In this document: positions 1 to 64,000 of the stretch, one piece after another
How positions within the stretch are numbered: the stretch's first letter is position 1
Layout: every line of letters begins with the position of its first letter
Virus record (IMG/VR): IMGVR_UViG_3300037475_000032
Coordinates: 64,001 to 128,000 of that record
Source: a virus
Length of the DNA: 64,000 nt
Direction: 5' to 3' (one strand)
Notes under the pieces: generated by a model
Told to the model about the DNA's origin: nothing
The model's input: the letters and a program-made list of their open reading frames with translations, nothing else
The model's database searches: none
Translations under genes and position numbers: made by a program

Positions 1-1049
1 AACACCTCGATCTCTCGGGCGGCTCGCTCCCACGCTTCGGTCTCCAGATCCGTTCCCTTGTAGATGCGGTCGATTCCCTCCTCCACAAGGCGGATAAACA
101 GTTCCGTAGCATCCTCATCGTCATTGTCTGTCCATGGACAGTCCTTGGGAATGAACGTAGGCATGTGCGGACGGTCAACTGTGGGGAGATGGGCGTCGGC
201 CTGCATCCCGATCTCCCAGGTGTTGGCAATCGCCTCATCCACCACGCTTTCAGGCAGATAGCTCAGGGCCTCGCGTACGGTGTCCTCGTCCTTGATGCAA
301 ACGGCTCCAGGAGGGTGATACTGCTTGCGTTCGTCTACCGGCGTGTAGATCGACTGCTTCGTCTGCCCCGCAAGGTACATGTCATGGTATTCGTACTGCC
401 ATGGGAAGGCGTAGTGTCCATCGTCGCCGTAGGTGATCCTGACTCCACGCTCTTGCGCAGCGTTCACTAGCAGTTCGTTGACCATCTGTGGCGTAATGGT
501 CGCGCCCTCGTTATCCCTATCCGACCATTGAGCATCCCCTGGATAGGTCGTGATCTCGACAGTGAAGTTGTCCCCCAGGTTGTCCAAGTACCAGTTCAGG
601 GGTCCTGTGTCGCCTTTCAGGAGTCCTTGAGGGACGAGACCTAGAGGACATGCGGAGGTGAACAGAATCCCCTCCTTGTACTTGATGATGTCCTCGTTCG
701 AGCATCGGCCTACCTGGTGGAACTTGGCTCGATCCGCCGTGGAGTTGACCAAGCGCCAGAGGTTACGCAGACCTTCGTCCGTCATCGCTAGAGCAATGAG
801 GTGGTGCTGATCGCGTTCCTTGGCCTTGAAGGTCTTGCCGATTTCAACGCCGTGATATAGCTCGGCCCCGAAGACGGGGTTAAGGTCACGCTTTCGCATG
901 GCCGTGTCAAAGTCGATGTGACCACTAACTACTCCGTGGTCGGTTAGGCCGCAGAACGGGCAACCAATCTCCAACATTCGGTCGCCAATCTCATCGACGG
1001 TGGACCATCCGTCGAGAGATGAGAACTCACTGTGTACGTGTAGGCTCAT
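1..1049 (-). CDS. dnaE: DNA polymerase III alpha subunit (N-terminal PHP domain; runs off the window)
   Basis: Absent from the ORF track. Manual translation from ATG 1049: MSLHVHSEFSSLDG..GLTDHG..GAELY..HLIALA..GLRNL..TSACPLG..DGHY, the DnaE PHP motifs. Confidence 0.93.
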   Translation of the reverse strand, partial: MSLHVHSEFSSLDGWSTVDEIGDRMLEIGCPFCGLTDHGVVSGHIDFDTAMRKRDLNPVFGAELYHGVEIGKTFKAKERDQHHLIALAMTDEGLRNLWRLVNSTADRAKFHQVGRCSNEDIIKYKEGILFTSACPLGLVPQGLLKGDTGPLNWYLDNLGDNFTVEITTYPGDAQWSDRDNEGATITPQMVNELLVNAAQERGVRITYGDDGHYAFPWQYEYHDMYLAGQTKQSIYTPVDERKQYHPPGAVCIKDEDTVREALSYLPESVVDEAIANTWEIGMQADAHLPTVDRPHMPTFIPKDCPWTDNDDEDATELFIRLVEEGIDRIYKGTDLETEAWERAAREIEV

Positions 1050-1122
1050 GTATGTCCTTGGAATTCTCAGTGGTCACAGCCCTGCCACCTTCGTCCCGCG
1101 TTATCTATTTGAGCTTCGGCTG

Positions 1123-1449
1123 TTAGTGATCGACCATCTTGATGCCGTAGTTTTGTCCCCTCTTGATGAACGTCCATCTCTCGGACACTACGCCATGGTT
1201 GATGGAACCACGCTGAATCAAATCTAGCAGGTCAGTCGAGAACATCGTGAACTCGTGACCCTCCTCATCCTTGAGGGTAAAGTACTTGGCGGATCGGCCG
1301 GATGTCAACCCATCGAAGGTAAGGGTCGCGGTGAAGGCGTAGTTGTCCCTCCACTCATCAGCGCCCCAGTAGGTATCTTCGCGTCCTACCCAATGAAGCT
1401 GACTACCTTGGCGGAAGGGAATCTTGTATTCACCGCTACTCTTTGGCAT
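1123..1449 (-). CDS. hypothetical phage protein
   Basis: MPKSSGEYK...FIKRGQNYGIK, overlaps the MTase stop. Confidence 0.7.
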   Translation of the reverse strand: MPKSSGEYKIPFRQGSQLHWVGREDTYWGADEWRDNYAFTATLTFDGLTSGRSAKYFTLKDEEGHEFTMFSTDLLDLIQRGSINHGVVSERWTFIKRGQNYGIKMVDH

Positions 1450-2653
1450 CCTCGGCCTCCTGCATACGTCTTTCTGAGATGTTGATGTAGTGATCGTCCA
1501 TCTCACATCCCACGAAGTTGTAGCCCTCCATGATAGCGGCTACTCCCGTCGTACCCGATCCCATGAAGAGATCTAGCACGATCCCATCGGGAGGAGTCAC
1601 AAGTCTCACCAACCACTGCATCAGACGGATGGGCTTGACGGTTGGATGGTCGTTATCGGCTCCCTTTTCCTTCTTCGTTGCCTTCGCGCAGAAGAAGAAC
1701 CTACTTGCCCCCCCGCTATCGGCATATGTGGAGTTGCCCTTGAATCCTCCGCCCCCGAACGATCCCCCTCCATACTGGAGACCTTGCTCCGCGTACTTCT
1801 CTCCGTAGTTGGTCTTCCAACCATTCCCTACATCACCACTCTGGAGATCCATGAGAGCTATCGGGCAACCTGCCGTACACTCATCCTCACAGTCCTCGTT
1901 ATGAGTAAGAGCCACGTTCGCGGGCCAACGCCCGGTCACCTCGGTTGTCTCGTAATCAGGACGCACTATCTGACCAAATCCCGACCACTGCTCTAGTCGG
2001 TTGATTCGGATGGTCTCGTTACCGATTCTACACTCATCGATGTTGATAGCTCCCGTGCCATGCGCTACGACATTGGCCGCCACTGTCCCCATGAGGGGCT
2101 TACGAGCCACTACGATGGGCTCCCAGCTAGGCTTCAAGGCCGTTCCCCAGCCATTCCACTTCTTAGCATCCTCTGTCTGGGGCTCGTAGGGACCAACTCG
2201 ATTGCCAGTTAGCTTCTCGCCGCCTTGCTTGTATTTCCCGTTCGGAAGGTGAGTGGATGCCGTAGGGATGGCTCGTCCACGATTGGGTCCTCCCTCCTTC
2301 TTGTCGATGGCAAGGGCGACGTTCTTGGACTTGGGGAATCCCTGTCCATGGACCCACATGAGGCAATCGCGGATCTCGAACCCTGCATCCTCGATGCCTG
2401 AGATAAGACGATGAAAGGTACGGGTGCCTCCGAAGGCCAGCATATGACCTCCGGGCTTGAGCACACGCAGGGCTTCTTTGCCCCACTCAGTACACCACTC
2501 CTGAAATGTCAATCCGTCACCATGGGAGTCCCAGGCGTGGCTCATGAATTCGATTGCGTAGGGCGGGTCACAGACGATGGAGTCAATGGAGCTATCCTCC
2601 ATCTCCTTCATCGAGTCTATGCAGTCGCCTTGGAATACGACCCACTCACCCAT
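1436..2653 (-). CDS. N4C/N6A DNA methyltransferase (beta class)
   Basis: DPPY, HPTVKP, LDLFMGSGTTG. Confidence 0.95.
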   Translation of the reverse strand: MGEWVVFQGDCIDSMKEMEDSSIDSIVCDPPYAIEFMSHAWDSHGDGLTFQEWCTEWGKEALRVLKPGGHMLAFGGTRTFHRLISGIEDAGFEIRDCLMWVHGQGFPKSKNVALAIDKKEGGPNRGRAIPTASTHLPNGKYKQGGEKLTGNRVGPYEPQTEDAKKWNGWGTALKPSWEPIVVARKPLMGTVAANVVAHGTGAINIDECRIGNETIRINRLEQWSGFGQIVRPDYETTEVTGRWPANVALTHNEDCEDECTAGCPIALMDLQSGDVGNGWKTNYGEKYAEQGLQYGGGSFGGGGFKGNSTYADSGGASRFFFCAKATKKEKGADNDHPTVKPIRLMQWLVRLVTPPDGIVLDLFMGSGTTGVAAIMEGYNFVGCEMDDHYINISERRMQEAEDAKE

Positions 2654-3104
2654 ACAGTGTTCGCCTCGCCTCTCCAGCTAGTTGATCCGCTAGGTCGTTG
2701 TAGTGGCTATCCAGGTGACCCTTCACCCAGACCCACTCCACATACTCGTGCAGATCTGCGGCCTCCTGTAGGTCATCCCACAGGTCCAGATTCTTCTTGC
2801 GAGCATACGCGCCCGTGAACCCTCTACCGACAATCTCGCTGTCACAGTAAACGAGGACTTGGCATGGACCAAGGGCCTCCGCAAGGGAGATTAGTCCCTC
2901 GATCCATGCCTGCATCTCCATTCGATTGTTCGTGGTTTCAGCGACGGCTCCACTGCCCGTCTCCTGACCTCCATAACAATCGATGGCTACCCACGCCCAA
3001 CCTCCGGTCTCATCCTTGTAGTAGGATGATCCATCAGTGAACAGGGCAATCCCTTTGTCAGCGTTGAGGTTCACGGCTAGTTGGGCGGCCCGAAGACCGC
3101 CCAA
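2646..3104 (-). CDS. rnhA: ribonuclease HI
   Basis: FTDGS, TTNNRME, YCDS, WVKGH, NDLADQLA. Confidence 0.93.
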   Translation of the reverse strand: MGGLRAAQLAVNLNADKGIALFTDGSSYYKDETGGWAWVAIDCYGGQETGSGAVAETTNNRMEMQAWIEGLISLAEALGPCQVLVYCDSEIVGRGFTGAYARKKNLDLWDDLQEAADLHEYVEWVWVKGHLDSHYNDLADQLAGEARRTLYG

Positions 3105-3110
3105 TCGCGC

Positions 3111-4244
3111 CTACTCGGTCTCTGCCGCCTTATCTGCTCGCTGCTTGGCGGCCTTCTCGCGGAGGGCGGCGAGTCTCACCTTTGCAGGGGACTCACTGGT
3201 GACCTCCTCATCCTTCGGCTTTGCTTTCGAGGCTGTTTTCCTCGTGCTTTTCGCACGAGTCTTCGGCTTCTCCTCGGGCTCTGGAGCGTCGTCATCGCCG
3301 CCCTCGGGCTCGGCAGGATCGTCTCCTGCGTCATCGTCAGCGTCCTTGCTGCGACGCTGCGACGGTCGAGCCTTGCGCTCAGTGGTTTTCTTGTCGCCCT
3401 TCTTGTTCTTCTTGCGCTTGTTACCGAACTTGTCCATGGACTCGTCAACGCCCTCGAACAACTCCTCGTAACGCTCCTCGTCCACAAGCTCCGTGATGCG
3501 CTTCTCCAAGAGAAGCGAACCGACGTGCTGTGCGGCCTCCAACGGCTCAAGGTCGGAGATTTCCTCCACTACCTTGTCGATGTCATCGAGGTAGTTGATT
3601 CCCTCAAGGAACTCGATGAAGTTGGAGAGATCGATCTCCTGGTCCACGTACCCGACTACCGTGTACGAGGTGTTCTGGTCCTTGCCGATACGGGTGATCT
3701 TCAAGGCCGTCTCGTGGATCGGTGCCTCGTCAGCGTCGTATGACTTCACAACGTTGAAGAAGTTGTACGGGGACTGTGCCACGATACCCACAACGGGGGT
3801 CGTGACCTCTTCCACCTCTCCGGTGTCCTCGCCGTCGTCATCGAAGACCTTGCGCTCGAACGTCTTGGTAGCGACCTCGAAGCCTCGTGGCCTCTTGCGT
3901 CCACCTACAAGCTCAAGCGTGGGCTCCAGTTCAACTGCGACTGCGAAGTCCGTCACTCGGATTGTGGCATCCCAGACCTTCTCGAACTTGTCGGCCTTCT
4001 CACCGAAGTACGGATCTGTCTTGGCGACGACCGTCTCGGGGAAGCCTCCCTCGGTCGGGATGAAGGGGACGACATCGAACTGCGGGATGTCATCGATTGG
4101 GTTGAGGAACAGGAGGTAACGTGCTTCCTTGTCGTCCTTCCAGAAGATGGACGGAAGGAATGGCTTGAACGATCCTCCCTGGCGGTTCTCGTTGGCGTCG
4201 ATAGCTTCCTGAATCGCATCAGCGCCGCGTCGGATTTCTCCCAT
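3111..4244 (-). CDS. putative single-stranded DNA-binding protein
   Basis: Replication context, KITRIGKDQNTSY motif, charged disordered tail; start chosen from RBS. Confidence 0.5.
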   Translation of the reverse strand: MGEIRRGADAIQEAIDANENRQGGSFKPFLPSIFWKDDKEARYLLFLNPIDDIPQFDVVPFIPTEGGFPETVVAKTDPYFGEKADKFEKVWDATIRVTDFAVAVELEPTLELVGGRKRPRGFEVATKTFERKVFDDDGEDTGEVEEVTTPVVGIVAQSPYNFFNVVKSYDADEAPIHETALKITRIGKDQNTSYTVVGYVDQEIDLSNFIEFLEGINYLDDIDKVVEEISDLEPLEAAQHVGSLLLEKRITELVDEERYEELFEGVDESMDKFGNKRKKNKKGDKKTTERKARPSQRRSKDADDDAGDDPAEPEGGDDDAPEPEEKPKTRAKSTRKTASKAKPKDEEVTSESPAKVRLAALREKAAKQRADKAAETE

Positions 4245-4363
4245 GTTCATTTCCTTGTTCGTTTTGTCGGGGCTATTTCTCGGCCATTCATTGGCCGTTC
4301 CAGCCCATTCACTTGTGAGCATAGCAACCTTCACCCTTTCTTCAAGGGGGTCGGGTTAACTTT

Positions 4364-4516
4364 TTACTCGGGTCGCAAGACCTTGGCACGATCCTCGTCA
4401 CTGAGGCTCTTTGCGCTGGTCTTGCCGATGCGATGCAGGTTGGACTCAATGCGCTGATGCTCCTCAGGTGAAAGCACCTGTGCAGACTCAACGCCCTGTG
4501 TCTTCGTGAATCCCAT
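4364..4516 (-). CDS. small hypothetical protein
   Basis: MGFTKTQGVES...RPE*, 50 aa, fills the operon gap. Confidence 0.55.
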   Translation of the reverse strand: MGFTKTQGVESAQVLSPEEHQRIESNLHRIGKTSAKSLSDEDRAKVLRPE

Positions 4517-4533
4517 CTCTTATTACCTGACGG

Positions 4534-4767
4534 CTAGCAGATGTTTTCTGGCCTCGTGTAGTACGGTGGCCTGACGGTCGGAACCGGGTCCCCAAACGGG
4601 ATTCGTTCGCCTGGTTGAGGGAACGGATGATTCGGGTATGGTGGATGCGGAGGATGGTAGGGGCACACGGGCGGGAACAACGGTGCTCCACAGACCGGAC
4701 AGAACCTCGGCGGATGAAGGCCGTGCCATGGGAAAGAGTGGGTACAATGGTGGGTATGAACTTGCAT
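4534..4767 (-). CDS. Pro-rich small protein with CxxC
   Basis: Coupled to the primase stop. Confidence 0.5.
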   Translation of the reverse strand: MQVHTHHCTHSFPWHGLHPPRFCPVCGAPLFPPVCPYHPPHPPYPNHPFPQPGERIPFGDPVPTVRPPYYTRPENIC

Positions 4768-5861
4768 TACAACACCTCCGGTGTCTCGGCTAGGGCCAAG
4801 TGGCTCCTGATCGCTCGATAGGTCCCTTCGCCCTTGTGGTACTTCTCGTCTACGAAGTCACCAAGGTCTGATCCGGCCTTTCCTGGGACAGGTGGCAAGA
4901 TCTTTACCTCGATGTAGTTCTCCAAGTATTCCGTAGCGGTTTTGACAAAGTTCTCGCCTACGGAGTCGTTGTCGGGTGCCAGAATAACGCCCTGCTGGAG
5001 CCTGCGTAGGAGCCTTAGCTGAGGCTCCTTGATGCCCCCTCCGAAGTACGAGATAGCCGGGATGCCGTAGCGGGCCAGTAGCAGAACCGTGACGACGGAC
5101 TCCACGATCACGACCGGCTCTGAGGCTTCCTCGGCCTTGTCGAAGTTGAAGACTGTATCGGACTTAGGGAAGTCGCTCGTGTTCGTGTACTTGGCAAGCC
5201 ACTTCGGCGTATCGGTGTGGGCGGCATCCCAGTTCATCCAGCGATGCTGCCAGCCAACCAAACGACCTCTCCAGTAGTGTGGGAAGATGGCGGTCGGGCC
5301 GTAGTAGTCCTCGTCCTCCTTGATTGGTTGCCCGTCACGCATCTTGATGGGAGCAGGCTTCATCGCCACATTGGCGAAGCGCAGGTTGTACTCGGCAATG
5401 ATCTCGTCGTTTAGGCCACGGGTGTAGAACCAGTCAATCGGGTCATCGAACTTGTCAAGCACACGCTCGTTGAAGTAGGGCATCTTGGTCGCCCTACGCT
5501 CCGTGTCCTGCAACATCTCCATGAAGTCGTCCACGAACTCGGCATCGGAGCGCATGTCGCCCATGGCGAACTGACGAAGCCACTCAGTAGCCTCGTCCAC
5601 GTTCATGTCGAACTTCTCCATCGTCAGGGAGAGGAAGTTGCCTCCGCCACACACCCAACAGTTGTACACTCGTTCCTCACGATGGATGGCGAACTTGCCG
5701 GTTGTGTCCCCGTGCTTATGCTGTCCCCATAGGTCAGGACACTGACCGACATCGTTGTGGCCCTTGCGTTCCGTGGGCTCGAAGTCGATGGCCGTCTCGA
5801 AGGCGTCAACATCGATCTGATCCTTGAATTCGCTGTAGCGGTGCTTAGCCATCGTCCTCAT
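4767..5861 (-). CDS. DNA primase (Zn finger + TOPRIM)
   Basis: C..H..YNCWVCGGG; KYTN; VIVES; APDNDSVG. Confidence 0.9.
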   Translation of the reverse strand: MRTMAKHRYSEFKDQIDVDAFETAIDFEPTERKGHNDVGQCPDLWGQHKHGDTTGKFAIHREERVYNCWVCGGGNFLSLTMEKFDMNVDEATEWLRQFAMGDMRSDAEFVDDFMEMLQDTERRATKMPYFNERVLDKFDDPIDWFYTRGLNDEIIAEYNLRFANVAMKPAPIKMRDGQPIKEDEDYYGPTAIFPHYWRGRLVGWQHRWMNWDAAHTDTPKWLAKYTNTSDFPKSDTVFNFDKAEEASEPVVIVESVVTVLLLARYGIPAISYFGGGIKEPQLRLLRRLQQGVILAPDNDSVGENFVKTATEYLENYIEVKILPPVPGKAGSDLGDFVDEKYHKGEGTYRAIRSHLALAETPEVL

Positions 5862-6013
5862 CCTCTTCTATGCAGTCGGGATGGAAGAGACGAACCAAAC
5901 CAGTCTCGCCCTTGACCAACCAGAATTCGGAACCCATCGGCTCTCCACACGGGCACGGCGCAGCAAGTTCGGGATTGGCAAGCCAAGGCGGTATGACTGG
6001 GTTGACACCATCA

Positions 6014-7252
6014 TCACTCATCATCTATACGTCCGTTGATATTGAAGCTGCACCCACGGGAGAGATCGACTGCCATCTCCCAGGAGGCGAACATCGAATT
6101 ACGTGAGATGAGTGTACCCAACTCCACGACGCTTGATCGTCTCATGTCCTTGCTCGCCCACATGCCAAGCGCCAGCGTGGCCGTCTCCTCAATGGCGGAT
6201 GACCCCTTGGCCTGCTGAATCACCGGCATCTCGTCACAGAACATGGCGGAGCGGTTGAACTGGTGGGCGATGCAGATAGGTCCGTCGTCAGAGAGATTGC
6301 GGGCACGGTTAAGGACGCCCCAGTACTGGCCGGGATCGTTTAGCTCACCAAGAGCACGTCCATTCTCACCCTCCACGTACTGCAACTGATCGATGAAGAC
6401 GATATCGGCTCCGGCGTCACGAGCTTTGCCAACAAGATGGTCAATGGATCGCTCACCCTCGGGTGGCTTGACGATCTTGTACATACCCATTCCATCTATC
6501 AGTTCCGATGCCTCCTTGATGCGTCCCCACTCGTCATCGGTGATGCGGTTGCGGAGGTAGTGCCACCACGGCACGTTCGCCAAGAGGCAACGCAGGCGCA
6601 TATCAGATTCCTCGGCTGGTAGCTCTAGTGAGTCCAGGTAGGCGCAAGCTCCGTTTTCGACATTCGAGACCAAGCCCTGGAGCATGAACCAGGACTTGTA
6701 TGTCTTGGGCGGGGCCACCATGAAGGTAAGACCTCTCTGTCCAAAGAAGTAGTCATCGACCTCCGGGAAACCGAAGCTGTGGCCCGGTCCTTGGAGCACC
6801 TTCTGGTCATATCGGTGACGGGCGCGCTGGAAGTCCCCGGTGCCGTACATTTCACCATGGCGGCTGAGCAGTGCCGCAAGCTCACGACCCTCCTTGATGA
6901 GCATATTGGGGATCTGAGCCGGGTCCTTCTTGTACTGCTCTCCAATATCCCTCAGAGCCTTGCGTCCCTGACCCTTCATGTAGCGGTCACGCAGGCGGTC
7001 TAGAAGGTCTCCTATGGCTGTCAGAGGCTCTGATAGTTCAAGGTCGAACTCCTCGGCAAGCACGGATGCAGTCGCAGGCTTACCTTCCCTACGGATGTGC
7101 TGATCCTGCCAGTGGAAGATCTCACGAATGTCATCATCGTTGATGAGATCGGGACTGATCCCCTCGCCACGAATCACGACCCACGACTCGGGGTCGGAGA
7201 GATGAGACAGAAGCTCCTCGTCTAGATCAAGTGCGTAAACGTCTTCTGCCAT
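6014..7252 (-). CDS. DnaB-like replicative helicase
   Basis: SLE, VFIDQLQY, AHQFNR, KGSSAIEE; variant Walker A APPKTYKS. Confidence 0.88.
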   Translation of the reverse strand: MAEDVYALDLDEELLSHLSDPESWVVIRGEGISPDLINDDDIREIFHWQDQHIRREGKPATASVLAEEFDLELSEPLTAIGDLLDRLRDRYMKGQGRKALRDIGEQYKKDPAQIPNMLIKEGRELAALLSRHGEMYGTGDFQRARHRYDQKVLQGPGHSFGFPEVDDYFFGQRGLTFMVAPPKTYKSWFMLQGLVSNVENGACAYLDSLELPAEESDMRLRCLLANVPWWHYLRNRITDDEWGRIKEASELIDGMGMYKIVKPPEGERSIDHLVGKARDAGADIVFIDQLQYVEGENGRALGELNDPGQYWGVLNRARNLSDDGPICIAHQFNRSAMFCDEMPVIQQAKGSSAIEETATLALGMWASKDMRRSSVVELGTLISRNSMFASWEMAVDLSRGCSFNINGRIDDE

Positions 7253-7253
7253 G

Positions 7254-7517
7254 TCATCCGTTTATGTCGGGTCCGTCGTACCTTGCGTATTCGTTATCTC
7301 TGACTAGCCTATCAAGCGCCAGTCTCACATCATCGGCGGGGTCCAAGTAGGTTCCGCAACCGTCGCAGCATGGGTCCTCGCCCTCGCAAGGCTCACCCTC
7401 ATTACCTTCGCTGTAAAGTTCCTCGTCTCTGTCCCAGCACGTCACCTCGAAGGGCTTGTTGAAGACTTCACAGGTGATTGAAGGACATGCGTAATCAATG
7501 ATCTGGCTCATCGTCAA
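7254..7517 (-). CDS. hypothetical Cys-rich protein
   Basis: ORF in operon. Confidence 0.55.
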   Translation of the reverse strand: MTMSQIIDYACPSITCEVFNKPFEVTCWDRDEELYSEGNEGEPCEGEDPCCDGCGTYLDPADDVRLALDRLVRDNEYARYDGPDING

Positions 7518-8103
7518 CCTCCTCGGTTAGCCACTCTCTGGTAGCAGGGTCAAGCTCACCATCGACTTCCTCCGCTCCCTCTATCAGAGTGGGAGTGCAA
7601 TCCACTCTCTTGGGCTTCACGGGCCTGAGCCTTAGGTTACCATGCTCGTCAGCGATTAGCTCCGCTGTCTCAGTTCCCTGCTCATCCGCCCACTCGGCGT
7701 CCTCAGGAAGATCGAGCATGGGAACTGCACGAGTGACGATCTCACCTTCGACCGTGACCTCATCCACGACGGTTGCCTCGATGGAATCTGGATGCAGGGT
7801 GATGTCAACGCCGTCCGCATAGACCTTGTAGCCACCGGCAGGCTCCACGCCTTTCATCTTGTACTTGATGAGCAGCCTGCGAGCATCCACGAAGTTTGGA
7901 TCGGGCGAGCGAAGGATGCGCAAGCAGCGCTGATATGCGACTACGAGGTTGAGGGCCTTCTCCAAGTCCTCGACTAGCTGAGCCTGGATCTTCTTCAAGT
8001 TCTCCGACTCCCCGTACTTCTCATAGAGCAGTCGGCGTAGGGCCGCAATCTCGTCCTCTCGGGGCATCGGAACGGTGCTCAGCGGAAACTCGATCTCGCT
8101 CAT
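7495..8103 (-). CDS. hypothetical protein
   Basis: Translationally coupled ORF. Confidence 0.7.
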   Translation of the reverse strand: MSEIEFPLSTVPMPREDEIAALRRLLYEKYGESENLKKIQAQLVEDLEKALNLVVAYQRCLRILRSPDPNFVDARRLLIKYKMKGVEPAGGYKVYADGVDITLHPDSIEATVVDEVTVEGEIVTRAVPMLDLPEDAEWADEQGTETAELIADEHGNLRLRPVKPKRVDCTPTLIEGAEEVDGELDPATREWLTEEVDDEPDH

Positions 8104-8957
8104 GTGATTGGTCTCCTCTGGCCGTTCTCGGCCAACTCGGTATTCAGGTCCCAGATGCCTTCGCGTCGAGCGTCGTTACCCACAATCCCGATATGGGACT
8201 GCTTGGCTGCGAGCAGTGAGTAAGTGCGTTCGTAGTGATCGTCTAGCTCGGAAGGCTCTAGGTTGGAGGTAATGATGGTCACGCGACCGTAGTTGGTCCT
8301 GTAGCGAACCAACTCCTCAAACTTGGAGGCAAAGAGCCCGTGCTGAGCGGACGAGATCGGTTGCACGACCTCATCGAGAACTAGCATGGTGCTGTTCTTC
8401 AAGCGGTCTTCCATGCGCGCACGATCCTCATACGGAGATTCGTACAGCGACATGATGTCTCGGAAGTTGATGTAGAAGACCGACTCCCCACGCTTCACCA
8501 AGTCACGGGCTACGCGCGTGGCAAGGAAGGTCTTGCCGGTTCCCTGTGTCTTCGAGTAGTACCCCAAGCCAAGCCCGTAGACCCTGTTGTCATCCCAGTG
8601 TTCCAGGTACTTGGTCGTGTCGTCCCATGCTTGTGGGTCCCCATAGTAGTCCTCGGGGTCGAGACGCATGTACTCCTCGGGGATATGGGCTAGGAGGTAG
8701 TGACGAAAGAGGTTAACCTGACCCTCGCAGTCACAGACCTCAATGCCGTCGCGTCCCTCAAAGGTGCTCTCGGCCCACTCGTGGATGCCGGGTGCTACTT
8801 CTATCGGCTTCGCCCCACAGGTGGGGCAACGATGACTACTCCCCTGAGGACTCCTCTGGAGCAGTATCTCCACTTCCTCGAACTGCTGATTCGTCAGTCT
8901 CGGAAGTCTCAGCTTGGTCTCTGATCGCTTTGACAACTTCGGTGGCGTACTTGACAT
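8100..8957 (-). CDS. DnaC/IstB-like AAA+ ATPase (helicase loader)
   Basis: Zn ribbon, QGTGKT, LVLDEV, TIITSN. Confidence 0.88.
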   Translation of the reverse strand: MSSTPPKLSKRSETKLRLPRLTNQQFEEVEILLQRSPQGSSHRCPTCGAKPIEVAPGIHEWAESTFEGRDGIEVCDCEGQVNLFRHYLLAHIPEEYMRLDPEDYYGDPQAWDDTTKYLEHWDDNRVYGLGLGYYSKTQGTGKTFLATRVARDLVKRGESVFYINFRDIMSLYESPYEDRARMEDRLKNSTMLVLDEVVQPISSAQHGLFASKFEELVRYRTNYGRVTIITSNLEPSELDDHYERTYSLLAAKQSHIGIVGNDARREGIWDLNTELAENGQRRPIT

Positions 8958-9495
8958 TCTCTCTATCCGTGCCTCTCAGGGGGAGTGCTGACTTGAAGTG
9001 ACCTTCAAGGATCTCAGGGACCTTACGGTCGATCACTGTATCATACGAACGGCCCTTCTCCAGGAGGGTCTTTCCGTCGTATGGAAGGTACAGGAGAATG
9101 TCATAGTCGAAGATGACCGTCTCCAACATTCCGAGCGCTGTCATGGCTGTGCGAGCGCGCACGAACTCGTCTATGTCATCCTGATTTATAGACGCCTCGT
9201 TGGCCTTGATCGCTGCGTAACAGATGGTCTCGTACATCGTGCCACAGGTAATGACGTTGTTACCCTTGGCTTCGGCCGCTTGCTCCAAGGTCCAACGGTG
9301 AAACAAGATCTGGTAGTTCTGCGCGTAGGTAGCGAAGTACCCGTAGGCGTACCCGGTCTGCTTTTCGAGCTTGGGAACGTAGTCATCCACGACCGTAGGA
9401 GGCTTGTCGAAGACGTGCTGGCCTAGTCCGTACGCTAGCTTGCGGGCGAACTTGCTCTTGCCTGCTCCGGGTGCTCCTATTACGCCGATCTTCAT
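8836..9495 (-). CDS. P-loop nucleotide kinase-like protein
   Basis: IGVIGAPGAGKS. Confidence 0.7.
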   Translation of the reverse strand: MKIGVIGAPGAGKSKFARKLAYGLGQHVFDKPPTVVDDYVPKLEKQTGYAYGYFATYAQNYQILFHRWTLEQAAEAKGNNVITCGTMYETICYAAIKANEASINQDDIDEFVRARTAMTALGMLETVIFDYDILLYLPYDGKTLLEKGRSYDTVIDRKVPEILEGHFKSALPLRGTDRENVKYATEVVKAIRDQAETSETDESAVRGSGDTAPEESSGE

Positions 9496-9773
9496 TGGGT
9501 GTTCTCTCTTTCGATCATGCTGATGAGGGTCATGGTAGCGCAGACCAAATCGTATCGTCTCTTACCTATACGACCTCCTCTATAAGCCTTCGACGCGATC
9601 TCGGTCACGTCATCGATCCCCAGCCTCCTATCCCCCGATGGATCTCGGGGGATGGTGACGAACCCTCCACGATCCCACTTACGCAGGGTGACTGGACTCT
9701 TGCCTAGCAGGCGTCCCAGGTCAGTGATCGTGAAGTGAAAACGCCAGTTCTTGGGGTCGGTTGTCGTTCGCAT
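9492..9773 (-). CDS. MerR-like HTH DNA-binding protein
   Basis: FTITDLGRLLGKSPVTLRKWDRGG..R..SGDR. Confidence 0.8.
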   Translation of the reverse strand: MRTTTDPKNWRFHFTITDLGRLLGKSPVTLRKWDRGGFVTIPRDPSGDRRLGIDDVTEIASKAYRGGRIGKRRYDLVCATMTLISMIERENTQ

Positions 9774-10445
9774 CTAGCTGTCATCCTCAAGCTCCTCGGG
9801 CTTGGCGTCACGAGGGGCCTCCAGGCGTAGTGTCACGGGTGCCGGGACGAGGTAAGGCTGCATCTTTGCCATATCGGCATCAGACATTTCCTCAGGATCG
9901 ATGAGTACCCTCGGCCAGTCAGTACCCGACTGCTTGACCTCAACCCATCCCATCATCGTGGGGTAGTCGATGTCCGCAAACTCACAGAACTCTTGCAGTA
10001 GCTCCAAGTCCTTGTACGGGACTGGACGTGAAATCCTCTCCCATAGCTCAGGATCGTCGGCCTTCAACGCATCGTCGTCCAAGGATGGATTGCCCTGGAT
10101 GGCATTGCGTTGGTACACCCTGCCGTCTTCCTTGTTGACGTAGACGAACTTCTTGAGAGACGGGTCCTCTTCAAGCTGAACCTTCTCGTCATCATCGACG
10201 GAGACTACGCGCCAGCCGGGATACCACTTGGCAGCCCAGGTTTCAACGAGATCCCTTTGTCCGCCAAGGGTCCTCGGTATCCCCACACTTCTCTGCGCCA
10301 GAATTCCCTCCTCCAACGCCTTAGTCGCTGCCTCAAAGAACTCACCTCTCGATGTGTCTAGGTCTTTCTTGGCTGTCTTGTTGACCTCATGGTTGATACC
10401 CAGGTCAAGGGTAATCTCAATCAGGCTTCTGTCTTGGTCGCTCAT
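9774..10445 (-). CDS. hypothetical protein
   Basis: 223-aa coupled ORF. Confidence 0.75.
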   Translation of the reverse strand: MSDQDRSLIEITLDLGINHEVNKTAKKDLDTSRGEFFEAATKALEEGILAQRSVGIPRTLGGQRDLVETWAAKWYPGWRVVSVDDDEKVQLEEDPSLKKFVYVNKEDGRVYQRNAIQGNPSLDDDALKADDPELWERISRPVPYKDLELLQEFCEFADIDYPTMMGWVEVKQSGTDWPRVLIDPEEMSDADMAKMQPYLVPAPVTLRLEAPRDAKPEELEDDS

Positions 10446-10765
10446 GCGTATTCAGTCGTTCTAGTAGTTGTGGAGCCGCATCGAGGGCATATCATGTCCC
10501 TCTCTTGCTCAGGGGTCTGTTGCTCAGGGCCACCTTTTGAGTCCCATCGACAGAGATTGTCGAACGCTTCTTGGATGTGTCGGCAGTGTCCTCGATATTC
10601 GTAGCCCTTGCAGTCGCATATGAAGTCATCGATCCCGTCCGTGGGGAGAGGAACCATGACCTGATGAATCACACCAGGTTCAGACTCCGACTCCAAATCG
10701 ACAGTCCACCAGGGTAGCGCAGATTCGCACTTCTGAACATGAACGAGATCCATCCAGGCGATCAT
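10442..10765 (-). CDS. SWIM zinc-finger protein
   Basis: CDCKGYEYRGHCRH plus CPRCG. Confidence 0.75.
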   Translation of the reverse strand: MIAWMDLVHVQKCESALPWWTVDLESESEPGVIHQVMVPLPTDGIDDFICDCKGYEYRGHCRHIQEAFDNLCRWDSKGGPEQQTPEQERDMICPRCGSTTTRTTEYA

Positions 10766-11091
10766 AGCACACCTCGTCAGCCTACCCGTGCGTGCGCCAT
10801 TTTCCCTTCCGAGTCTTCCTGACCGAGTATTCGATCCGAATACTTTCAGTGTGAGTGTGTGGTCGAGTCTTCCTACCACTCCTGCCTGATACTCCTTTCC
10901 CTTCTCTATCAATAATCAGCCGACACGCGCGCAGGCGCGTATAGCATAACCACACGGATTCTTCAAGTCCCCAGTATTCACCGATTCACTGTTATACTTG
11001 CGGCAAGCGAGCAACCCAGCTTCGCACTTAGCGGTCGTGGTGGGCGACCTATAACTCCTACTGAGCAAACTACGTCAATGAAGGATGGTCC

Positions 11092-12804
11092 ATGGAGGCA
11101 GCGTCACTACCCGTCGAATCGGGTCCCGAGCAGTACGAGTTGAGCCCGATAATCGCCGATGGAGACGCAATGAGCCAATGGGCGTTCAAGCAGTACACGG
11201 ACAAGTACTCTTGGAAGGACGAGGCTGGAGAACCTACTGAGATCTGGCCCGACACCGCTTATCGAGTCGTCAGAAACGTCCTTGGAGCGCTTGGATACAC
11301 GGATTCTCACCCTGACTTCCAAGCCTTGCTCCGTCTTATCACGCAACGCAAGTTTATCCCCGGTGGGCGCTACTTGGCCTCTGCCGGGCGTCAGATTCAC
11401 CAGACCAACAACTGCTTCCTCTACCGCTGTGAGGACTCAAGGGAGGGTTGGGCGGACCTAGTTCGCAAGTCCATTATGGGACTCTCATCCGGTGGTGGCA
11501 TCGGAGTCGTGTACAGCGATGTTCGTGAGAACGGATCGCTCATCAAGAAGACCGGAGGTGTAGCCACTGGCCCACTCTCCCCGGCGAACATGGTTAACGA
11601 GGTTGCACGCCACGTCATGCAGGGCGGTCATCGTCGTTCGGCCATCTGGGGTGGCCTTCATTGGGATCACCCAGATGTCTTCGACTGGATCAAGGCCAAG
11701 GACTGGAGCGAGGAGATTAAGGCAGCCAAGGCCAAGGACTTCAATGCACCGGCTCCCATGGACATGACCAACATCTCGGTCATTCTCGACTCGGAGTTTT
11801 TCTTCGCGTACCAGGAGAGGGCACACCCGAAGCACGATTGGGCCATGAGGGTCTATTGGGCCACGGTCAGGAGCATGATCTCCAACGGAGAGCCCGGATT
11901 CAGCGTGGATATCGGTCAGAACGCCCGTGAGAACTTGCGAAACGCCTGCACAGAGATCACCAGTGAGGATGATTCGGATGTCTGCAACTTGGGCTCCATC
12001 AACATGGCCCGTATCGAGAACAAGGACGAGTTTAAACAGGCTGTGAGGCTAGGGATGCTGTTCCTTATCGCCGGAACCGTCTACTCGGACGTGCCGCACG
12101 ACGAGGTACGCTTGACAAGAGAGAAGAATCGTCGTACAGGACTCGGCCTGATGGGCGTACATGAGTGGCTTCTAACCCGTGGATACCGCTACGAGATGAG
12201 CGACGAGCTAGCCGACTGGCTTGACATCTACAAGAACGATAGCGACCATCATGCCGAGCAGATCGCCAAGCAACACAACCTCTCCGTGCCGGTCAAGAAG
12301 CGAGCCATCGCCCCCAATGGCACTATTGGGATCATCGGCGAAACGACGACATCGGCAGAGCCGATCTTCTGTGTTGCCTACAAGCGTCGCTTCATCGACA
12401 ACGACCGCAAGTGGCGCTACCAGTACGTCATCGACCCCACCGCCCATCGCCTCATCACGGAGAAGGGCGTGCATCCTGACGACATCGAGGACGCCTACTC
12501 GCTCAGCTACAACGTCGAGCGACGCATCAGCTTCCAGGCCGACTTGCAGGACTACATCGATCACGGCATCTCGTCTACAATCAACCTTCCCTACCCAATC
12601 GTGGATGAGCAAGAGGTCAAGGACTTCGGGCTCACGCTCATGAAGTACCTGCCCCGCTTGCGTGGGATCACCTGCTACCCCGATGGAGCCCGTTCAGGAC
12701 AGCCACTAGAAGCGGTCCCGTACGACATCGCCAAGGACCACACGGGGGTCACGCTAGACGAGGATCGAGACCAGGCTTGTGCTTCCGGCGCTTGTGGTGT
12801 ATAG
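11092..12804 (+). CDS. nrdJ: class II (AdoCbl-dependent) ribonucleotide reductase
   Basis: PGGR, NNCF, GGGIG, NACTEI, CNLGSIN, IAPNGT, C-terminal CASGAC; no beta-subunit gene nearby. Confidence 0.88.
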   Translation: MEAASLPVESGPEQYELSPIIADGDAMSQWAFKQYTDKYSWKDEAGEPTEIWPDTAYRVVRNVLGALGYTDSHPDFQALLRLITQRKFIPGGRYLASAGRQIHQTNNCFLYRCEDSREGWADLVRKSIMGLSSGGGIGVVYSDVRENGSLIKKTGGVATGPLSPANMVNEVARHVMQGGHRRSAIWGGLHWDHPDVFDWIKAKDWSEEIKAAKAKDFNAPAPMDMTNISVILDSEFFFAYQERAHPKHDWAMRVYWATVRSMISNGEPGFSVDIGQNARENLRNACTEITSEDDSDVCNLGSINMARIENKDEFKQAVRLGMLFLIAGTVYSDVPHDEVRLTREKNRRTGLGLMGVHEWLLTRGYRYEMSDELADWLDIYKNDSDHHAEQIAKQHNLSVPVKKRAIAPNGTIGIIGETTTSAEPIFCVAYKRRFIDNDRKWRYQYVIDPTAHRLITEKGVHPDDIEDAYSLSYNVERRISFQADLQDYIDHGISSTINLPYPIVDEQEVKDFGLTLMKYLPRLRGITCYPDGARSGQPLEAVPYDIAKDHTGVTLDEDRDQACASGACGV

Positions 12805-12812
12805 TACCGGGA

Positions 12813-13199
12813 ATGATCCAGAACTTCGTTGACTGCTTCATCAAGGAGCAGAAGAAACTATTCGTAGACTACCATCCGGGCTCCTACGAGGCAATCGTAG
12901 AAGAGGTCATCAAGGCCATTAACCCGGACAGCGACTACGATCTGCCCGACCCTTCCCGCATCCACACGATTGATGACGGGGACTACCAGGGCACGCTTGT
13001 CTTCGTCATCGGGGCAGGTGGCTACCAGCCGCACCGCTACTGGGCTACGTCGGTTAGCTATGGCTCGTGCGGAGGCTGCGATACCCTCCAGGGCATCAGG
13101 GACGAGGGGCACACGGAAGATGGAGCGCCGACTGAGAGTCAGACGGCTGATTACCAGACCTTGGCCCTCCATCTCGTTCAGAGCTTGACGGAGATCTGA
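12813..13199 (+). CDS. hypothetical phage protein
   Basis: DDGDYQG..YGSCGGCD. Confidence 0.75.
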   Translation: MIQNFVDCFIKEQKKLFVDYHPGSYEAIVEEVIKAINPDSDYDLPDPSRIHTIDDGDYQGTLVFVIGAGGYQPHRYWATSVSYGSCGGCDTLQGIRDEGHTEDGAPTESQTADYQTLALHLVQSLTEI

Positions 13200-13200
13200 A

Positions 13201-13569
13201 ATGCCCCCCCGCGAGGCAACTAAGCTCTGGCACGATGACGTGCGCCCTGCACCGGAGGGTTGGCGCTGGGCTCAGACCAACCAAGAGGCGCAGCACATAC
13301 TCGAATCCTTCGATGTCGTGGAGTGCTCCCTTGACCACGATCTAGGGGCACCTCTCGGCAACATCTTCGTGGCCGGACACTCCCCGGAGGGCACCGGCTA
13401 CGATCTTGTGCGCTGGATGATCGAGAACAATCAGGTCCCGGCCAAGGTCACGATCCATTCGTGGAGCTACGATGGCGCACGCCGCATGGCGAGGGCCTTG
13501 GAGGACGCCGGACACGCTCCTGTGGTCGCCCCGTACGAGGTTCCCCGAGAGATGAACTGGATCAGATAG
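13201..13569 (+). CDS. cyclic-phosphate-processing receiver domain protein
   Basis: LWHDDVRPAPEGW, SLDHDLG, GTGYD, IHS. Confidence 0.85.
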   Translation: MPPREATKLWHDDVRPAPEGWRWAQTNQEAQHILESFDVVECSLDHDLGAPLGNIFVAGHSPEGTGYDLVRWMIENNQVPAKVTIHSWSYDGARRMARALEDAGHAPVVAPYEVPREMNWIR

Positions 13570-13580
13570 AATGGCCTTGT

Positions 13581-14399
13581 ATGGATCGGCCTTCCCAATA
13601 CCAGCGCTACCTCCAGTCTGAGCACTGGAGGGGCACGAAGGAAGCCTTCTGGAGCCAAGTTGAGAGGGCTTGTGAGGTATGTGGGAGCGAACATCAGCTA
13701 GAGGTGCATCACTGCTCCTACGCAAGGATCGGACGCGAGGAGTGGGGAGATCTAGTCGCTCTCTGTCGCCGCTGCCACGAGGCCGTCCATAGGCTCATTG
13801 AGAATGGTCAGGCCGAGCTTGAGAACGCTCATCTAGTACTCGATGGAGAAACGCCTGCATCGCCCCTGAGGATGCGTGGGAGGGTTAGGAGGGGCGATGT
13901 CTTGCAGGCCGACTCGGCAAAGCGACCCTTCGCGGCCAGTAGCGTCCCGCTCTTTGTCGAAGATGGCAAGACCTACACAGTCTCGGACCTAGACCACATC
14001 GCCACGCACATGCTCTGGATGCAGGGTGTTGGGGAGCACCGAATCCTCTTTACTCGTGCGCAGTGGAGGAACCGACTGACACCTGAGCTATTCGCCTCCG
14101 GGGACGTGATGGCCCCAGATCCCTCCTACACCTACGACCGCCATCACAACAGCATCGCGGGCATGTACAACCGCACCCATCCCGAAGGCCGTCAGTGGAA
14201 TAGTGAGGAGGAACGCAAAGAGTCGGGGCGCTCCTTCTACCGCAACACCAAAGTCACGGAGCATCGCGCTGTCGGCAAGTTCGTTTCGTCCTCGGCCCCA
14301 ACAATCACGAGGAACCTCACTAAACCGCTCTCCAAGCTAGAGATTGCCCTGATGGAGGCTGAGGAGAGGCGCGCAAAGAAAATCTTGAAGGCGGGGTAG
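13581..14399 (+). CDS. HNH endonuclease domain fused to an unknown domain
   Basis: YLQSEHW..CEVCG..VHHCSY..LVALCRRCH. Confidence 0.75.
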   Translation: MDRPSQYQRYLQSEHWRGTKEAFWSQVERACEVCGSEHQLEVHHCSYARIGREEWGDLVALCRRCHEAVHRLIENGQAELENAHLVLDGETPASPLRMRGRVRRGDVLQADSAKRPFAASSVPLFVEDGKTYTVSDLDHIATHMLWMQGVGEHRILFTRAQWRNRLTPELFASGDVMAPDPSYTYDRHHNSIAGMYNRTHPEGRQWNSEEERKESGRSFYRNTKVTEHRAVGKFVSSSAPTITRNLTKPLSKLEIALMEAEERRAKKILKAG

Positions 14400-14413
14400 T
14401 ATTTTGCTATCCT
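14385..14413 (+). promoter_or_regulatory. sigma70-type promoter of the RNA array
   Basis: TTGAAG-N17-TATCCT. Confidence 0.55.
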
Positions 14414-14533
14414 TCCGTGGCGTAGGATATGAAGCACTTATGCAGAGCTATTTTGGACACCTGAATATCGAAGCAAAGGCTGGTTCGCCAGTCTCATAGC
14501 TCCTGGTCCCATATCACCACGATAGGTCCCAGG

Positions 14534-14573
14534 AGCCCTCCGAGAAAGATTTCTCAGGAGGGCTTCAACTTTT
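14534..14573 (+). terminator. terminator-like hairpin in the array leader (possible attenuator)
   Basis: AGCCCTCC-GAGAA..TTCTC-GGAGGGCT followed by TCAACTTTT. Confidence 0.6.
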
Positions 14574-14645
14574 CAGGAGAGTGTGGTAGAGTCTCGAACG
14601 AAGCGGTCAGGCAGAGCCGCTAACATAGAAATCGCCAGCCAAGAT

Positions 14646-14718
14646 GCCCTTGTAGCCCAACGGACAAGGCACTCGCCTTCTAAGCGAGCGATTGGGGGTT
14701 CGATTCCCTCCAAGGGCG
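14646..14718 (+). tRNA. tRNA-Arg(TCT)
   Basis: cloverleaf, CTCGC ctTCTaa GCGAG. Confidence 0.93.
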
Positions 14719-14899
14719 CTACCGGCTTTACTCCCACCGGACATACTCAACGGGAGTGCGCAGGGTAAAAACCTACGTTGGCAGCGGTAACCATACCGCA
14801 ATGCGGGGATGTGCTCCCGTGGCCCCTAAGCCTAACAGCCGGGGTCTAGTTGCCACAGTCGAGGTCGCGCCCGGAAAAGTAGTGTCCTGCGTTCAACAT

Positions 14900-14983
14900 G
14901 CGTGTCAGGTGACTATCGGTTTGTCTCAGCGGGCTGTAACCCCGTGGCCTCTGGCTTGGAAGGTTCGACTCCTTCGGCACGCA
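14900..14983 (+). tRNA. tRNA-Tyr(GTA), atypical D arm
   Basis: ctGTAac, variable arm, TTCGA. Confidence 0.8.
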
Positions 14984-14987
14984 CTCT

Positions 14988-15070
14988 GCGCAAATGATGG
15001 AATGGTAGACATGCTGTCTTGAGGAGGCAGTGCCCTAACGGGCGTGAGGGTTCGACTCCCTCTTTGCGCA
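14988..15070 (+). tRNA. tRNA-Leu(GAG)
   Basis: cloverleaf, long variable arm. Confidence 0.92.
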
Positions 15071-15074
15071 TCAT

Positions 15075-15156
15075 GCCGAAGTGATGGAATGGTAGACGTG
15101 CCACGCTTAGAACGTGGTGCCCTTGTGGCGTGCGGGTTCGACTCCCGCCTTCGGCA
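15075..15156 (+). tRNA. tRNA-Leu(TAG)
   Basis: CCACG ctTAGaa CGTGG. Confidence 0.93.
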
Positions 15157-15158
15157 CT

Positions 15159-15231
15159 TGCAGTAAGGTGGTCTGGATGACCATTTGTGGCTCATATCCA
15201 CAAGAGGAGAGTTCGATTCTCTCTGCTGCTA
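15159..15231 (+). tRNA. tRNA(CAT) Met, atypical
   Basis: TGTGG ctCATat CCACA; 1:72 mismatch. Confidence 0.75.
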
Positions 15232-15234
15232 TAC

Positions 15235-15316
15235 GTCTCTGTGGTGGAACTGGCAGACACGCACGGTTCAAACCCGTGTGCCATTTGGCGTGAGGGTTCG
15301 ACTCCCTCCAGGGACA
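15235..15316 (+). tRNA. tRNA-Leu(CAA)
   Basis: CACGG ttCAAac CCGTG. Confidence 0.93.
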
Positions 15317-15326
15317 TGTAGTACGA

Positions 15327-15399
15327 GGGGCTATAGCTCAGTTGGGAGAGCATCGCGCTGGCAGTGCGAGGGTCAGGGGTTCGAGTCCCCTTAGCTCCA
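15327..15399 (+). tRNA. tRNA-Ala(GGC)
   Basis: G3:U70, ctGGCag. Confidence 0.95.
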
Positions 15400-15499
15400 T
15401 CGTCGCTTCCGGGTTGCCCGTGCCAGCGGGGACCGGACAAACACACTCCCTGGCAGGAGTGGAACAATACGGCCACAAGTGCCGGGCGGATGAAGTTTA

Positions 15500-15573
15500 C
15501 AGAACGTGGCGCAGCTTGGTAGCGTGCTCCCTTGGGGTGGGAGAGGTCGCGGGTTCAAATCCCGCCGTTCTGA
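15500..15573 (+). tRNA. tRNA-Pro(GGG)
   Basis: cloverleaf. Confidence 0.93.
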
Positions 15574-15577
15574 CTGA

Positions 15578-15648
15578 CGGGGACAAGTGTTATGGCCGCA
15601 CGGGGCGTTTGGGGCGCTCTAGTCAGAGTTCGATTCTCTGGTCCCCGA
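15578..15648 (+). tRNA. tRNA-Pro(TGG)
   Basis: cloverleaf. Confidence 0.88.
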
Positions 15649-15746
15649 TAGCGTTGATGGTAAGTCGTGTCTAGGTGACAGGTGCCGGATCACCACTCAT
15701 TGAGTGCCGGAACAACATCGAGTCAACCGTCGCGGTCAACGCATAG

Positions 15747-15820
15747 CAGGATATGGCGCAGTCTGGTAGCGCGCTCCCCTCGGACGGGAGAGGTCGGAGG
15801 TTCGAATCCTCTTATCCTGA
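15747..15820 (+). tRNA. tRNA-Pro(CGG)
   Basis: cloverleaf. Confidence 0.93.
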
Positions 15821-15921
15821 TAGTCGGAAACCCTCGCGCAAGGGCGTATTGGAAGGGAGTCATGACCCCGAAGACATCGGAAGTAGCGGACAAAGGTACG
15901 CCTACCCGGTGCGGCTAACAT

Positions 15922-15993
15922 GCCTACATGGTGTAAGTGGTATCATCCTGACCTGGTACGTCAGTGTCCCGAGTTCGATTCTCGGTGTAGGCT
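15922..15993 (+). tRNA. tRNA-Thr(GGT)
   Basis: CTGAC ctGGTac GTCAG. Confidence 0.9.
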
Positions 15994-15994
15994 T

Positions 15995-16186
15995 ATGGTA
16001 TGCAAGAGTGGAAAGAGAACATATCCCTCGAAGCGGCAAGCTGCTAAGCGAGCCGTGAATCTCAGCATCCAGGAAGGGAAGGGTCTTTGGCCGTACAAGT
16101 GCCCGGAATGTCCCGATTGGCACTTGACATCGAAACGGCCGTCGAAGCGCTCTTACAAGTGCCGCGATGGGACCCGCAACCGATAG
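15995..16186 (+). CDS. small Zn-binding phage protein
   Basis: MVCKSGKRTY..YKCPECPDWHLTS. Confidence 0.7.
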   Translation: MVCKSGKRTYPSKRQAAKRAVNLSIQEGKGLWPYKCPECPDWHLTSKRPSKRSYKCRDGTRNR

Positions 16187-16189
16187 CTT

Positions 16190-16261
16190 GCCTGCTAGGT
16201 GTTTACGGTGGCACACTTCACTCGTAATGAAGAGGACGGGGCTCGAATCCCCGAGTGGGCT
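16190..16261 (+). tRNA. tRNA-Thr(CGT)
   Basis: CTTCA ctCGTaa TGAAG. Confidence 0.85.
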
Positions 16262-16266
16262 TAGAT

Positions 16267-16335
16267 GGGGTGTAGGTCATGGTGACCAATCGGATTCCAA
16301 ACCCGAAGGCGAGCGTTCGATTCGTTCACGCCCCG
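16267..16335 (+). tRNA. tRNA-Trp(CCA)
   Basis: ttCCAaa loop, TTCGA. Confidence 0.85.
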
Positions 16336-16445
16336 CTCGACGTGCTGCAAGCGACGGCTTGTAGAGTTGTGGTGCTGTAGTCGAAGGCACGCGCCAGCAA
16401 CAATGCTGCCCGTGGACAGGCTTAAAACCTCTCTCGCGGGCTTTT

Positions 16446-16519
16446 GGTTCCTTAGCTCAGTTGGTTAGAGCGCCGCCCTGTCAAGGCGGAGGTCACGGGT
16501 TCGAGTCCCGCAGGGACCG
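16446..16519 (+). tRNA. tRNA-Asp(GTC)
   Basis: canonical cloverleaf. Confidence 0.95.
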
Positions 16520-16525
16520 CTTCAT

Positions 16526-16597
16526 GCGTTCGTATGGTTAGTGGTAGACCCTCCGACTTTTAATCGGAAAGCTGGGGTTCGATTCCCCACGAACGCA
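16526..16597 (+). tRNA. tRNA-Lys(TTT)
   Basis: TCCGA ctTTTaa TCGGA. Confidence 0.9.
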
Positions 16598-16767
16598 CTA
16601 GACGTGGTGACCGTCTAAGAAGGTGTAGGCCCTTGTTAGGGTTGAACCTCGTAAACTCACCACCGCCCGGTTCCCTACACCGGCAAAGGCACGGTAGGGC
16701 GTGTCATGACAATAGAGGGGTTCACGTTCCCGTCAGGGAGTCGTGCTTCGTCTCGGCGGTTCTACTT

Positions 16768-16842
16768 AGACCCTTAGCTTAGATGGCCTAAAGCGTCGGT
16801 TTTACACACCGAAGATCCTGGGTTCGAAACCCAGAGGGTCTA
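16768..16842 (+). tRNA. tRNA-Val(TAC)
   Basis: cloverleaf. Confidence 0.92.
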
Positions 16843-16883
16843 CTTGCGTCAGGTTCTTTTCCTCCTTTCTTCCTGACGCTTTT

Positions 16884-16955
16884 GGGCGACTAGCTCATTG
16901 GGAGAGCGCCTGCGTGACATGCAGGAGGTACGGGGTTCGATCCCCCGGCCGCCCA
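16884..16955 (+). tRNA. tRNA-Val(GAC)
   Basis: cloverleaf. Confidence 0.92.
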
Positions 16956-16966
16956 CTGTAGTACAT

Positions 16967-17389
16967 GGGCCTGACAGGCTTCGACTTCATGAGAGGCTGT
17001 TGGCGTCATGCAGCGGTATGGACACACCTTAAGGTCCAACGTCATAATCGGCAACGATACAGACACGCTAGCAATCCCGGCATCGTTCCTTGCAGGTGAG
17101 CAGATGGCTCCTGCGGAGGTTCACGTCGGAGGCGCAGCACTCGCACTGGTTTAGACCCCAGTGCCGGGTTTCTCACACTCCCTGTGAACAGAAAGTGTGA
17201 GTGGTGCATCAGTGCAAGCTCGTACCGTAGTAATGCAGGATGGTAGCCCCGCGCGTTTTCCTAGTTTCCCGATATGAACTAGGTGGTGGAAAAGATGGCG
17301 GCAAGCCCGTCGTCCCCGGTAGTGAAAGCTGCTAGACAATGACCCAAAGAAGCGCATGGAACACGAGGGTTCGATTCCCTCCAGGTCCA
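16967..17389 (+). ncRNA. ssrA: tmRNA
   Basis: 5' GGGCCTGACAGGCTTCGAC, 3' GAGGGTTCGATTCCCTCCAGGTCCA with G3:U70; tag ORF 17050-17154 ending AALALV*. Confidence 0.93.
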
Positions 17390-17393
17390 CTAT

Positions 17394-17465
17394 CTCCTTA
17401 TAGTCCAATGGATAAGACGACCGCCTCCTAAGCGGTAGATTCAGGTTCGACTCCTGATGGGGAGA
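17394..17465 (+). tRNA. tRNA-Arg(CCT)
   Basis: cloverleaf. Confidence 0.93.
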
Positions 17466-17565
17466 CTCTTGTAGCGCCCTAGCCATTGCGAAGGGCTCGG
17501 TTGCGGGGAACGGACAGATAATCTCGCTTCCAAGTGGTCTGTCACTTGTGGTGTCTATGAGAAAT

Positions 17566-17653
17566 GGAAAGACGGCAACGGCTGGCGACGCAGCTTCCCT
17601 GCTAAGGAAGTGGTCCTTCATTGGGCCTATGGGTTCGATCCCCATTCTTTCCG
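17566..17653 (+). tRNA. tRNA-Ser(GCT)
   Basis: long variable arm, G73. Confidence 0.88.
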
Positions 17654-17805
17654 CTCAATCTTGGTCGTAGGCTATTCCCTACCACAGCTAGAGTTCGAAC
17701 TGGCAAGGGGAGTAAGACGATAGCCCCGCTGCGGAGCGGATCAGCCCGGATCTCGTGCCTACACAAAACGGACAGTAAGTAGCCGGGGCCTACCAAGATG
17801 TTCAT

Positions 17806-17877
17806 TCTCCTGTGGCGCAATGGCAGCGCGGCAGCCTGTTAAGCTGACGGTTGAAGGTTCGAGTCCTTCCGGGAGAG
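17806..17877 (+). tRNA. tRNA-Asn(GTT)
   Basis: cloverleaf. Confidence 0.93.
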
Positions 17878-17879
17878 CT

Positions 17880-18233
17880 ATGGTTCGTAACTGTAAGAAG
17901 CACGGAGAGGTGAGACATCGATCTCGCGGAAAGCGAGGTTGGCGTTGTACTCTCTGCGCCAACGAATCAGTCTCGAACAGTCGCAGAAAGATCAAGCGTA
18001 TCCTTGTGGAAGAACACGGAAGCGCTTGCAAGATCTGTGGCTACAATCGTTGTATCGCGGCCCTTCACTTTCATCATGTCGATCCAGAGACTAAGAGCTT
18101 TGGGGTCGCGGCAGGAGGAAGTGCAAGGTCGCTCAAGAGAGCACGCGAAGAGGCCGCCAAGTGCGTCCTTTTGTGCTCGAACTGCCACGCCGAGATAGAG
18201 GCTGGCATTACGTCCCTGTGGCCGAATGGTTAG
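17880..18233 (+). CDS. HNH endonuclease
   Basis: CKICGY..ALHFHHVDP..KCVLLCSNCH; 3' end overlaps tRNA-Cys. Confidence 0.88.
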   Translation: MVRNCKKHGEVRHRSRGKRGWRCTLCANESVSNSRRKIKRILVEEHGSACKICGYNRCIAALHFHHVDPETKSFGVAAGGSARSLKRAREEAAKCVLLCSNCHAEIEAGITSLWPNG

Positions 18234-18282
18234 GTACGCGGCTGCAACCCGTGGTATGCAGGTTCGACTCCTGTCAGGGACT
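18212..18282 (+). tRNA. tRNA-Cys(GCA)
   Basis: cloverleaf, U73. Confidence 0.92.
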
Positions 18283-18326
18283 TGCAGGTAGCGGCGTCTG
18301 CCTGAGATGGCTCAACGCCGCGCTTT

Positions 18327-18412
18327 GGAAGGTGACCGGCATGGACGAGGACACCGCCTTGAAAGCGGCTGGGGACTAACCGCCCTCAAGGGTTCGATTC
18401 CCTTACCTTCCG
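18327..18412 (+). tRNA. tRNA-Ser(TGA)
   Basis: long variable arm. Confidence 0.88.
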
Positions 18413-18443
18413 CTCCTATCCCCGCAAAGCAAAGGATTGTATC

Positions 18444-18857
18444 TTGAGAGCAGTCATGTACCTCTTTGCCAACAAAGGGCTCGGCATGTCGTCGGGCAAG
18501 ATGTCGGCACAAGTGGCCCACGCAGCGGTCGAGGCATTTCACATCAGCGATCCCGAGTTGGTTGCTCAGTGGTACGTCGGCGGCCATTACTGCAAGTACG
18601 TGATGGCAGCGGAGGATGAAGTTCACCTTCACACCATCAAGTACTACCTGGAGCAGCGGGGCTTCAAGACGAAGCTCATTGTCGATGAGGGTCACACGGA
18701 GATCCGTCCTCATACGGCTACGGCTCTGGGTGTCGAGATCGTGGACAAGGATGACGCTCATGTCGCTGCCACGTTCGGAGACTTCAAGATCTACCGCGAT
18801 CCTCCAGTGCGTCCTAAACCGGATAAGCTGAGGCGTCGTAGGTGGTATCACTCATAG
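18444..18857 (+). CDS. peptidyl-tRNA hydrolase, Pth2 type
   Basis: LGMSSGKMSAQVAHAAV, IVDEGHTEI, TALG. Confidence 0.9.
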   Translation: MRAVMYLFANKGLGMSSGKMSAQVAHAAVEAFHISDPELVAQWYVGGHYCKYVMAAEDEVHLHTIKYYLEQRGFKTKLIVDEGHTEIRPHTATALGVEIVDKDDAHVAATFGDFKIYRDPPVRPKPDKLRRRRWYHS

Positions 18858-18882
18858 CAGTCAAGTCAAGGAGAAAAGAACA

Positions 18883-19086
18883 GTGGCACTACTCGCAAGA
18901 CAGGACAACACCCCCCCCGCACTCGCCGCTGAGCTAGATGCTCACAAGCAGCGCTATCAGGCGGGCCGCGCATCGGTCATCGAGCGTGGGACTCAGAGGG
19001 TCGCCCAGATCAAGCACCTCCAGAAGGAGCTTGAGGCTGAGGCTTCCGCCCATCAAGCTGTGTTGGAGCAAGCACACCAGTCGTAA
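18883..19086 (+). CDS. small coiled-coil protein
   Basis: AAGGAG RBS. Confidence 0.65.
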   Translation: MALLARQDNTPPALAAELDAHKQRYQAGRASVIERGTQRVAQIKHLQKELEAEASAHQAVLEQAHQS

Positions 19087-19104
19087 GACAGCAAGGGAGT
19101 CGTC

Positions 19105-19320
19105 GTGTTTACCGAAGACGAGATAAAGGCATTGGTCGCGCACGCTGTACACATGGCACGCACGACGACTCCTGGAAATGTCTGCAATGAGGCAGTCGTA
19201 CAGCAGGTCATGAAGGAAGAGTTCGTGCCCGGACAGGGATGGAAGTCCAAGTACTTCACATCCGATGAGCGCCCGGAGACGGACTTGATCGATCTTTGGC
19301 TCTCAGAGCCACGTATCTAG
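19105..19320 (+). CDS. hypothetical protein
   Basis: GGGAG RBS. Confidence 0.6.
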   Translation: MFTEDEIKALVAHAVHMARTTTPGNVCNEAVVQQVMKEEFVPGQGWKSKYFTSDERPETDLIDLWLSEPRI

Positions 19321-19407
19321 GAAGGTACGCGAATGGTTAGCACGCTGCTTGGAAAGCAGTTGGTCGTTTAAACGCACGGCTTGTGGGTTCGAGTCCCATG
19401 CCTTCCG
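19320..19407 (+). tRNA. tRNA-Ser(GGA)
   Basis: long variable arm. Confidence 0.88.
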
Positions 19408-19411
19408 CTCT

Positions 19412-19496
19412 GGATAGTACGCGAATGGAAAGCAGCCTGCCTCGAAAACAGGTGTAGGGTGAAAGTCCTTTCTGGGTTCGAGTCCCAGGCTATCCG
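19412..19496 (+). tRNA. tRNA-Ser(CGA)
   Basis: long variable arm. Confidence 0.88.
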
Positions 19497-19499
19497 TAA

Positions 19500-19571
19500 G
19501 GCGATTTAGCTCACTGGTAGAGCGGCACGCTGAAAACGTGCGCGTACCGAGTTCGATTCTCGGAATCGCCA
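19500..19571 (+). tRNA. tRNA-Phe(GAA)
   Basis: cloverleaf. Confidence 0.93.
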
Positions 19572-19594
19572 TCCATCCTGGTCCATAATAGGTG

Positions 19595-20077
19595 ATGCAA
19601 CCAGGAGATTTCATCCTTTGTCACCGTAAGGGGATCGTCAGCAGTATCATCCGTCTTGGTGAGCGCATACGCTTCCGTTCGGGTGACAGATGGTCCCACG
19701 TCGCCATCGTGGAGAACGATGAATGGATCATCGAGGCTCTGACGAAAGGCGTAGTGCGTTCACACATCTCAGTCTATGACAAGACCGAGAAGCTGCTTGT
19801 CAGCAGCGGCCTAGATGAGCACGACCGCCCGCAGGCTGTCGCCTTCGCTCAAAGCTGTGTGGGGCAGAAATACGGATGGCTCATCATCTTCGGAATCGCT
19901 CTGCGCTTCCTCACTCCGGGTCGAGGTCTTTGGTTCGGCTCAGATGGCAGTGAGATTTGCAGTGGCCTTGTGGCCCAGGCGTTGGTGCGTGGCCCGAAGA
20001 TCTTCAAGGTCAACCCTGCTAGCATCACTCCAGCGGAGTTGGCGGAAGAATACGCTGTACCGCACAAGAGCAAGTAG
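19595..20077 (+). CDS. permuted papain-like (YiiX/YebB, NlpC/P60) amidase
   Basis: QPGDFIL, WSHVAI, GQKY, ICSGLV. Confidence 0.85.
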   Translation: MQPGDFILCHRKGIVSSIIRLGERIRFRSGDRWSHVAIVENDEWIIEALTKGVVRSHISVYDKTEKLLVSSGLDEHDRPQAVAFAQSCVGQKYGWLIIFGIALRFLTPGRGLWFGSDGSEICSGLVAQALVRGPKIFKVNPASITPAELAEEYAVPHKSK

Positions 20078-20150
20078 GGGTTGGTAGCTCAACTGGCAGA
20101 GCAGGGGCCTCTTAAGCCCAAGGTTGAGGGTTCGATTCCCTCCCAACCCA
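20078..20150 (+). tRNA. tRNA-Lys(CTT)
   Basis: cloverleaf. Confidence 0.93.
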
Positions 20151-20155
20151 CTCAT

Positions 20156-20227
20156 AGGAACATGGTGAAATGGTAATCACGACTCTCTGATACGGAGTTA
20201 TTCTGGGTTCGATTCCCAGTGTTCCTA
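20156..20227 (+). tRNA. tRNA-Ile(GAT)
   Basis: cloverleaf. Confidence 0.92.
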
Positions 20228-20233
20228 CTGCAT

Positions 20234-20304
20234 GGCCCGGTCGTCCATGGGTAGGACCGTTGTTTCTCAGGCAACAAAACAGGGTTCGAGTCCCTGTCGG
20301 GCTA
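20234..20304 (+). tRNA. tRNA-Glu(CTC)
   Basis: cloverleaf. Confidence 0.9.
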
Positions 20305-20462
20305 CTACTAATCAACCTCCTTGGAGGTAGATACAGGTCGGAGGTTCAGGTTGTCGCGCGCAGCCATCACGATCTCTGACCGGCCCGTGGATTCCCGTAT
20401 GAGGTGAGGTAAAATCTCACTGTGCCGTAACGGGATGGTGGAGGAAGCGACGGCGATTACGA

Positions 20463-20536
20463 CGCGGAGTGGAGCAGTCTGGAAGCTCGCTTGGCCCATA
20501 ACCAAGAGGTCGGGGGTTCGAATCCCTCCTCCGCTA
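20463..20536 (+). tRNA. tRNA-fMet(CAT)
   Basis: CGCGGAGTGGAGCAG, C1:72 mismatch. Confidence 0.9.
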
Positions 20537-20600
20537 TACGGATGAAAACATGCACATGTACCCACTTCATGTGTACGTTTTCCTCCAATGATGTGTACAT

Positions 20601-20674
20601 TGCTCGTTAGGGGAATTGGCAGACCCGCTCGGCTCTGAACCGAGAGTATCCAGGTTCGACCCCTGGACGAGCAG
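20601..20674 (+). tRNA. tRNA-Gln(CTG)
   Basis: U1-A72, ctCTGaa. Confidence 0.92.
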
Positions 20675-20680
20675 CTTCTT

Positions 20681-20752
20681 TCCGGGATCGTACAATCGGC
20701 AGTACGGCGGACTCTGAATCCGCAAATCGAGGTTCGAGCCCTTGTCCCGGAG
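20681..20752 (+). tRNA. tRNA-Gln(CTG)
   Basis: U1-A72, ctCTGaa. Confidence 0.92.
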
Positions 20753-20847
20753 CTAATACAGCGTCACCGTTGGGTGACCGGAGGTCCGTCAGATGGCGGC
20801 CGTACGGGTGAGCGCTACCGCTTTCGGGTGAGAGTCCCGACTTACAT

Positions 20848-20942
20848 GCGTCTGTAGCTGAATGGTAGAGTCGGCCTCAAAAACCGGCCACAGCACTGGG
20901 TTTTCACCCCAGCGGATGCGGGTTCAAGTCCCGTCAGGCGCA
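20848..20942 (+). tRNA. tRNA-Glu(TTC) with about 20-nt D-loop insertion
   Basis: CTGGG ttTTCac CCCAG; 95 nt. Confidence 0.8.
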
Positions 20943-20947
20943 CTCAT

Positions 20948-21022
20948 TGGGGAATAGAATATGCTGGTATGTTCGCCTGACTTTGAATCAGGAGGCCGTG
21001 GGTTCGATTCCTACTTCCCCAG
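20948..21022 (+). tRNA. tRNA-Gln(TTG)
   Basis: cloverleaf. Confidence 0.9.
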
Positions 21023-21026
21023 CTTT

Positions 21027-21129
21027 GCCCTTGTGGCGGAATCGGCATACGCATCCGGCTTAAACCCGGCCACGCGAGCTTCCTCTCAACAAGGTCTCGC
21101 ACTTGAGGGTTCGACTCCCTCCAAGGGCA
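21027..21129 (+). tRNA. tRNA-Leu(TAA), oversized variable arm
   Basis: ctTAAac; 103 nt. Confidence 0.85.
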
Positions 21130-21207
21130 CTTCGCCCCAGATCCGCCTCTGCTCGATACTGCGACGGCAGTGAGTATGCGCCTGGGGCCACGAATGTAGT
21201 GAACCAT

Positions 21208-21280
21208 GGCGTGGTTCGTATATCGGTCAATACTCCAGGTTGTGAACCTGGCAAGATGGGTTCGATTCCCATACCTCGCC
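21208..21280 (+). tRNA. tRNA-His(GTG)
   Basis: encoded G-1, C73. Confidence 0.9.
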
Positions 21281-21282
21281 CT

Positions 21283-21356
21283 GTGAGCGATCCCGAAGTG
21301 GTCGAGGGTCCGGGTTGTGATTCCGGCGTAGGCGAGTTCGAGTCTCGTCGCTCACC
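21283..21356 (+). tRNA. tRNA-His(GTG)
   Basis: cloverleaf, C73, no encoded G-1. Confidence 0.88.
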
Positions 21357-21385
21357 CTTTTCTTCGTGCTCCTCATCCGTAATGG

Positions 21386-21724
21386 ATGATGTTCCGCAAA
21401 GGCAATACGGTCCCACTCAGAGAGTACTTCGAGGCTCTACGTGTTGCCGACCAACGAGCCCTCCAGATCAAGGAGGTAGCGGACAAGGATGCACTCAGGC
21501 TGGCTCGTGAGATCCAGACGTACAAGGACGAGAAGGCTAACGAGCTACGCAGTCAGATCGAGCGAGAACAAGGCGAACGTGCCACCAAGAAGGAACTGCA
21601 AGATCTGGCAGACCGCATCCAGGAGGAACGCCACACGGGCGGTCTCGATACACGCACATTGGTCGTTAGCATAGTCCTGATTCTTGTGGGTATAGCTGCG
21701 ATCATCGGGCCACATATTCACTAA
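21386..21724 (+). CDS. coiled-coil protein with C-terminal TM helix
   Basis: LVVSIVLILVGIAAII. Confidence 0.7.
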   Translation: MMFRKGNTVPLREYFEALRVADQRALQIKEVADKDALRLAREIQTYKDEKANELRSQIEREQGERATKKELQDLADRIQEERHTGGLDTRTLVVSIVLILVGIAAIIGPHIH

Positions 21725-21728
21725 CTTT

Positions 21729-21802
21729 GCTCCTCTGGTGTAACGGTTAGCACAACTGGTCTTATAAGCAGTCAGGTCGGGGTTCAAATCCTCGGGGGAG
21801 TA
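21729..21802 (+). tRNA. tRNA-Ile(TAT), bulged anticodon stem
   Basis: ACTG(G)T ctTATaa GCAGT. Confidence 0.75.
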
Positions 21803-21814
21803 CTTGCAGCATAC

Positions 21815-21889
21815 GGGTGTGTACCAAATGTTGGCTTTGGAACTGGCTCTTAACCAGAGTACACGCAGGTTCGATTCCTGTCACGCCCA
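21815..21889 (+). tRNA. tRNA-Lys(CTT), atypical
   Basis: CTGG ctCTTaa CCAG. Confidence 0.8.
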
Positions 21890-21890
21890 T

Positions 21891-22025
21891 GGGTGGTCCG
21901 CGAGGACATTGCGGGTTCGAGTCCCGTCATGGACACAACGCCGTTACCTGTGTGTACAGCAGGTGCGCTCGATTCTAGATAGAGCGAGGCCAAGTGCTCG
22001 TGTATGCTAACTGGTAAAGCAGCCC
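21891..22025 (+). ncRNA. circularly permuted tRNA-like RNA (YrlA-like topology)
   Basis: Variable arm, T arm and acceptor 3' strand precede the acceptor 5' strand and D arm. Confidence 0.6.
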
Positions 22026-22033
22026 TAACGCTT

Positions 22034-22108
22034 GTCGCCATCGTCTAGCCTGGTTCAGGACGCGGCCCTCTCACGGCCGAAACACGGGTTCAAATCCCGT
22101 TGGCGGTA
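22034..22108 (+). tRNA. tRNA-Glu(CTC)
   Basis: cloverleaf. Confidence 0.93.
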
Positions 22109-22135
22109 CTTGCTCAGATGTGGTATCCTACCGCC

Positions 22136-22771
22136 ATGAGTCGCGCTAGACCATGGAGGGATCAGGAGACCGGACAAACCCACTGGTTTGACTACCGTTC
22201 TTCCTCCGCCACAGTCGAGCAACTTGAGATCTTGGCCGATGCAGAGGGTCTTGATCTTGACGACCTACTTGACGAGGGCCTGTCGCAAAGGCAGGTGTTG
22301 TTTCGGCTACATGCCGTCACTAACCTCATCCCGGAGAGAGTCCTGGAGCGCAGGCAAGAACGCCTCGAACGCTCCCAGGTCGAACCGATCTGCCGGATAT
22401 GCAGCTTGTACGGATGGGAGTGCGAGGGTAAGATCACTCGTCACCATTTCGTGCCAAGGTGGCTCATGCGAGAGCTTGATAGCTACCAGACCTACGCCGC
22501 GAAGGCGAGGTGTACCATCCCCGTGTGTGTCGGTCGCCACCGCGATCTTCACTACAGGGAAAGTGATATTGACAAGAGCATCGTTCCGTACCTAACGGCT
22601 GAGGAGAAGGAGCTAGCACGCATCCTACTCCAAGAGCTAAAGGACGAGCGTCCAACGATCTACGAGTTGATCGGCGGCGGAAGTACTGCGAGCTACGAGT
22701 ACCAGCTTGTCCGAGACTTTAGGCGAGGAGGTTTCGAGTCAGTGACACATGGAGAAATTGAAGGTCCATAG
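22136..22771 (+). CDS. HNH-like hypothetical protein
   Basis: CRIC..ITRHH..PVCVGRHRDLH; TATCCT-N6-ATG leaderless start. Confidence 0.65.
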   Translation: MSRARPWRDQETGQTHWFDYRSSSATVEQLEILADAEGLDLDDLLDEGLSQRQVLFRLHAVTNLIPERVLERRQERLERSQVEPICRICSLYGWECEGKITRHHFVPRWLMRELDSYQTYAAKARCTIPVCVGRHRDLHYRESDIDKSIVPYLTAEEKELARILLQELKDERPTIYELIGGGSTASYEYQLVRDFRRGGFESVTHGEIEGP

Positions 22772-22811
22772 CCTTACGCCGTGAGTGAGGGCGAAAATAC
22801 TCACTCAGCTA

Positions 22812-22884
22812 CTCCTCGTGGTCCAGTGGATAAGACGCTGCCCTGCGAAGGCGGAGATCGGAGGTTCGAGTCCTCCCGAGGAGA
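22812..22884 (+). tRNA. tRNA-Arg(GCG)
   Basis: CTGCC ctGCGaa GGCGG. Confidence 0.9.
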
Positions 22885-22887
22885 CTA

Positions 22888-22959
22888 GATGCGGTGGCCC
22901 AAGTGAGAGGCAGCCCGACAAGGGAAGAGTTGCCGGAATCCAAACCCGGCTCGCATCTG
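22888..22959 (+). ncRNA. tRNA-like RNA with collapsed anticodon arm
   Basis: AGATGCGG/TCGCATCT stem, D-like arm, CCC gacaa GGG, GCCGG/CCGGC arm. Confidence 0.5.
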
Positions 22960-22973
22960 CTATTGTAGTTCTT

Positions 22974-23047
22974 GCCCATATCGCCTAACGGACATGGCAC
23001 CAGTCTTCGAAACTGGCACAATCCGGGTTCGACTCCCGGTGTGGGCG
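22974..23047 (+). tRNA. tRNA-Arg(TCG)
   Basis: cloverleaf. Confidence 0.92.
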
Positions 23048-23302
23048 CTAGGAAGGTAGCTCCTTCCCAGAGGGACGAGAGAAGTCCGCGACAACCAAGA
23101 TGGACTGTGAGGGAGTTGCGGGGTAAGGTTCGCTACCGGCTTACATCTGGGCTATTCAGTCAACGCACCAGAGGGCCAAAGGGTAGGTCCCATCTCTTCG
23201 TTCCTTGTCTTTAGGCTCCTGCCGCTGACCTGAAAAGGCGGGAGTAGGTCAGAAGGCCCACGGTGCGCTACCAGCACTGCGATGTTCGCCCGTGGGACCC
23301 TT

Positions 23303-23374
23303 GGGGTAGTCGTATAACGGCGATTACAGCAGCTTGCCATGTTGCAGACGGGGGTTCGACTCCCCTCTACCCCT
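23303..23374 (+). tRNA. tRNA-Gly(GCC)
   Basis: ttGCCat, U73. Confidence 0.9.
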
Positions 23375-23498
23375 CTTCGCCGCAGGCGATGGTGAGCGCA
23401 GTCAGGAGTGAGCACGCAGCAGCAAGTTAGTACGGTACAGTACGGTTGGGGACTCATAAACCCTATACTTGCGGCGCACGTCCGCACGTACTAATCAC

Positions 23499-23572
23499 GC
23501 ACTTGTAGCTCAGATGGTAAGAGCACTGGCTTGAAACCCCAGGTGTCGGAGAGTCGAAACCTCCCAAGTGCA
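23499..23572 (+). tRNA. tRNA-Phe(GAA), atypical T arm
   Basis: cloverleaf. Confidence 0.85.
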
Positions 23573-23863
23573 TGTAGTAGACGGCCGCTGTCCCTAGACT
23601 GGGGATAGAGGAAGTTCGGGACATCCTGGCCTGGGAAACTGGGTCGCTTCCGTAACCAGGAGGCATAGACAACTGACGTGTGGCGGGAGCCCTTGGCGCT
23701 TGAACCGAGCACGGTTGGTGAGGATGCAATCTCAAGCAGCGAAACCTAAGGGCTCTGCCTATGGTCATAGCGGGTTGGGAGCAGCGTGGGGATAACACCC
23801 TATACGCCACGCGCGAGCGTGAGAAAGATGGTCGTCCTAGACAGAATCCCGGCTACAGCTACA
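23573..23863 (+). ncRNA. rnpB: RNase P RNA (compact)
   Basis: CR-I GAGGAAGTTCGGGAC and CR-V ACAGAATCCCGGCTA pair as P4; P1, P2 (GACGGCC/GGTCGTC), P3 and P5 (CATCCT/AGGATG-CAA) are present. Confidence 0.87.
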
Positions 23864-23867
23864 GTAT

Positions 23868-23939
23868 GCCTGCTAAGCATAAATGGTGATGCACTGGTCT
23901 TGTAAACCAGATAACTGGGTTCGATTCCCAGAGTAGGCT
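23868..23939 (+). tRNA. tRNA-Thr(TGT)
   Basis: cloverleaf. Confidence 0.92.
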
Positions 23940-23968
23940 TCTCGCTCCATCCCTCGACTTAAGAGGTG

Positions 23969-24457
23969 ATGAGTGACTTTCGTGTGATCCAAGGATGCCC
24001 GTGTAACCCTACACTGGCCCCGTACATCGCCATGGTCTCTGAGGAGATCAACGGTGTCGTCAACAGTATCTATCGTGGTGCTGATGCCGAGTCGATCCTT
24101 CGAGCACACGGACACCAGAGTCAGGCCCAACTCTACAACGGTTGGATTCACAGGTTGCCGGGATACCTTCCCGCTAACCCTCCTGGCCGAAGCACTCACG
24201 AGCTTCGCTCCGATGGAGTCGCTTACGCGGGTCCGGTAGGTCGCAAGCTCGATTGGTGGCAGCAGGGCTTCGACGTGAATGACGATCAGGTCAATCACTG
24301 GAAGTCCGCAGCACGCAGCCATGGATGGGTACTCTTTCAGCCGTACAACAGCGGCTCCGAGTTCCACCACCTCAACTTCCATCAGCCTCCGCATCCGCCG
24401 AGTCTGAGAACGAGATTGAGGATCATCAAGTTGCGAGCGACGCTGCCACGTCACTAA
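23969..24457 (+). CDS. M15-like Zn peptidoglycan peptidase
   Basis: QAQLY..ANPPGRSTHE..DV..EFHH. Confidence 0.7.
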   Translation: MSDFRVIQGCPCNPTLAPYIAMVSEEINGVVNSIYRGADAESILRAHGHQSQAQLYNGWIHRLPGYLPANPPGRSTHELRSDGVAYAGPVGRKLDWWQQGFDVNDDQVNHWKSAARSHGWVLFQPYNSGSEFHHLNFHQPPHPPSLRTRLRIIKLRATLPRH

Positions 24458-24461
24458 TCAT

Positions 24462-24533
24462 GGGGGATTAGTGCTAATGGGAACACGCTGCCCTTGCAAG
24501 GCAGAGTTACGGGTTCGACTCCCGTATCCTCCA
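24462..24533 (+). tRNA. tRNA-Ala(TGC)
   Basis: G3:U70. Confidence 0.93.
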
Positions 24534-24535
24534 CT

Positions 24536-24603
24536 GCGCACGTAGTCTAAGTAGGACGCCCGCCATGAGGCGGGTAGTGCAGGTCCGACCCCTGCCGTGT
24601 GCT
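24536..24603 (+). ncRNA. tRNA-like RNA with 4-6 nt anticodon loop
   Basis: GCGCACG/CGTGTGC-U, CCCGCC atga GGCGGG, T arm GCAGG tccgacc CCTGC. Confidence 0.65.
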
Positions 24604-24607
24604 CTAT

Positions 24608-24678
24608 GCGGGTATGGTCTAATGGTATGACAAGTGCCTTCCAAGCTCTTGATGCCGGTTCGATTCCGGCTATCCGCT
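24608..24678 (+). tRNA. tRNA-Gly(TCC)
   Basis: cloverleaf. Confidence 0.92.
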
Positions 24679-24784
24679 CTCTGTGAGCCCCAGACGCGCC
24701 ATCCGTGCGGGAATAGACGGCCGTCACCAATACCGGAATGTGTCTCGGGTGTAAACGACCATGAACACGGCGCTCATAGTACCC

Positions 24785-24856
24785 GGTTCCATAGTGAAAC
24801 GGCCATCACGCTAGCCTGTCACGCTGGAGGTAGGGGTTCGATTCCCCTTGGGACCG
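24785..24856 (+). tRNA. tRNA-Asp(GTC)
   Basis: cloverleaf. Confidence 0.92.
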
Positions 24857-25003
24857 CTTAGGCTATACAGACCGGGCACATCAGCCCGGACGCTGAGCTA
24901 ACTCTCGTCGTCCTTGCCATGTGCCGCACCCCGGATTAGGGAGTACATGGGCGTCGAGTTACACGAGTAGCCGATCATCCGTGCAAGCGGTAGGTGAAAG
25001 CCA

Positions 25004-25074
25004 CGCTCTCAGGCGATGGCAGCCAAACGGAGTCATAATCCGTCTAGGTGTGGGTTCGAGTCCCACGGGAGCGA
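25004..25074 (+). tRNA. tRNA(CAT) Met/Ile2, atypical
   Basis: ACGGA gtCATaa TCCGT. Confidence 0.8.
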
Positions 25075-25149
25075 CTAACAACCGGGCGCGATATCCTCGA
25101 CACAGGACTCTCATCTTAGTTTTCTTTGAGTCCTGGCGCGGAATAAGTG

Positions 25150-25782
25150 ATGGCATCAAATCGCTATTTCGCAGACATCTCCTCGAATAACTCGTTCTTC
25201 GACGCTGAGGACTACCGTCGCGGTGGTCATCTCCTCGTAGCGATCAAGGCTACGCAGGGAACAGGCTACGTTAACCCCGACTACAAGAGGTGGGTCCTCG
25301 ACGCCCACAACCACGGGCTCGTCGTCCTCCATTACCACTTCGCCACGACCAACGACCCCATCGCCGAGGCCAACCACTTCCTTTCCACCACGAGGAACTA
25401 CTTCGGCAAGAGAGATTCGCTTGTCCTCGACCTTGAGGTCACGGCTCAGGACAACCCCGGTCAGGGCTACACGCTCACCAACCCGGTGAACTACCGCAAG
25501 TGGTTCGACACGCAGCTATTCCGTCACGGCCACAAGTCGATCCTGTACAGCTACGCTGCCTACCTACGTCAGTACGGCGCAGGGCTCAGGCCGATCTCGA
25601 AGAAGATCTGGGTCGCCGACTACGAGACCCATCCTCAGGGCGGATGGTGGGGCAACTCGTGGGCCTGGCAGTTCACGGATGGTGAACACGGGCCGAAGCC
25701 GCACTCGTGCATGGGTGTCGGACGCTGCGATGTCTCGCAGGTCAATCCGGCTACCTATCTTCGCTTGCGTCTCGGTCGCTAA
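25150..25782 (+). CDS. GH25 muramidase (endolysin)
   Basis: DIS, KATQGTGYVNP, YHF, LDLE, WVADY, WQFT. Confidence 0.92.
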   Translation: MASNRYFADISSNNSFFDAEDYRRGGHLLVAIKATQGTGYVNPDYKRWVLDAHNHGLVVLHYHFATTNDPIAEANHFLSTTRNYFGKRDSLVLDLEVTAQDNPGQGYTLTNPVNYRKWFDTQLFRHGHKSILYSYAAYLRQYGAGLRPISKKIWVADYETHPQGGWWGNSWAWQFTDGEHGPKPHSCMGVGRCDVSQVNPATYLRLRLGR

Positions 25783-25824
25783 ATAGGTGGCGTGGAGACG
25801 CAATCCAACCTTCAAGGAGAACAC

Positions 25825-26202
25825 ATGGCAGAACCAGGAGCAGTAGCACCAACAGCCGCAGATCCGGCTATTCAGACCGCCGTCACAGACGTTGCGCAGG
25901 AGGTTCCTGCGGTCGTCAAGGACGTTGAGACCAAGAACGTCGCTGGCGTCGTATCAGCCGGTGAGTCCCTTTACTCGGAGCTTGCTCCGCTTGCCCCAAC
26001 CCTCCTACAGGAGGCCAAGGCTGGCTACAAGACAACCGAGTTCTGGGTCTTGATCGTATGGGAGGCCGCAACACAGACAGGAGCCTTGCATCTTCCGGGC
26101 ACCTGGGGCAAGCTCGTCGCCGGTATCGGCGGAGTCGCTTCCTACGTCCTCTCGCGTGGTCTTGCCAAGAGCGGCACACCGAACCAGACGCCTAGCGTCT
26201 AG
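25825..26202 (+). CDS. putative holin
   Basis: Follows the lysin; GYKTTEFW..YVLSRGLAK with TM segments. Confidence 0.65.
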   Translation: MAEPGAVAPTAADPAIQTAVTDVAQEVPAVVKDVETKNVAGVVSAGESLYSELAPLAPTLLQEAKAGYKTTEFWVLIVWEAATQTGALHLPGTWGKLVAGIGGVASYVLSRGLAKSGTPNQTPSV

Positions 26203-26225
26203 GCTCGACCAACAAGCGTTTAAAC

Positions 26226-26254
26226 GGGGAGCCTTCGGGCTCCCCTTTGCTTTT
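26226..26254 (+). terminator. intrinsic terminator
   Basis: GGGGAGCC TTCG GGCTCCCC TTTGCTTTT. Confidence 0.85.
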
Positions 26255-26283
26255 CAGAGCAGTGCTTGAAGGTAATCAGCGAC

Positions 26284-26889
26284 ATGGCAATGACTACCTC
26301 ATTCATGGGTCTGCGAGCCTGGAATCAGTTGCTCGATGATTATGACCACGATCAGCTAACTGACAACTGGGCCAAGATCGACAATCACGATCACACGCCC
26401 GGTCGAGGAGTACTGCTCACAACCGAGAGCATCGCCAATGCCTCGATCACGCTTCCGCAGATGGCTTCTGCCTCTCTCGGCCTAGCAGCCGGGACCTTCC
26501 TTGCCACCACCTCCACCACGGCGCTTACGGCCAACGTCGAAGCCAAGGTGGCCTTCACCTCCAAGACCTACGATGTGTCTAGCTGGTTTGATGTCGTCAC
26601 GAACGTCGGGCGCTACACACCGCTCACACAGGGCTACTACAGGCTGTCCTCTACGATCTTCACGACTTCCACCAATGTCCTGCGAGCCATCATCTACAAG
26701 AATGGCTCCCCGTACCTCTACGGGGCCTATGGGAGCACGGCTGGAGCCGTGGGCTCAGCCCAAGTCACGGGAATCGTCCACACCAACGGCACAACCGACT
26801 TCTTCGAAATCTTCGCCCTCAGTACAGCTACCACGGCTCTGACGGGTGCGCAGTGCTACTTTGCCGGTGAGTTGATCGGGCTCGGCTAA
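26284..26889 (+). CDS. tail fibre-like protein (C1q-like C-terminus)
   Basis: DYDHDQLTDNWAKIDNHDHTPGRG; GRYTP..GYY. Confidence 0.6.
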   Translation: MAMTTSFMGLRAWNQLLDDYDHDQLTDNWAKIDNHDHTPGRGVLLTTESIANASITLPQMASASLGLAAGTFLATTSTTALTANVEAKVAFTSKTYDVSSWFDVVTNVGRYTPLTQGYYRLSSTIFTTSTNVLRAIIYKNGSPYLYGAYGSTAGAVGSAQVTGIVHTNGTTDFFEIFALSTATTALTGAQCYFAGELIGLG

Positions 26890-27851
26890 TGCCTATCCTC
26901 ACTCCCAACATAGGACTAGAGGCATGGGATCTTGGAGGCGACGACTTCGACCACTCCCAGCTTGCCAACAACTGGGTCGCCATCGATAACCACGACCACA
27001 CCCCTGGCCGTGGTCTGCGCATCACGTCACCAGCTATCGAACCTCTGAACGTGCTGACAGAGCACATTCAGCTTCTCAACATCACTCAGCCTCTCCTCGC
27101 TACGCCCTCAGTGGGAACGGCTCAGTTGTTCCCTCACAGCGTCACGAGAGAAATCCTCGCCGACCCGGCTGTCTACACGGAAAACATCGCCAATCAGCAG
27201 GTCACGTACGAAAAGCTCGACCCGACAGTCCTGCCGCTCGGCACAGTCGTTCTCTGGTATCGCAAGTCTGGGATGACGAACCTTCCGGGCGGTGGCTGGG
27301 AGATCTGCGATGGACGTGCGTGGTCATCGATCACCAACAGCCTGGGGTACACGACCGGCAACATCCCGGACATGCGAGACTCCTTCGCCATCGGGGCCGA
27401 CATCAACGGCATCGTGGCACCTGGCATCGGGCAGGCAGGGGGAGCCAACGAACGCAACTTCGCTCACTCCCACGGCGTTAACCCTCACGCTCACTCCGTT
27501 CCGCCCCACCTGCACGGGATCGCAGCAGACGGCAACCACACGCACGGCTTTCTTGGCGAAGACAACAACTACCACCAGCTTGTCCAGCAGCTTGTCCGTG
27601 CCCCGATCTCCGAAGCCGAAGTGCGAGATGCCTTGTTCAACCCCGGCATCCACCTTGATCGTACGCACGAATCGGTCATTCAGGAACCATCCCCGCTCCA
27701 GTTCACAGGGCTTCACTCACACGGCGGAGCCACGGGTGCATCGGCCGAATTCGCCACCTCATCCAACGGGAGCAACACGGACACTCAGCTAGGCCCCGTG
27801 GACATGCGACCCCAGTACGTCTCGCTCCTTTACATCATGAGGGTCCGATAG
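26889..27851 (+). CDS. tail fibre / collar-domain protein
   Basis: PLGTVVLW..GWEICDG..PDMRD; HxH repeats; RPQYVSLLYIMR. Confidence 0.8.
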   Translation: MPILTPNIGLEAWDLGGDDFDHSQLANNWVAIDNHDHTPGRGLRITSPAIEPLNVLTEHIQLLNITQPLLATPSVGTAQLFPHSVTREILADPAVYTENIANQQVTYEKLDPTVLPLGTVVLWYRKSGMTNLPGGGWEICDGRAWSSITNSLGYTTGNIPDMRDSFAIGADINGIVAPGIGQAGGANERNFAHSHGVNPHAHSVPPHLHGIAADGNHTHGFLGEDNNYHQLVQQLVRAPISEAEVRDALFNPGIHLDRTHESVIQEPSPLQFTGLHSHGGATGASAEFATSSNGSNTDTQLGPVDMRPQYVSLLYIMRVR

Positions 27852-27944
27852 CACTAAATGTGACCTAACCCGTCAGGGAATAGGTGACATTGAAGCAGCC
27901 GGACAAGCGAAGGCTGCGCGTTAACCAACCATAAGGAAACATAG

Positions 27945-28865
27945 ATGCCTCCATTTCTACCCATCAGAGCCTTCAACCGCTCTCAGCGTCTTCGTATTGG
28001 TAACCAGCAGGTCACCAACAACGCTACGACCTACGTTGACCTTGGTCAGCTACCCGTCGCTCTAGGGCTTCACGCAACGACCGCCACCACAGGTGGTACG
28101 GGACTTGCCGAATCAACCCAGTACTTCTACGCCGTTACGGTTTGTGACGCTTACGGAGGCGAGACCCCGATCTCCGCCGTCGTCAACGTCACGACTGGAG
28201 CCGATCTCACAAGCGCCAACTCGCTCAACTGGATTCCGGTCACGGAGCAGTCAGGCAACTTCACGGCTACGGCTACCTCCTACAACGTCTACCGTGGAAC
28301 AGAAGAAGGCGTTCTCAAAAGGATCGCCTCCGGTGTCACGAACCACTTCTACACGGACACAGGCGTCAACTCGATCAAAAACCCCACCTTCTTGGGTGGC
28401 GGATCACCTCCGACGACCAACAACACCTACTACGCCGCTGAGACCAACCAGAGCGCTCGTAAGGATCTCTCTGCTCACTCGGCTATCGGTTCGTACTACA
28501 CCGTAGGTGGTCTCTCCAACTCCAACAGCGACACCGTTGTCAACAGCGGTGCTACGACAACGCCGACCAACTTGGTCATTGCCGTAGCCGCAGGTGAGTT
28601 GAAGGTGCGCAGCACGGGCGTCTTCATCCCGATTGCCGGTGGAAACACCACGCTTTCGGCCGCTTCGTCCACCGAAGATCGAACGGATCTCGTCTGGGTC
28701 AACGCTGCAACCGGAGCACAGGGCCACACGAGCGGTACTCCTGCTCCAGTTGGTCAGTCAGCACCTCCGGCTGTCCCGGCAGGTGACATTCCAGTCGCCG
28801 CATACCTCGTCGCTAAAAGCGCTACGGCCGCAGTTCTCGTTGCGGACTTGCGCCCACGTCCATAG
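27945..28865 (+). CDS. virion structural protein (FN3-like)
   Basis: YFYAVT..GET, SYNVYRGT, YTDTG; Thr-rich. Confidence 0.65.
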   Translation: MPPFLPIRAFNRSQRLRIGNQQVTNNATTYVDLGQLPVALGLHATTATTGGTGLAESTQYFYAVTVCDAYGGETPISAVVNVTTGADLTSANSLNWIPVTEQSGNFTATATSYNVYRGTEEGVLKRIASGVTNHFYTDTGVNSIKNPTFLGGGSPPTTNNTYYAAETNQSARKDLSAHSAIGSYYTVGGLSNSNSDTVVNSGATTTPTNLVIAVAAGELKVRSTGVFIPIAGGNTTLSAASSTEDRTDLVWVNAATGAQGHTSGTPAPVGQSAPPAVPAGDIPVAAYLVAKSATAAVLVADLRPRP

Positions 28866-28954
28866 TCACACCAACCAGGTAGAGTGGAGAGGTCCCATTT
28901 TTTGTGGGACCTCTTCGCGTTAAAGAGAGATAAGTCCTACCACAGGAGCCCAAG

Positions 28955-29413
28955 ATGAGTAATCAGCCCATGCCGACCATCACGTCACCTGACATGGAGG
29001 TCGATTCCGGGGTAGTCAAGACGCAGAAGCAGTTTTCTGACAACCTCACCCAAGACCTTACGGACGAAGAGATCCAGAAGTGTCTCCGCATCATCGTCCC
29101 GATTAAGACCAAGTGGGAAGGGCGCTTCGTTGCCCGCTTCACCCACAACGACAATCCCAGCGAAAAAGAGATTCACAAGTTCTTGGACGAGTTCGAGGAC
29201 GAGATCAAGACGAGCCTCGCTGAGCAGGTTAACGTGCTCGCCACGGTCGATACCACACCTCTGCTCCTGGGTGAACCTCCCGAGATCGAGTTCATCGGTG
29301 TGCTACCAGGACACTCTATGAACAAGTACGGATTCGACCACGAGAAGAAGACCTGGGAGGTTACCAAGGCGGCGCAGCTTGGCGAAGACTTCCTTGGACA
29401 GAAGGACGCATAA
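28955..29413 (+). CDS. hypothetical protein
   Basis: AGGAG RBS. Confidence 0.75.
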   Translation: MSNQPMPTITSPDMEVDSGVVKTQKQFSDNLTQDLTDEEIQKCLRIIVPIKTKWEGRFVARFTHNDNPSEKEIHKFLDEFEDEIKTSLAEQVNVLATVDTTPLLLGEPPEIEFIGVLPGHSMNKYGFDHEKKTWEVTKAAQLGEDFLGQKDA

Positions 29414-29721
29414 TGCAGTTCGGGACACGAGTCAAGCTCACGAATAAGGCGATTCTCAAGGAGATCGAAAAGATAGCCGATGACGACCAGGATGTGGATA
29501 CGAAAGTCCTCTGGATCGTCTATGTCGCTTGTCTCCATAACCTAGAGGGCGTCATTGCCGGATTGTGGCCTGAGACGGACGTAGAGGCTCCTCCTGGCAT
29601 CCTGGAGATCGTCTGGGATACCTCTGACCCCGAGTGGCGAGAGTACTTGAACAAGCGAGACGAGGAGACGGGCTATCGCCCCTATGGCTGGTTCGAGGAC
29701 GAGCTAGAAGTCATCGAGTAG
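29413..29721 (+). CDS. hypothetical protein
   Basis: Coupled ORF. Confidence 0.7.
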   Translation: MQFGTRVKLTNKAILKEIEKIADDDQDVDTKVLWIVYVACLHNLEGVIAGLWPETDVEAPPGILEIVWDTSDPEWREYLNKRDEETGYRPYGWFEDELEVIE

Positions 29722-31836
29722 ATGAGCCTCAACCTCCTCGATCAGGTAGAACAGACACTAGCGCCGACCAAGGTTGGCATAGTGGAGTTTGCCGAGTCTT
29801 CGGACTACTGCAACAAGCGTCTCTACCCCCGTCAGGCAACCCTTCTCAAGATCATCTTCTTGGAGGAGTTGACAGGGGCGGAGGAGGACGTTCTGGACTA
29901 CTGGATCGCCGGAGGCCGTAACGGTACTGAGATCACCATTTCACCCAACATCCGTGAGCGTATGCAGTACCTACGCGAAAACGGGTACTCGCACTTCCGC
30001 GAGGTTGATCTTGTGGGAGGCCGTCGTAGCTCCAAGGGATTCGTCACTGGACTCGCCATGGCTAAGGTCATGTGGGACTGCTTGCAGCTACAAGACCCAG
30101 GCGAGCACTACGGTATCGACCCCGAGAAGGATATCTACTTCTCATGCGTGGCTGGCTCGGAGCAGCAGGCCAAGGAGTTCCAGTACGCCGACCTTTCGAG
30201 CACGATTGAGACGTGTAGGGCCATGGAGCCCTACCTTGTGAAGTCGTTGGAGACCGAGATTCGAGTCGCCACGAGTACCGACCTTCGCAAGATCTCTCAA
30301 GCCAAGGCCCGAGGCAACCGCATCCAGAAGGATATCGCTCGCCTCAGGGGCAAGGCACTCGCCGCTAACGCCGGAACGCTTCGTGGATCAGCCACCATGG
30401 CTATCTGCATTGACGAGATGGCGCACATGATCCCCGGTGAGTCGAAGGCTGCCGCCGATCAGGTGTACAACGCTTCCGACCCGTCGCTTGACCAGTTCGG
30501 CCTTGACGGCATCATGTTCTGCAACTCGTCACCGTACACCAAGGTCGGGATGTTCTATGAGCGCTACCAGGCATCCCTCATTCCCTTCGACCCGAGCCGT
30601 CCGATTGACGAAGAGGTTGACCCGGAGGAAGGCGAGGTAGCCGCTAATGGCAACCCTCGAACCATGACTTTCCAGTACCCCTCATGGGCTCTATTCGAGG
30701 GCTACCAGTCGAGCAAACACGGCTTCAAGCGAGCCATCACCGTCTCCCCGGACTGGGACCCTGACGCCAAGACCGAGAGTGGCGAGTACGTCTGGAGTGA
30801 GCAAGACCAGAAGGCCATCCGTCAGGCCCGCTCCAAGGAGGCCGACAACCCCGAGACTTACAAGGTCGAGCGTAGGGGCAAGTTCGCTGAGGTAACGGAC
30901 GCCTTCCTCAACCCAACGATGGTGGATCGTATGTTCATGGGTACGCCGCACGAATGGGTCTACGAGACACCAGGCGATACGATCCCCAAGCTCCACTACA
31001 ACCCGCTACCGACCAACTGGGGACAGGGCGCTCTCAACACCTACCGCTACAAGTTCCACGTCGATCCATCGAGCACAACGGCTGGCTTCGGGTTTGCTAT
31101 TGGACACACGGAGATGTTCGACCGTTGGGATGGAGGGGTTGAGGAGCATGTCGTGTTCGACATCATCAAGCGCTGGAATCCCAAAGATTTCCCCGGAGGC
31201 GTCATCCGATGGGACCCGATCCTGGATGAAATCTTCTTCTACGCAGATCTTTTTAGACCGTTTGAGATCACCTTCGATCAGCACCAGTCGGCCGAGCCTA
31301 TTCAGCTACTCCAAGAGCGTTTGCAGGCTCGCAACATAGCCACGCGCGTTTACGAAAAGTTCGCCACCAATGAACTGAACTGGAAGCGTTGGGAGGTCTT
31401 CAAGACCGCCTTGTACCAGGGATTGGTCCATGGCCCATACGACACAGAGGATGCTCATTGGTGCGCTCAGGAGTTGAAGTTCTTGCAGCAGAACAGCACG
31501 AGCGGCAAGTTCCCTCGCGTCGATAGGCAGGAGATCGGCCCCGTCCAGACCAAGGATATGGCGGACTGCGTATCCGAGATCACCCATTCACTCATCGGGA
31601 ACCTGATGGTGAACCGCATGAGGGATCGCTTGTCGCAAGGTGCTCTGCTAGGTGGATCACCGGGCGGATACCGCATCGGTGGAGGCAATGGGCCGCCTGG
31701 AGGACCCGGACCTGTAGGCATCTCCGACTACTATTCGTCGCGCTCGAAGAAGGAGGCACGAGAGTACCAGAACCCATCTCGTGGGGTCGTGGGCGGAGGG
31801 CGCAACCGAATGGGCCGCAACAGGGCCAGATGGTAG
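29722..31836 (+). CDS. terminase large subunit
   Basis: LYPRQ, VGGRRSSKG, ICIDEMAH, NSSP, HVDPS, FDQHQS, KDMAD. Confidence 0.9.
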   Translation: MSLNLLDQVEQTLAPTKVGIVEFAESSDYCNKRLYPRQATLLKIIFLEELTGAEEDVLDYWIAGGRNGTEITISPNIRERMQYLRENGYSHFREVDLVGGRRSSKGFVTGLAMAKVMWDCLQLQDPGEHYGIDPEKDIYFSCVAGSEQQAKEFQYADLSSTIETCRAMEPYLVKSLETEIRVATSTDLRKISQAKARGNRIQKDIARLRGKALAANAGTLRGSATMAICIDEMAHMIPGESKAAADQVYNASDPSLDQFGLDGIMFCNSSPYTKVGMFYERYQASLIPFDPSRPIDEEVDPEEGEVAANGNPRTMTFQYPSWALFEGYQSSKHGFKRAITVSPDWDPDAKTESGEYVWSEQDQKAIRQARSKEADNPETYKVERRGKFAEVTDAFLNPTMVDRMFMGTPHEWVYETPGDTIPKLHYNPLPTNWGQGALNTYRYKFHVDPSSTTAGFGFAIGHTEMFDRWDGGVEEHVVFDIIKRWNPKDFPGGVIRWDPILDEIFFYADLFRPFEITFDQHQSAEPIQLLQERLQARNIATRVYEKFATNELNWKRWEVFKTALYQGLVHGPYDTEDAHWCAQELKFLQQNSTSGKFPRVDRQEIGPVQTKDMADCVSEITHSLIGNLMVNRMRDRLSQGALLGGSPGGYRIGGGNGPPGGPGPVGISDYYSSRSKKEAREYQNPSRGVVGGGRNRMGRNRARW

Positions 31837-31885
31837 TCGCACCTACCTACCTTTATTCGCTGCTCAAACTTGGAAGTAACAGGTG

Positions 31886-32890
31886 ATGACCGATCTAGTT
31901 CCCACATTCGTCCGCAAGGAGGGCATGGTCTATGCCATCCTTGAGGATCGAGTGATCGCAAGCGGGAAGGACTTCAACAAGGTGGAGAAGTCCGCCGTTG
32001 AGTATCTTGATGGACTCAAGACAACCCGCGCAGATCAGGAGAAGGAGAGCCGCCAGAAGGCTGCTACTCACATCGTTACCCCGAACGGGCTCAAGGGCGA
32101 GATCCTTGGGCGCACTGAGGGTATGTGGGGAGAGAAGGAGATCACGGTTCGCTTCGAGAACGGACGCATCGCCAAGTTCCAGGCACATGGCGGCAACGAC
32201 GACCAGATCCAGTACACAACTGAGGCCGCCGACGCACCGTCCAACCCAATCGAGGCGCTACAGCAGGAGCTTGATGCAGACTTCGGGCGCGACAAGGCTG
32301 CCCTTACCTCTCGCGTCGCTTCGCTCGACTCCATCATCTCAGAGGTCTCAAATCATCTCAGAGTCGGAGCCTCCTACACGGATGAGCAAGCTCTCTCGAA
32401 GATCGCTCTACAGGCTGAGCACGAGAAGGGTGAGGTTAACGACGCACTTGCTTACTTGGAGCAGGTTGACGCCGAGAACCTTGGCTACACACCTCCGGTC
32501 CACTCGGCTGTTGAGCAGGCAGAACTTGGACGTGCCAAGGGCGATAGCTGGCTTGACCATACGGTCCAGGCCATGATCGATGAGAGCGCAGGCATCGACT
32601 ACGACAAGATGCTTCGTGAGGAGCCGGGTCAGTTCGTCGCCAGTCTCGAAACAGGCACACTTGCCTCGCAGGGCGTCGTCAGCGAGCTTGCTCACTCACA
32701 CGTCATTGCCAAGACAGCTTCCTTCACAGGTGAGAATGTTGAGTCCTACCGTGATCTCTACGTCGCCGCCGTGGAGCAGGCCCGCAGAGCGGAGCTAGCG
32801 TCCCGTCAAGAGACAGCGAGGAAGGAGGCATCGGTGCAGGAGGATGACCTATCTGGCATCCCCGATGATGTCCTCTTCATGGGAAGGTAG
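31886..32890 (+). CDS. hypothetical virion-associated protein
   Basis: Between terminase and portal. Confidence 0.7.
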   Translation: MTDLVPTFVRKEGMVYAILEDRVIASGKDFNKVEKSAVEYLDGLKTTRADQEKESRQKAATHIVTPNGLKGEILGRTEGMWGEKEITVRFENGRIAKFQAHGGNDDQIQYTTEAADAPSNPIEALQQELDADFGRDKAALTSRVASLDSIISEVSNHLRVGASYTDEQALSKIALQAEHEKGEVNDALAYLEQVDAENLGYTPPVHSAVEQAELGRAKGDSWLDHTVQAMIDESAGIDYDKMLREEPGQFVASLETGTLASQGVVSELAHSHVIAKTASFTGENVESYRDLYVAAVEQARRAELASRQETARKEASVQEDDLSGIPDDVLFMGR

Positions 32891-32893
32891 AGC

Positions 32894-34933
32894 ATGAGCG
32901 ACTTTGGTGGAGTATTCGAGGTTCTTGCATCAGACGACTCACAGGCTCGTCTTGCATCCCGCAGAGCCCTCGTCCTTTCAGAATCACGCATCAACGAGCG
33001 TCTAGGCAGCTTCCTTGGCTCATCCAAGACCGCAGACGAGTTCGACGCTCGTCTCTCCTACGTCGAGGATGACTTCAAGGGGATCATTGCTGTAGCGTGT
33101 GAGGAGGTCGGCCACGGCAACGCCGAGGCCATCTACGCATCCCTCAAGGCTCATTACCGCCCAGCGGTACAAACTCGTACCGCTTCCGTGGTACACGAGG
33201 CCCGCAAGCCCAAGATGTGCCCGTACCACTCGGAGGTCGTGGACATCTCGCTTAGCGCCGGAGACCCGAAGGCCGGTTACGATGTCATGCAGTCACACGC
33301 ATGGGGCGGCAACCACTGCCAGGGTGACTGGGAGGGCAAGTGCAACTTCAAGCGCGAGATGGTCACTCAGTCATTCTGGGATGACCGCCAGAAGGCTCTT
33401 GATGACCAGAAGGCTGAGCGTCTACAGGCACAGCCCGATAACCCGGTCCCTGAGGGCGTTGATACGCCAACCGAGGACATCACCCCTTCCGAGTCCACGG
33501 AGCCTATTGGAGACGCCGGAGAGGGCTCTGATAGCAACGTTGTTGAGTTCCCCTCACCAGTGGATGGCGCACCCGACATCGAGGTGCCTATCGCTGTTGC
33601 TGCCTCCGTCCAGGATTGGCAGCGTCACGCAGGACTCATCAAGATGGCACTCACCCGCAAGGACTACAACCTGCTTGCCGGTGCCATCAAGAGTGCCCCC
33701 ATCAATAACCACGCCGAGGTTGCGGGGCACTTTGCCGATCATCTAGCCGACACCAACGAGCGCTTTGATCGTGACCGTTTCGTCAACGCCGCAACGCCTG
33801 AAAGCAGCGGAGAAAGCGGGGTCGAGTCCAAGGTGGCTGATGCCGCTCCTTCCCAGGAGAGCTTTCCGTGCCAGCAGTGCGGAACGACCGTAAGAGGCTT
33901 CCACGGGCAGGGAAACGGTGAGTGCCCTAACTGCGGCACCGCTCACCTCACAAACGGGCAGCGTGCCTCTAAGGACTACAACCCGTCTGACCAAAGCGAC
34001 GACTCCAACAAGAGCGTTCCATGCCCCGAGTGCGGAGGCGACGGCAAGACCAATGGCGGGAAGAAGTGCCCCCGCTGCAAGGGTCAGGGCCACGTCAACG
34101 ACTGGGGACCTAGCACCCTAGACGCCGTTAGCAGCCACACGGCTGTCATTGCCGGTGACAAGAAGTGGATACAGAAAGCCGTCAAGAAGCCGGGCGAGCT
34201 TCACAAGGATCTAGGCGTTCCTGAGGGAGAGAAGATTCCCGAGGAGAAGCTAGAGGAGGCCGAGCACAGTGACGACCCTAAGGTTCGTGAGCGTGCTCAG
34301 TTTGCCGAGAACGTCAAGGGCCTTGGAAAGGGCAAGAAGTCAGCGCTTGTTGAGCCAGCTAGTGGCAGCGGTGAGGATAATCTTACCGCGCATGAGCGCC
34401 AGTTGATTCAGGAAGGAAGGGCCAAGATCGGTCCAAATGGCATCTTCCAGTTGATAAACCCGGACATGCACACCCCTCCCGGCAAAGAGGCAAAGGTAGC
34501 TGATAACGGTAGCGGGAATACTGGCCTTGGTGGTCCTGAGCCTAAGATGGACAAGGCGCTCTGGACGCCCAAGAACGTTAAGAAGATCGAGGTCCCGAGC
34601 GACGAACATCCTACCAAGGAGAAGGACCCCATCCAGCCTATCAAGGCGGTTAACGATGATCCGCTTGAGGAGATCGGGGAGAAGACAACTGAGCGCGTGG
34701 ACCTGCCAGAGGCAGGCATCAACCTCGATGACTCTGGTTTCGCAGGCAACAACCAGGAGCAGGCACCCGGCACTAAGACGTGGACGGGCACCGATGGACT
34801 GGCCGATCCTGTTACCACACAGGCTTTCGCTAAGGCCGACGACGTAGACATTAACCCGCTTCGTCCGCTTCTCAATGACGGTATTGCCGGATTTGTTCCA
34901 GCATCGGTCATTGATCGTGTTACAGTAAGTTAG
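32894..34933 (+). CDS. multi-module (probable internal virion) protein with Zn ribbons
   Basis: CQQCG..CPNCG; CPECGGDG..CPRCKGQG; repeated [KRH]-x-A motifs. Confidence 0.7.
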   Translation: MSDFGGVFEVLASDDSQARLASRRALVLSESRINERLGSFLGSSKTADEFDARLSYVEDDFKGIIAVACEEVGHGNAEAIYASLKAHYRPAVQTRTASVVHEARKPKMCPYHSEVVDISLSAGDPKAGYDVMQSHAWGGNHCQGDWEGKCNFKREMVTQSFWDDRQKALDDQKAERLQAQPDNPVPEGVDTPTEDITPSESTEPIGDAGEGSDSNVVEFPSPVDGAPDIEVPIAVAASVQDWQRHAGLIKMALTRKDYNLLAGAIKSAPINNHAEVAGHFADHLADTNERFDRDRFVNAATPESSGESGVESKVADAAPSQESFPCQQCGTTVRGFHGQGNGECPNCGTAHLTNGQRASKDYNPSDQSDDSNKSVPCPECGGDGKTNGGKKCPRCKGQGHVNDWGPSTLDAVSSHTAVIAGDKKWIQKAVKKPGELHKDLGVPEGEKIPEEKLEEAEHSDDPKVRERAQFAENVKGLGKGKKSALVEPASGSGEDNLTAHERQLIQEGRAKIGPNGIFQLINPDMHTPPGKEAKVADNGSGNTGLGGPEPKMDKALWTPKNVKKIEVPSDEHPTKEKDPIQPIKAVNDDPLEEIGEKTTERVDLPEAGINLDDSGFAGNNQEQAPGTKTWTGTDGLADPVTTQAFAKADDVDINPLRPLLNDGIAGFVPASVIDRVTVS

Positions 34934-34969
34934 GTATGGCTCCTAGCTGGGAGCAATCAAGGAGAGTAG

Positions 34970-35236
34970 ATGAGCAGAGTTACCGATCTGATCCATCCAG
35001 ACGACATCCGCAACGGGCGTGTACGACCGCCCAATCACATTGCGAACGTCGTCCTTACTCGTTCACCCGCAAACGAGTACAACTACCTCAAGGAAAACTT
35101 CCCTGAGATCATTCCCTTCGTTGCCGAAGGTGAGGATATTCCACAGGATGTCGTGGAGGCCATGCTAGCCCGCCTTGAGGGCGATGAAAAGGACAACAAA
35201 GCCGCTTCAACCCAGTCAGTAAGTAGTGATGGCTAG
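34970..35236 (+). CDS. hypothetical protein
   Basis: AAGGAG RBS. Confidence 0.65.
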   Translation: MSRVTDLIHPDDIRNGRVRPPNHIANVVLTRSPANEYNYLKENFPEIIPFVAEGEDIPQDVVEAMLARLEGDEKDNKAASTQSVSSDG

Positions 35237-37835
35237 CTCAAGCTCACGACTAGACGCAGATCTCGCAAGGCTACGCCGCAACGGTCTAGTTTACACGCGC
35301 CATCCAGCCCGTGCGTCAAGCACGTACGAGGGTGCCGTCAAGGCATCACGCGACATGCACGAAGCCGCAGGTACGGATCTGCGCAACATGTCTATGCGCC
35401 TTGGCCGTCCGATCACGGAGGCTAACTACGACTCTCCTGAGGTGCAGCGCATCATGGGTGAGAACAACGCTCTCACTCAGGCGATGGGAAGCAAGCGCAT
35501 CGCCTACAAGAAGATGCAGCGTCAGTCGTCCTTGGCTCCGTCGTCACCGATGGGCGGCGATGTCTACAATGCCATCCCTCGCTTCTACGACCCGCTTGAG
35601 TACTGGGACCTAGCAGGTATCCCCTGGAACGTCGCGGACGAGGGACATCGCCACAAGCTCCATAAGTGGATGCGTCTCTACTACGCGACCCACTACCTTG
35701 TCCCAATCCTCATCGACATCTTTACCCGCTTCCCCCTCGTCGGGATGGAACTTGAGTGCAAGGACCCGAAGCTCAAGGAGATCTACGAGAACATCTTCCT
35801 CGACAACCTCAACTACGAAGACTTCCTCGTTGCCCTTGGGCGCGAGTTCTGGCTTTGTGGTGAGGCTTTCCCACTCGGCTCCTTTGACGAGGATTTGGGT
35901 GTCTGGGAGCACGAGGAGCTTATCAACCCCGAGGACGTTGTAATCAACAACTTTCCGCTGCTCAACACGCAGCAGTTGAAGATCGTCCCGCCCGACTATC
36001 TCCGCCGCATCGCTCAGACTAAGAGCCCTGCTCGTGAGTGGTACATGCTGCAAGAGAACTACGAGGAGTTGATCCCGTACCTTCTCAAGGGCGAGCACAT
36101 CCCGATCTCGCCAGTCATGTTCCGACAGGTCGGCAACAAGCTCAATCACTGGGACGACCACGGCACGCCGATTCTCCTTCGCGGTCTCCGCACGCTTCTC
36201 CACGAGGAGAAGCTACTAGCATCCCAGGACGCCATTGCCGAGCGTCTGTACAGCCCCTTCTTGCTCGCCAAGCTCGGCATCATGGACATGGGAGACGGGC
36301 TCCCGCCGTGGCTTCCCGGACCTGACGAGCTTGAGTCCGTACGTGACGATTTGGACATCGCTCTGTCGAGTGACTTCCGCGTCATGGTTCACCACTTCGG
36401 CCTTGACCTTACCTCCGTATTCGGGCGCGAGCAGATGCCTCGACTGGGAGACGATTTCGACCGCATCGAACGTCGTCTCATGCAGGTGTTTGGCGTTAAC
36501 CCCTCTCTGCTCTCGGCAGGCACCAACTCACAGCCCTATGCTAGCTCGGCGCTACAAGCCGAGTTCATGAACCAGATCCTTCGCACGTTCCAGAAGATGC
36601 TCAAGTTGCACTTTAAGGAACGTGCTCTTATCGTGGCCGAGGCACAGGGCCACCAGGAATACGAGCGCAAGGGTCAGACGCGCATCCCGGTCTTCGAGCG
36701 CATCGTTGTGTTCGATGAGGAAGGCAATAAGCAGATCAAGGAGGTTCCGAAGCTGCTTGTACCCGATCTCAAGTTTGCCACATTCGATCTTCGTGACGAG
36801 GCCACAGAGCGTCAGTTCCTCCAGTCACTACGCGGACTCGGAGTCCCGATTCCTGACGACAAGCTCATGGTCGGCATCGACTGGAAGATGAAGGATGTCA
36901 TCGAAGACTACAACCAGGAGCTTAAGACCAAGACCATCGCACAGCAGCGAGCCAAGATGGAGACCTACATTGCACTCACGGTGCAGGGTCTTCCGGTGCC
37001 GCTCGACTTGAAGGCAGAGTGCGAGTCCGTCCTTGTCCACGGCGCAGGAGCCGGTGGAGGTGCCCCACAGGGCGCTATGGAAGGCGGAGGCGGCATGGGC
37101 GGAGCACCGCCCCCAGGCGGAGGGGGAGCAGCCCCAGGAGGACCCCCTGGAGGCCCAGGAGGCGGTCCTGGGGGCTCACCTATCGTTATGCCTGGCGCAC
37201 CCCCTGGATTGGGCGGAGGACCCGGTACGGTGCCTCCAGGCGGAGGACCGCCCCCAATCACAGGTATGCAGCCTGGACCGGCTGGCACAGTACCACAAGT
37301 CTCGAACGAGAGACGACCAGGACTTACCTACAACACGAGCACATCTCGTGAGCGATTTGCTCCCAAGGAGGGAACAGCGCTTGCGGAGTTCATGGGCGAG
37401 CACCCGGACTTGGGTGTCCCGTTCACTGACTACGTGACCGACCATAACTCATCCGACCGTGATGCTGGAGAGATCGATCAGCTTGACCGTGACGAGATCG
37501 AGAGACTTCACTCGGAGTGGCCGGAGCACGCAGGCACCTACGCTCAGAGGGTTGCAGGTGAGATTGCGCAAAGAGTTTCCGCACTTGTAGAGGCAGAGAC
37601 AAGTGAAGCTGCTATAGTCGCCGACGAGGAGACAGACGATGGTGAATTCGTTCTTGGTGGTAACCAGGAACTAACAAAGGATGCAAGCGGTAATGAGATC
37701 ATCGTGGAGTCACCTCACAAGCGTCGAGTGAAGATCGAGGCAGAGTCGAAGAAGCGCTACTCAATAGTAGATCCACTAGCCCCTGAACTAGAAGAGGAAA
37801 CCGACAGTGAATCAGAATCAAAGCCTGCTAGATAA
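35229..37835 (+). CDS. probable portal protein with Gly/Pro-rich linker
   Basis: Near terminase; REFWLCGEAF, LINPED, GTPILLR, FGVNPSLL pattern typical of portals. Confidence 0.72.
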   Translation: MASSSSRLDADLARLRRNGLVYTRHPARASSTYEGAVKASRDMHEAAGTDLRNMSMRLGRPITEANYDSPEVQRIMGENNALTQAMGSKRIAYKKMQRQSSLAPSSPMGGDVYNAIPRFYDPLEYWDLAGIPWNVADEGHRHKLHKWMRLYYATHYLVPILIDIFTRFPLVGMELECKDPKLKEIYENIFLDNLNYEDFLVALGREFWLCGEAFPLGSFDEDLGVWEHEELINPEDVVINNFPLLNTQQLKIVPPDYLRRIAQTKSPAREWYMLQENYEELIPYLLKGEHIPISPVMFRQVGNKLNHWDDHGTPILLRGLRTLLHEEKLLASQDAIAERLYSPFLLAKLGIMDMGDGLPPWLPGPDELESVRDDLDIALSSDFRVMVHHFGLDLTSVFGREQMPRLGDDFDRIERRLMQVFGVNPSLLSAGTNSQPYASSALQAEFMNQILRTFQKMLKLHFKERALIVAEAQGHQEYERKGQTRIPVFERIVVFDEEGNKQIKEVPKLLVPDLKFATFDLRDEATERQFLQSLRGLGVPIPDDKLMVGIDWKMKDVIEDYNQELKTKTIAQQRAKMETYIALTVQGLPVPLDLKAECESVLVHGAGAGGGAPQGAMEGGGGMGGAPPPGGGGAAPGGPPGGPGGGPGGSPIVMPGAPPGLGGGPGTVPPGGGPPPITGMQPGPAGTVPQVSNERRPGLTYNTSTSRERFAPKEGTALAEFMGEHPDLGVPFTDYVTDHNSSDRDAGEIDQLDRDEIERLHSEWPEHAGTYAQRVAGEIAQRVSALVEAETSEAAIVADEETDDGEFVLGGNQELTKDASGNEIIVESPHKRRVKIEAESKKRYSIVDPLAPELEEETDSESESKPAR

Positions 37836-39120
37836 CGAGCCGATCTTCACCTTCGTCAAGGAGCAGATCGAGAATGGTGAAACCAACGTTTCGACTGCAA
37901 AGGCCGTCGAAGAGACCTTCGATTTTCCCACAACTGACGACTCGATCCGACGCTTCCGTGCTCGCCACGGTCTAGGGATTCCGACGAAGGACAAGGCAGG
38001 TGTGAAGGTAGAAGGGGACGAGGCGGTTGTTACTACACCAGCACGTCCCTACCCTCACATGGATGACCCGGACACCATGCTCCGTGAGCGTGGCCTTGAC
38101 CCGGAGAAGTGGAGCATCGAGGGCGCGACCGTTAACGAGTGGGATGGGCCGCAGTCGGGAGGTACGACCGTTACCTACCACCAGGCCAAGCTAGTACTCA
38201 AGCGCAAGAAGCCTGAGTGCAGCGTTCTTCCGGCACGCTCAGAGGGATGGGTTGCGCCTAAGCGTACCCCACGCGATCCGGGCAAGCCGCAGTTGATCGT
38301 CGTCACGGGCGACCAGCAGGCACCCTTCCATGACGAGGCCCTACACGCGGCCTTCTGCTCGTGGCTCGCTGAGAACCAGCCCGACCAGGGCGTCTTGCTC
38401 GGAGACACCATTGACCTGCCCGATATCTCCCGTCACCGTCTTGACCCCGAGAACACCGCCATCGTCAACGAGTGCATCCAGTCGGGATACGATGTCATCC
38501 GTGACTACGTGACATCCTCTGCGGATACCGAGTGGCAGATGCTTGAAGGTAACCACGACGAGCGCCTACGCAACATCCTTCTCGACAAGCCGAGTGTGCG
38601 TCCCCTCTACGGGGTCAAGCAGGCTGATACGGCTGAGGAAGACGGCGTACCCGTCCTTGCTGTGCCTCACTTGCTCCGCTTGGACGAGCTTGGAGTGAAG
38701 CACGTTAGCCCGCAAGGAGCTTACGACCTTGGACAGATTAACCTTGGGAACAAGCTCGCAGTACGACACGGCTGGATCGCCCGTCAGGGCAGCGGGGTAT
38801 CGGCGCTGGCAACCCTGGAGCACTTGGGGTACAGTGTCATCGTCGGCCACACTCATCGTCAGTCGATCATCTACAAGACGACTCACGACATCGACGGTGC
38901 AATCACGACCCTCACCGCTGCCGAAGCAGGGTGCATGTGTCGAGTCAACCAACAGCCGAATTCGGATGGTCGCAAGTGGCCGAACTTCACTCCGTTGCCT
39001 GATTGGCAGCAGGGATTCTCCACCGTGACTCTTCACCCGAATGGCTTCTTCCGAATCGAGAACGCAACCTTTGTAAATGGATCGCTCCTTTGGCGCGATC
39101 AGTGCTACACCGCCCGATAG
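37807..39120 (+). CDS. calcineurin-like metallophosphoesterase
   Basis: GDQQAPFHD, LGDTID, GNHDER, RHG, GHTHR. Confidence 0.88.
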   Translation: MNQNQSLLDNEPIFTFVKEQIENGETNVSTAKAVEETFDFPTTDDSIRRFRARHGLGIPTKDKAGVKVEGDEAVVTTPARPYPHMDDPDTMLRERGLDPEKWSIEGATVNEWDGPQSGGTTVTYHQAKLVLKRKKPECSVLPARSEGWVAPKRTPRDPGKPQLIVVTGDQQAPFHDEALHAAFCSWLAENQPDQGVLLGDTIDLPDISRHRLDPENTAIVNECIQSGYDVIRDYVTSSADTEWQMLEGNHDERLRNILLDKPSVRPLYGVKQADTAEEDGVPVLAVPHLLRLDELGVKHVSPQGAYDLGQINLGNKLAVRHGWIARQGSGVSALATLEHLGYSVIVGHTHRQSIIYKTTHDIDGAITTLTAAEAGCMCRVNQQPNSDGRKWPNFTPLPDWQQGFSTVTLHPNGFFRIENATFVNGSLLWRDQCYTAR

Positions 39121-39129
39121 GAGGGTGAC

Positions 39130-39327
39130 ATGGAAGACAAATCAACCAAGCCAAAGAAGCGTCGTCGCAATCAGCAGACGTATCGACACAAGACGAACGC
39201 TGTACATGTGACCCTCTATGACCCGCACGGGGAGACTGTGCCTGCTACCGTCAGGCACAAGGCTGAACAGGCAATCCTCGACATCGCCCTATCCAACAAC
39301 CTTCTCATCAACATCGCCACAACGTAG
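39130..39327 (+). CDS. hypothetical protein
   Basis: GGAGG RBS. Confidence 0.65.
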   Translation: MEDKSTKPKKRRRNQQTYRHKTNAVHVTLYDPHGETVPATVRHKAEQAILDIALSNNLLINIATT

Positions 39328-39401
39328 TCAAGTGACCCGTACAGAGAAATGGTTGGATCGCCTTGGTGCGGTCCTCCGTTTCATACTCAGGAAGTGAAGT
39401 C

Positions 39402-39575
39402 ATGGCAACAGTAAGGCTCTCGGATCGAGAGACACCAAAGAGGGCTCCGAAGTGGTGCAAACGATGTGGACGTAAGCACAATCGCTTCGAGCCCTGTGGG
39501 CTAGTGGAGATCACTCGCACCGCCAAGAGCGGTCGTGAGGTGACACGCCTAGCTCTCCCAGCACAGGAGGCATAG
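39402..39575 (+). CDS. small Zn-binding protein
   Basis: CKRCGRKH..C. Confidence 0.55.
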   Translation: MATVRLSDRETPKRAPKWCKRCGRKHNRFEPCGLVEITRTAKSGREVTRLALPAQEA

Positions 39576-40226
39576 ATGCAACTCATCGGAATCAACGGCT
39601 TCATGGGGTCGGGGAAGGACACGACCTACGGCTTCATCGCCAAGCACCACAGGGGCGCTTTGCGCGTGGCCTTCGCCGACAAGCTCAAGAGTATCGCGGC
39701 TCTGGCTATCGGATTCGATCCAGAGATCGACACACAGGGACTTGTCGATCTCATGAACGAGTGCAAGGAATCCTGGGACTTCGAGGTCACCAAGAGGCTT
39801 GCCACGATGCCGGGCGAGCAGGCGTGCATGGAAGTTACGCACTTCACCGGCCGTCAGTACCTCCAGTGGCTAGGAGCCAATGCCCGAGTCGTGTTCGGAG
39901 ACACCTTCTGGATCGATCAGGTACTCCCTCAGCCCTACGAGGTCTGGAAGGATCATCGTAAAAGCATCGACAACGACCGTGTACTGAGGGAACGCTACCC
40001 CGACACGGACCTTGTAGTCGTGACGGACGTGCGCTACCCTAACGAGGCGGAGCGCGTGCAGCAGCTTGGGGGAAGGGTCTGGGAGGTTGTGAGACCAGGG
40101 CTCACTAGCGATGGTCATAGCTCCGAGATCCCTCTGCCAAGGGAGCTAGTTGATACAGTGATTCAGAACGATGGAAGCCTGGCGGAACTGTCCGCTACGG
40201 TCAAGGAGGCGTTGGAGAATGGCTAG
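39576..40226 (+). CDS. deoxynucleoside monophosphate kinase
   Basis: IGINGFMGSGKDT, FADKLK, LQWLG, TDVRYPNE, HSSE. Confidence 0.9.
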   Translation: MQLIGINGFMGSGKDTTYGFIAKHHRGALRVAFADKLKSIAALAIGFDPEIDTQGLVDLMNECKESWDFEVTKRLATMPGEQACMEVTHFTGRQYLQWLGANARVVFGDTFWIDQVLPQPYEVWKDHRKSIDNDRVLRERYPDTDLVVVTDVRYPNEAERVQQLGGRVWEVVRPGLTSDGHSSEIPLPRELVDTVIQNDGSLAELSATVKEALENG

Positions 40227-40983
40227 AGAGGCACTACAGCTTGTTAGCAGGGCCGATATCACGGAACCGATTCCTCAGCCGCAGGCTGCTCCAAAGCTCA
40301 GGCTCGTGCCGTCGTCGGGCCACGATGGGAAGGCCAAGTTCGCTATCGACATTGATAGCATCCTCTACGACTTCTCGACTCCGGCTCGTGAGGCGTTCTT
40401 GAAGCTCTCGGAAACGACGGGAGACAGGGGCCTGCTTCGTGGCACGTACATCTCATGGGTCGAGTGGCGCACGCCAGCGGATGTCTGTGGCCTTGAGACA
40501 TGGATGGAGGTCATCTCCATGTGCCATGCCCCGGAGGTCATCTTGCGTCAGAAGCCCTTTGCGGGCGCAGTCGATACCCTCCAGGCATTGGTCAGCGAGG
40601 GCTACGATCTCATGTACTGCTCGAACCGCAATGAGGAAGCAGCAGACGCGACCCGTCAGTGGCTCCAGCAGGAGGGCTTCCCTCTTGGCGACCACGTTGA
40701 AGTGAGATGCACGATGGAGGACAAGTGCTCGTACCTGGCCGAGTGCCAGTACATCATCGATGATCGTCCCAAGACCCTCATTGACTTCATCCATTCACCC
40801 AACTGGGACCAGGCGAAGGGCGAGCGCAAGGGCCTGTCGATCATGTACGAGTACAACCGTGCTCTGACCGACATCCCGAACATCTTCCTTTCACCCACAT
40901 GGGCGGGATTGGCCGGATGGTTGGTCCGCAAGGGCTTCCTCCCCACGCCGCCACACACTGCATTGGAGACACATGCCGGATAG
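40219..40983 (+). CDS. HAD 5'(3')-nucleotidase-like protein
   Basis: IDIDSILYDF, SNR, IIDDRP, YN. Confidence 0.8.
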   Translation: MAREALQLVSRADITEPIPQPQAAPKLRLVPSSGHDGKAKFAIDIDSILYDFSTPAREAFLKLSETTGDRGLLRGTYISWVEWRTPADVCGLETWMEVISMCHAPEVILRQKPFAGAVDTLQALVSEGYDLMYCSNRNEEAADATRQWLQQEGFPLGDHVEVRCTMEDKCSYLAECQYIIDDRPKTLIDFIHSPNWDQAKGERKGLSIMYEYNRALTDIPNIFLSPTWAGLAGWLVRKGFLPTPPHTALETHAG

Positions 40984-41212
40984 CGATACCCCTAACCCCA
41001 ACCTAGAGACGATCCCAGTCCTCGTACCTCACTTGGAGACGCTTCTCTCCACTTTGGAAAGAGCGCTCAACAAGAGCATGGCCGAGGATTTGGTCGAACA
41101 CTACAGGACCCAGCGAGGACGTAACCCTCAGCAGTCCGCTATCACCACTGCACTCGACAAGGCAGTCCAGCGCGTAGCCGGATACCTGGGAGTCCAAGAG
41201 GATTATGAGTGA
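40973..41212 (+). CDS. hypothetical protein
   Basis: Coupled ORF. Confidence 0.6.
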   Translation: MPDSDTPNPNLETIPVLVPHLETLLSTLERALNKSMAEDLVEHYRTQRGRNPQQSAITTALDKAVQRVAGYLGVQEDYE

Positions 41213-41552
41213 CTTTCCGGCTGATAGCCATTTCTCTCAGGCTATAGAGGCAGAGAGAAGGGCGCATCCTCTCCAAGTTGTTCACCCATCTGAGGCTCCG
41301 CGTGATCCTTACGACGATCAGATCAAGGTCGGGCGCACGGAGCTTGAAAGCTGGTACAACGAGGTGAATGATCTGGTCCGCAGGTTGGGTGTGAGCACCA
41401 GCACAGGCTCACAGCAGCCCCGTAGGGACTCCCAGAAGCGCGCACAAAGGGCTTCGAGCAGCCAAGGAGGGGGAAGGGCCTCTATGGACACGACGGAGCT
41501 TCACGAGCGCCTGACGGATCACCGTAACGCCCTCTACCGCTATCTCCACTAG
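41205..41552 (+). CDS. hypothetical protein
   Basis: Coupled ORF. Confidence 0.6.
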   Translation: MSDFPADSHFSQAIEAERRAHPLQVVHPSEAPRDPYDDQIKVGRTELESWYNEVNDLVRRLGVSTSTGSQQPRRDSQKRAQRASSSQGGGRASMDTTELHERLTDHRNALYRYLH

Positions 41553-41569
41553 GCTGCTATCCTACCCGC

Positions 41570-42043
41570 ATGGCAGCGAAGCTATTCATCCTCGTAGGCG
41601 TCCCCGGATGCGGCAAGAGCACATGGGCCAGAAGGGTCCTTGGTGGCGTGCATGTAAGCAGCGATGAAATCCGTCAGGAGCTATTCGGAGACGAGTACAA
41701 CGCCAAGCAGAACCAGCAGGTCTTCGAGCGTTTCTACAAGGAAATCGACAAGTTCCTCCTGACCGGCATCAACGTCATCGCCGATGCTACCAACCTGAAC
41801 AGCTTCGCTCGCACTGAGCTACGTCGCATCGCCGACATAGTAGGGTGCGAGACTCACTTGTTCTTCTTCACCAACGTTGAGCAGGCGCTTCTTCGCAACG
41901 CCGAGAGAGACGGGGAGCAGCATGGTTCCAAACGAGTCCCCAACGAGGGCATGACGCTCATGCTGGAGAAGTACGAACTTGCGAGACGCGATATCCCACT
42001 GGAGTCGTACAACTCTGTCACCTACATAGGAAGCGTGTCATGA
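41570..42043 (+). CDS. polynucleotide kinase-like P-loop protein
   Basis: GVPGCGKST, SSDEIR, DATN, RNAER..VP. Confidence 0.85.
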   Translation: MAAKLFILVGVPGCGKSTWARRVLGGVHVSSDEIRQELFGDEYNAKQNQQVFERFYKEIDKFLLTGINVIADATNLNSFARTELRRIADIVGCETHLFFFTNVEQALLRNAERDGEQHGSKRVPNEGMTLMLEKYELARRDIPLESYNSVTYIGSVS

Positions 42044-42348
42044 ACCCACAGCAGCCGAGCCTCAGTGAAAACCTCATCCACGCCCTAGAAGGACTCCCCA
42101 AGTTCGCTCTCAGCTATGTCGTGGGCTTCATCGTCATCGCTATCACCGATGTCATCGTGACGAGCTTGGCGGTAGGGTGCGTATTCCTTGGTATGCTCAC
42201 GAGCCCCTTGGTGGCTCTCACAGCCTTCTTCCTCATCTACGCTGTCATTCGCACGCTCAATGGGGTCGGTAACTCAATCAGCAGTGCTGGTAACATGGTG
42301 GCACAGGCCCACTTGCAGGGCGGGTTGCAGCAGACTTCCCACCAGTAG
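42040..42348 (+). CDS. membrane protein
   Basis: Two hydrophobic segments. Confidence 0.65.
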   Translation: MNPQQPSLSENLIHALEGLPKFALSYVVGFIVIAITDVIVTSLAVGCVFLGMLTSPLVALTAFFLIYAVIRTLNGVGNSISSAGNMVAQAHLQGGLQQTSHQ

Positions 42349-42404
42349 CAAGCCCGTAATGGGTGAAAGGTACTCCGCTTATTTGACAGAAAGACAGACA
42401 TGAC

Positions 42405-43040
42405 ATGCCCCCCCGAATTCCAGACAACACCCGAGTCAAGCTGCGAGATGGAATCAATCCCGAACTCTACGATGGATTTGGGCTTGCAGGGAACGAGGGA
42501 TGGATTAGGAAGCACCAGGGCGACCGCTACGGGCCGGAACAGGTGTTCATCCAATGGGACAAGGACCATTGGTCCTACAACGGGGCACAGGATAAGTGGA
42601 CGTGGGAGGATCACTTCGACATAGTTGAGGAACCAATGACTGACCAGACACCAACCAGACAAGAGCAGTTGAAGGACTTGATGGGAGCCTTCACGGATTC
42701 TCTCCTAGAGATCGTGGGAGAGGGTGAGCCGACCCCTGCTCAGACCGATGTGCCGCCAGCCCCCGAGGCAGGACAGGAGCAGGCACCTTCCTACGGCGAC
42801 ATCCTCAAGTCCGCCATCAAGGCCAGTGCCGACGCTGAGTCGTTCTTCGTGATTGCTATTCGCAAGGACGACGATGAGGGTGTCATCTACCCGCTCGTCT
42901 ACCACGCTTCACAGACGCCCGAGGCCAGCCTGATTGCGCAGCTACAGCTATCGCACGTAGCTTCCAGCTTCCATGCAAAGCTCATCGGCGAGGCTCTACA
43001 GGCTGTTAGTGAGCCCGGCGAGGACGAGAGTGGCGACTAG
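42405..43040 (+). CDS. hypothetical protein
   Basis: 211-aa ORF. Confidence 0.7.
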   Translation: MPPRIPDNTRVKLRDGINPELYDGFGLAGNEGWIRKHQGDRYGPEQVFIQWDKDHWSYNGAQDKWTWEDHFDIVEEPMTDQTPTRQEQLKDLMGAFTDSLLEIVGEGEPTPAQTDVPPAPEAGQEQAPSYGDILKSAIKASADAESFFVIAIRKDDDEGVIYPLVYHASQTPEASLIAQLQLSHVASSFHAKLIGEALQAVSEPGEDESGD

Positions 43041-43189
43041 ATGGCTTGCAGCATCACGCTTACAGACAAGGCGTCCTTCCGCACTTGTGACGACGGGCAT
43101 GTTCACTGCACTCGCTGTGGACGCATCGCTCGTAGGTTTCGCAAGGGCCTGACCTGCGGCTTTGGCTGCAAGCCTCCTAAGAGGTAGAG

Positions 43190-43408
43190 ATGAGCGAGCG
43201 TAAGGCAGGTGATATCTGCGAGACTTGCTTGCCCCGATGGAAGCACCGCAAGGTGCCTGGCAAGAAGCTCGTTGAGCTACCAACCCCCACGGAGCTAGGG
43301 TTGAAGGTAGTGGTCTGCCCGTACTGCGATGGCTCGGTCATCGTTGCGTTCGCCAACAAGCCCGATAACAAGTTCATTCCCGAGCCTGAGCCGGATGAGG
43401 ACGAGTAG
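43190..43408 (+). CDS. Zn-ribbon protein
   Basis: CETC..CPYCDG. Confidence 0.65.
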   Translation: MSERKAGDICETCLPRWKHRKVPGKKLVELPTPTELGLKVVVCPYCDGSVIVAFANKPDNKFIPEPEPDEDE

Positions 43409-44203
43409 ATGAACTTGACGATCCAAGACGGTCAGCTAGCCAATAGCCCCCAGGAGGGTGAAGCTCTGCGATACGCCGGATACGTCAAGTGCTCTACGCC
43501 GAACTGCAACTTCTTCATCAGCCCACAGTCTGAGCAAGCTATACTGGAGCACAATGGTTACTACACCTGCCCGAAGTGCCAGCGATCCTATGACCTACAG
43601 CAGAACCTACCGTGGCACGGAGCCCCCGAAGAGAGTGGGAACTTCGCCCTTGGTAGGGGGGGTGGAGGAACCCGCATTGGCCTAGACATGACTGAACAAG
43701 CTCAGATCGGCGAGGATCTAATCCGCGACCAGAAAGAGCTACCCGGCTACGGCCAGATCATTTGGTGGCACGAGGGAGCAGCCAACACGCCATCACCTCT
43801 CGATGGTGCGACTCGTGACTGGGGCATCGAGGTCAAGACGCTCGGCTACGACGCCATGCACCACCGCTTCATCCCTGGCCGTGAACAGGAGAAGGAAGCG
43901 AAGAACAACCAGGCGGCGGAAATGGGACTCAAGGGAATCCTTGGAGTCCTTGTGCTGCTTGACTATCGCCGCTCCATGGCAGACATCTATGTCAAGGAGA
44001 TGCCCCTCCAGACGTGGCTCAACAACCAGGGCAAGCCACAGACGGGAGTTGCCGCTTTTCGCAAGAATACGGCAACTCATTTGCTTGAGGAAATCCCCTT
44101 CAAGAACCCGTTCATGGACCCCTCCAACCCTTCACCTGGACCGGCGCAAGAGCACGCCTCACCCTTCGCCCAAGCAGAGCAACAGGAGCCAGTTCCCTTC
44201 TAG
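43409..44203 (+). CDS. Zn ribbon + PD-(D/E)xK nuclease-like protein
   Basis: GE..PLDG..IEVKT. Confidence 0.55.
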   Translation: MNLTIQDGQLANSPQEGEALRYAGYVKCSTPNCNFFISPQSEQAILEHNGYYTCPKCQRSYDLQQNLPWHGAPEESGNFALGRGGGGTRIGLDMTEQAQIGEDLIRDQKELPGYGQIIWWHEGAANTPSPLDGATRDWGIEVKTLGYDAMHHRFIPGREQEKEAKNNQAAEMGLKGILGVLVLLDYRRSMADIYVKEMPLQTWLNNQGKPQTGVAAFRKNTATHLLEEIPFKNPFMDPSNPSPGPAQEHASPFAQAEQQEPVPF

Positions 44204-44209
44204 GGAGTA

Positions 44210-47200
44210 ATGTATATGTGGGACCCGAACAGCATCAGTCAGGATCAGTTGCACGAATACCGCAACGCCGCTGAATCGGCATGGGGCGATGACACACGTC
44301 ATCCTGACTTCGTAGGGCACCCAGACCCAAGTGCGGGCCAGTGCTACGTCACGTCCAAGTGGCTCACGGGCGAGCTTGGCGGTCATGTTGGGTTGAAGAA
44401 TGGTCATTACTTCTGGGTCTCACCGGACAAGAGCCACGTCATTGATCTGACCGGCGATCAGTTCTCTAGTCCACCACCTTCGGGCAGGATGAACTTCCTG
44501 GACGGCCAGCCCGTGGATTCAGAGGACGAAGCCTATGAGCCCGAGACACGCGGATGGCGACCAGGACCCATCATGTTCAAGCGTGCTAATCACCCGCTCT
44601 ACAAGGGATTCAGGATCAAGGCCGATCCTCAGCCTCCGCAGGATCAGAGAGATTGGGAAGACCTGGAACAGTCACCTCGCATCAACGACCGTCTCCAGCG
44701 CTTCACTCGTCGTGCGAACGCTGCTCTCACCAATCCCACGAGTCGCACAGCCGATCTCATGGGAATCGGGAACCCGATGAGTGAACCGCAGGCAGAAGAG
44801 GATCTGAACCAGCGTTACCTTCACGATACAATGAGTGATCTGCAAATGACGCAGGAACCAATCGACCGAGAGTACAAGTTCTTCTATGGACACGGACAAC
44901 TACACGTATCACCCGTTCATTCTCACGACGAACTCCGAGATCACTCTGGGACATCCCCTGACGAGAACGGACCAATCGCCGTGGGTTACGTTCATGTTCA
45001 CGGAGGAGATGCTGTTTGGTCTATTGAGACTAACGTTGCCGCTCGCGGACTCGTTCGCGTCCTTAAGGACTACAGCAAGACTGTGGGTTGGAAATGGAAC
45101 GGAGTGGTTGGAGGCGACGGAGCACCCATCCATGATGACTTCGGCGCTACGAAGTCTATGTGGTACAAGGCCAACGCTGATGGAGAGGTACAGATCGCAG
45201 ATGGACCTTTCCGAGGAGCCTCCCGCATCGACATCGTTGGCAGGACCGCCCATTATGCTCGATCCGCGTCTACCAGCAGTTATGGCGATGCTCTCAGAGA
45301 ATGGGCCGACGACTTCGGATACCGCCTAGCCGAGTACCCAGGCGGCACGGACATGACCGACCGCACAAAGAACTGGGAGGACTTGGAGCTTCACAACAAC
45401 TCCGACCCCGAATGGGACCCGGAGAAGGCATACGACGGAGCGCCTATTGGTCCTCTCACATGCGGCACATGCGGCTTCGAGGCACCTGACTTCAATACCC
45501 TCATCCTCCATCGCAGACTGCACGAGGGAGAGGACGAAGACCGCATCCAGGATGGTCACTTCCCGACGCTCAACGACCGTGACGATACGCTACCGCTTAG
45601 GCGCAGGAACGTCAACCCTACGGCGTCACCTCTTGCCTCTTTCCGCGAAGCATCAGTGGTGGATGGCTTCGACCTGTACGCGAGCCTGTGGGGATACGAC
45701 CGTGACGAGGGATTGCGCTTCTACGGTGGTTACCTGAATGGTCAACTTCTCGGCTACGGGGTCGTGCGTCCCGGCGATGATGGAGCCGAGGTCGTCATGA
45801 TCCACTCATCCATCCCCAACGTCGGCATCGGTACGGTACTCGCTGAGAAGATCAAGCAGCACTACCCGGTTCTGACCACGCACGCCGATAGTCCCGAGGG
45901 CGAACGCCTTGCCAAGCGCATGGGGATGGTCAATGTCGAGGGTCAGCTATACAAGTGGGCCGCAGGCGAAGAACCGAAGGACATGATCCAGGCCCCCGTC
46001 CCGTTTATCTACGACATCCAGCAAGACCACATCACCACGGGTCATCCGGGCATGAAGACATCGGACATCATGGGCCAGTTCACGCCCGGTGGTATAGTTG
46101 AGGGCTACTACGAGCCGGGCGGCAAGGTGGTCATCAACACGTCCACCAACATGCCGTACAGCACGTACCACATGATGCAGCTATGGTATTGGACGCACCC
46201 ACAAATGCAAATCGTCGGCCTTGAACTAGAAGACCAGCAGGGCAAGAGGCAGAAGCTAGCGGCTACTGAGATCGGCCCCTACCTCAAGACGCTCGTGGGA
46301 ACCGACGCCGCTGCATGGAACGCCTACCAGGCGCTACGCAATGCAGGCGGGAAGGTCTATGCCGTAGGTGGCGCAGTACGCGATGCTCTGCTTGGCAAGG
46401 ACCCCAAGGATATTGACCTGATGGTCTCCGGCGTTCCGCCCGAGCAGGTCTCTCATGTCCTTGAACAGCTTCCTGGCCGCGTAGACTTGACTGGTAAGCG
46501 CTTCGGTGTCTACCGCTACAAGACAAAGGGTCAAGAGGTCGAGATTGCTCTGCCACGCGAGGACACCTACGATGGTGAGCGTCGCGGTCAGGGCAAGATC
46601 ACCGTTGATCCTAGCCTTCCGGTTGAGGATGACCTAAGGCGTCGTGACTTTACTGTCAACAGCATGGCCGTGGATCTTGACACAGGTAAGCTCATCGACC
46701 CATACGGAGGCGAGAAGGATGCCGAGTCCCACACGCTTAGAACCACTCACCCTTCGTCCTTCGAGGAGGACCCAACTCGCCTTGTACGTGCGCTTGTGGC
46801 TTCTTCCCGCCACGGTCTGGTTCCAGACGAGAGGACCCGTCAGGAGATGGCAGAGAACGCATCGCGCCTCGACCGTGAGTCCCCCGATGCCCTTAAGCAG
46901 CAGCTAGACAAGCTGCTTGAAAGCCCCAATCCGGCAGGGGCACTCAGACTAGCCCATGACACAGGTGTCCTGCGTCATCTATTCCCTGAGGTCGATGCGA
47001 ACTTCGACTACGATCAGAACAACACGCATCACTCATACTCGCTGGGTGAGCACTCACTGAACGTGCTCGACAACGCGAGTCGTCTGACTACGGACCCAGA
47101 TCTTCGTCTCGCTGCCCTGCTCCACGATCAGGGCAAGCCGGACTCGGCATGGGTAGACCCGGAGAAGGGCACGACTCACTACTACGAAAAGTTCATCGAC

Positions 47201-47701
47201 GGCCAGCCTGTAGGAGCCGATCACGCACAGGTGGGAGCCGACATGGCCGAGAAGCGCCTGCGCGAGACCTACAACTTCCCGGTGGCTCGCATCCGTCGTG
47301 TGCGTGAACTGATTGAACACCACATGTTCCCGGCCTTCTCGTCACCCAAGGGCGCACGCAAGTTCCTCAACCGTGTAGGCGACCACGCTGACGATCTCCT
47401 TACGCTGCGCGAAGCCGACATGACCGGCAAGGGGCAGAGCGAGGAGGAAGTCGCTGAAAGGACCAGCGCCGATAGGATGCGCAATCTCGTGGAGCAGGCC
47501 CGTCAGGCAGGCGCACCCACAGATCAGTCGTCCCTCAGTCTCAACGGCAACGACATTGTTGGCATGGGAGTGAAGCCCGGACCACAGGTCGGGCAGATCC
47601 TCCGCCAGTTGACCAATGATGTGGTTGAGGAACCGCAGTTGAACGACAGAGACGCCCTCACTCAGCGAGCACAGGAGTACATCAATGCACTTCCAGCATA
47701 G
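44210..47701 (+). CDS. multidomain protein: YunG-like, GNAT-like, CCA-adding enzyme (class II NTase) + HD
   Basis: GQCYVTS..HYF..IDLTGDQF; GIGT; VGGAVRD..KDID, DLRRRDFTVN, FEEDPTRLVR, LLHDQGK. Confidence 0.9.
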   Translation: MYMWDPNSISQDQLHEYRNAAESAWGDDTRHPDFVGHPDPSAGQCYVTSKWLTGELGGHVGLKNGHYFWVSPDKSHVIDLTGDQFSSPPPSGRMNFLDGQPVDSEDEAYEPETRGWRPGPIMFKRANHPLYKGFRIKADPQPPQDQRDWEDLEQSPRINDRLQRFTRRANAALTNPTSRTADLMGIGNPMSEPQAEEDLNQRYLHDTMSDLQMTQEPIDREYKFFYGHGQLHVSPVHSHDELRDHSGTSPDENGPIAVGYVHVHGGDAVWSIETNVAARGLVRVLKDYSKTVGWKWNGVVGGDGAPIHDDFGATKSMWYKANADGEVQIADGPFRGASRIDIVGRTAHYARSASTSSYGDALREWADDFGYRLAEYPGGTDMTDRTKNWEDLELHNNSDPEWDPEKAYDGAPIGPLTCGTCGFEAPDFNTLILHRRLHEGEDEDRIQDGHFPTLNDRDDTLPLRRRNVNPTASPLASFREASVVDGFDLYASLWGYDRDEGLRFYGGYLNGQLLGYGVVRPGDDGAEVVMIHSSIPNVGIGTVLAEKIKQHYPVLTTHADSPEGERLAKRMGMVNVEGQLYKWAAGEEPKDMIQAPVPFIYDIQQDHITTGHPGMKTSDIMGQFTPGGIVEGYYEPGGKVVINTSTNMPYSTYHMMQLWYWTHPQMQIVGLELEDQQGKRQKLAATEIGPYLKTLVGTDAAAWNAYQALRNAGGKVYAVGGAVRDALLGKDPKDIDLMVSGVPPEQVSHVLEQLPGRVDLTGKRFGVYRYKTKGQEVEIALPREDTYDGERRGQGKITVDPSLPVEDDLRRRDFTVNSMAVDLDTGKLIDPYGGEKDAESHTLRTTHPSSFEEDPTRLVRALVASSRHGLVPDERTRQEMAENASRLDRESPDALKQQLDKLLESPNPAGALRLAHDTGVLRHLFPEVDANFDYDQNNTHHSYSLGEHSLNVLDNASRLTTDPDLRLAALLHDQGKPDSAWVDPEKGTTHYYEKFIDGQPVGADHAQVGADMAEKRLRETYNFPVARIRRVRELIEHHMFPAFSSPKGARKFLNRVGDHADDLLTLREADMTGKGQSEEEVAERTSADRMRNLVEQARQAGAPTDQSSLSLNGNDIVGMGVKPGPQVGQILRQLTNDVVEEPQLNDRDALTQRAQEYINALPA

Positions 47702-47718
47702 ACCACTCGACACGCCGG

Positions 47719-47919
47719 ATGTGGATAAAGATGACAGACCAAAGAAGTGAGCCTATCCTAATTCCTCGTCCGCTCAAGCCGGACGTTCTCTGCTTTGGTA
47801 TCAAGCGAGCCGGACAGACAGTCATCTTCTACAACGAGGATCGTGAGATCCCCGACGCACCCCATCCTGACACGATCCCCAAGTTGCCTCAGAGCATCTT
47901 CATCATGGAGAACGAATGA
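47719..47919 (+). CDS. hypothetical protein
   Basis: Short ORF in operon. Confidence 0.5.
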   Translation: MWIKMTDQRSEPILIPRPLKPDVLCFGIKRAGQTVIFYNEDREIPDAPHPDTIPKLPQSIFIMENE

Positions 47920-48113
47920 TGCCCAAGCTGGAGTTTCACGATTACATCGCTATGTGCGAAGATCCAGAGACGGGTCAGAAAGCCACTTTTCGCTTCCGAG
48001 CAAGCTCAGATGCACACGCCGATAGGGAGGCTCGTGATGGCTGGTTTGGCCTTCTAGCACCGCCTCCTAAGGAGCGCTGGGAAGCATTGAAGGTAGACGT
48101 AGCTAGGGTGTAA
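47916..48113 (+). CDS. hypothetical protein
   Basis: Coupled ORF. Confidence 0.55.
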   Translation: MMPKLEFHDYIAMCEDPETGQKATFRFRASSDAHADREARDGWFGLLAPPPKERWEALKVDVARV

Positions 48114-48121
48114 TACGTGCA

Positions 48122-49231
48122 ATGCCTGTCGCAAATATCCTCGATCCGATCCACGATACCCTAGACGCCCGTGTGTGGGATGATCCGGGCGCAGACAAGC
48201 CCGTATTGAAGCCCAAGCACCTCCACTGGATCAAGAAGACGATCTACGATGCGCTTGAAAAGGCGGGCTACACGGATGTCGAGAAGTGGCTGCATCTCGT
48301 ACTGACCGGTTCGCTTACAACGTACCAGTATTCGGACGAGTCCGACTGTGACGTTTCACTCTTTGTGGACACGAAGGTCTTCCCCGAGTGGTCGAGGGCA
48401 GAGATGATCGGCGTCATGGTAGGAGAGGTCGATGGGACCACGCTACCGGGCACACCTCACCCGATGCAGAACTTCGTTGTGCCCTCACACATCAAGCCCC
48501 ATGACCTTTACAAGAAGGGCTTGCGCTCAGGCTACGACCTAGATACCCAGACGTGGGTCGAGCCGCCTGAGCATGATCGTGTCCATGACGTAGAGGCTGA
48601 GGAGAACGGCTTCTATGCCTACGCACTCCAGATGGCTGACAAGATGGAGCGCCTGTTGAAGTACGAGCCCGAGAAGGCAGCCGAGTTCTGGCACGCGATC
48701 CACAATCGCCGCAGGCGCGACATGGCATCAGGCAAGGGTGACTTCGCTGAGTCGAACATCGTCTACAAGTTTCTTGCCAATCGAGGTCTATTCCCGGCCA
48801 TCTCGGAGGCCACAGGCGAGTACATCGCACATAAGCTAGGAGCTAATAGTGACCCTTCTATTAGCCCTGAGCTAATGCAGACACATGTCCTCTACAACCC
48901 GTTCAATCCCGAGAAGTTTCATCCTCCCGCTCCAGGGCACGAAAAGTCCATGCCGTGGGTCTATGACCCTGATACCAAGACCGTTCACCTTGGTCCTCCG
49001 CGAGCATACCACTGGGAGTTGATCGAAAGAACACCGGAGCTACGAGGGCAGTATGAAGGAGCATGGACGAAGCCCGCTATGGGACAGGCGGGGAATATCC
49101 ATGGGGCGATGTCGTGGCCCGGCCGTAACACTGACTTCATGGGTGAGCAGGTTGACCCCGAGACCAAGAGATCTATCAATCAAGCACTAGGCGCACCCGA
49201 AGAAGATGAGCACGAGTGGAACTTCGCGTAA
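48122..49231 (+). CDS. Pol-beta superfamily nucleotidyltransferase
   Basis: LTGSLTTYQYSDESDCDV; SNIVYKFL. Confidence 0.8.
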   Translation: MPVANILDPIHDTLDARVWDDPGADKPVLKPKHLHWIKKTIYDALEKAGYTDVEKWLHLVLTGSLTTYQYSDESDCDVSLFVDTKVFPEWSRAEMIGVMVGEVDGTTLPGTPHPMQNFVVPSHIKPHDLYKKGLRSGYDLDTQTWVEPPEHDRVHDVEAEENGFYAYALQMADKMERLLKYEPEKAAEFWHAIHNRRRRDMASGKGDFAESNIVYKFLANRGLFPAISEATGEYIAHKLGANSDPSISPELMQTHVLYNPFNPEKFHPPAPGHEKSMPWVYDPDTKTVHLGPPRAYHWELIERTPELRGQYEGAWTKPAMGQAGNIHGAMSWPGRNTDFMGEQVDPETKRSINQALGAPEEDEHEWNFA

Positions 49232-49670
49232 GCGTAAGGGCGTTCTCTTTATAGAACTGCCTGAGGCTCCCGATGCTCCGCCCGGTACTTGCCGTTGGTG
49301 CGGAGCTACGCTTGTGGGGAAGCGAGCCGTCAGTCGTCGCTACTGCTACCCAGATCGTGAGGGGCGCAATTGCGTCAAAGAGTTCCGTGACTCGATGACG
49401 TGGAATCCCCGCCAAGCTCTACGCATCAAGGCGTTTAAACAGGGAGAGCGTGTCCTACGCTGCATCGACTGTGGATTCGTTGTGGAGGAACTGCACAGAG
49501 GCTCTAGGGCTCGCGTCATTGTCATGCCATGGGAAGCCGATCACGAGATTCCGCTGTGGGATGGAGGCGAACACACGGTAGCTAATCTGCGCGTGCGTTG
49601 TGTCCCCGACCATCGTGCAAAGACCAACCGTGAGAACGCCATCCGTCGTGCTAAGATGGCTGGCACATGA
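49206..49670 (+). CDS. HNH endonuclease
   Basis: CRWCG..WEADHEIPLWDGGEHTVANLRVRC..H. Confidence 0.85.
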   Translation: MSTSGTSRKRKGVLFIELPEAPDAPPGTCRWCGATLVGKRAVSRRYCYPDREGRNCVKEFRDSMTWNPRQALRIKAFKQGERVLRCIDCGFVVEELHRGSRARVIVMPWEADHEIPLWDGGEHTVANLRVRCVPDHRAKTNRENAIRRAKMAGT

Positions 49671-50122
49671 ACTACTACGCCGCCCGTCAGAGACTCGATA
49701 ACCAGCGCTACGACTACACGCGCATGAACGATGGAGTAGCCCATCCCGAAGGCTACTGTCGAGAGAAGGTCATCTGCCCTGAGCAGATAGGCGATACCTT
49801 CCTCATCGCCAATCCATGCTCTGAGGAATGTCCCACCTGCCACGGCAAGCAGCGTATCCCTAACCCCGACTACTGTGGTAGCCATGACACGGCCGAGCAG
49901 GCGGAAATCTGCTTCGCCGCGTATATCCTTGACCAGGGCACTAAGCCTGTCGCTTATGGTGACTGGACAGGATGTGAGATCTGCGACGCACCTACCAAGG
50001 ACGGCATCATGGCCGTTCATCCATTGGGCCAGATGATGGCTCTATGCGATACCCACCGCACTGGCGCTGTCTTCGCGGCTCATTCGCCCGAGAAGGTCGG
50101 AGAGATCGCAGCGAGTTGGTAA
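49667..50122 (+). CDS. Cys-rich hypothetical protein
   Basis: Coupled ORF. Confidence 0.65.
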   Translation: MNYYAARQRLDNQRYDYTRMNDGVAHPEGYCREKVICPEQIGDTFLIANPCSEECPTCHGKQRIPNPDYCGSHDTAEQAEICFAAYILDQGTKPVAYGDWTGCEICDAPTKDGIMAVHPLGQMMALCDTHRTGAVFAAHSPEKVGEIAASW

Positions 50123-50679
50123 TGAGCGACCTTCCAACAGAGACAACTCTGCTTCACGGCGGGGAGGACACATACGAGCAGCGTGGAGGTGAGAGCTTCC
50201 GTCGCTGCTCTTACTGTGGTGGTGTGCATCCCCTTGACCTACTCAAGGCACGCGACGAAGGCAAGATCGGTAAAGTGGATCGTTCCGTAGATTGGAAGTA
50301 CGGATGGCCGCACAAGATCTACGTGGACGTGGATGGCTCATATGCCAAGTTCTACAATATCCATACGCTTGAGCCTAATCTGAGTGACGAGGAGCGCAAG
50401 AAGCTATTCGAATTCGTTGGCTACTCCTTCTCCATGGAGGGCACAAAGATCAAGTGGAAGCGCTGGGTCTACGATACCCCACCGGCACAGCCCACGAAGG
50501 TCTTCCCACCTCTTGCTCAAGCCTTCCTCAACGTACCCGTGACGTTCAACTTCGATCACAACCCACGCGGGGAAGTCATCGACGCTCGTGAAGAAGATGG
50601 TGGAATCCATGTCACCATGAGGATGGATGATGGCACGATCTTCAATGCCTCTGTCGGCAACCTAATCTACGAGGATTGA
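50122..50679 (+). CDS. hypothetical protein
   Basis: CSYCGGVHP..DWKYGWPHK. Confidence 0.7.
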   Translation: MSDLPTETTLLHGGEDTYEQRGGESFRRCSYCGGVHPLDLLKARDEGKIGKVDRSVDWKYGWPHKIYVDVDGSYAKFYNIHTLEPNLSDEERKKLFEFVGYSFSMEGTKIKWKRWVYDTPPAQPTKVFPPLAQAFLNVPVTFNFDHNPRGEVIDAREEDGGIHVTMRMDDGTIFNASVGNLIYED

Positions 50680-51197
50680 TGTTCAAGTACGCAGGTGTAG
50701 GCTCGCGGTCAACACCTCCCGAGATCCTGAAAGCGATGGATCTCTTTGCTAATGCCATCGCTAGAGACTCGCTCCTTCGCACGGGCGCAGCCGAGGGAGC
50801 AGATCAAGCCTTCGAGTTCGGAGCCGTACTTGGTGGTGGCCGAGTCGAGATTTACCTGCCTTGGAAGGGCTTCAACGGTCGTCAGGATGGCGAGATCGTG
50901 GAGCCCGGTAAGGATGCGCTCGAACTGGCTGAGTACTATCATCCGAACTGGAAGGCGCTCAAGCAGGGCGCACGCAAGCTCATGGCCCGCAACGGCTATC
51001 AGGTGCTCGGACCCAACCTCTATGATCCGGTCGAGATGGTCGTGTGCTGGACGCCGGATGGCTCTTTGGATGGCAAAGGCTCCAAGGTCGGAGGCACGGG
51101 GCAGGCGCTACGCATCGCTGACGACTACGAGATCCCAGTCCTCAATCTCCAGCGCCCCGATCACCTGGCTGAGATCGAATCCTTCTTCGAGTCTTGA
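50679..51197 (+). CDS. SLOG/DprA-like nucleotide-binding protein
   Basis: YAGVGSR, GAAEGAD, ARN, GGTGQA, IPVLNL. Confidence 0.8.
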   Translation: MFKYAGVGSRSTPPEILKAMDLFANAIARDSLLRTGAAEGADQAFEFGAVLGGGRVEIYLPWKGFNGRQDGEIVEPGKDALELAEYYHPNWKALKQGARKLMARNGYQVLGPNLYDPVEMVVCWTPDGSLDGKGSKVGGTGQALRIADDYEIPVLNLQRPDHLAEIESFFES

Positions 51198-51222
51198 CAT
51201 ACGCTACGGCATAGGCTAGACT
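51194..51222 (+). promoter_or_regulatory. early promoter
   Basis: TTGACA-N17-TAGACT with ATAGGC just upstream of the -10. Confidence 0.75.
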
Positions 51223-51230
51223 TCCTTCCC

Positions 51231-51683
51231 ATGAACAGAGTCACGATCACCTCCCTTCACGTCGATGCACGCGGAGCTATCCCCTTCATCAAGGCCCTGC
51301 GGGAAACCGCCGACATCCCCTTGAAGACTGCCAAGGATGCCTACGACGGACTCAAGGAGGGTACGCCCTTCACGTTCGACTCGCCGCTCAATCAGGTGCT
51401 CATCACTCGCCAACTGCGGCACTACTGCGATATCTCCTTTGGCGGCGCACGGCGGATAGACCAAGCCATCGCTGCTCTCCACGCCCTCAATCACACAGCG
51501 GTCGAAACCGACATGGACTCCGATCCAGAGGGCTTCCGCATTGCTCGTGAGCTTCAACTGATCGAGGGCGTCAATCCTGTCCCGACGAGAGTGGGCGATG
51601 CAGTGCTCATGTTCTTGGGGATGGCCTTCGACAACTTCAATCCCACAAGAAACGGAGCGCAAGATGGACGCGACGCAGCTTGA
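51231..51683 (+). CDS. protein with L7/L12 CTD-like motif
   Basis: IPFIKALRETADIPLKTAKDAYD. Confidence 0.55.
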   Translation: MNRVTITSLHVDARGAIPFIKALRETADIPLKTAKDAYDGLKEGTPFTFDSPLNQVLITRQLRHYCDISFGGARRIDQAIAALHALNHTAVETDMDSDPEGFRIARELQLIEGVNPVPTRVGDAVLMFLGMAFDNFNPTRNGAQDGRDAA

Positions 51684-52389
51684 GGACTACCAGGTACGCG
51701 ACGTGGAGAAGCTGATTGGTCTCTTCACGGCCAAGGACCCTCGCAGCCTGGAGCAGATCATCGCCGACGACACCGAATACGAAGACCACAAGATCGAGAA
51801 GGTGTCGCCCTCCGGGGAGAACGCCTTCGAGCTTGGTTTCGATGGCTCGTGGGTGAGCTTCTTCACCTTCCCCGATGGCGAGTGCCCCCCCGCAGTCGGG
51901 GATGCGCTCAGGATCTACGGCTCGTTCGGGCATAGGCGTCACGGCTTTGCCATCAACGGCAAGGTCATTCACTACGAGACCCCATGGGAGCAGTTCGCTG
52001 AGCGAATCACGATGCTGGCGGGCTTCGACCGTAAGCACCGTGAGCACCTTGAAGCGGAGCGCACGGACATGGCGGTCTGGTACGACCTTCTCGAAGGTCC
52101 CTTCAAGGCTCGCATCGACCGTATGCGTGAGTCGAAGCCTGACTTCGACGTTGACGGCGGGAGCTATGAGATGTACCCGGTCCTCATGGCTCAGCGCATC
52201 GCCGCATGGGTCAAGGAGCAGCCGGAGGGCTTGCCCCTGGAGATCATCAAGGGCTTCCGTGACCTGCCCTACGAGGAGCAGGCCAAGGTCATTCACGCTG
52301 GCGAGGAGGACAAGTACGGGATCAGCGGCCACCAGTTCGACTTCGCTTGCGCAATAGCTCGCGCACATTGCGAAGGCGAGGACATCTAG
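51664..52389 (+). CDS. hypothetical protein
   Basis: 241-aa ORF. Confidence 0.7.
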   Translation: MDATQLEDYQVRDVEKLIGLFTAKDPRSLEQIIADDTEYEDHKIEKVSPSGENAFELGFDGSWVSFFTFPDGECPPAVGDALRIYGSFGHRRHGFAINGKVIHYETPWEQFAERITMLAGFDRKHREHLEAERTDMAVWYDLLEGPFKARIDRMRESKPDFDVDGGSYEMYPVLMAQRIAAWVKEQPEGLPLEIIKGFRDLPYEEQAKVIHAGEEDKYGISGHQFDFACAIARAHCEGEDI

Positions 52390-52421
52390 TCAACCATAAA
52401 ATCTGTTACGATAGGAGCATC

Positions 52422-52766
52422 ATGCCGAAGTTGATGACCACAGACGAGCAGGGCAACGAGTACGAGATCGGCACTGTCGAGCGGGTGCATCTCGGCTACG
52501 AGGACCACGGGCTCTTTGCCTTCGGGGTTAACTTCAAGTTCGAGGGCTCAGGACAGGGCACCGGCTTGTACGGTCTGCCCGAGGACGCTCCGTCGTCCAT
52601 CCGTCTCATCAAGCGCGTGACGGATGTCATTGGTCCGATCACGGAGGCGAAAGGCAAGAAGGTGTTCGCTATTCGCGCAGCAGGAGACCGCTTCGGCAAG
52701 ATCATCGGCATTGCCCCGCTGGAGGGCGAGCCCGTCTTCTTCGAGGACATCTTCAAGGACGCCTGA
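52422..52766 (+). CDS. hypothetical protein
   Basis: LGYEDHG motif. Confidence 0.7.
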   Translation: MPKLMTTDEQGNEYEIGTVERVHLGYEDHGLFAFGVNFKFEGSGQGTGLYGLPEDAPSSIRLIKRVTDVIGPITEAKGKKVFAIRAAGDRFGKIIGIAPLEGEPVFFEDIFKDA

Positions 52767-53028
52767 TGCTCTGGCTGGAAAACTTCTTCCTGGCACTCGT
52801 CGGCAAGCAGAGGATCGAGTGCCCGCGATGTCATGGTAAGGGCACCAATGGTCGTGGTGATTGGTGCTGGCCGTGCAAGGGAAGCGGAACGCAGGTAATC
52901 CCTAGAAAGGACCCCTCACTTCGATGACTTCACTACGCCAACAAGCGCGAGAAGATGCCCGTCGCAGCCGTATCTCCCAGGAGAGAAGGCGTAGGCGGGC
53001 CTATAAACCCACAACAAGGAGAACCGCA

Positions 53029-53247
53029 ATGCCATTCAAGATCGCTGGCATGGTTGGTGGAGGGGTCGTTGGAGTCCTCTTCTTCATCGCCATCGTCTGG
53101 TTCATCAGTGCCCTCTTCTGGGGGGGCGTCACGTTCCTCATCTGGAACGATGCAGGTCTGTATCACGTATTCCACGGCGCAGGTACGCTCAACTACTTCT
53201 GGCAGTCCGTAGGGATTGGAGCAGGTCTCAGTCTCGTGCTGGGCTAG
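53029..53247 (+). CDS. small membrane protein
   Basis: AAGGAG RBS; hydrophobic. Confidence 0.65.
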   Translation: MPFKIAGMVGGGVVGVLFFIAIVWFISALFWGGVTFLIWNDAGLYHVFHGAGTLNYFWQSVGIGAGLSLVLG

Positions 53248-53251
53248 CTTC

Positions 53252-53449
53252 GTGAATGGTCGGAACAAGGGTCTACGAAAGATCATCAAGGAACTGGAAG
53301 CCCAAGGGTGGAGAGTAGAGAAGGGTCCGCACTGGAAGCTATTCTCCCCTAACGGCAAGTCAATCGTGGTGGTCTCTTCGTCCCCAAAGAGCACTGAGAC
53401 GCACAAGGTTCGAGCGGATTGCGTGAGAGCCGGAGCAGTCTTCAACTGA
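53252..53449 (+). CDS. HicA-like mRNA interferase fold protein
   Basis: RKIIKELEAQGWRVEKGPHWKLFSPNG. Confidence 0.65.
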   Translation: MNGRNKGLRKIIKELEAQGWRVEKGPHWKLFSPNGKSIVVVSSSPKSTETHKVRADCVRAGAVFN

Positions 53450-53451
53450 GC

Positions 53452-53477
53452 CAACGGCACCTTTCGGGGTGCCGTTG
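53452..53477 (+). terminator. hairpin/terminator
   Basis: CAACGGCACC TTTCGG GGTGCCGTTG. Confidence 0.6.
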
Positions 53478-53493
53478 CTACGAGGTAATAGAT

Positions 53494-54699
53494 GTGAAGA
53501 TCGTTGCTACACAAGACCACGAGTCATGGTTCGTGGATTACGTGCGAGAGGCACTTGCGGAGGCTCCAGCAGAGTTGCCGCCCAAGGAGCAGACCTTTGG
53601 TCACGTCACGGCACGCTGGCATGTCTGCGAGCCTGGAATCGCTCACATCGCCGTCGAGGGCGGCACGGTCGATGATCGTCTCCTAGTAGAGACAGTTGTC
53701 CGCAGTCAACTTGAGGGTCATGGGTTTAAACAGGCAGCCTACACGCTCTCGTGGGACCTGGGAGACAAGAAGCTCGTGAAGGAAGCCACCTGGGACGACA
53801 TCATGGCGAAGGCCAAGCGTCTCATCCAGTCGGGCGATGTCCAGATCTTGCGCAACGGCTACAACATCATCGTGGGTCAGGTGCAGGGTGACCACGGCAC
53901 TTACCAGACCGAGATCAGCCGTGACGATCCTAACTCGCAGGCGATCACGCTCTGGCAGTGTGAATGTCCGTGGGATCAGTTCGCGTGGCAGCGTACAAGG
54001 CAGTGGAAGAAGTATGAGGGACGTGTGTGCTCGCACGTTCTCGCTACCTACTGGCAGGCTCAGACCATGCCGTTGGACGAAGACAGCGAACCAGGCCAGA
54101 GCCCCGAAGCACCGCAAGGCCCACCAGGCACGGTGGCTCCAGGCGCATCCGTTCCACCAGAAGGCTCAGAAGCCTTCAACCCCAACATGAAGGCGGATCA
54201 GGCTGCACCTGGCAGCATGGCCCCCACGCCTCCACCAGGACAGGCACCAGAACCACCGGATCTACTCCCGCCCTACCAGATGAATCCGGCCACTCAGCCT
54301 GCCACCAATCCCGTCTCTGTGCCGGGCCAGAAGCCTCAGACACCGCTCAACCCTGTCCAGTATCCTGGCGGCACGTTCTCGTCCATTCACACCTCTGAGC
54401 AAGAGTTTGTCAACGGCATGATGGTGTCGAACAAGCAGGAAGACGTAGGGACACTCGTCGGGCGCTCACCAGAACATGGCGCAGGCAACCAGGCCAGCAT
54501 CCCGCAGAACAGCGTGGGTGAGGTACTTGGAGTCGATCCAACTACCGGAATGGTGAATGTCTACTTCGCAGGCCCGCAGGCAGAAGCGGGCAAGATGGAA
54601 CCGCATGGCATCGTCGGCTGGTTCTTCCCACAGGAACTAGCCGTGCGTGGGGATGTGAGGGCACCAGGCCCAGCCATCCAGCGCCGTCGTGCGCTATAG
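53494..54699 (+). CDS. SWIM-finger multi-module protein
   Basis: CECPW..CSH; Pro-rich linker; KQA/KEA motifs. Confidence 0.7.
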   Translation: MKIVATQDHESWFVDYVREALAEAPAELPPKEQTFGHVTARWHVCEPGIAHIAVEGGTVDDRLLVETVVRSQLEGHGFKQAAYTLSWDLGDKKLVKEATWDDIMAKAKRLIQSGDVQILRNGYNIIVGQVQGDHGTYQTEISRDDPNSQAITLWQCECPWDQFAWQRTRQWKKYEGRVCSHVLATYWQAQTMPLDEDSEPGQSPEAPQGPPGTVAPGASVPPEGSEAFNPNMKADQAAPGSMAPTPPPGQAPEPPDLLPPYQMNPATQPATNPVSVPGQKPQTPLNPVQYPGGTFSSIHTSEQEFVNGMMVSNKQEDVGTLVGRSPEHGAGNQASIPQNSVGEVLGVDPTTGMVNVYFAGPQAEAGKMEPHGIVGWFFPQELAVRGDVRAPGPAIQRRRAL

Positions 54700-54706
54700 T
54701 GACAGG

Positions 54707-54985
54707 ATGCCTTACAAGACTCCGCTCTTGAGTAACCGCTGCGAGGTCAATGGCAAAGAGCTTCCTCCCGGTATCGGTGTAGATGTTGACCAGATGATGG
54801 AGAGGCTAGAGATCCCCATTGGCCCTGTTACGAGCATCCGAGGACCCGAGATCATCTACACCGCCTACTACCGTTATCAGGACTGTGACGGCGGCTGGCA
54901 CAAATCGAATAGACGTGTTCGCCCTGGCTCAACCGTCAAACTCTACAGCTATGATGGCGAGAAGGAGTACGTTGTTCAGGTCTAG
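54707..54985 (+). CDS. hypothetical protein
   Basis: TATAGT-N6-ATG. Confidence 0.55.
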   Translation: MPYKTPLLSNRCEVNGKELPPGIGVDVDQMMERLEIPIGPVTSIRGPEIIYTAYYRYQDCDGGWHKSNRRVRPGSTVKLYSYDGEKEYVVQV

Positions 54986-55001
54986 CGAACCGTAATAGGC
55001 G

Positions 55002-55451
55002 ATGGCCTTTACGAATATCGAAGTCACCGGCACCTTCAAGGGTCCGAGCAATGAAGCTCTTACGGGCCGAGTGACAGCCACGCTCTCGACGCCTATCCAG
55101 AACGGCACCACGAGCGTCACGCCTACCAAGATCGTAGGCAACGTCACCAATGGCACGCTGAGCATGAAACTGGCTGCCAACAACGATCCTGCGACGCTAC
55201 CCACAGGATCGTTCTACACGTTCCGTGTCGAACTGCAACGAACCGAAGCACGCGAATTCAAGGCCGTCGTAGAATACAACGTGGCCGAAGGCAAGGTGGA
55301 CATCTCGAAGCTGTATGAAAGCAGCGGCTTCATCGGGAAGAAAGTCCGCCCGCAGATCTCCGTCTCACCCACGCTCCAGGAACTATCCGAAGTGCTCGTT
55401 GATCTCGGCTTGGTCGAACAAGTGCAGAAGCCCTTCGCCCGAGACCTGTAG
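55002..55451 (+). CDS. putative structural (beta-rich) protein
   Basis: Thr-rich; late-type upstream motif. Confidence 0.6.
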   Translation: MAFTNIEVTGTFKGPSNEALTGRVTATLSTPIQNGTTSVTPTKIVGNVTNGTLSMKLAANNDPATLPTGSFYTFRVELQRTEAREFKAVVEYNVAEGKVDISKLYESSGFIGKKVRPQISVSPTLQELSEVLVDLGLVEQVQKPFARDL

Positions 55452-55532
55452 CCATGTGGAGGGAGTTGAAGTACTGGCTCCAATGGGGAACCCATAGTGG
55501 ACACAGACGCCGCCGATTGCTAGGATGCTGGC

Positions 55533-55847
55533 ATGAGCTACGAGGGCGTCATTGATGCGTCTCCCTACGACATAGGCTGGGAGGACATCCGCAGGGACTT
55601 CATGATCCGAGGCTATATCAGCTTCGGGATCACGGACTACCGCTCAGTCATCATGCCAACGATGACGAACGATGTCTACATTCGTCACGCTCAGCGAGCC
55701 GAGGAACTGCTACGCATCTTCCATCGCCGCCCCTCGTGGCGTACGTTCATCCGTCTGCTTCGAGAGGCGTTCCTATCTGGGTTTGAGGATAGTCGCGGCA
55801 GTCGGGACAGATACACCCACGGGCGAGCCGTTGGATCTGCCGGTTGA
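55533..55847 (+). CDS. hypothetical protein
   Basis: TAGGAT-N6-ATG. Confidence 0.5.
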   Translation: MSYEGVIDASPYDIGWEDIRRDFMIRGYISFGITDYRSVIMPTMTNDVYIRHAQRAEELLRIFHRRPSWRTFIRLLREAFLSGFEDSRGSRDRYTHGRAVGSAG

Positions 55848-55877
55848 GTCGCCAGCGCTTGAAGATCGTGATGGGAT

Positions 55878-56135
55878 TCATGGGCGAAGCACGGCTCCTG
55901 AGAGATTGGCACCACGCAGGTCAGCCCCTCGTAGGTTGGCCTTCGCCAGTTCGTGGAAGGCACGCTGCCAGCGCTCATCGAGCGGAGGCGGCACATAGCT
56001 TGCGTTTTCCTTACGCACCCGACGATTGTGCGGGTACTGGCGAATCCGTCGTATGGGCTCGTAGATGACTAGGGCCATGCCTACGTCGTAGCCGATGATG
56101 GCTCCTATGAGGGTCCAAGTAATGTTCATGCTCAT
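55878..56135 (-). CDS. small TM protein with 3-4 pentapeptide repeats
   Basis: ANLRGADLRGANLSGA; has its own divergent promoter. Confidence 0.55.
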   Translation of the reverse strand: MSMNITWTLIGAIIGYDVGMALVIYEPIRRIRQYPHNRRVRKENASYVPPPLDERWQRAFHELAKANLRGADLRGANLSGAVLRP

Positions 56136-56141
56136 AGCATA

Positions 56142-56206
56142 GCCTATGTTGCGACCTAAGTCAAGCAAAGAAAAGTCTTGACATAGGCTACATGAGGGTA
56201 TATACT
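56142..56206. promoter_or_regulatory. divergent early promoters
   Basis: + TTGACA(56178)-N17-TATACT; minus strand TTGACT..ATAGGCTATGCT. Confidence 0.75.
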
Positions 56207-56213
56207 TCATCCC

Positions 56214-56444
56214 ATGACACGCAAAGACTACAACGCACTGGCCGAGATGGTCCGTACAACACGGACGCACTACCAGGGCGCAAAGCCGAAGGCCAAGGTC
56301 AGCAAGGACATCAAGGAGCTTGTGAAGGGTGCTTGCACCGATGCCGTTGACCACATGGCTCGTGAGATCGCCAACATCTGCGAAGCCGACAACCCGCACT
56401 TCGACCGTGACCGCTTCATGATCGCCTGTGGGGTGCCGCGATGA
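56214..56444 (+). CDS. hypothetical protein (TRKDY..FDRDRF family)
   Basis: Leaderless after promoter. Confidence 0.75.
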   Translation: MTRKDYNALAEMVRTTRTHYQGAKPKAKVSKDIKELVKGACTDAVDHMAREIANICEADNPHFDRDRFMIACGVPR

Positions 56445-56806
56445 ACCAGCGCTATCTCATCTGGCCCGTCGAGGATGGCTACGTGGTGCGCGACACCGTA
56501 CGTGACCATGAAGTCGTCTCGGAGTCGCTGCCCCGCCGAGAAGCACAGGCGGAGGCTCGTCGCATGAACAACGAGACCGATCCCGAGGTCACTATTCCTC
56601 GTGTGCGTGGAGCGAAGTGGCTCCGCGAGGCCAAGTACATCGACAACGCCCTCAAGCGCGAGGTCGTGCGAGTCATCGAACTGTGCAAAGAGGAGTTCCC
56701 GGATGAGCCAATCATGATCCGGCCAGCCTCATACATCGGCCCTGACGACGACAGCCGTGTGGTAGTCTGCTACGGGCTCGGTCAGCGAATCTTTAGGAGC
56801 GTGTGA
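56441..56806 (+). CDS. hypothetical protein
   Basis: Coupled ORF. Confidence 0.65.
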   Translation: MNQRYLIWPVEDGYVVRDTVRDHEVVSESLPRREAQAEARRMNNETDPEVTIPRVRGAKWLREAKYIDNALKREVVRVIELCKEEFPDEPIMIRPASYIGPDDDSRVVVCYGLGQRIFRSV

Positions 56807-56988
56807 TGAAGCTCGTGCTGACTCGAAAGAAGGAGATCGATGTCGTGGAAGACGCGCTAGTCCACTTTCTTGGCGGCGCGACTAACCGAGAGCTAAGCGA
56901 ATGGCTCGGATGGAAAGCGGCAGAGATCAATGCGGCCAATGAGGTCGTCAGCAAGATCAACTCTCAACGTCTACAGGAGACATCATGA
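56803..56988 (+). CDS. hypothetical protein
   Basis: Coupled ORF. Confidence 0.6.
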   Translation: MMKLVLTRKKEIDVVEDALVHFLGGATNRELSEWLGWKAAEINAANEVVSKINSQRLQETS

Positions 56989-57509
56989 TTTACACAGACC
57001 AACAGATCGATGTCCTTCTGGAGAAGGCCAACGAAATAGGCTTCAACACGGCACTCGGCATCGTGCGCTCGTTCGATGAGGACGTGCAGGAGAAGTACAA
57101 GGACGCATTGCGTCAGGCGATGCGCGAAATCCTGGAGCTTCTTCCCGATGCTGAGCCGCAAGCTGAGGAGAGCGTCGTCTATGGCGTGCTCTGCCAGCCG
57201 TGGTGGGAAAGCGAGCGAGGCTGGGGTCAGCGCCCCGATGGTTTCACACTCCATGCTTCCTTCGAGGACCACAAGCGCTTCACGGAAGACCACTGGAAGA
57301 AGCAGAAGGCGTACTTCGCCGAGCGTGGTCTGCCCGAGGGTCATGTCCCTGACGCCTACACCTTCGCCAGCGGCGACCCATTCGTGGTCGAAGTGGACGA
57401 GGAGACCTACAGGGCCGTCACCGATCCCGCTGTTGCGGGCATCTGGGGACAGGGCAACAAAGCGCCTGAGAAGGCGAACCGTCGAGACCTGGAACTGGGG
57501 CCGAACTAG
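56985..57509 (+). CDS. hypothetical phage protein
   Basis: WWESERGWGQRPDG. Confidence 0.75.
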   Translation: MIYTDQQIDVLLEKANEIGFNTALGIVRSFDEDVQEKYKDALRQAMREILELLPDAEPQAEESVVYGVLCQPWWESERGWGQRPDGFTLHASFEDHKRFTEDHWKKQKAYFAERGLPEGHVPDAYTFASGDPFVVEVDEETYRAVTDPAVAGIWGQGNKAPEKANRRDLELGPN

Positions 57510-57687
57510 CCGTGACACGACAGCAGGACATCGAGAAGCACATGCAGGAATCTGGCGAAGCGAGCGAAGACCAGGAATGGCAGGAGTACTACCACAGGGT
57601 TCGCTCCCGCAAGTGTACCTGCGATTTGCTGGAGCCGTACGGTCACGTCACTTGTCCAAGCTGCAATGAGTCGATTGGAGACTTCCT

Positions 57688-58164
57688 ATGAGCAACATCA
57701 CACTCACTTCCGGCGACTTGTTCGCATCGAGGGCTCAGACGCTTGTGAACGCCACCAACTGTCAGGGTGTTATGGGCGCTGGGATCGCAAGAGCGTTCAA
57801 GGAACGCTTTCCCACCATGTTCGAGGACTACCAGCGGGCATGTGAGGCCGGAGAGCACACGGCCACGCAGCCACACTTCTGGCGCAACCCTGGCGACAAG
57901 CCTCCGTGGATGAGCTACGAACGACAGAGCGTGCTCAACATCGCCAGCACACCGCACATGGGCGATACGCCGAAGCTCAGCCTCATCGCCGTCAACCTCG
58001 TATGGATCGTGGAGAACTACGAGGAGGTCGGGATCAGGTCGCTGGCGGTTCCGGCGCTCGGATGCGGGATCGGCGGGGGCGACTGGAGTTTGATGAAGCC
58101 CCTGCTCGTCAACTTCTTGAGCCTCATCGACATCCCCGTAGAGATCTACGAGCCACAGTCTTGA
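57688..58164 (+). CDS. macrodomain ADP-ribosyl glycohydrolase (DarG/TARG1-like)
   Basis: GDLF, VNATNCQGVMGAGIA, LAVPALGCGIGGGDW. Confidence 0.9.
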   Translation: MSNITLTSGDLFASRAQTLVNATNCQGVMGAGIARAFKERFPTMFEDYQRACEAGEHTATQPHFWRNPGDKPPWMSYERQSVLNIASTPHMGDTPKLSLIAVNLVWIVENYEEVGIRSLAVPALGCGIGGGDWSLMKPLLVNFLSLIDIPVEIYEPQS

Positions 58165-58189
58165 CATAGGTCGAAGGATAGGCTACACT
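58161..58189 (+). promoter_or_regulatory. early promoter
   Basis: TTGACA-N17-TACACT with ATAGGC. Confidence 0.8.
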
Positions 58190-58292
58190 ACCGCACACCA
58201 CTTTGCCGATTCCCATGCCGAGCTAGCCGCCCGGCAAGGGAATCGGCAGATATCCCAACAATCTGCCACACGATTTCAAGGAGCTAACCAAA

Positions 58293-59108
58293 GTGATCCA
58301 GATTCACCACATCAATGGCAGCGTGCTATTCACTGCCGAGAACGCACGGGACGTGCGAGAGGCCGTGGAAGAGGCACGCAGGGTAGGCGCTAACCTCGAA
58401 GGCGCTTACCTCCGAGGCGCTAACCTCGAAGGCGCTAACCTCCGAGGCGCTTACCTCGAAGGCGCTAACCTCCGAGGCGCTTACCTCCGAGGCGCTAACC
58501 TCGAAGGCGCTAACCTCGAAGGCGCTTACCTCCGAGGCGCTAACCTCGAAGGCGCTTACCTCCGAGGCGCTTACCTCCGAGGCGCTTACCTCCGAGGCGC
58601 TAACCTCGAAGGCGCTAACCTCCGAGGCGCTTACCTCGAAGGCGCTTACCTCCGAGGCGCTAACCTCGAAGGCGCTAACCTCCGAGGCGCTAACCTCGAA
58701 GGCGCTAACCTCGAAGGCGCTAACGGGGCAAATCCCTATCTCATCAACGATCTGCTCATGCTGCACGATCAGGTCGGGAAGATCAGGGCCTACAAGCTGG
58801 TCAACGAGGCAGCGGAGGGTCCGACGTACGGTGGCATCAAGTACGAGAAGGGCAAGGAGTACTCCGTCGATGGCGCAGACACGGACGTAGATGTCCTGTG
58901 TGGCGCTGGCATCAACGTGGCGACGTTGCCTTGGTGCATGAAAGAATGGCGAGAGGGCTTCCGCATCCTCGTCATCGAGTTCACGGCCAAGGACATCGCA
59001 GCCATCCCCACGGCCAGCGATGGCAAGTTCCGTCTGCATCGCTGCAAGGTCGTGGGTGAGAAGGACTTGAAGGAGATCGGTCTCGTCCCGGAGATCGAGA
59101 AGGCGTAA
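58293..59108 (+). CDS. pentapeptide repeat protein with C-terminal globular domain
   Basis: About 22 A[NY]L[ER]G repeats. Confidence 0.92.
   Translation: MIQIHHINGSVLFTAENARDVREAVEEARRVGANLEGAYLRGANLEGANLRGAYLEGANLRGAYLRGANLEGANLEGAYLRGANLEGAYLRGAYLRGAYLRGANLEGANLRGAYLEGAYLRGANLEGANLRGANLEGANLEGANGANPYLINDLLMLHDQVGKIRAYKLVNEAAEGPTYGGIKYEKGKEYSVDGADTDVDVLCGAGINVATLPWCMKEWREGFRILVIEFTAKDIAAIPTASDGKFRLHRCKVVGEKDLKEIGLVPEIEKA
58386..58724 (+). repeat. 15-bp tandem repeat (about 22 copies)
   Basis: GGCGCT[A/T]ACCTC[GA/CG]A. Confidence 0.95.
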
Positions 59109-59114
59109 GCCACC

Positions 59115-59369
59115 ATGGTCTTCCACCGCATCGACACCATACGCTATCGCGTCCTTGATGATGAGGACGGGAAGCTCCTTGGCACCGTCAACAAGGAAAC
59201 ATTCAGGACGTACCCTGATGGCCTTGAGGGCGATGTCAAGGAGGGGTGCTTCTGGTTGGCGCACAGTCGGGGATACGTTCAGGTCCCTGGCAAGTTCGCC
59301 AGCCGGAAGGCAGCGGCGGAAGCGTTGATCGATAGTCAGACGAAACCAGCGGCCAAGCTAGCTGCTTGA
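59115..59369 (+). CDS. hypothetical protein
   Basis: 84-aa ORF. Confidence 0.65.
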   Translation: MVFHRIDTIRYRVLDDEDGKLLGTVNKETFRTYPDGLEGDVKEGCFWLAHSRGYVQVPGKFASRKAAAEALIDSQTKPAAKLAA

Positions 59370-59394
59370 CATTGGTCTCGACATAGGCTACACT
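59366..59394 (+). promoter_or_regulatory. early promoter
   Basis: TTGACA-N17-TACACT with ATAGGC. Confidence 0.8.
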
Positions 59395-59429
59395 ATCGGT
59401 ACAACGAACTTCAAGGAGCCCCAAACCCC

Positions 59430-61382
59430 ATGATTCCCTCTGTAGCAGAAGACATCAACGTGGAGAGCACCGTGACTGGCGAGAAGATCGCCATGTCGCT
59501 GGACGAGAACAGTCTCGCTCACCTCATGACGGTGCTGACCAACCTGTACTCCGACCCCGAGATGGCGGTACTGCGTGAGTACAGCACGAACGCCCGTGAC
59601 TCCCACATCGAGGCGGGCACCACGCGGCCCATCGAGGTCACGTTGCCTTCGGTCCTCAATCCCTTCCTGCACATCAAGGACTTCGGCATCGGCTTGAACG
59701 AATCTGACATCGCCGAGATCTACAGCAAGTACGGCGCGAGCACCAAGCGTGAGACCAACGAACAGACGGGCGTCCTTGGCCTTGGCTGCAAGAGCGGCCT
59801 GACCTACAGCCCACAGTTCTCGCTCGTCGGCATCAAGGAGGGTACACGCACGATGGTCAGCATTGCGCGTGACGAGGATGGCACGGGCTCGATGACGATT
59901 GTCGAAAGCTCGCCCACCGATGAGCCCAACGGCGTCGAGGTCATCATCCCTGTGCGTCGCTACAACAACCTCGAAGACAAGTCCCGTGACTTGTTCCGCT
60001 TCTGGGAGCCGGGCACAGTGCTCGTCAACGGCGAGGAACCAGAACGCATCGAGGGCACGAAGGTCTCGGATACCATGCTTATCGCCGAGCGTCTGCACAC
60101 GGACTACATCGTCATGGGCGGTGTCCCTTACCCCGTGTCGCTCAACACTCCGCTGGCGGGCAAGTACAAGCTCGTGGTCTTCGCTGAGATCGGTGATATC
60201 AACTTCACGCCTAGCCGCGAGGACTTGCAGCAGACCAAGCGCACAAAGGACTTCATTGCCCTGGCCCAGGAGCGCTTCGTCTCGCAGGTACAGGGAGCGA
60301 TTCAGCGTGATATCGATGGTGCTGAAAGCCCTCGTGCCGCCTTCTACACGGCCATCAAATGGCGCGATGCACTTCCGCACCTCAAGATGGACATGACCTA
60401 CAAGCAGCAGGAAATCCCGCTGGAGTTCGTTGCTCCCGAAGGCAAGAAGATCGTGGTCAGTAACCGCAACAGCGATGTGTTGAGCCGACACAGCAAGCAC
60501 ACCACGCTTGCGGCTGGCACGTTCATCAATGGCCTGCTCGTCTACGGCTACAACATGACGAACTTCACGGCCAGTCACAAGAAGAAGCTCAAGAAGTTCG
60601 CGGAAGAAGCGGGCATCAACGCCGAACACTTCATCCTCAGCGAGGACCGCATCGAATCTGTGTGGCTCGATCCGGCCAGCATGGTGGAGTGGGAGGCCAT
60701 TCGTGCCATCAAGCTCGACAATCACGGCAGAGCCGGGGGGGCAGGTCGAGTCAAGGGCTCGTACGACATGTGGGAGCAAGGCACGTTCCGCAACGAGGTC
60801 CCGGCCGAGGAGATCGATGGCGAACTGCCCTTGTTCTACTTCACCACACACGACTTCAAGGTTGTGGGTCGCAACGCTACTCGCAACGGCGATGCTGTGC
60901 GCCTTGTCACCAAGCACTTCCCTGACTGCACAGTGGTCCTCATGGGAGCCAACCGCACATCGAAGTTCTGCCGCGACTTCCCGAGCGCCAAGTCCATTCA
61001 GCAGGTGCTTCGTGAGACCTATGAGAGGATCGCGGACGAAATCGATCCCAAGTACATCAAGGCGTACAAGCTGGACGGCGCAAGTTCGTACGGTCGTCCT
61101 CTCAGTCGCCTGGACGCTTCGTTGATCGATGACCCCGACCTGGCCGAATCAGTGCGTCTGTCGGACATGACGGGTGTCGAAGGCGCAGTAGAACCACTGC
61201 GCGAGTTCAGCGGCTTGATGCAATACGTCGGGATATCTGATAGACTCCAGTATGACTTCGAGCACGACCCGCTCGACAACTACCCACTGCTATCCAACTG
61301 CAACTTCCGTAACGAAGTCCCGTCTCACCTTTACCTATACGTCAACGCCGTCTACGCGGCATCCCAAGCAGAAAAGGAGTAG
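59430..61382 (+). CDS. rIIA-like protein (GHKL ATPase)
   Basis: LYSD..VLREYSTNARDSH, DFGIG, STKR..GVLGLGCKS, FTPSREDL. Confidence 0.88.
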   Translation: MIPSVAEDINVESTVTGEKIAMSLDENSLAHLMTVLTNLYSDPEMAVLREYSTNARDSHIEAGTTRPIEVTLPSVLNPFLHIKDFGIGLNESDIAEIYSKYGASTKRETNEQTGVLGLGCKSGLTYSPQFSLVGIKEGTRTMVSIARDEDGTGSMTIVESSPTDEPNGVEVIIPVRRYNNLEDKSRDLFRFWEPGTVLVNGEEPERIEGTKVSDTMLIAERLHTDYIVMGGVPYPVSLNTPLAGKYKLVVFAEIGDINFTPSREDLQQTKRTKDFIALAQERFVSQVQGAIQRDIDGAESPRAAFYTAIKWRDALPHLKMDMTYKQQEIPLEFVAPEGKKIVVSNRNSDVLSRHSKHTTLAAGTFINGLLVYGYNMTNFTASHKKKLKKFAEEAGINAEHFILSEDRIESVWLDPASMVEWEAIRAIKLDNHGRAGGAGRVKGSYDMWEQGTFRNEVPAEEIDGELPLFYFTTHDFKVVGRNATRNGDAVRLVTKHFPDCTVVLMGANRTSKFCRDFPSAKSIQQVLRETYERIADEIDPKYIKAYKLDGASSYGRPLSRLDASLIDDPDLAESVRLSDMTGVEGAVEPLREFSGLMQYVGISDRLQYDFEHDPLDNYPLLSNCNFRNEVPSHLYLYVNAVYAASQAEKE

Positions 61383-61389
61383 GACCATC

Positions 61390-62520
61390 ATGGCCCAGAC
61401 AGCAAGCCCACTCGATCAGAACGCGAAGGTCTTTGCGTTCGTCAAGGCTGCGCTTGAGAGGGGCGATGGTCCCTCCGTAGTTGCAGCAGCCGTAGAGGAC
61501 AAGTACGGCATCACCACGACCAAGGACTCGATCCGCAGGTTCCGTGAGCGTCACGGCATCGCATCGGTCAAGAAGACCACCAAGGCCACGCCAAAGGCGA
61601 AGGCATCAAAGCCCAAGCCCGTGAAGGCCGCCTTCCAATACTCGATCATCGAGCAGGACGGCGAGCAGTGCATCACGGTCTTCGCTCCTGGCGAGACGCC
61701 GAAGGTGGCGGACTCGTCGCACCCCAACTTCTCTACGATGGTGGAGAAGGCCAAGGCGGGCGACATCGACGTGCTCGATCTCTTCGACGTGGAGAGGGTC
61801 ATCCGCGAGAACTTCACACGACTCTCTGAGCGCGTGTTGGTCCGCGACGGCCGTATCTACTTCGACGGCAACGAGTTGGACAACGCGATCACAGAGCACA
61901 TCCTTCGCTTCCTCGATGAAGGTGGCGCAGATGGCGACTGGAGCCCGCTCGTGAACTTCCTGGAGAAGATCCAGGACAACCCCATCGAGCACTCACGCGA
62001 GCAGCTTTACCGCTGGCTCGCATCGCACAAGTTCTCGATCACCCACGAGGGCGACATCGTTGCCTACAAGGGTGTGAAGCGCAACAGTGATGAGGACGCG
62101 GAGCACGAGTTCCAGAGCGTCTACGGTGGTCACGCCATCGTGGATGAGGTCGAGGTGCATGGCGAGGTGCCGCAGTCTATCGGCTCCGTCGTGGAAATGC
62201 CTCGTACCGAGGTGGCTCACAACCCACGCGAGGCGTGCTCCAGTGGTCTGCACGTCGCCACGTTCAGCTACGCCAAGGGATGGGGCGAGGTGGTCCTTGA
62301 GGTCCACGTCAACCCGCGTGACATCGTGTCCGTGCCAAACGGCGAGGCAGAAAAGGCCCGTACGTGCCGCTACTACGTCGAGGATGTCGTGACGGCTCCT
62401 TACGAGGCCGCCATCGTCCTCGACACCACGCCTGCGCCAGTCCCGGCGCAGGATGACGACGAGTGCCTGCACTGCGCGTGCTTCGACGCAGGCGACCAGT
62501 GCTGCGTGTGCGGTGCGTAA
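61390..62520 (+). CDS. rIIB-like protein
   Basis: Follows rIIA; PLVNFLEK..NP..EQLY, AYKGV, CSSGLHV, VNPRDIVSVP. Confidence 0.88.
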   Translation: MAQTASPLDQNAKVFAFVKAALERGDGPSVVAAAVEDKYGITTTKDSIRRFRERHGIASVKKTTKATPKAKASKPKPVKAAFQYSIIEQDGEQCITVFAPGETPKVADSSHPNFSTMVEKAKAGDIDVLDLFDVERVIRENFTRLSERVLVRDGRIYFDGNELDNAITEHILRFLDEGGADGDWSPLVNFLEKIQDNPIEHSREQLYRWLASHKFSITHEGDIVAYKGVKRNSDEDAEHEFQSVYGGHAIVDEVEVHGEVPQSIGSVVEMPRTEVAHNPREACSSGLHVATFSYAKGWGEVVLEVHVNPRDIVSVPNGEAEKARTCRYYVEDVVTAPYEAAIVLDTTPAPVPAQDDDECLHCACFDAGDQCCVCGA

Positions 62521-62680
62521 ATGGAACACACGATTGCACATCTCAGGCGCGATGTAGAGCGTGAGCGCGCAAGGGCAGACTTCTTGGAGGCTGCCCTGCG
62601 CAACTACGCTGAGCACGCCTGGAATGATCTCAAGCGCACGTTGGCAATCGACTATCCACGAGCACTACCAACAACTAACG

Positions 62681-62932
62681 ATGACTAACGAAGACACCAA
62701 CATCCTGGACGAGTTCCCCGCTCACATGGGCCGCACTCCTATCTATCCGTGGGACGAGTGGACCGATGGTCAGATCAGGGAGCTTGTTCAGGGTGAGGAC
62801 TTCTACTCGGAGGCCACGTCGTTTCGCACGCTCATCCATCGGACAGCGCGTAGACGTGGGCTCAAGGCCAAGACTCGCATCAGCGACGACAAGAAAAGCG
62901 TGATCGTTGCCTTCTACAAGGAGCAGTCATGA
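62681..62932 (+). CDS. small DNA-binding-like phage protein
   Basis: GR.PIYPWDEWTDG..GEDF. Confidence 0.65.
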   Translation: MTNEDTNILDEFPAHMGRTPIYPWDEWTDGQIRELVQGEDFYSEATSFRTLIHRTARRRGLKAKTRISDDKKSVIVAFYKEQS

Positions 62933-63372
62933 CAGACTCAAAGCCCTGTGGTGATTGCTCCCATGATCTAGACCGGCACAGCGCCCAGGAAGGCATGTGC
63001 TTGGATTGCGAGTGCCATGGTTGGAGCGCTGAGGCGACTCGTGACTGGAAGATCGACAGCGGTGTGATAGTTGAGCGCATGGAGGGCTATCGCTGGGTCG
63101 AGGTCATCCGCTTCGGTGAGGCGTATATCAGGCAGATCAGCGATATCCCTGACCGAGGCCAATGCTTTGAATTGCGCATCCCTGCCATTCATCCCCGCAC
63201 GCACAAATGGACGGACGAAGACGGAGATCGCAACTACGTCCGCAAGGAAATGGAGTGCGGTAGACTTGACATCCATCGCGGTTGGCCTACTGTGGTAGGC
63301 TACATTCAGGATGAGGATACTGGCTCCTACCACAAGGAGCGTTGGAGCCTATACGAAGAGGACAAGACATGA
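62929..63372 (+). CDS. hypothetical protein
   Basis: Coupled ORF. Confidence 0.65.
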   Translation: MTDSKPCGDCSHDLDRHSAQEGMCLDCECHGWSAEATRDWKIDSGVIVERMEGYRWVEVIRFGEAYIRQISDIPDRGQCFELRIPAIHPRTHKWTDEDGDRNYVRKEMECGRLDIHRGWPTVVGYIQDEDTGSYHKERWSLYEEDKT

Positions 63373-63740
63373 GCTACGACCTATACGACTTCAAGGAAAG
63401 CCTCCAGATCGCTGGAGTAGAGGCCACACGAGTTGAGCACTGCTCGCTCGGCTTCGGTGACTCGCCCGAGGGCTATGGCTCATGGGAGGGCGGCTTCGTC
63501 TGTCATACACGTAGCGGCAAGCCGTGGATCTTCGTCTTCGGTTGGTGCGACACGACCGGCTGGGGATGTCAGGACGGTGCGTACGTCCACGAGTTCGATC
63601 ACGAGCCCACGCGCGAGGAGATCAGAGAGGCATGGGGCAAGGAGTTGTACTCCAGTGAACGCCTTGAGAACATGCTCCTGCTCGCCGACGAGGACCCCAT
63701 CGACATCAACCGCTACCTGCGAGGCGAAACCAATGCCTGA
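63369..63740 (+). CDS. hypothetical phage protein
   Basis: GWCDTTGWGCQ. Confidence 0.7.
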   Translation: MSYDLYDFKESLQIAGVEATRVEHCSLGFGDSPEGYGSWEGGFVCHTRSGKPWIFVFGWCDTTGWGCQDGAYVHEFDHEPTREEIREAWGKELYSSERLENMLLLADEDPIDINRYLRGETNA

Positions 63741-63972
63741 GGTCACGGTCATCGACGGTCGCTGTGGCGACGACTTGTGCGAATACAAGGGCTCTTACTT
63801 CGTGGCCGTGCGTTGTGGTAACTGTGGCCTTGAGGGTGAGCTTCATTGCACCAAGGGTCACGAGGCATGGCGCACAGCGAAATGGGAGGAGTGCCCGCGT
63901 TGCTCCTGTGACAGCTTGAACGCAGGCGACTATCTCCGCGATGGCGAGGATGGTGAGCCCGATGAGGACTGA
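63733..63972 (+). CDS. Cys-rich small protein
   Basis: CGNCG..CPRC. Confidence 0.55.
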   Translation: MPEVTVIDGRCGDDLCEYKGSYFVAVRCGNCGLEGELHCTKGHEAWRTAKWEECPRCSCDSLNAGDYLRDGEDGEPDED

Positions 63973-64000
63973 CGGCCGCGTAGAGCTATTGGCGACTGCC

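Follow-up and report, generated by a model that had tools for sequence, protein, structure and literature searches.

Genomic Setting of the Locus

The window analyzed here is a stretch of 64,000 nucleotides, bases 64001–128000 of a 160,765-bp virus record that has direct terminal repeats and is rated complete. The phage encodes a terminase, a portal protein, a replicative helicase, and a ribonucleotide reductase. Cluster C (Bixzunavirus) mycobacteriophages, with genomes of ~155 kb, have portals that share ~40% identity with that of the phage, and the homologues of a gene neighboring the locus include two annotated from Solirubrobacteraceae and Mycobacterium MAGs. On the basis of these two sequence similarities, the host of the phage is likely actinobacterial. 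The sequence was obtained from, and recurs in, metagenomes of soil.

Between positions 14646 and 25075, the window contains a co-oriented array of 47 genes called by ARAGORN, a tmRNA included. The features that concern us most are the following:

23499–23572, + strand: tRNA-Phe(GAA)-like gene (RF00005, 52.3 bits), immediately 5′ of the RNase P RNA
23573–23867, + strand: phage RNase P RNA homologue, 295 nt (RF00010 match; homologues at the same syntenic spot)
23868–23939, + strand: tRNA-Thr(UGU) (ARAGORN and Rfam), starting 4 nt after the 3′ strand of P1
44210–47701, + strand: 1163-aa ORF with a C-terminal CCA-adding tRNA nucleotidyltransferase (phrog_2244, E 6e-65, residues 714–1139)

The 295-nt RNA fills the entire gap between the tRNA-Phe-like gene and tRNA-Thr(UGU). 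An earlier note on this DNA had described it as directly flanked by tRNAs, and both flanks are confirmed, the upstream one with the anticodon GAA and the downstream one as tRNA-Thr(tgt). The upstream gene, which duplicates a canonical tRNA-Phe(GAA) at 19500–19571, has non-standard pairs and mismatches in its anticodon and T stems; this is probably why ARAGORN misses it, but the program calls a tRNA-Phe(gaa) at the same place in the related contig L208. The main role of the gene may be that of a signal for processing the ribozyme at its 5′ end.

None of the 47 tRNA genes of the array encodes the 3′ CCA. The ends called by ARAGORN are followed by a U in 44 of the 47 cases, and in most of them a C after the discriminator precedes that U. 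For the tRNA-Phe-like gene, the U that follows is U23573, with which the ribozyme begins. Judged from its recurrence, this U looks like a uniform 3′-processing signal. In Bacillus, CCA-less tRNAs are matured by an RNase Z-type 3′ cleavage and subsequent addition of CCA, and by analogy the CCA-less ends and the U would fit such a route. Only the last ~430 residues of the 1163-aa ORF match the CCA-adding enzyme, which leaves the first ~700 residues outside the match.

A number of other elements of the array are worth recording. ARAGORN calls a 424-nt tmRNA at 16967–17390 with the tag ASSYRSNAGW*, for which the Rfam scan at the gathering threshold has no tmRNA counterpart. The elements at 21729–21803 and 24536–24604 are tRNA-like with abnormal anticodon loops (ARAGORN "tRNA-???", two-base anticodon); L208 carries a tRNA-Arg(tct) at the position of the latter. 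Two Rfam tRNA matches that ARAGORN leaves uncalled, 20848–20942 and 21027–21129 (95 and 103 nt; 59.9 and 49.1 bits), may have a long insertion or arm. Also inside the array is a 163-aa gene (23966–24457) with 270 homologues at E ≤ 1e-5, mostly unannotated, the best 120 of which are 48–95% identical. At least two of the homologues listed are fused to a peptidoglycan-binding domain (PF01471), from which the gene is probably a cell-wall enzyme.

Identification of the RNase P RNA

The Rfam class A model RF00010 matches positions 23569–23870 of the window (+ strand) from end to end (model positions 1–367) with a score of 38.6 bits. The E value is 1.3e-10 locally and 8.7e-12 when all 160,765 bp of the complete phage genome are searched, which contain no other RF00010 locus. 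The score does not reach the gathering score of the model, which is 100 bits; a scan of the window at the gathering thresholds returns only tRNAs, and the RNase P RNA surfaces with permissive filters only. The covariance-model search proposed in the earlier note has thus a double outcome, namely a full-length match and a score below the gathering value. Despite the latter, the homology to RNase P RNA is supported by the genome-wide E value together with the full-length alignment.

The alignment covers P1, P2, P3, CR-I, P5, J5/15, P15 with CGGGU, J18/2, and CR-V, and it treats the specificity (S) domain as mostly deleted. The core motifs that it places in the window RNA are GAGGAA..UC.GG, GCAA, CGGGU, AGA..AUGG, and ACAGAA.CC.GGCUA. 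The compact phage RNase P RNA that had been claimed is accordingly found with its catalytic-core layout intact, and from its sequence we regard it as a genuine but divergent homologue of bacterial class A RNase P RNA. The gene for the protein subunit, rnpA, had been reported as absent from the window, and a six-frame search of the complete 160.8-kb phage genome with PF00825 indeed gives no match at E ≤ 10.

The window RNA belongs to a small subfamily that further comprises a 170-kb virus (G001), whose portal is 69% identical to that of the window phage and whose RNA scores 56.9 bits with RF00010, the metagenome contig L189, and the contigs L208 and L209, which were reached via the adjacent 163-aa gene (78% and 95% identical, respectively). 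The portal and the neighboring lysin-like proteins are 69–78% identical across the members. A tRNA-Thr(UGU) lies directly downstream of the RNA in all five, 1–7 nt after P1, and in the window, L208, and L189 a tRNA abuts the 5′ end as well. Scanning metagenomes with the subfamily signature gave 65 loci, L189 alone being real, and the same scan of viral contigs re-found G001 and nothing else. Among the contigs fetched via the 163-aa gene, L208, L209, and the partial L212 are syntenic; L210, L211, L213, L214, and L215/216 are not, and they were set aside.

L209 (178–557) represents a near-identical strain in which an unrelated stretch of ~100 nt, probably folded, takes the place of the 7-nt tip of P12. 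The L209-type variant is also represented by contigs of three metatranscriptome libraries from soil, in which 106 other letters stand for window positions 23680–23700. We take these contigs as a weak hint that the L209-type RNA is transcribed, as assembled contigs are unable to show the ends, strand, or level of an RNA or to prove transcription.

Catalytic Domain

The elements of the catalytic domain and its periphery are, in order along the + strand:

23573–23578, + strand: 5′ strand of P1, pairing with 23858–23863, 6 bp (RNAduplex)
23580–23586, + strand: 5′ strand of P2, pairing with 23830–23836; 7 pairs, 100% of cells paired, 1 double-sided change
23588–23608, + strand: P3 hairpin, 6–11 bp in all five members, with unrelated sequences
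23608–23622, + strand: CR-I variant GAGGAAGUUCGGGAC, including the 5′ strand of P4 (Rfam alignment to the CR-I consensus)
23622–23627, + strand: 5′ strand of P5, pairing with 23721–23726; 6 pairs, 3 changed on both sides
23726–23780, + strand: region of J5/15, P15, a P16/17-like element, and L15 (Rfam alignment)
23726–23729, + strand: J5/15 GCAA (Rfam alignment)
23730–23733 with 23777–23780, + strand: P15; 4 pairs, 2 changed on both sides
23771–23776, + strand: CGGGUU, counterpart of the L15 GGU motif (Rfam alignment)
23784–23807, + strand: extra hairpin, variable periphery (MFE fold)
23808–23821, + strand: P18-like hairpin with a GCGA tetraloop (MFE fold)
23841–23855, + strand: CR-V ACAGAAUCCCGGCUA, including the 3′ strand of P4, 23847–23854 (Rfam alignment, covariation)

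P1, P2, P3, P5, and P15 follow one another in the canonical order, together with the GCAA of J5/15, the GGU of L15, and J18/2. The P4 pseudoknot is formed by 23613–23621 and 23847–23854 around a bulged U, with 8 pairs, 97.5% of the cells paired, and 2 double-sided changes. All the core elements that the earlier note had named (P1–P5, CR-I, and CR-V, with P4) could therefore be located. Compared to the bacterial consensus, the CR-I of the window has one A fewer and the bulge is shifted by one pair, and the P4 pair following the bulged U is a U-G. The periphery at 23784–23821 differs in both sequence and length in every relative.

Covariation was evaluated on five sequences (the window, L209, L208, L189, and G001) with a model composed of the RNAalifold helices and the P4 pseudoknot, the pairs being counted on the five-sequence alignment. 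The model contains 50 pairs in 9 helices, and standard pairs are found in 97.2% of the cells. The number of pairs with double-sided changes is 21, to be compared to 8.0 ± 2.1 in shuffles, none of 500 of which reaches 21, and to 2–4 in controls with slid partners; the helix model was partly derived from the same sequences. The helices supported across the relatives are P2, P4, P5, two hairpins, P10, P11, P15, and the P16-like element, each with at least two double-sided pairs except P2 and the P16-like element. RNAalifold, run on the five sequences, independently predicts P2, P5, the two hairpins, a three-part arm, and P15. P1 (6–7 bp by RNAduplex) and P3 could not be aligned by MAFFT, yet they are formed in all five members with different sequences.

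The comparison of the window with L209, its nearest relative, is instructive in this respect. Apart from two peripheral elements that are swapped, every substitution within a helix leaves the pairing intact, namely G-U to G-C at 23640, a double change of G-C to A-U at 23680/23710, U-A to U-G at 23711, and U-G to U-A at 23778, and there are no substitutions in CR-I, CR-IV, and CR-V. The more distant L189 is altered inside CR-I and CR-V (GAGCUAAG and GCAGAA). The catalytic domain is thus kept, with P1–P5, P15, CR-I, CR-IV, and CR-V. The pair-preserving and compensatory changes show structural selection on the RNA and argue against a relic, within the frame of five sequences and a model partly derived from them.

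Specificity Domain

The S domain, which had been estimated at about 100 nt, measures 93 nt between the strands of P5. The covariation counts, the RNAalifold consensus, and the comparison with E. coli rnpB define the following elements:

23628–23720, + strand: reduced S domain, 93 nt
23629–23644, + strand: hairpin with a GAAA loop at the position of P8
23646–23664, + strand: hairpin with the loop GUAACCA at the position of P9
23672–23674 with 23717–23719, + strand: P10, ACU/GGU (E. coli counterpart ACC/GGU)
23677–23680 with 23710–23713, + strand: P11, CGUG/CACG (E. coli counterpart GUGC/GCAC)
23682–23689, + strand: conserved GGCGGGAG (J11/12), enclosed by the P10–P11 arm
23687–23699, + strand: variable tip at the position of P12

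All members but one have the loop GUAACCA. As an alternative to P11, a local CCG/CGG hairpin at 23704–23713 was considered; P11 was preferred because it covaries.

The domain falls short of the full P7–P14 arrangement with CR-II and CR-III: P13 and P14 have no counterpart in the window RNA, CR-II has diverged, and CR-III is partly retained as GCACGGU, the 3′ strand of the arm, which is identical to the corresponding stretch of E. coli rnpB. The canonical P6 is apparently absent and P5 and P7 are fused, P5 running straight into the junction, so that there is no J5/7 segment. J11/12 reads GGCGGGAG in the window and CAACAGAGAG in E. coli, and the AAA that follows P10 in E. coli is missing. As a consequence of these two differences, the recognition of the tRNA elbow may be weakened.

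The recognizable P10 and P11 and the GCACGGU shared with E. coli speak against a rewired S domain. Archaeal RNAs have a minimal P7–P12 layout, and the S domain of the window RNA appears, from the comparison of sequences, to be a trimmed canonical domain close to that layout rather than a rewired one.

Proposed Long-Range Pairing

The earlier note had also singled out an 8-bp complement between the S-domain loop and a downstream segment as a possible replacement strut. The complement is present at the places given, GAGCCCTT at 23687 and AAGGGCTC at 23748; it is perfect, and it is the longest and the sole one of that length in the RNA. Its role as a conserved strut, on the other hand, is not supported, as the pairing lacks covariation and the tip is replaced in L209 and L208. 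The two halves are located as follows:

23687–23694, + strand: 5′ half GAGCCCUU, the variable P12 tip, replaced by longer sequence in L209 and L208
23748–23755, + strand: 3′ half AAGGGCUC, within the P16-like element 23744–23765

A perfect complement of at least 8 bp is found in 35% of 1000 dinucleotide shuffles of the RNA, and the complement alone is therefore not beyond chance. On the alignment, the pairing has no double-sided changes, and its measures are not above those of shuffled or slid controls. The P12 tip between GGCGGGAG and CG..GAACCG is 7 nt long in the window and 8–9 nt in L189 and G001 (7–9 nt overall), to be compared to ~50 nt in L208 and ~97 nt in L209, where its sequence is unrelated. 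The base helix of the P16-like element (23744–23746 with 23763–23765) covaries, being A-U, C-G, and G-C in different members, and the C-to-G change of G001 that breaks a long-range pair is matched by a G-to-C within the local hairpin.

When the tip and the loop are allowed to pair in any register, the duplex of the window has an energy of −15.9 kcal/mol, which 0.6% of the tip shuffles equal. The complementarity is marginal in G001, where 5.8% of the tip shuffles are as good, and absent in L209, L208, and L189, where each RNA's own tip against its own loop is no better than the shuffles. This any-register test rules out that the tip–loop pairing persists among the relatives in another register.

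One can still envisage that 23687–23694 and 23748–23755 do pair, as a strut that replaces the lost S-domain contacts by bridging the tip of P12 and the loop of P16 in the manner of P6. The topology of such a bridge would resemble that of the canonical P6, which the window RNA apparently lacks, and the complement extends to ~10 bp, is seen in the MFE fold, and is of a quality that is unusual for a tip and a loop of this composition. However, we consider this quite unlikely, in view of the frequency of equally long complements in shuffles, the lack of compensatory changes, the replaced tip and missing complementarity in the relatives listed above, and the local compensation in G001; the L209-type variant, which is without this strand, is moreover the form recovered from the three RNA libraries. 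Regarding the conserved strut specifically, we judge it very unlikely. A lineage-specific, P6-like contact that could form in the RNA of the window phage has a somewhat better standing and is nonetheless doubtful.

Distribution in Viruses and Search for Cellular Copies

Many viral contigs were retrieved with a CR-I pattern of 15 nt, and among the loci fetched, 40 besides the window have the CR-I variant and the CR-V motif on the same strand, spaced by 140–379 nt. In 37 of these 40 there are tRNA genes within 2 kb, and in 22 within 150 nt. Eight of the viral copies were scanned with RF00010. Five of them, on contigs of 83–360 kb, score 158–189 bits and exceed the gathering score of 100, two shorter ones score 82 and 52 bits, and for the eighth (L006) Rfam reports no RNase P match. 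The window RNA carries the provisional marks of this phage clade, i.e., the CR-I GAGGAAGUUCGGGAC, a CR-V of the form ..AAUCCCGGCUA.., a viral contig, and a position among tRNA genes.

Several of the viral loci beside tRNAs have CR-I and CR-V only 140–174 nt apart (L066:6553–6707, L087:11090–11245, L097:11198–11353, and L035:9832–9988, among others). From this spacing, they are candidate RNase P RNAs essentially without a specificity domain.

In a true RNase P context, the 18-nt CR-I signature GAGGAAGUUCGGGACAYC, which is the CR-I variant extended by the three bases that follow it, was encountered in viral contigs only, where at least 9 of 13 matches are RNase P-like. In the genomes of 185,579 prokaryotic species (one each) it has 48 matches, none in an RNase P context: all of them are at the chance level, and they have no CR-V partner and no significant nhmmer match, the three weakest nhmmer leads giving no Rfam match either. 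In 151 sampled genomes of one actinobacterial family, likely that of the host, the cellular RNase P RNA has 385–460 nt and scores 227–311 bits, and no second copy of the phage type was found. The one second match in these genomes is a 156-nt fragment beside a genuine rnpB and was discarded. The negative result applies to the sampled genomes and does not bear on the two mycobacterial strains for which extra copies have been published. This fragment (L280, G145:C1:193336–193491) is an RF00010 match of 31.4 bits that spans the full model and lies ~250 nt downstream of the genuine rnpB. Partial duplication would account for it, or it may represent a miniature element of the RNase P type.

Among 50,697 cultured phage records, a blastn search with the locus returned matches to its tRNA parts only, and one with a canonical phage copy (L073) returned only a misfiled Salmonella rnpB. 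Judged by the portal, the closest cultured relative is the cluster C mycobacteriophage TinyTim (40% identity), in which RF00010 finds nothing at E ≤ 1.

These results bear on the question of whether the RNA could be a decaying, functionless remnant of an rnpB captured from the host. The low Rfam score, the lost helices, and the variable periphery are what such a remnant might display. It would, however, hardly retain structure-preserving and compensatory changes across members whose portal and lysin-like proteins are 69–78% identical, nor a conserved position in the tRNA array. The length and the score of the sampled host-family RNAs further imply that the window RNA is not a recent host capture, and the 18-nt signature is without RNase P context in the species genomes searched. 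We consider a remnant most improbable, and as judged against the genomes sampled, the RNA is not a host gene in disguise.

Proposed Function

On the whole, we favor, with some confidence, the reading that the locus supplies the catalytic RNA of an RNase P tuned to the phage, which takes its RnpA from the host and is probably active. We infer that the RNA would be transcribed as part of the + strand tRNA array. Maturation of the tRNA-Phe-like element upstream, at the 3′ end of that element, would free the 5′ end of the RNA, and the 3′ end of the RNA would arise when RNase P, possibly the ribozyme itself, cuts pre-tRNA-Thr at the start of the tRNA. The RNA would then assemble with the host RnpA, which is the most probable partner because the phage is without rnpA. 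As the distant cluster C kinship suggests an actinobacterial host, actinobacterial RnpA proteins are reasonable first partners. The resulting holoenzyme would trim the 5′ leaders of the 47 closely packed phage pre-tRNAs and tmRNA, and the CCA-less tRNAs would be completed by the CCA-adding enzyme of the phage. What speaks against this scenario is that no phage protein partner was found, that CR-I is a variant, that J11/12 and the segment after P10 depart from E. coli, that L189 is altered within CR-I and CR-V, and that the score is 38.6 bits as compared to the gathering score of 100.

An alternative is that the ribozyme is active without the host RnpA, either alone or with an unrecognized phage protein, so that the phage could dispense with the enzyme of the host. 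While rnpA is missing, many phage genes have no assigned function, and the heavy investment of the phage in a tRNA machinery of its own would be in line with such independence. Nothing in the phage points to a partner, however, and bacterial RNase P RNAs require their protein in vivo, with trimmed RNAs tending towards greater protein dependence. This alternative is accordingly rated as improbable.

The RNA could also be a non-catalytic look-alike, a decoy or regulator that, e.g., binds the host RnpA or pre-tRNAs and thereby redirects or throttles the tRNA processing of the host. The reduced S domain and the altered CR-I are compatible with this, and there is a viral precedent in the orthopoxvirus RNase P-like RNA, which is summarized as having no pre-tRNA processing activity in vitro and discussed as a possible decoy (PMC3001073). 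On the other hand, the catalytic core, including P4 and CR-V, is the most conserved and covarying part of the RNA, and a protein decoy has no need of the P4 geometry, the GCAA of J5/15, or the GGU of L15. Related viral contigs, in addition, hold copies above the Rfam gathering threshold. A decoy is therefore rather unlikely in our view, and a catalytic subunit working with the host RnpA is retained as the preferred reading.

Relation to Known Systems

RNase P RNA is generally counted among the housekeeping ribozymes that all cells share. Compared to E. coli M1 RNA (rnpB) and RF00010, the window RNA keeps the order and pairing of P1–P5, the P4 pseudoknot with its bulged U, CR-I, the GCAA of J5/15, P15 with the GGU motif, J18/2, CR-V, P10/P11, and the identical GCACGGU. 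It is shorter, with 295 nt as opposed to 377 nt in E. coli and 385–460 nt in the sampled actinobacteria, and it differs in having no P13/P14 and apparently no P6, fused P5/P7, and a hypervariable tip for P12. Also unlike E. coli rnpB, the gene resides in a phage, flush between tRNAs and without rnpA.

Naturally reduced RNase P RNAs are known, such as the archaeal type A RNAs, which lack P13, P14, and P18, that of Mycoplasma fermentans (about 276 nt), and the Pyrobaculum type T RNA, whose S domain is almost absent. In these, as in the window RNA, the reduction concerns the specificity domain and the periphery while the core is kept. Those RNAs, however, are the sole enzymes of their cells and have known protein subunits, whereas the window RNA is accessory: it belongs to a virus, and the host of that virus has a full-size RNA of its own.

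In Mycobacterium austroafricanum and M. sp. YC-RL4, additional homologues of RNase P RNA whose specificity domains are altered have been described and attributed to possible horizontal transfer; in the former species, a second tmRNA was traced back to a mycobacteriophage (Behra et al. 2022, PMC9569102). These copies are reported as bacterial genes (PMC9569102), while the window copy is a phage gene. The orthopoxvirus (camelpox) RNA resembles the window RNA in being virus-borne and proposed to be RNase P-like, and it is summarized as having only "some secondary structure similarity" and no pre-tRNA processing in vitro (PMC3001073). The window RNA differs from the camelpox RNA as there described in being a statistically supported homologue with a covarying core, situated among its presumed substrates. 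Theta (HDV-like) ribozymes adjoin the tRNAs of gut phages and are implicated in tRNA maturation (PMC10879173). They are small self-cleaving ribozymes of unrelated fold, unlike the window RNA, which is of the trans-acting RNase P type. No description of a phage-encoded RNase P RNA was found in the literature searched, a 2024 field review included, and the class as a whole appears to be undescribed in that literature.

Implications

The presence of a phage copy among its own substrates suggests that large phages take over the first step of tRNA maturation, besides tRNA supply and CCA addition. The Rfam gathering threshold conceals the clade from routine annotation. The series of S domains, from full size through 93 nt to the forms with 140 nt between CR-I and CR-V, is ready-made for asking which functions require the S domain.

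More tentatively, large phages may possess an RNase P ribozyme lineage of their own, with a shifted P4/CR-I, that is active and self-releasing and ranges from full size down to ~200 nt, the 295-nt form being an intermediate that keeps P10–P12. We regard this combination as possible rather than probable. Self-release is conceivable because the ribozyme constitutes the 5′ leader of pre-tRNA-Thr, 1–7 nt from the cleavage site, and could thus cut itself free. If such a lineage exists, it would mature a set of CCA-less tRNAs that the host enzyme handles poorly, giving the phage control over its tRNA supply, and its members would reveal, as experiments made by nature, to what extent a specificity domain can be reduced.

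Follow-up and report, generated by a model that had tools for sequence, protein, structure and literature searches.

A soil actinophage gene encodes a modular protein ending in a CCA-adding enzyme, with candidate head-protease sites between its modules

The gene lies in a 64,000-nt window (the whole stretch of DNA that we analyzed) from an uncultured soil phage, a 161-kb myovirus-type actinophage whose distant relatives are the Cluster C mycobacteriophages, its portal being 40% identical to that of Bixzunavirus. Here, one ORF joins five N-terminal modules (M1 to M5) to a tRNA nucleotidyltransferase, and [KR]-x-A tripeptides recur along the chain. The features are as follows.

44210..47701, plus strand: whole ORF, 1163 aa plus stop
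44210..44743 (aa 1-178), plus strand: M1, YunG-like domain (Pfam YunG, invariant C45/H66/D79)
44744..44752 (aa 179-181), plus strand: joint 1, RTA, opening a predicted disordered linker
44753..45322 (aa 182-371), plus strand: M2, with an alpha/beta core at 217-371
45323..45331 (aa 372-374), plus strand: joint 2, RLA, followed by a predicted disordered linker
45332..45610 (aa 375-467), plus strand: M3, linker, C2H2-type zinc finger, and linker
45455..45523 (aa 416-438), plus strand: C2H2-type finger within M3
45611..45961 (aa 468-584), plus strand: M4, predicted GNAT acetyltransferase fold (Foldseek, VIA)
45644..45652 (aa 479-481), plus strand: REA, within the GNAT fold
45953..45961 (aa 582-584), plus strand: KWA, closing the last GNAT strand
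45962..46261 (aa 585-684), plus strand: M5, conserved beta-rich module, ending in KLA
46253..46261 (aa 682-684), plus strand: joint 5, KLA, at the end of M5
46262..47698 (aa 685-1163), plus strand: CCA module, predicted class II tRNA nucleotidyltransferase (Pfam/NCBIfam)

Translation probably begins at the ATG at 44216; residue 3 of the ORF is the first residue in relatives and in the protein Atlas record, and GGGAG stands 8 nt upstream of this candidate. The first-pass annotation had read the ORF as a putative polyprotein, and the ORF itself proved genuine, its architecture being common to about 100 metagenomic relatives. Dozens of independent metagenomic contigs, reaching 170 kb in length, show the same full-length architecture, the fusion is kept across 98 protein clusters with a lowest identity of 41%, and the genome that carries the ORF is complete, with terminal repeats present. 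A megablast search of the gene against phage records returned no match, and in a tblastn search of 50,697 phage records the CCA part alone, from residue 724, was matched. HMMs for M1-M5 found no second copy in the phage genome or in the locus of the cultured Bixzunavirus TinyTim. Upstream regions held no motif attributable to late genes, and an intergenic k-mer search returned just tRNA T-loop words and GTTTAAAC.

In the C-terminal module, Pfam places a PolyA_pol head (PF01743, aa 716-844, 2.4e-26), a PolyA_pol_RNAbd domain (aa 873-930), an HD domain (PF01966, aa 946-1043, 1.7e-9), and the C-terminal tRNA-binding domain tRNA_NucTran2_2 (aa 1076-1152). The GGxVRD (G720, G721, R724, D725) and DxD (D734, D736) motifs are invariant in 61 sequences; RRD 811-813 (motif B) is also invariant, as are D854 and R857 of motif D (EDxxR, with E853 nearly so) and the HD residues H972 and D973. 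TIGR00277 (HDIG) passes its 27.6-bit cut-off with 32.4 bits, while TIGR02692 (tRNA_CCA_actino) scores 218.1 bits over model positions 21-459 of 466, below the equivalog cut-off of 438.8. The pcnB model scores lower than TIGR02692, at 122 bits, and CCA enzymes in the PDB match the module at 1e-29. Together, the domains and invariant catalytic motifs bear out the earlier assignment of a class II nucleotidyltransferase plus HD domain, and the enzyme does begin right after KLA 682-684, as had been claimed. Judged by sequence, the module is a predicted actinobacterial-type class II CCA-adding enzyme with an HD phosphohydrolase. It shares head, neck, HD, and tail, as well as the catalytic motifs, with stand-alone CCA enzymes (TIGR02692, the multifunctional E. 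coli Cca with HD, PHROG 2244; PMC7824862). Unlike them, it comes after 684 residues made up of five unrelated N-terminal modules, and its score is 218 against 438.8 bits.

Since none of the 46 tRNA genes in the 64-kb window (46/46) encodes its CCA, the CCA module has an ordinary cytoplasmic job even without packaging. The gene sits amid nucleotide and RNA end-healing genes, away from the head module (its neighbors are a metallophosphoesterase, a dNMP kinase, an HAD-like phosphatase, and a PNK-like kinase), and stand-alone CCA enzymes occur commonly in phages and are viewed as RNA-repair genes (PMC7824862). These observations favor the possibility that the product is an uncut, unpackaged cytoplasmic multidomain enzyme whose CCA/HD part matures phage tRNAs, with N-terminal modules serving as accessory domains for tRNA binding, modification, or regulation and the [KR]-x-A tripeptides serving as structural or binding motifs. 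We consider this rather unlikely, for reasons that emerge from the tripeptides themselves.

The earlier list of domains (YunG-like, M2, C2H2-type finger, GNAT, M5, CCA plus HD) holds in Pfam and in predicted structures. M1 matches Pfam YunG weakly at aa 14-87 (2.3e-5; 25 bits, below the cut-off of 27), and 63 sequences all retain its C45, H66, and D79. In the M1 model (pLDDT above 90), C45 stands at the N-terminus of helix 45-56, and H66 and D79 lie in strands 66-70 and 76-79. The best VIA fold match is 2hly (Z 7.3), followed at Z 4.5-5.1 by protein glutaminase, LapG (Z 5.0), SseI, and NAT, scores that are common by the tool's standard; Foldseek against the PDB with a model of aa 1-375 gave gelsolin-like rows alone, all weak (TM below 0.2), which we set aside. 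M1 is predicted to be a transglutaminase/papain-like Cys-His-Asp thiol enzyme. With the invariant triad, and with the protease LapG and 2hly among its fold matches, M1 could itself cut the chain in the manner of a viral leader protease, and polyvalent proteins often bear a peptidase proposed to free the other domains (PMC5512222). We nevertheless regard cutting in the cytoplasm without packaging, whether M1 or some other protease of the phage or host did it, as quite improbable, since the fold scores are modest, the fold also covers deamidases and acyltransferases, and M1 is missing from many relatives that retain the joints, with none near the gene in one of them (L084). PF10263 (SprT-like) is absent from the phage genome at E 0.001.

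The fold matches of M2 are all weak, none above Z 5.1, and relatives also have this module as a stand-alone protein. In M3, the finger follows the pattern C418-x2-C421-x12-H434-x3-H438, with C418, C421, and H434 invariant and H438 present, and is modeled as beta-beta-alpha (strands 416-417 and 424-425, helix 428-438) with a pLDDT of about 93. Pfam zf-C2H2 matches are weak and occur in relatives; the invariant residues and the predicted fold confirm the C2H2-like finger that had been proposed. For M4, the Pfam GNAT match is weak (aa 493-552, 0.046), and the GNAT-like identity named earlier is borne out by predicted structure. The M4 model has a Foldseek match at 1e-4, reaches Z 13.2 against 1y9k in VIA (rmsd 2.2 Å, 117 residues aligned, residues 468-586), and matches 204 chains at Z 8 or more. 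M4 carries the x-x-G-x-G acetyl-CoA-binding motif as N-V-G-I-G and is missing as a block in some relatives. M5 has no usable match in the protein Atlas. In 58 of 60 relatives, the last residues of M5 read [KRH]-x-[ASG], nearly always as K/R-[LVI]-A; this end is also where many natural C-termini lie. In many distant relatives, M5 stands immediately before the CCA module. This widely conserved pairing suggests that M5 and the CCA module work together, which again would suit an uncut enzyme.

Polyvalent proteins of phages and conjugative elements are multi-domain chains for which proteolytic release and delivery with DNA have been proposed (PMC5512222). Like them, the protein described here is encoded by a portal/terminase phage and combines in one chain unrelated enzyme modules that are shuffled between related elements. 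The shared modules include a GNAT, a Pol-beta-type nucleotidyltransferase, and a possible peptidase, with 2H phosphoesterase and Fic in relatives. On the other hand, the chain is without ArdC, MuF, or another hallmark delivery domain; its proposed cutter is a head-maturation protease acting at a tripeptide rather than an in-chain zincin (MPTase); and PMC5512222 names no CCA-adding tRNA nucleotidyltransferase among the modules. We are confident that the gene encodes a modular CCA-bearing polyvalent protein.

To place the tripeptides, we set module borders independently from BLAST breakpoints in relatives, at 178/179, 375, 475/476, 584, and 684. Four of the five motifs (RTA, RLA, KWA, and KLA) end no more than 3 residues from these borders (P = 0.0002), and all five lie within 6 residues (P = 7e-5). 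The first-pass annotation had put all five at apparent domain boundaries; this stands for RTA, RLA, KWA, and KLA and fails for REA, which lies in GNAT helix alpha1, after strand beta1. Such placement, together with the independent contigs and the complete genome, refutes the reading of the ORF as a mis-assembly or sequencing error with chance motifs, which is scarcely credible. Predicted disorder covers 181-189 at joint 1 and 376-392 at joint 2, and conserved sequences follow the motifs (D-x-x-G-D-A-Y-P-G after RTA, E-Y-P-G-G after RLA).

The tripeptide is also overrepresented. The whole protein holds 21 [KR].A, compared to 9.2 ± 2.7 in shuffled sequences, and the excess, roughly threefold, lies in residues 1-684 (12 against 3.9 expected, z 4.4) rather than in the CCA part (9 against 5.5, z 1.7). 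Since none of 12 control patterns is enriched in this protein or in the 777-aa protease ORF described below, a general helix or composition bias is disfavored as the source, and we dropped it. A DNA-level cause was likewise dropped, as no nucleotide motif is common to the codons of the 21 sites. Within a helix lies the N-terminal-most [KR].A (aa 18-20), and the N-terminus leads straight into folded M1, with no capsid-targeting leader visible there. Structure prediction puts KWA and KLA in the terminal beta-strands of modules whose fold is modeled with confidence; with REA inside the GNAT fold, conservation of these motifs could be structural, as an uncut enzyme would have it. Within the folded CCA/HD enzyme, several [KR].A that clearly do not serve as cut sites are just as well conserved.

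Conservation differs among the motifs. RTA179 is kept in 71 of 88 relatives by the strict pattern and in 83 by the relaxed one (flank identity 0.38), RLA372 in 65 and 75 of 80, and KLA682 in 75 of 77, with flank identity around these three joints of 0.38-0.62. KWA is kept in 39 of 85 relatives (61 relaxed) and REA in 27 of 61. Overall, the N-terminal parts of 96 relatives contain 863 [KR].A, compared to 422 expected. Modules stand alone, go missing, or are swapped among relatives, and the swapped-in modules include Fic, a 2H/Acb1-like domain, zinc ribbons, and an intein. Inserted modules mostly bear the tripeptide at their ends: a weak Acb1/2H-like insert is flanked by KLA on each side (P0086), inserted modules in two further relatives (P0074 and P0075) end in KTA, and N-terminal extensions attach via K-x-[AG]. 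Relatives that lack M1 begin M-x-[KR]-x-A-D, and stand-alone M2 proteins have a short leader ending in [KR]-x-A. Where the CCA module is internal (four relatives), [KR]-x-A-S follows it in three. In another relative (L083), an HNH homing-endonuclease gene lies between an upstream frame ending in HKVA-stop and a separate 489-aa CCA gene, and the insertion falls exactly after K-V-A. The split and single-module forms indicate that the covalent link is dispensable, which counts against an uncut enzyme, as do the motifs in disordered linkers, at the ends of inserted modules, and in the stand-alone M2 leader, all of which that explanation leaves unaccounted for.

Across the genome, the ratio of observed to expected [KR].A is 1.10, with two outlier ORFs, of which the ORF described here (z 4.4) is the second. 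The only more enriched one is a 777-aa ORF (genome 13860-16193; 21 [KR].A against 7.6 expected, z 6.2) immediately upstream of the genes for cement and capsid. This ORF has a head maturation protease domain (PHROG 18299, 6e-19) with invariant H110 and S184 and gave no match in a Pfam search. All 26 homologs tested are enriched in [KR].A (z 2.3-6.0); in the tail, whose sequence is poorly conserved, sites persist in 23-24 of 26 homologs, and an N-terminal KYA is present in 26 of 26. Both the protease and the capsid protein begin with a short, conserved leader that closes in [KR]-x-A; for the capsid protein, a leader of the form M-x(3-8)-R-x-[AV] is conserved in about 70 relatives. In TinyTim, gp97 holds 33 [KR].A against 17.8 expected (z 4.1), and the capsid leader ends in RFA. 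For Cluster C phages, our literature search turned up neither virion proteomes nor experimentally determined cleavage sites. We also tried a short leader ending in [KR].A at the N-terminus as a genome-wide marker and rejected it, as it occurs in 19 of 177 ORFs, which is about chance.

Since the joints share their tripeptide with the head-maturation protease, cleavage probably splits the chain into individual enzymes, possibly within the capsid, and on balance we favor cutting at the [KR]-x-A joints. A threefold, [KR].A-specific excess found in these 684 residues and in the head protease/scaffold alone is left unexplained by an uncut enzyme. Cutting in the cytoplasm fits poorly as well, since the motif marks the protease/scaffold and the capsid leader, where the head protease is the expected enzyme. 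Cutting by the head protease would in turn imply loading into the prohead, and we rate such cutting together with packaging at slightly short of an even chance. Of the earlier proposal of a packaged, protease-processed cargo, the protease-jointed modules are supported, in that the joints are conserved, modules are swapped, inserted, or split there, and the motif is shared with the head protease; packaging would follow from the protease link.

Tentatively, and below the level of an even chance, we propose that the CCA/HD enzyme, the GNAT, and the thiol enzyme form a one-chain capsid cargo that is cut at [KR]-x-Ala by an HK97-type protease and injected, under a rule that would also cover head maturation in Cluster C phages of the Bxz1/TinyTim type. 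According to this model, the chain would enter the prohead, and the putative HK97-type Ser-His protease, presumably with an assemblin-like fold, would cleave on the C-terminal side of Ala in [KR]-x-A, giving three or four cuts at the joints (after A181, A374, A684, and perhaps A584). The pieces would then accompany the DNA into the next host, where the CCA/HD enzyme could rebuild or complete tRNA 3' ends, while the thiol enzyme (M1) and the GNAT may modify host targets. The tRNA clients would be the phage's own 46 CCA-less tRNAs as well as host tRNAs damaged by defense nucleases or nucleotidyltransferase toxins.

Precedents for such cargo exist in T4, where the internal head proteins IPI-III and Alt are cut by gp21 at [LI]-x-E (PMC9026906), and in SPN3US/phiKZ, where SPN3US gp245 cuts head and ejection proteins after A-x-E (PMC10052503). 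As in these phages, a P3-x-P1 rule appears from sequence to be common to capsid protein, protease, and cargo, propeptides short or long would end in the motif, and cargo enzymes would be delivered with the DNA. On the other hand, the motif here is basic-x-Ala rather than x-x-Glu, the protease is HK97-type and fused to a scaffold-like tail, and whole enzyme modules would be parted, compared to propeptide removal there. The herpesvirus assemblin, whose fold is shared with HK97-type phage prohead proteases, cuts after Ala in P3-x-Ala, its maturation site being (V/L/I)-x-Ala followed by Ser. P3 is hydrophobic in assemblin and basic here.

If the proposal is true, basic-x-Ala would be a defined cleavage rule for the head protease of a large actinophage group, one that sequence statistics suggest includes the Cluster C mycobacteriophages. 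Known virion cargo consists mostly of polymerases, anti-restriction proteins, and ADP-ribosyltransferases, and this would be the first case of translation-maintenance enzymes carried in the virion. Starting in the first minute of infection, tRNA 3' ends would be mended or completed, for instance to counter actinobacterial tRNA-targeting defense toxins. It would also offer a route to finding cargo in uncultured phages, by reading the motif from the protease/scaffold gene and searching for other enriched proteins. Even on an ordinary reading, the family is a compact catalog of independently functioning modules, two of them without a known fold match, maintained next to a phage CCA enzyme that has 46 CCA-less tRNAs to serve.

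The virus record is complete (160,765 bp, with direct terminal repeats), and the terminase, portal, rIIA and rIIB genes all lie within the window. The portal protein shares 40% identity with its counterpart in Bixzunavirus (Cluster C mycobacteriophages), and the capsid protein shares 54% with gp99 of Mycobacterium phage TinyTim. The gene under study is the following:

44210-47701, + strand: ORF of 1163 residues, with modules M1 to M5 followed by a CCA-adding enzyme module

The third codon, an ATG at 44216, is probably the real start, since the sequences of relatives and of the Atlas record also begin at this position and a GGGAG precedes it by 8 nt. The first-pass annotation had listed a YunG-like domain, a C2H2-like finger, a GNAT-like domain and a class II nucleotidyltransferase with an HD domain, together with two unassigned regions, and this list proved correct when we compared it with Pfam, PHROGs, predicted structures and invariant residues. 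Both Pfam and PHROGs place the class II tRNA nucleotidyltransferase and HD domain at residues 714-1152, while the Pfam matches to YunG (14-87) and GNAT (493-552) are weak. The best curated family for the CCA part is TIGR02692, the actinobacterial CCA enzyme, which matches over nearly the whole model at 218 bits, short of the 438.8 set as its equivalog cut-off; the pcnB poly(A) polymerase model scores 122 bits. All of the CCA-enzyme catalytic motifs are invariant across 61 relatives.

Two AlphaFold models built from family alignments (mean pLDDT 84) were used for the remaining modules. In M1 (residues 1-178), the invariant C45, H66 and D79 are placed on one helix and two strands, and the best fold matches are transglutaminase/papain-like enzymes (top match 2hly, Z 7.3), followed at Z 4.5-5.1 by protein glutaminase, LapG, SseI and arylamine N-acetyltransferase. 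The scores of these matches to the predicted fold are modest, but the matches are mutually consistent. M3 contains a C2H2-type finger (C418, C421, H434 and H438) with a predicted beta-beta-alpha fold, and the predicted structure of M4 is a GNAT over residues 468-586 (Z 13.2). Structure comparisons and the protein Atlas gave no convincing fold match for M2 or M5.

The first-pass annotation also placed five [KR]-x-A motifs (RTA179, RLA372, REA479, KWA582 and KLA682) at apparent domain boundaries. We set the module borders independently, from the positions at which BLAST alignments with relatives begin, break off or jump, which gave 178/179, 375, 475/476, 584 and 684. RTA, RLA, KWA and KLA end at most 3 residues from a border (four of five, P = 0.0002), and all five motifs end within 6 residues of one (P = 7e-5). 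REA, which falls within the GNAT fold and follows strand beta1, is not at a border, so the boundary claim holds for the other four. RTA179 is kept in 71 of 88 relatives, RLA372 in 65 of 80 and KLA682 in 75 of 77, where identity in the flanking sequence is only 38-62%; KWA582 is conserved in 39 of 85 (61 of 85 under a relaxed definition) and REA479 in 27 of 61. RTA and RLA adjoin predicted disordered linkers, each followed by a conserved YPG-containing stretch, and in the predicted structure KWA and KLA each close a terminal beta-strand. Against cleavage, of the five sites two or three fall in predicted folded elements, where their conservation may be structural. Since conserved [KR].A motifs also occur inside the CCA/HD enzyme, conservation by itself proves nothing.

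A profile-free search of 1.8 billion representatives yielded 133 relatives of up to 2163 aa, including M1 alone (about 160 aa), M2-M3, M4-M5 and M5 alone. Of 60 relatives, 58 have [KRH]-x-[ASG] at the end of M5, nearly always as K/R-[LVI]-A, and many related proteins have their C-terminus exactly at this motif. On one relative's contig (L083:6386-7108), the gene is interrupted precisely at the M5|CCA joint by an HNH homing-endonuclease gene, leaving a 783-aa protein that ends ...HKVA-stop and, as the product of a second gene, a 489-aa CCA enzyme. In another relative, P0086, a 2H phosphoesterase-like module (residues 698-822; weak Pfam matches to Acb1 anti-CBASS, 7.5e-5, and 2'-5' RNA ligase, 3.9e-4) separates M5 from the CCA enzyme and is flanked by KLA on each side, and the inserts of the related proteins P0074 and P0075 end in KTA. 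K-x-[AG] marks the junction of N-terminal extensions, and in three of four chains with an internal CCA module, [KR]-x-A-S comes after that module. By eye, the related protein P0032 also carries an intein-like insert of about 240 aa inside M2 (residues about 200-440). M1 could itself be a self-processing protease of the chain, but the joints are kept in relatives without M1; these start M-x-[KR]-x-A-D, which indicates that the motif is retained as a short leader. We are highly confident that the ORF encodes a modular, CCA-bearing polyvalent protein. The pairing of M5 with the CCA enzyme is widespread among relatives, which we count against cleavage.

Over the genome's 177 ORFs, the frequency of [KR].A is 1.10 times the shuffled expectation, and two proteins stand out. 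The CCA-bearing ORF is second (21 versus 9.3 expected, z 4.4), with the excess in residues 1-684 (12 versus 3.9) and absent from the CCA part. The top outlier, in genome coordinates, is:

13860-16193: 777-aa ORF with a head-maturation protease domain (PHROG 18299, 6e-19), directly upstream of the cement and capsid genes; [KR].A 21 versus 7.6 expected, z 6.2

Its protease domain, with invariant H110 and S184, is followed by a long, partly disordered tail. The protein also has two invariant four-residue clusters that look like zinc sites (C194/C197/C208/H210 and C301/C304/C313/C316). Neither outlier was enriched in any of 12 control patterns, including [KR]A, [KR]..A, A.[KR], [DE].A, [KR].G/S/E and [LIV].E. 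[KR].A is enriched in each of the 26 protease homologues taken from related viral contigs (z 2.3-6.0); their N-terminal KYA is invariant, and 23-24 of the 26 retain four sites of the poorly conserved tail. The N-terminal parts of 96 relatives of the CCA-bearing protein hold 863 [KR].A versus 422 expected. The leader of the capsid protein is conserved as M-x(3-8)-R-x-[AV] and ends in RFA in TinyTim, a cultured Bixzunavirus. TinyTim gp97 (28775-32884, 1369 aa) is a protease homologue with 33 [KR].A versus 17.8, some in clusters such as KNA-S-RTA-AV-RTA between segments. Between terminase and portal (window 31883-34933), 335-aa and 679-aa ORFs show a mild excess (z 2.3 and 2.0), and by motif content could be further protease substrates.

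Since the tripeptide is enriched in the protease/scaffold, ends the protease and capsid leaders and marks the module borders of one other protein, the simplest account is that [KR]-x-A would be the cleavage site of the head protease and the CCA-bearing protein its substrate. Prohead proteases of the same structural class follow P3-x-P1 rules, as in SPN3US (A-x-E; PMC10052503) and T4 ([LI]-x-E; PMC9026906). As their substrates sit within the prohead, cleavage would imply packaging. The first-pass annotation had proposed a packaged, protease-cut cargo delivering a tRNA 3'-end repair enzyme and an acetyltransferase; this interpretation is partly supported, as sequence comparison upholds the modules as independent units and the motif shared with the protease/scaffold. 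On this basis we lean slightly toward a chain that is cut at its joints, and only tentatively suggest that the head protease would cut it, with packaging. A literature search found no cleavage sites or virion data for this clade or Cluster C phages.

Two neighbouring regions bear on the role of the CCA enzyme:

14646-25075: single array of 46 tRNA genes and a tmRNA
37807-42043: metallophosphoesterase, dNMP kinase, HAD-like phosphatase and P-loop PNK-like kinase genes, between the portal and the CCA-bearing ORF

None of the 46 tRNA genes encodes CCA, so a cytoplasmic CCA enzyme is needed anyway, which we also count against packaging. The base right after the tRNA 3' end is T in 43 of 46 genes, which suggests a uniform 3'-processing signal. 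The second region is an end-healing-type run, a gene context that we count against packaging. Just downstream of the CCA-bearing ORF, a 369-aa ORF (48122) is immediately preceded, at window 48100-48121, by a sequence nearly identical to the one at genome 12787-12808 before a 272-aa head-module ORF: GGGT(G)TAATACGTG, 2-3 nt, then ATGCC. Judged by its sequence, this may serve leaderless transcripts as a -10-like element.

Polyvalent proteins have been proposed to be injected with DNA (PMC5512222), and the chain described here has the same kind of module set, with a GNAT, a thiol enzyme and a nucleotidyltransferase, to which relatives add Fic and 2H/Acb1-like modules, also of the polyvalent-protein kind (PMC5512222). 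The term 'CCA' is absent from that paper (PMC5512222). Our contributions are a proposed basic-x-Ala rule, which is testable in cultured Cluster C mycobacteriophages, and the CCA-adding enzyme as a candidate cargo.
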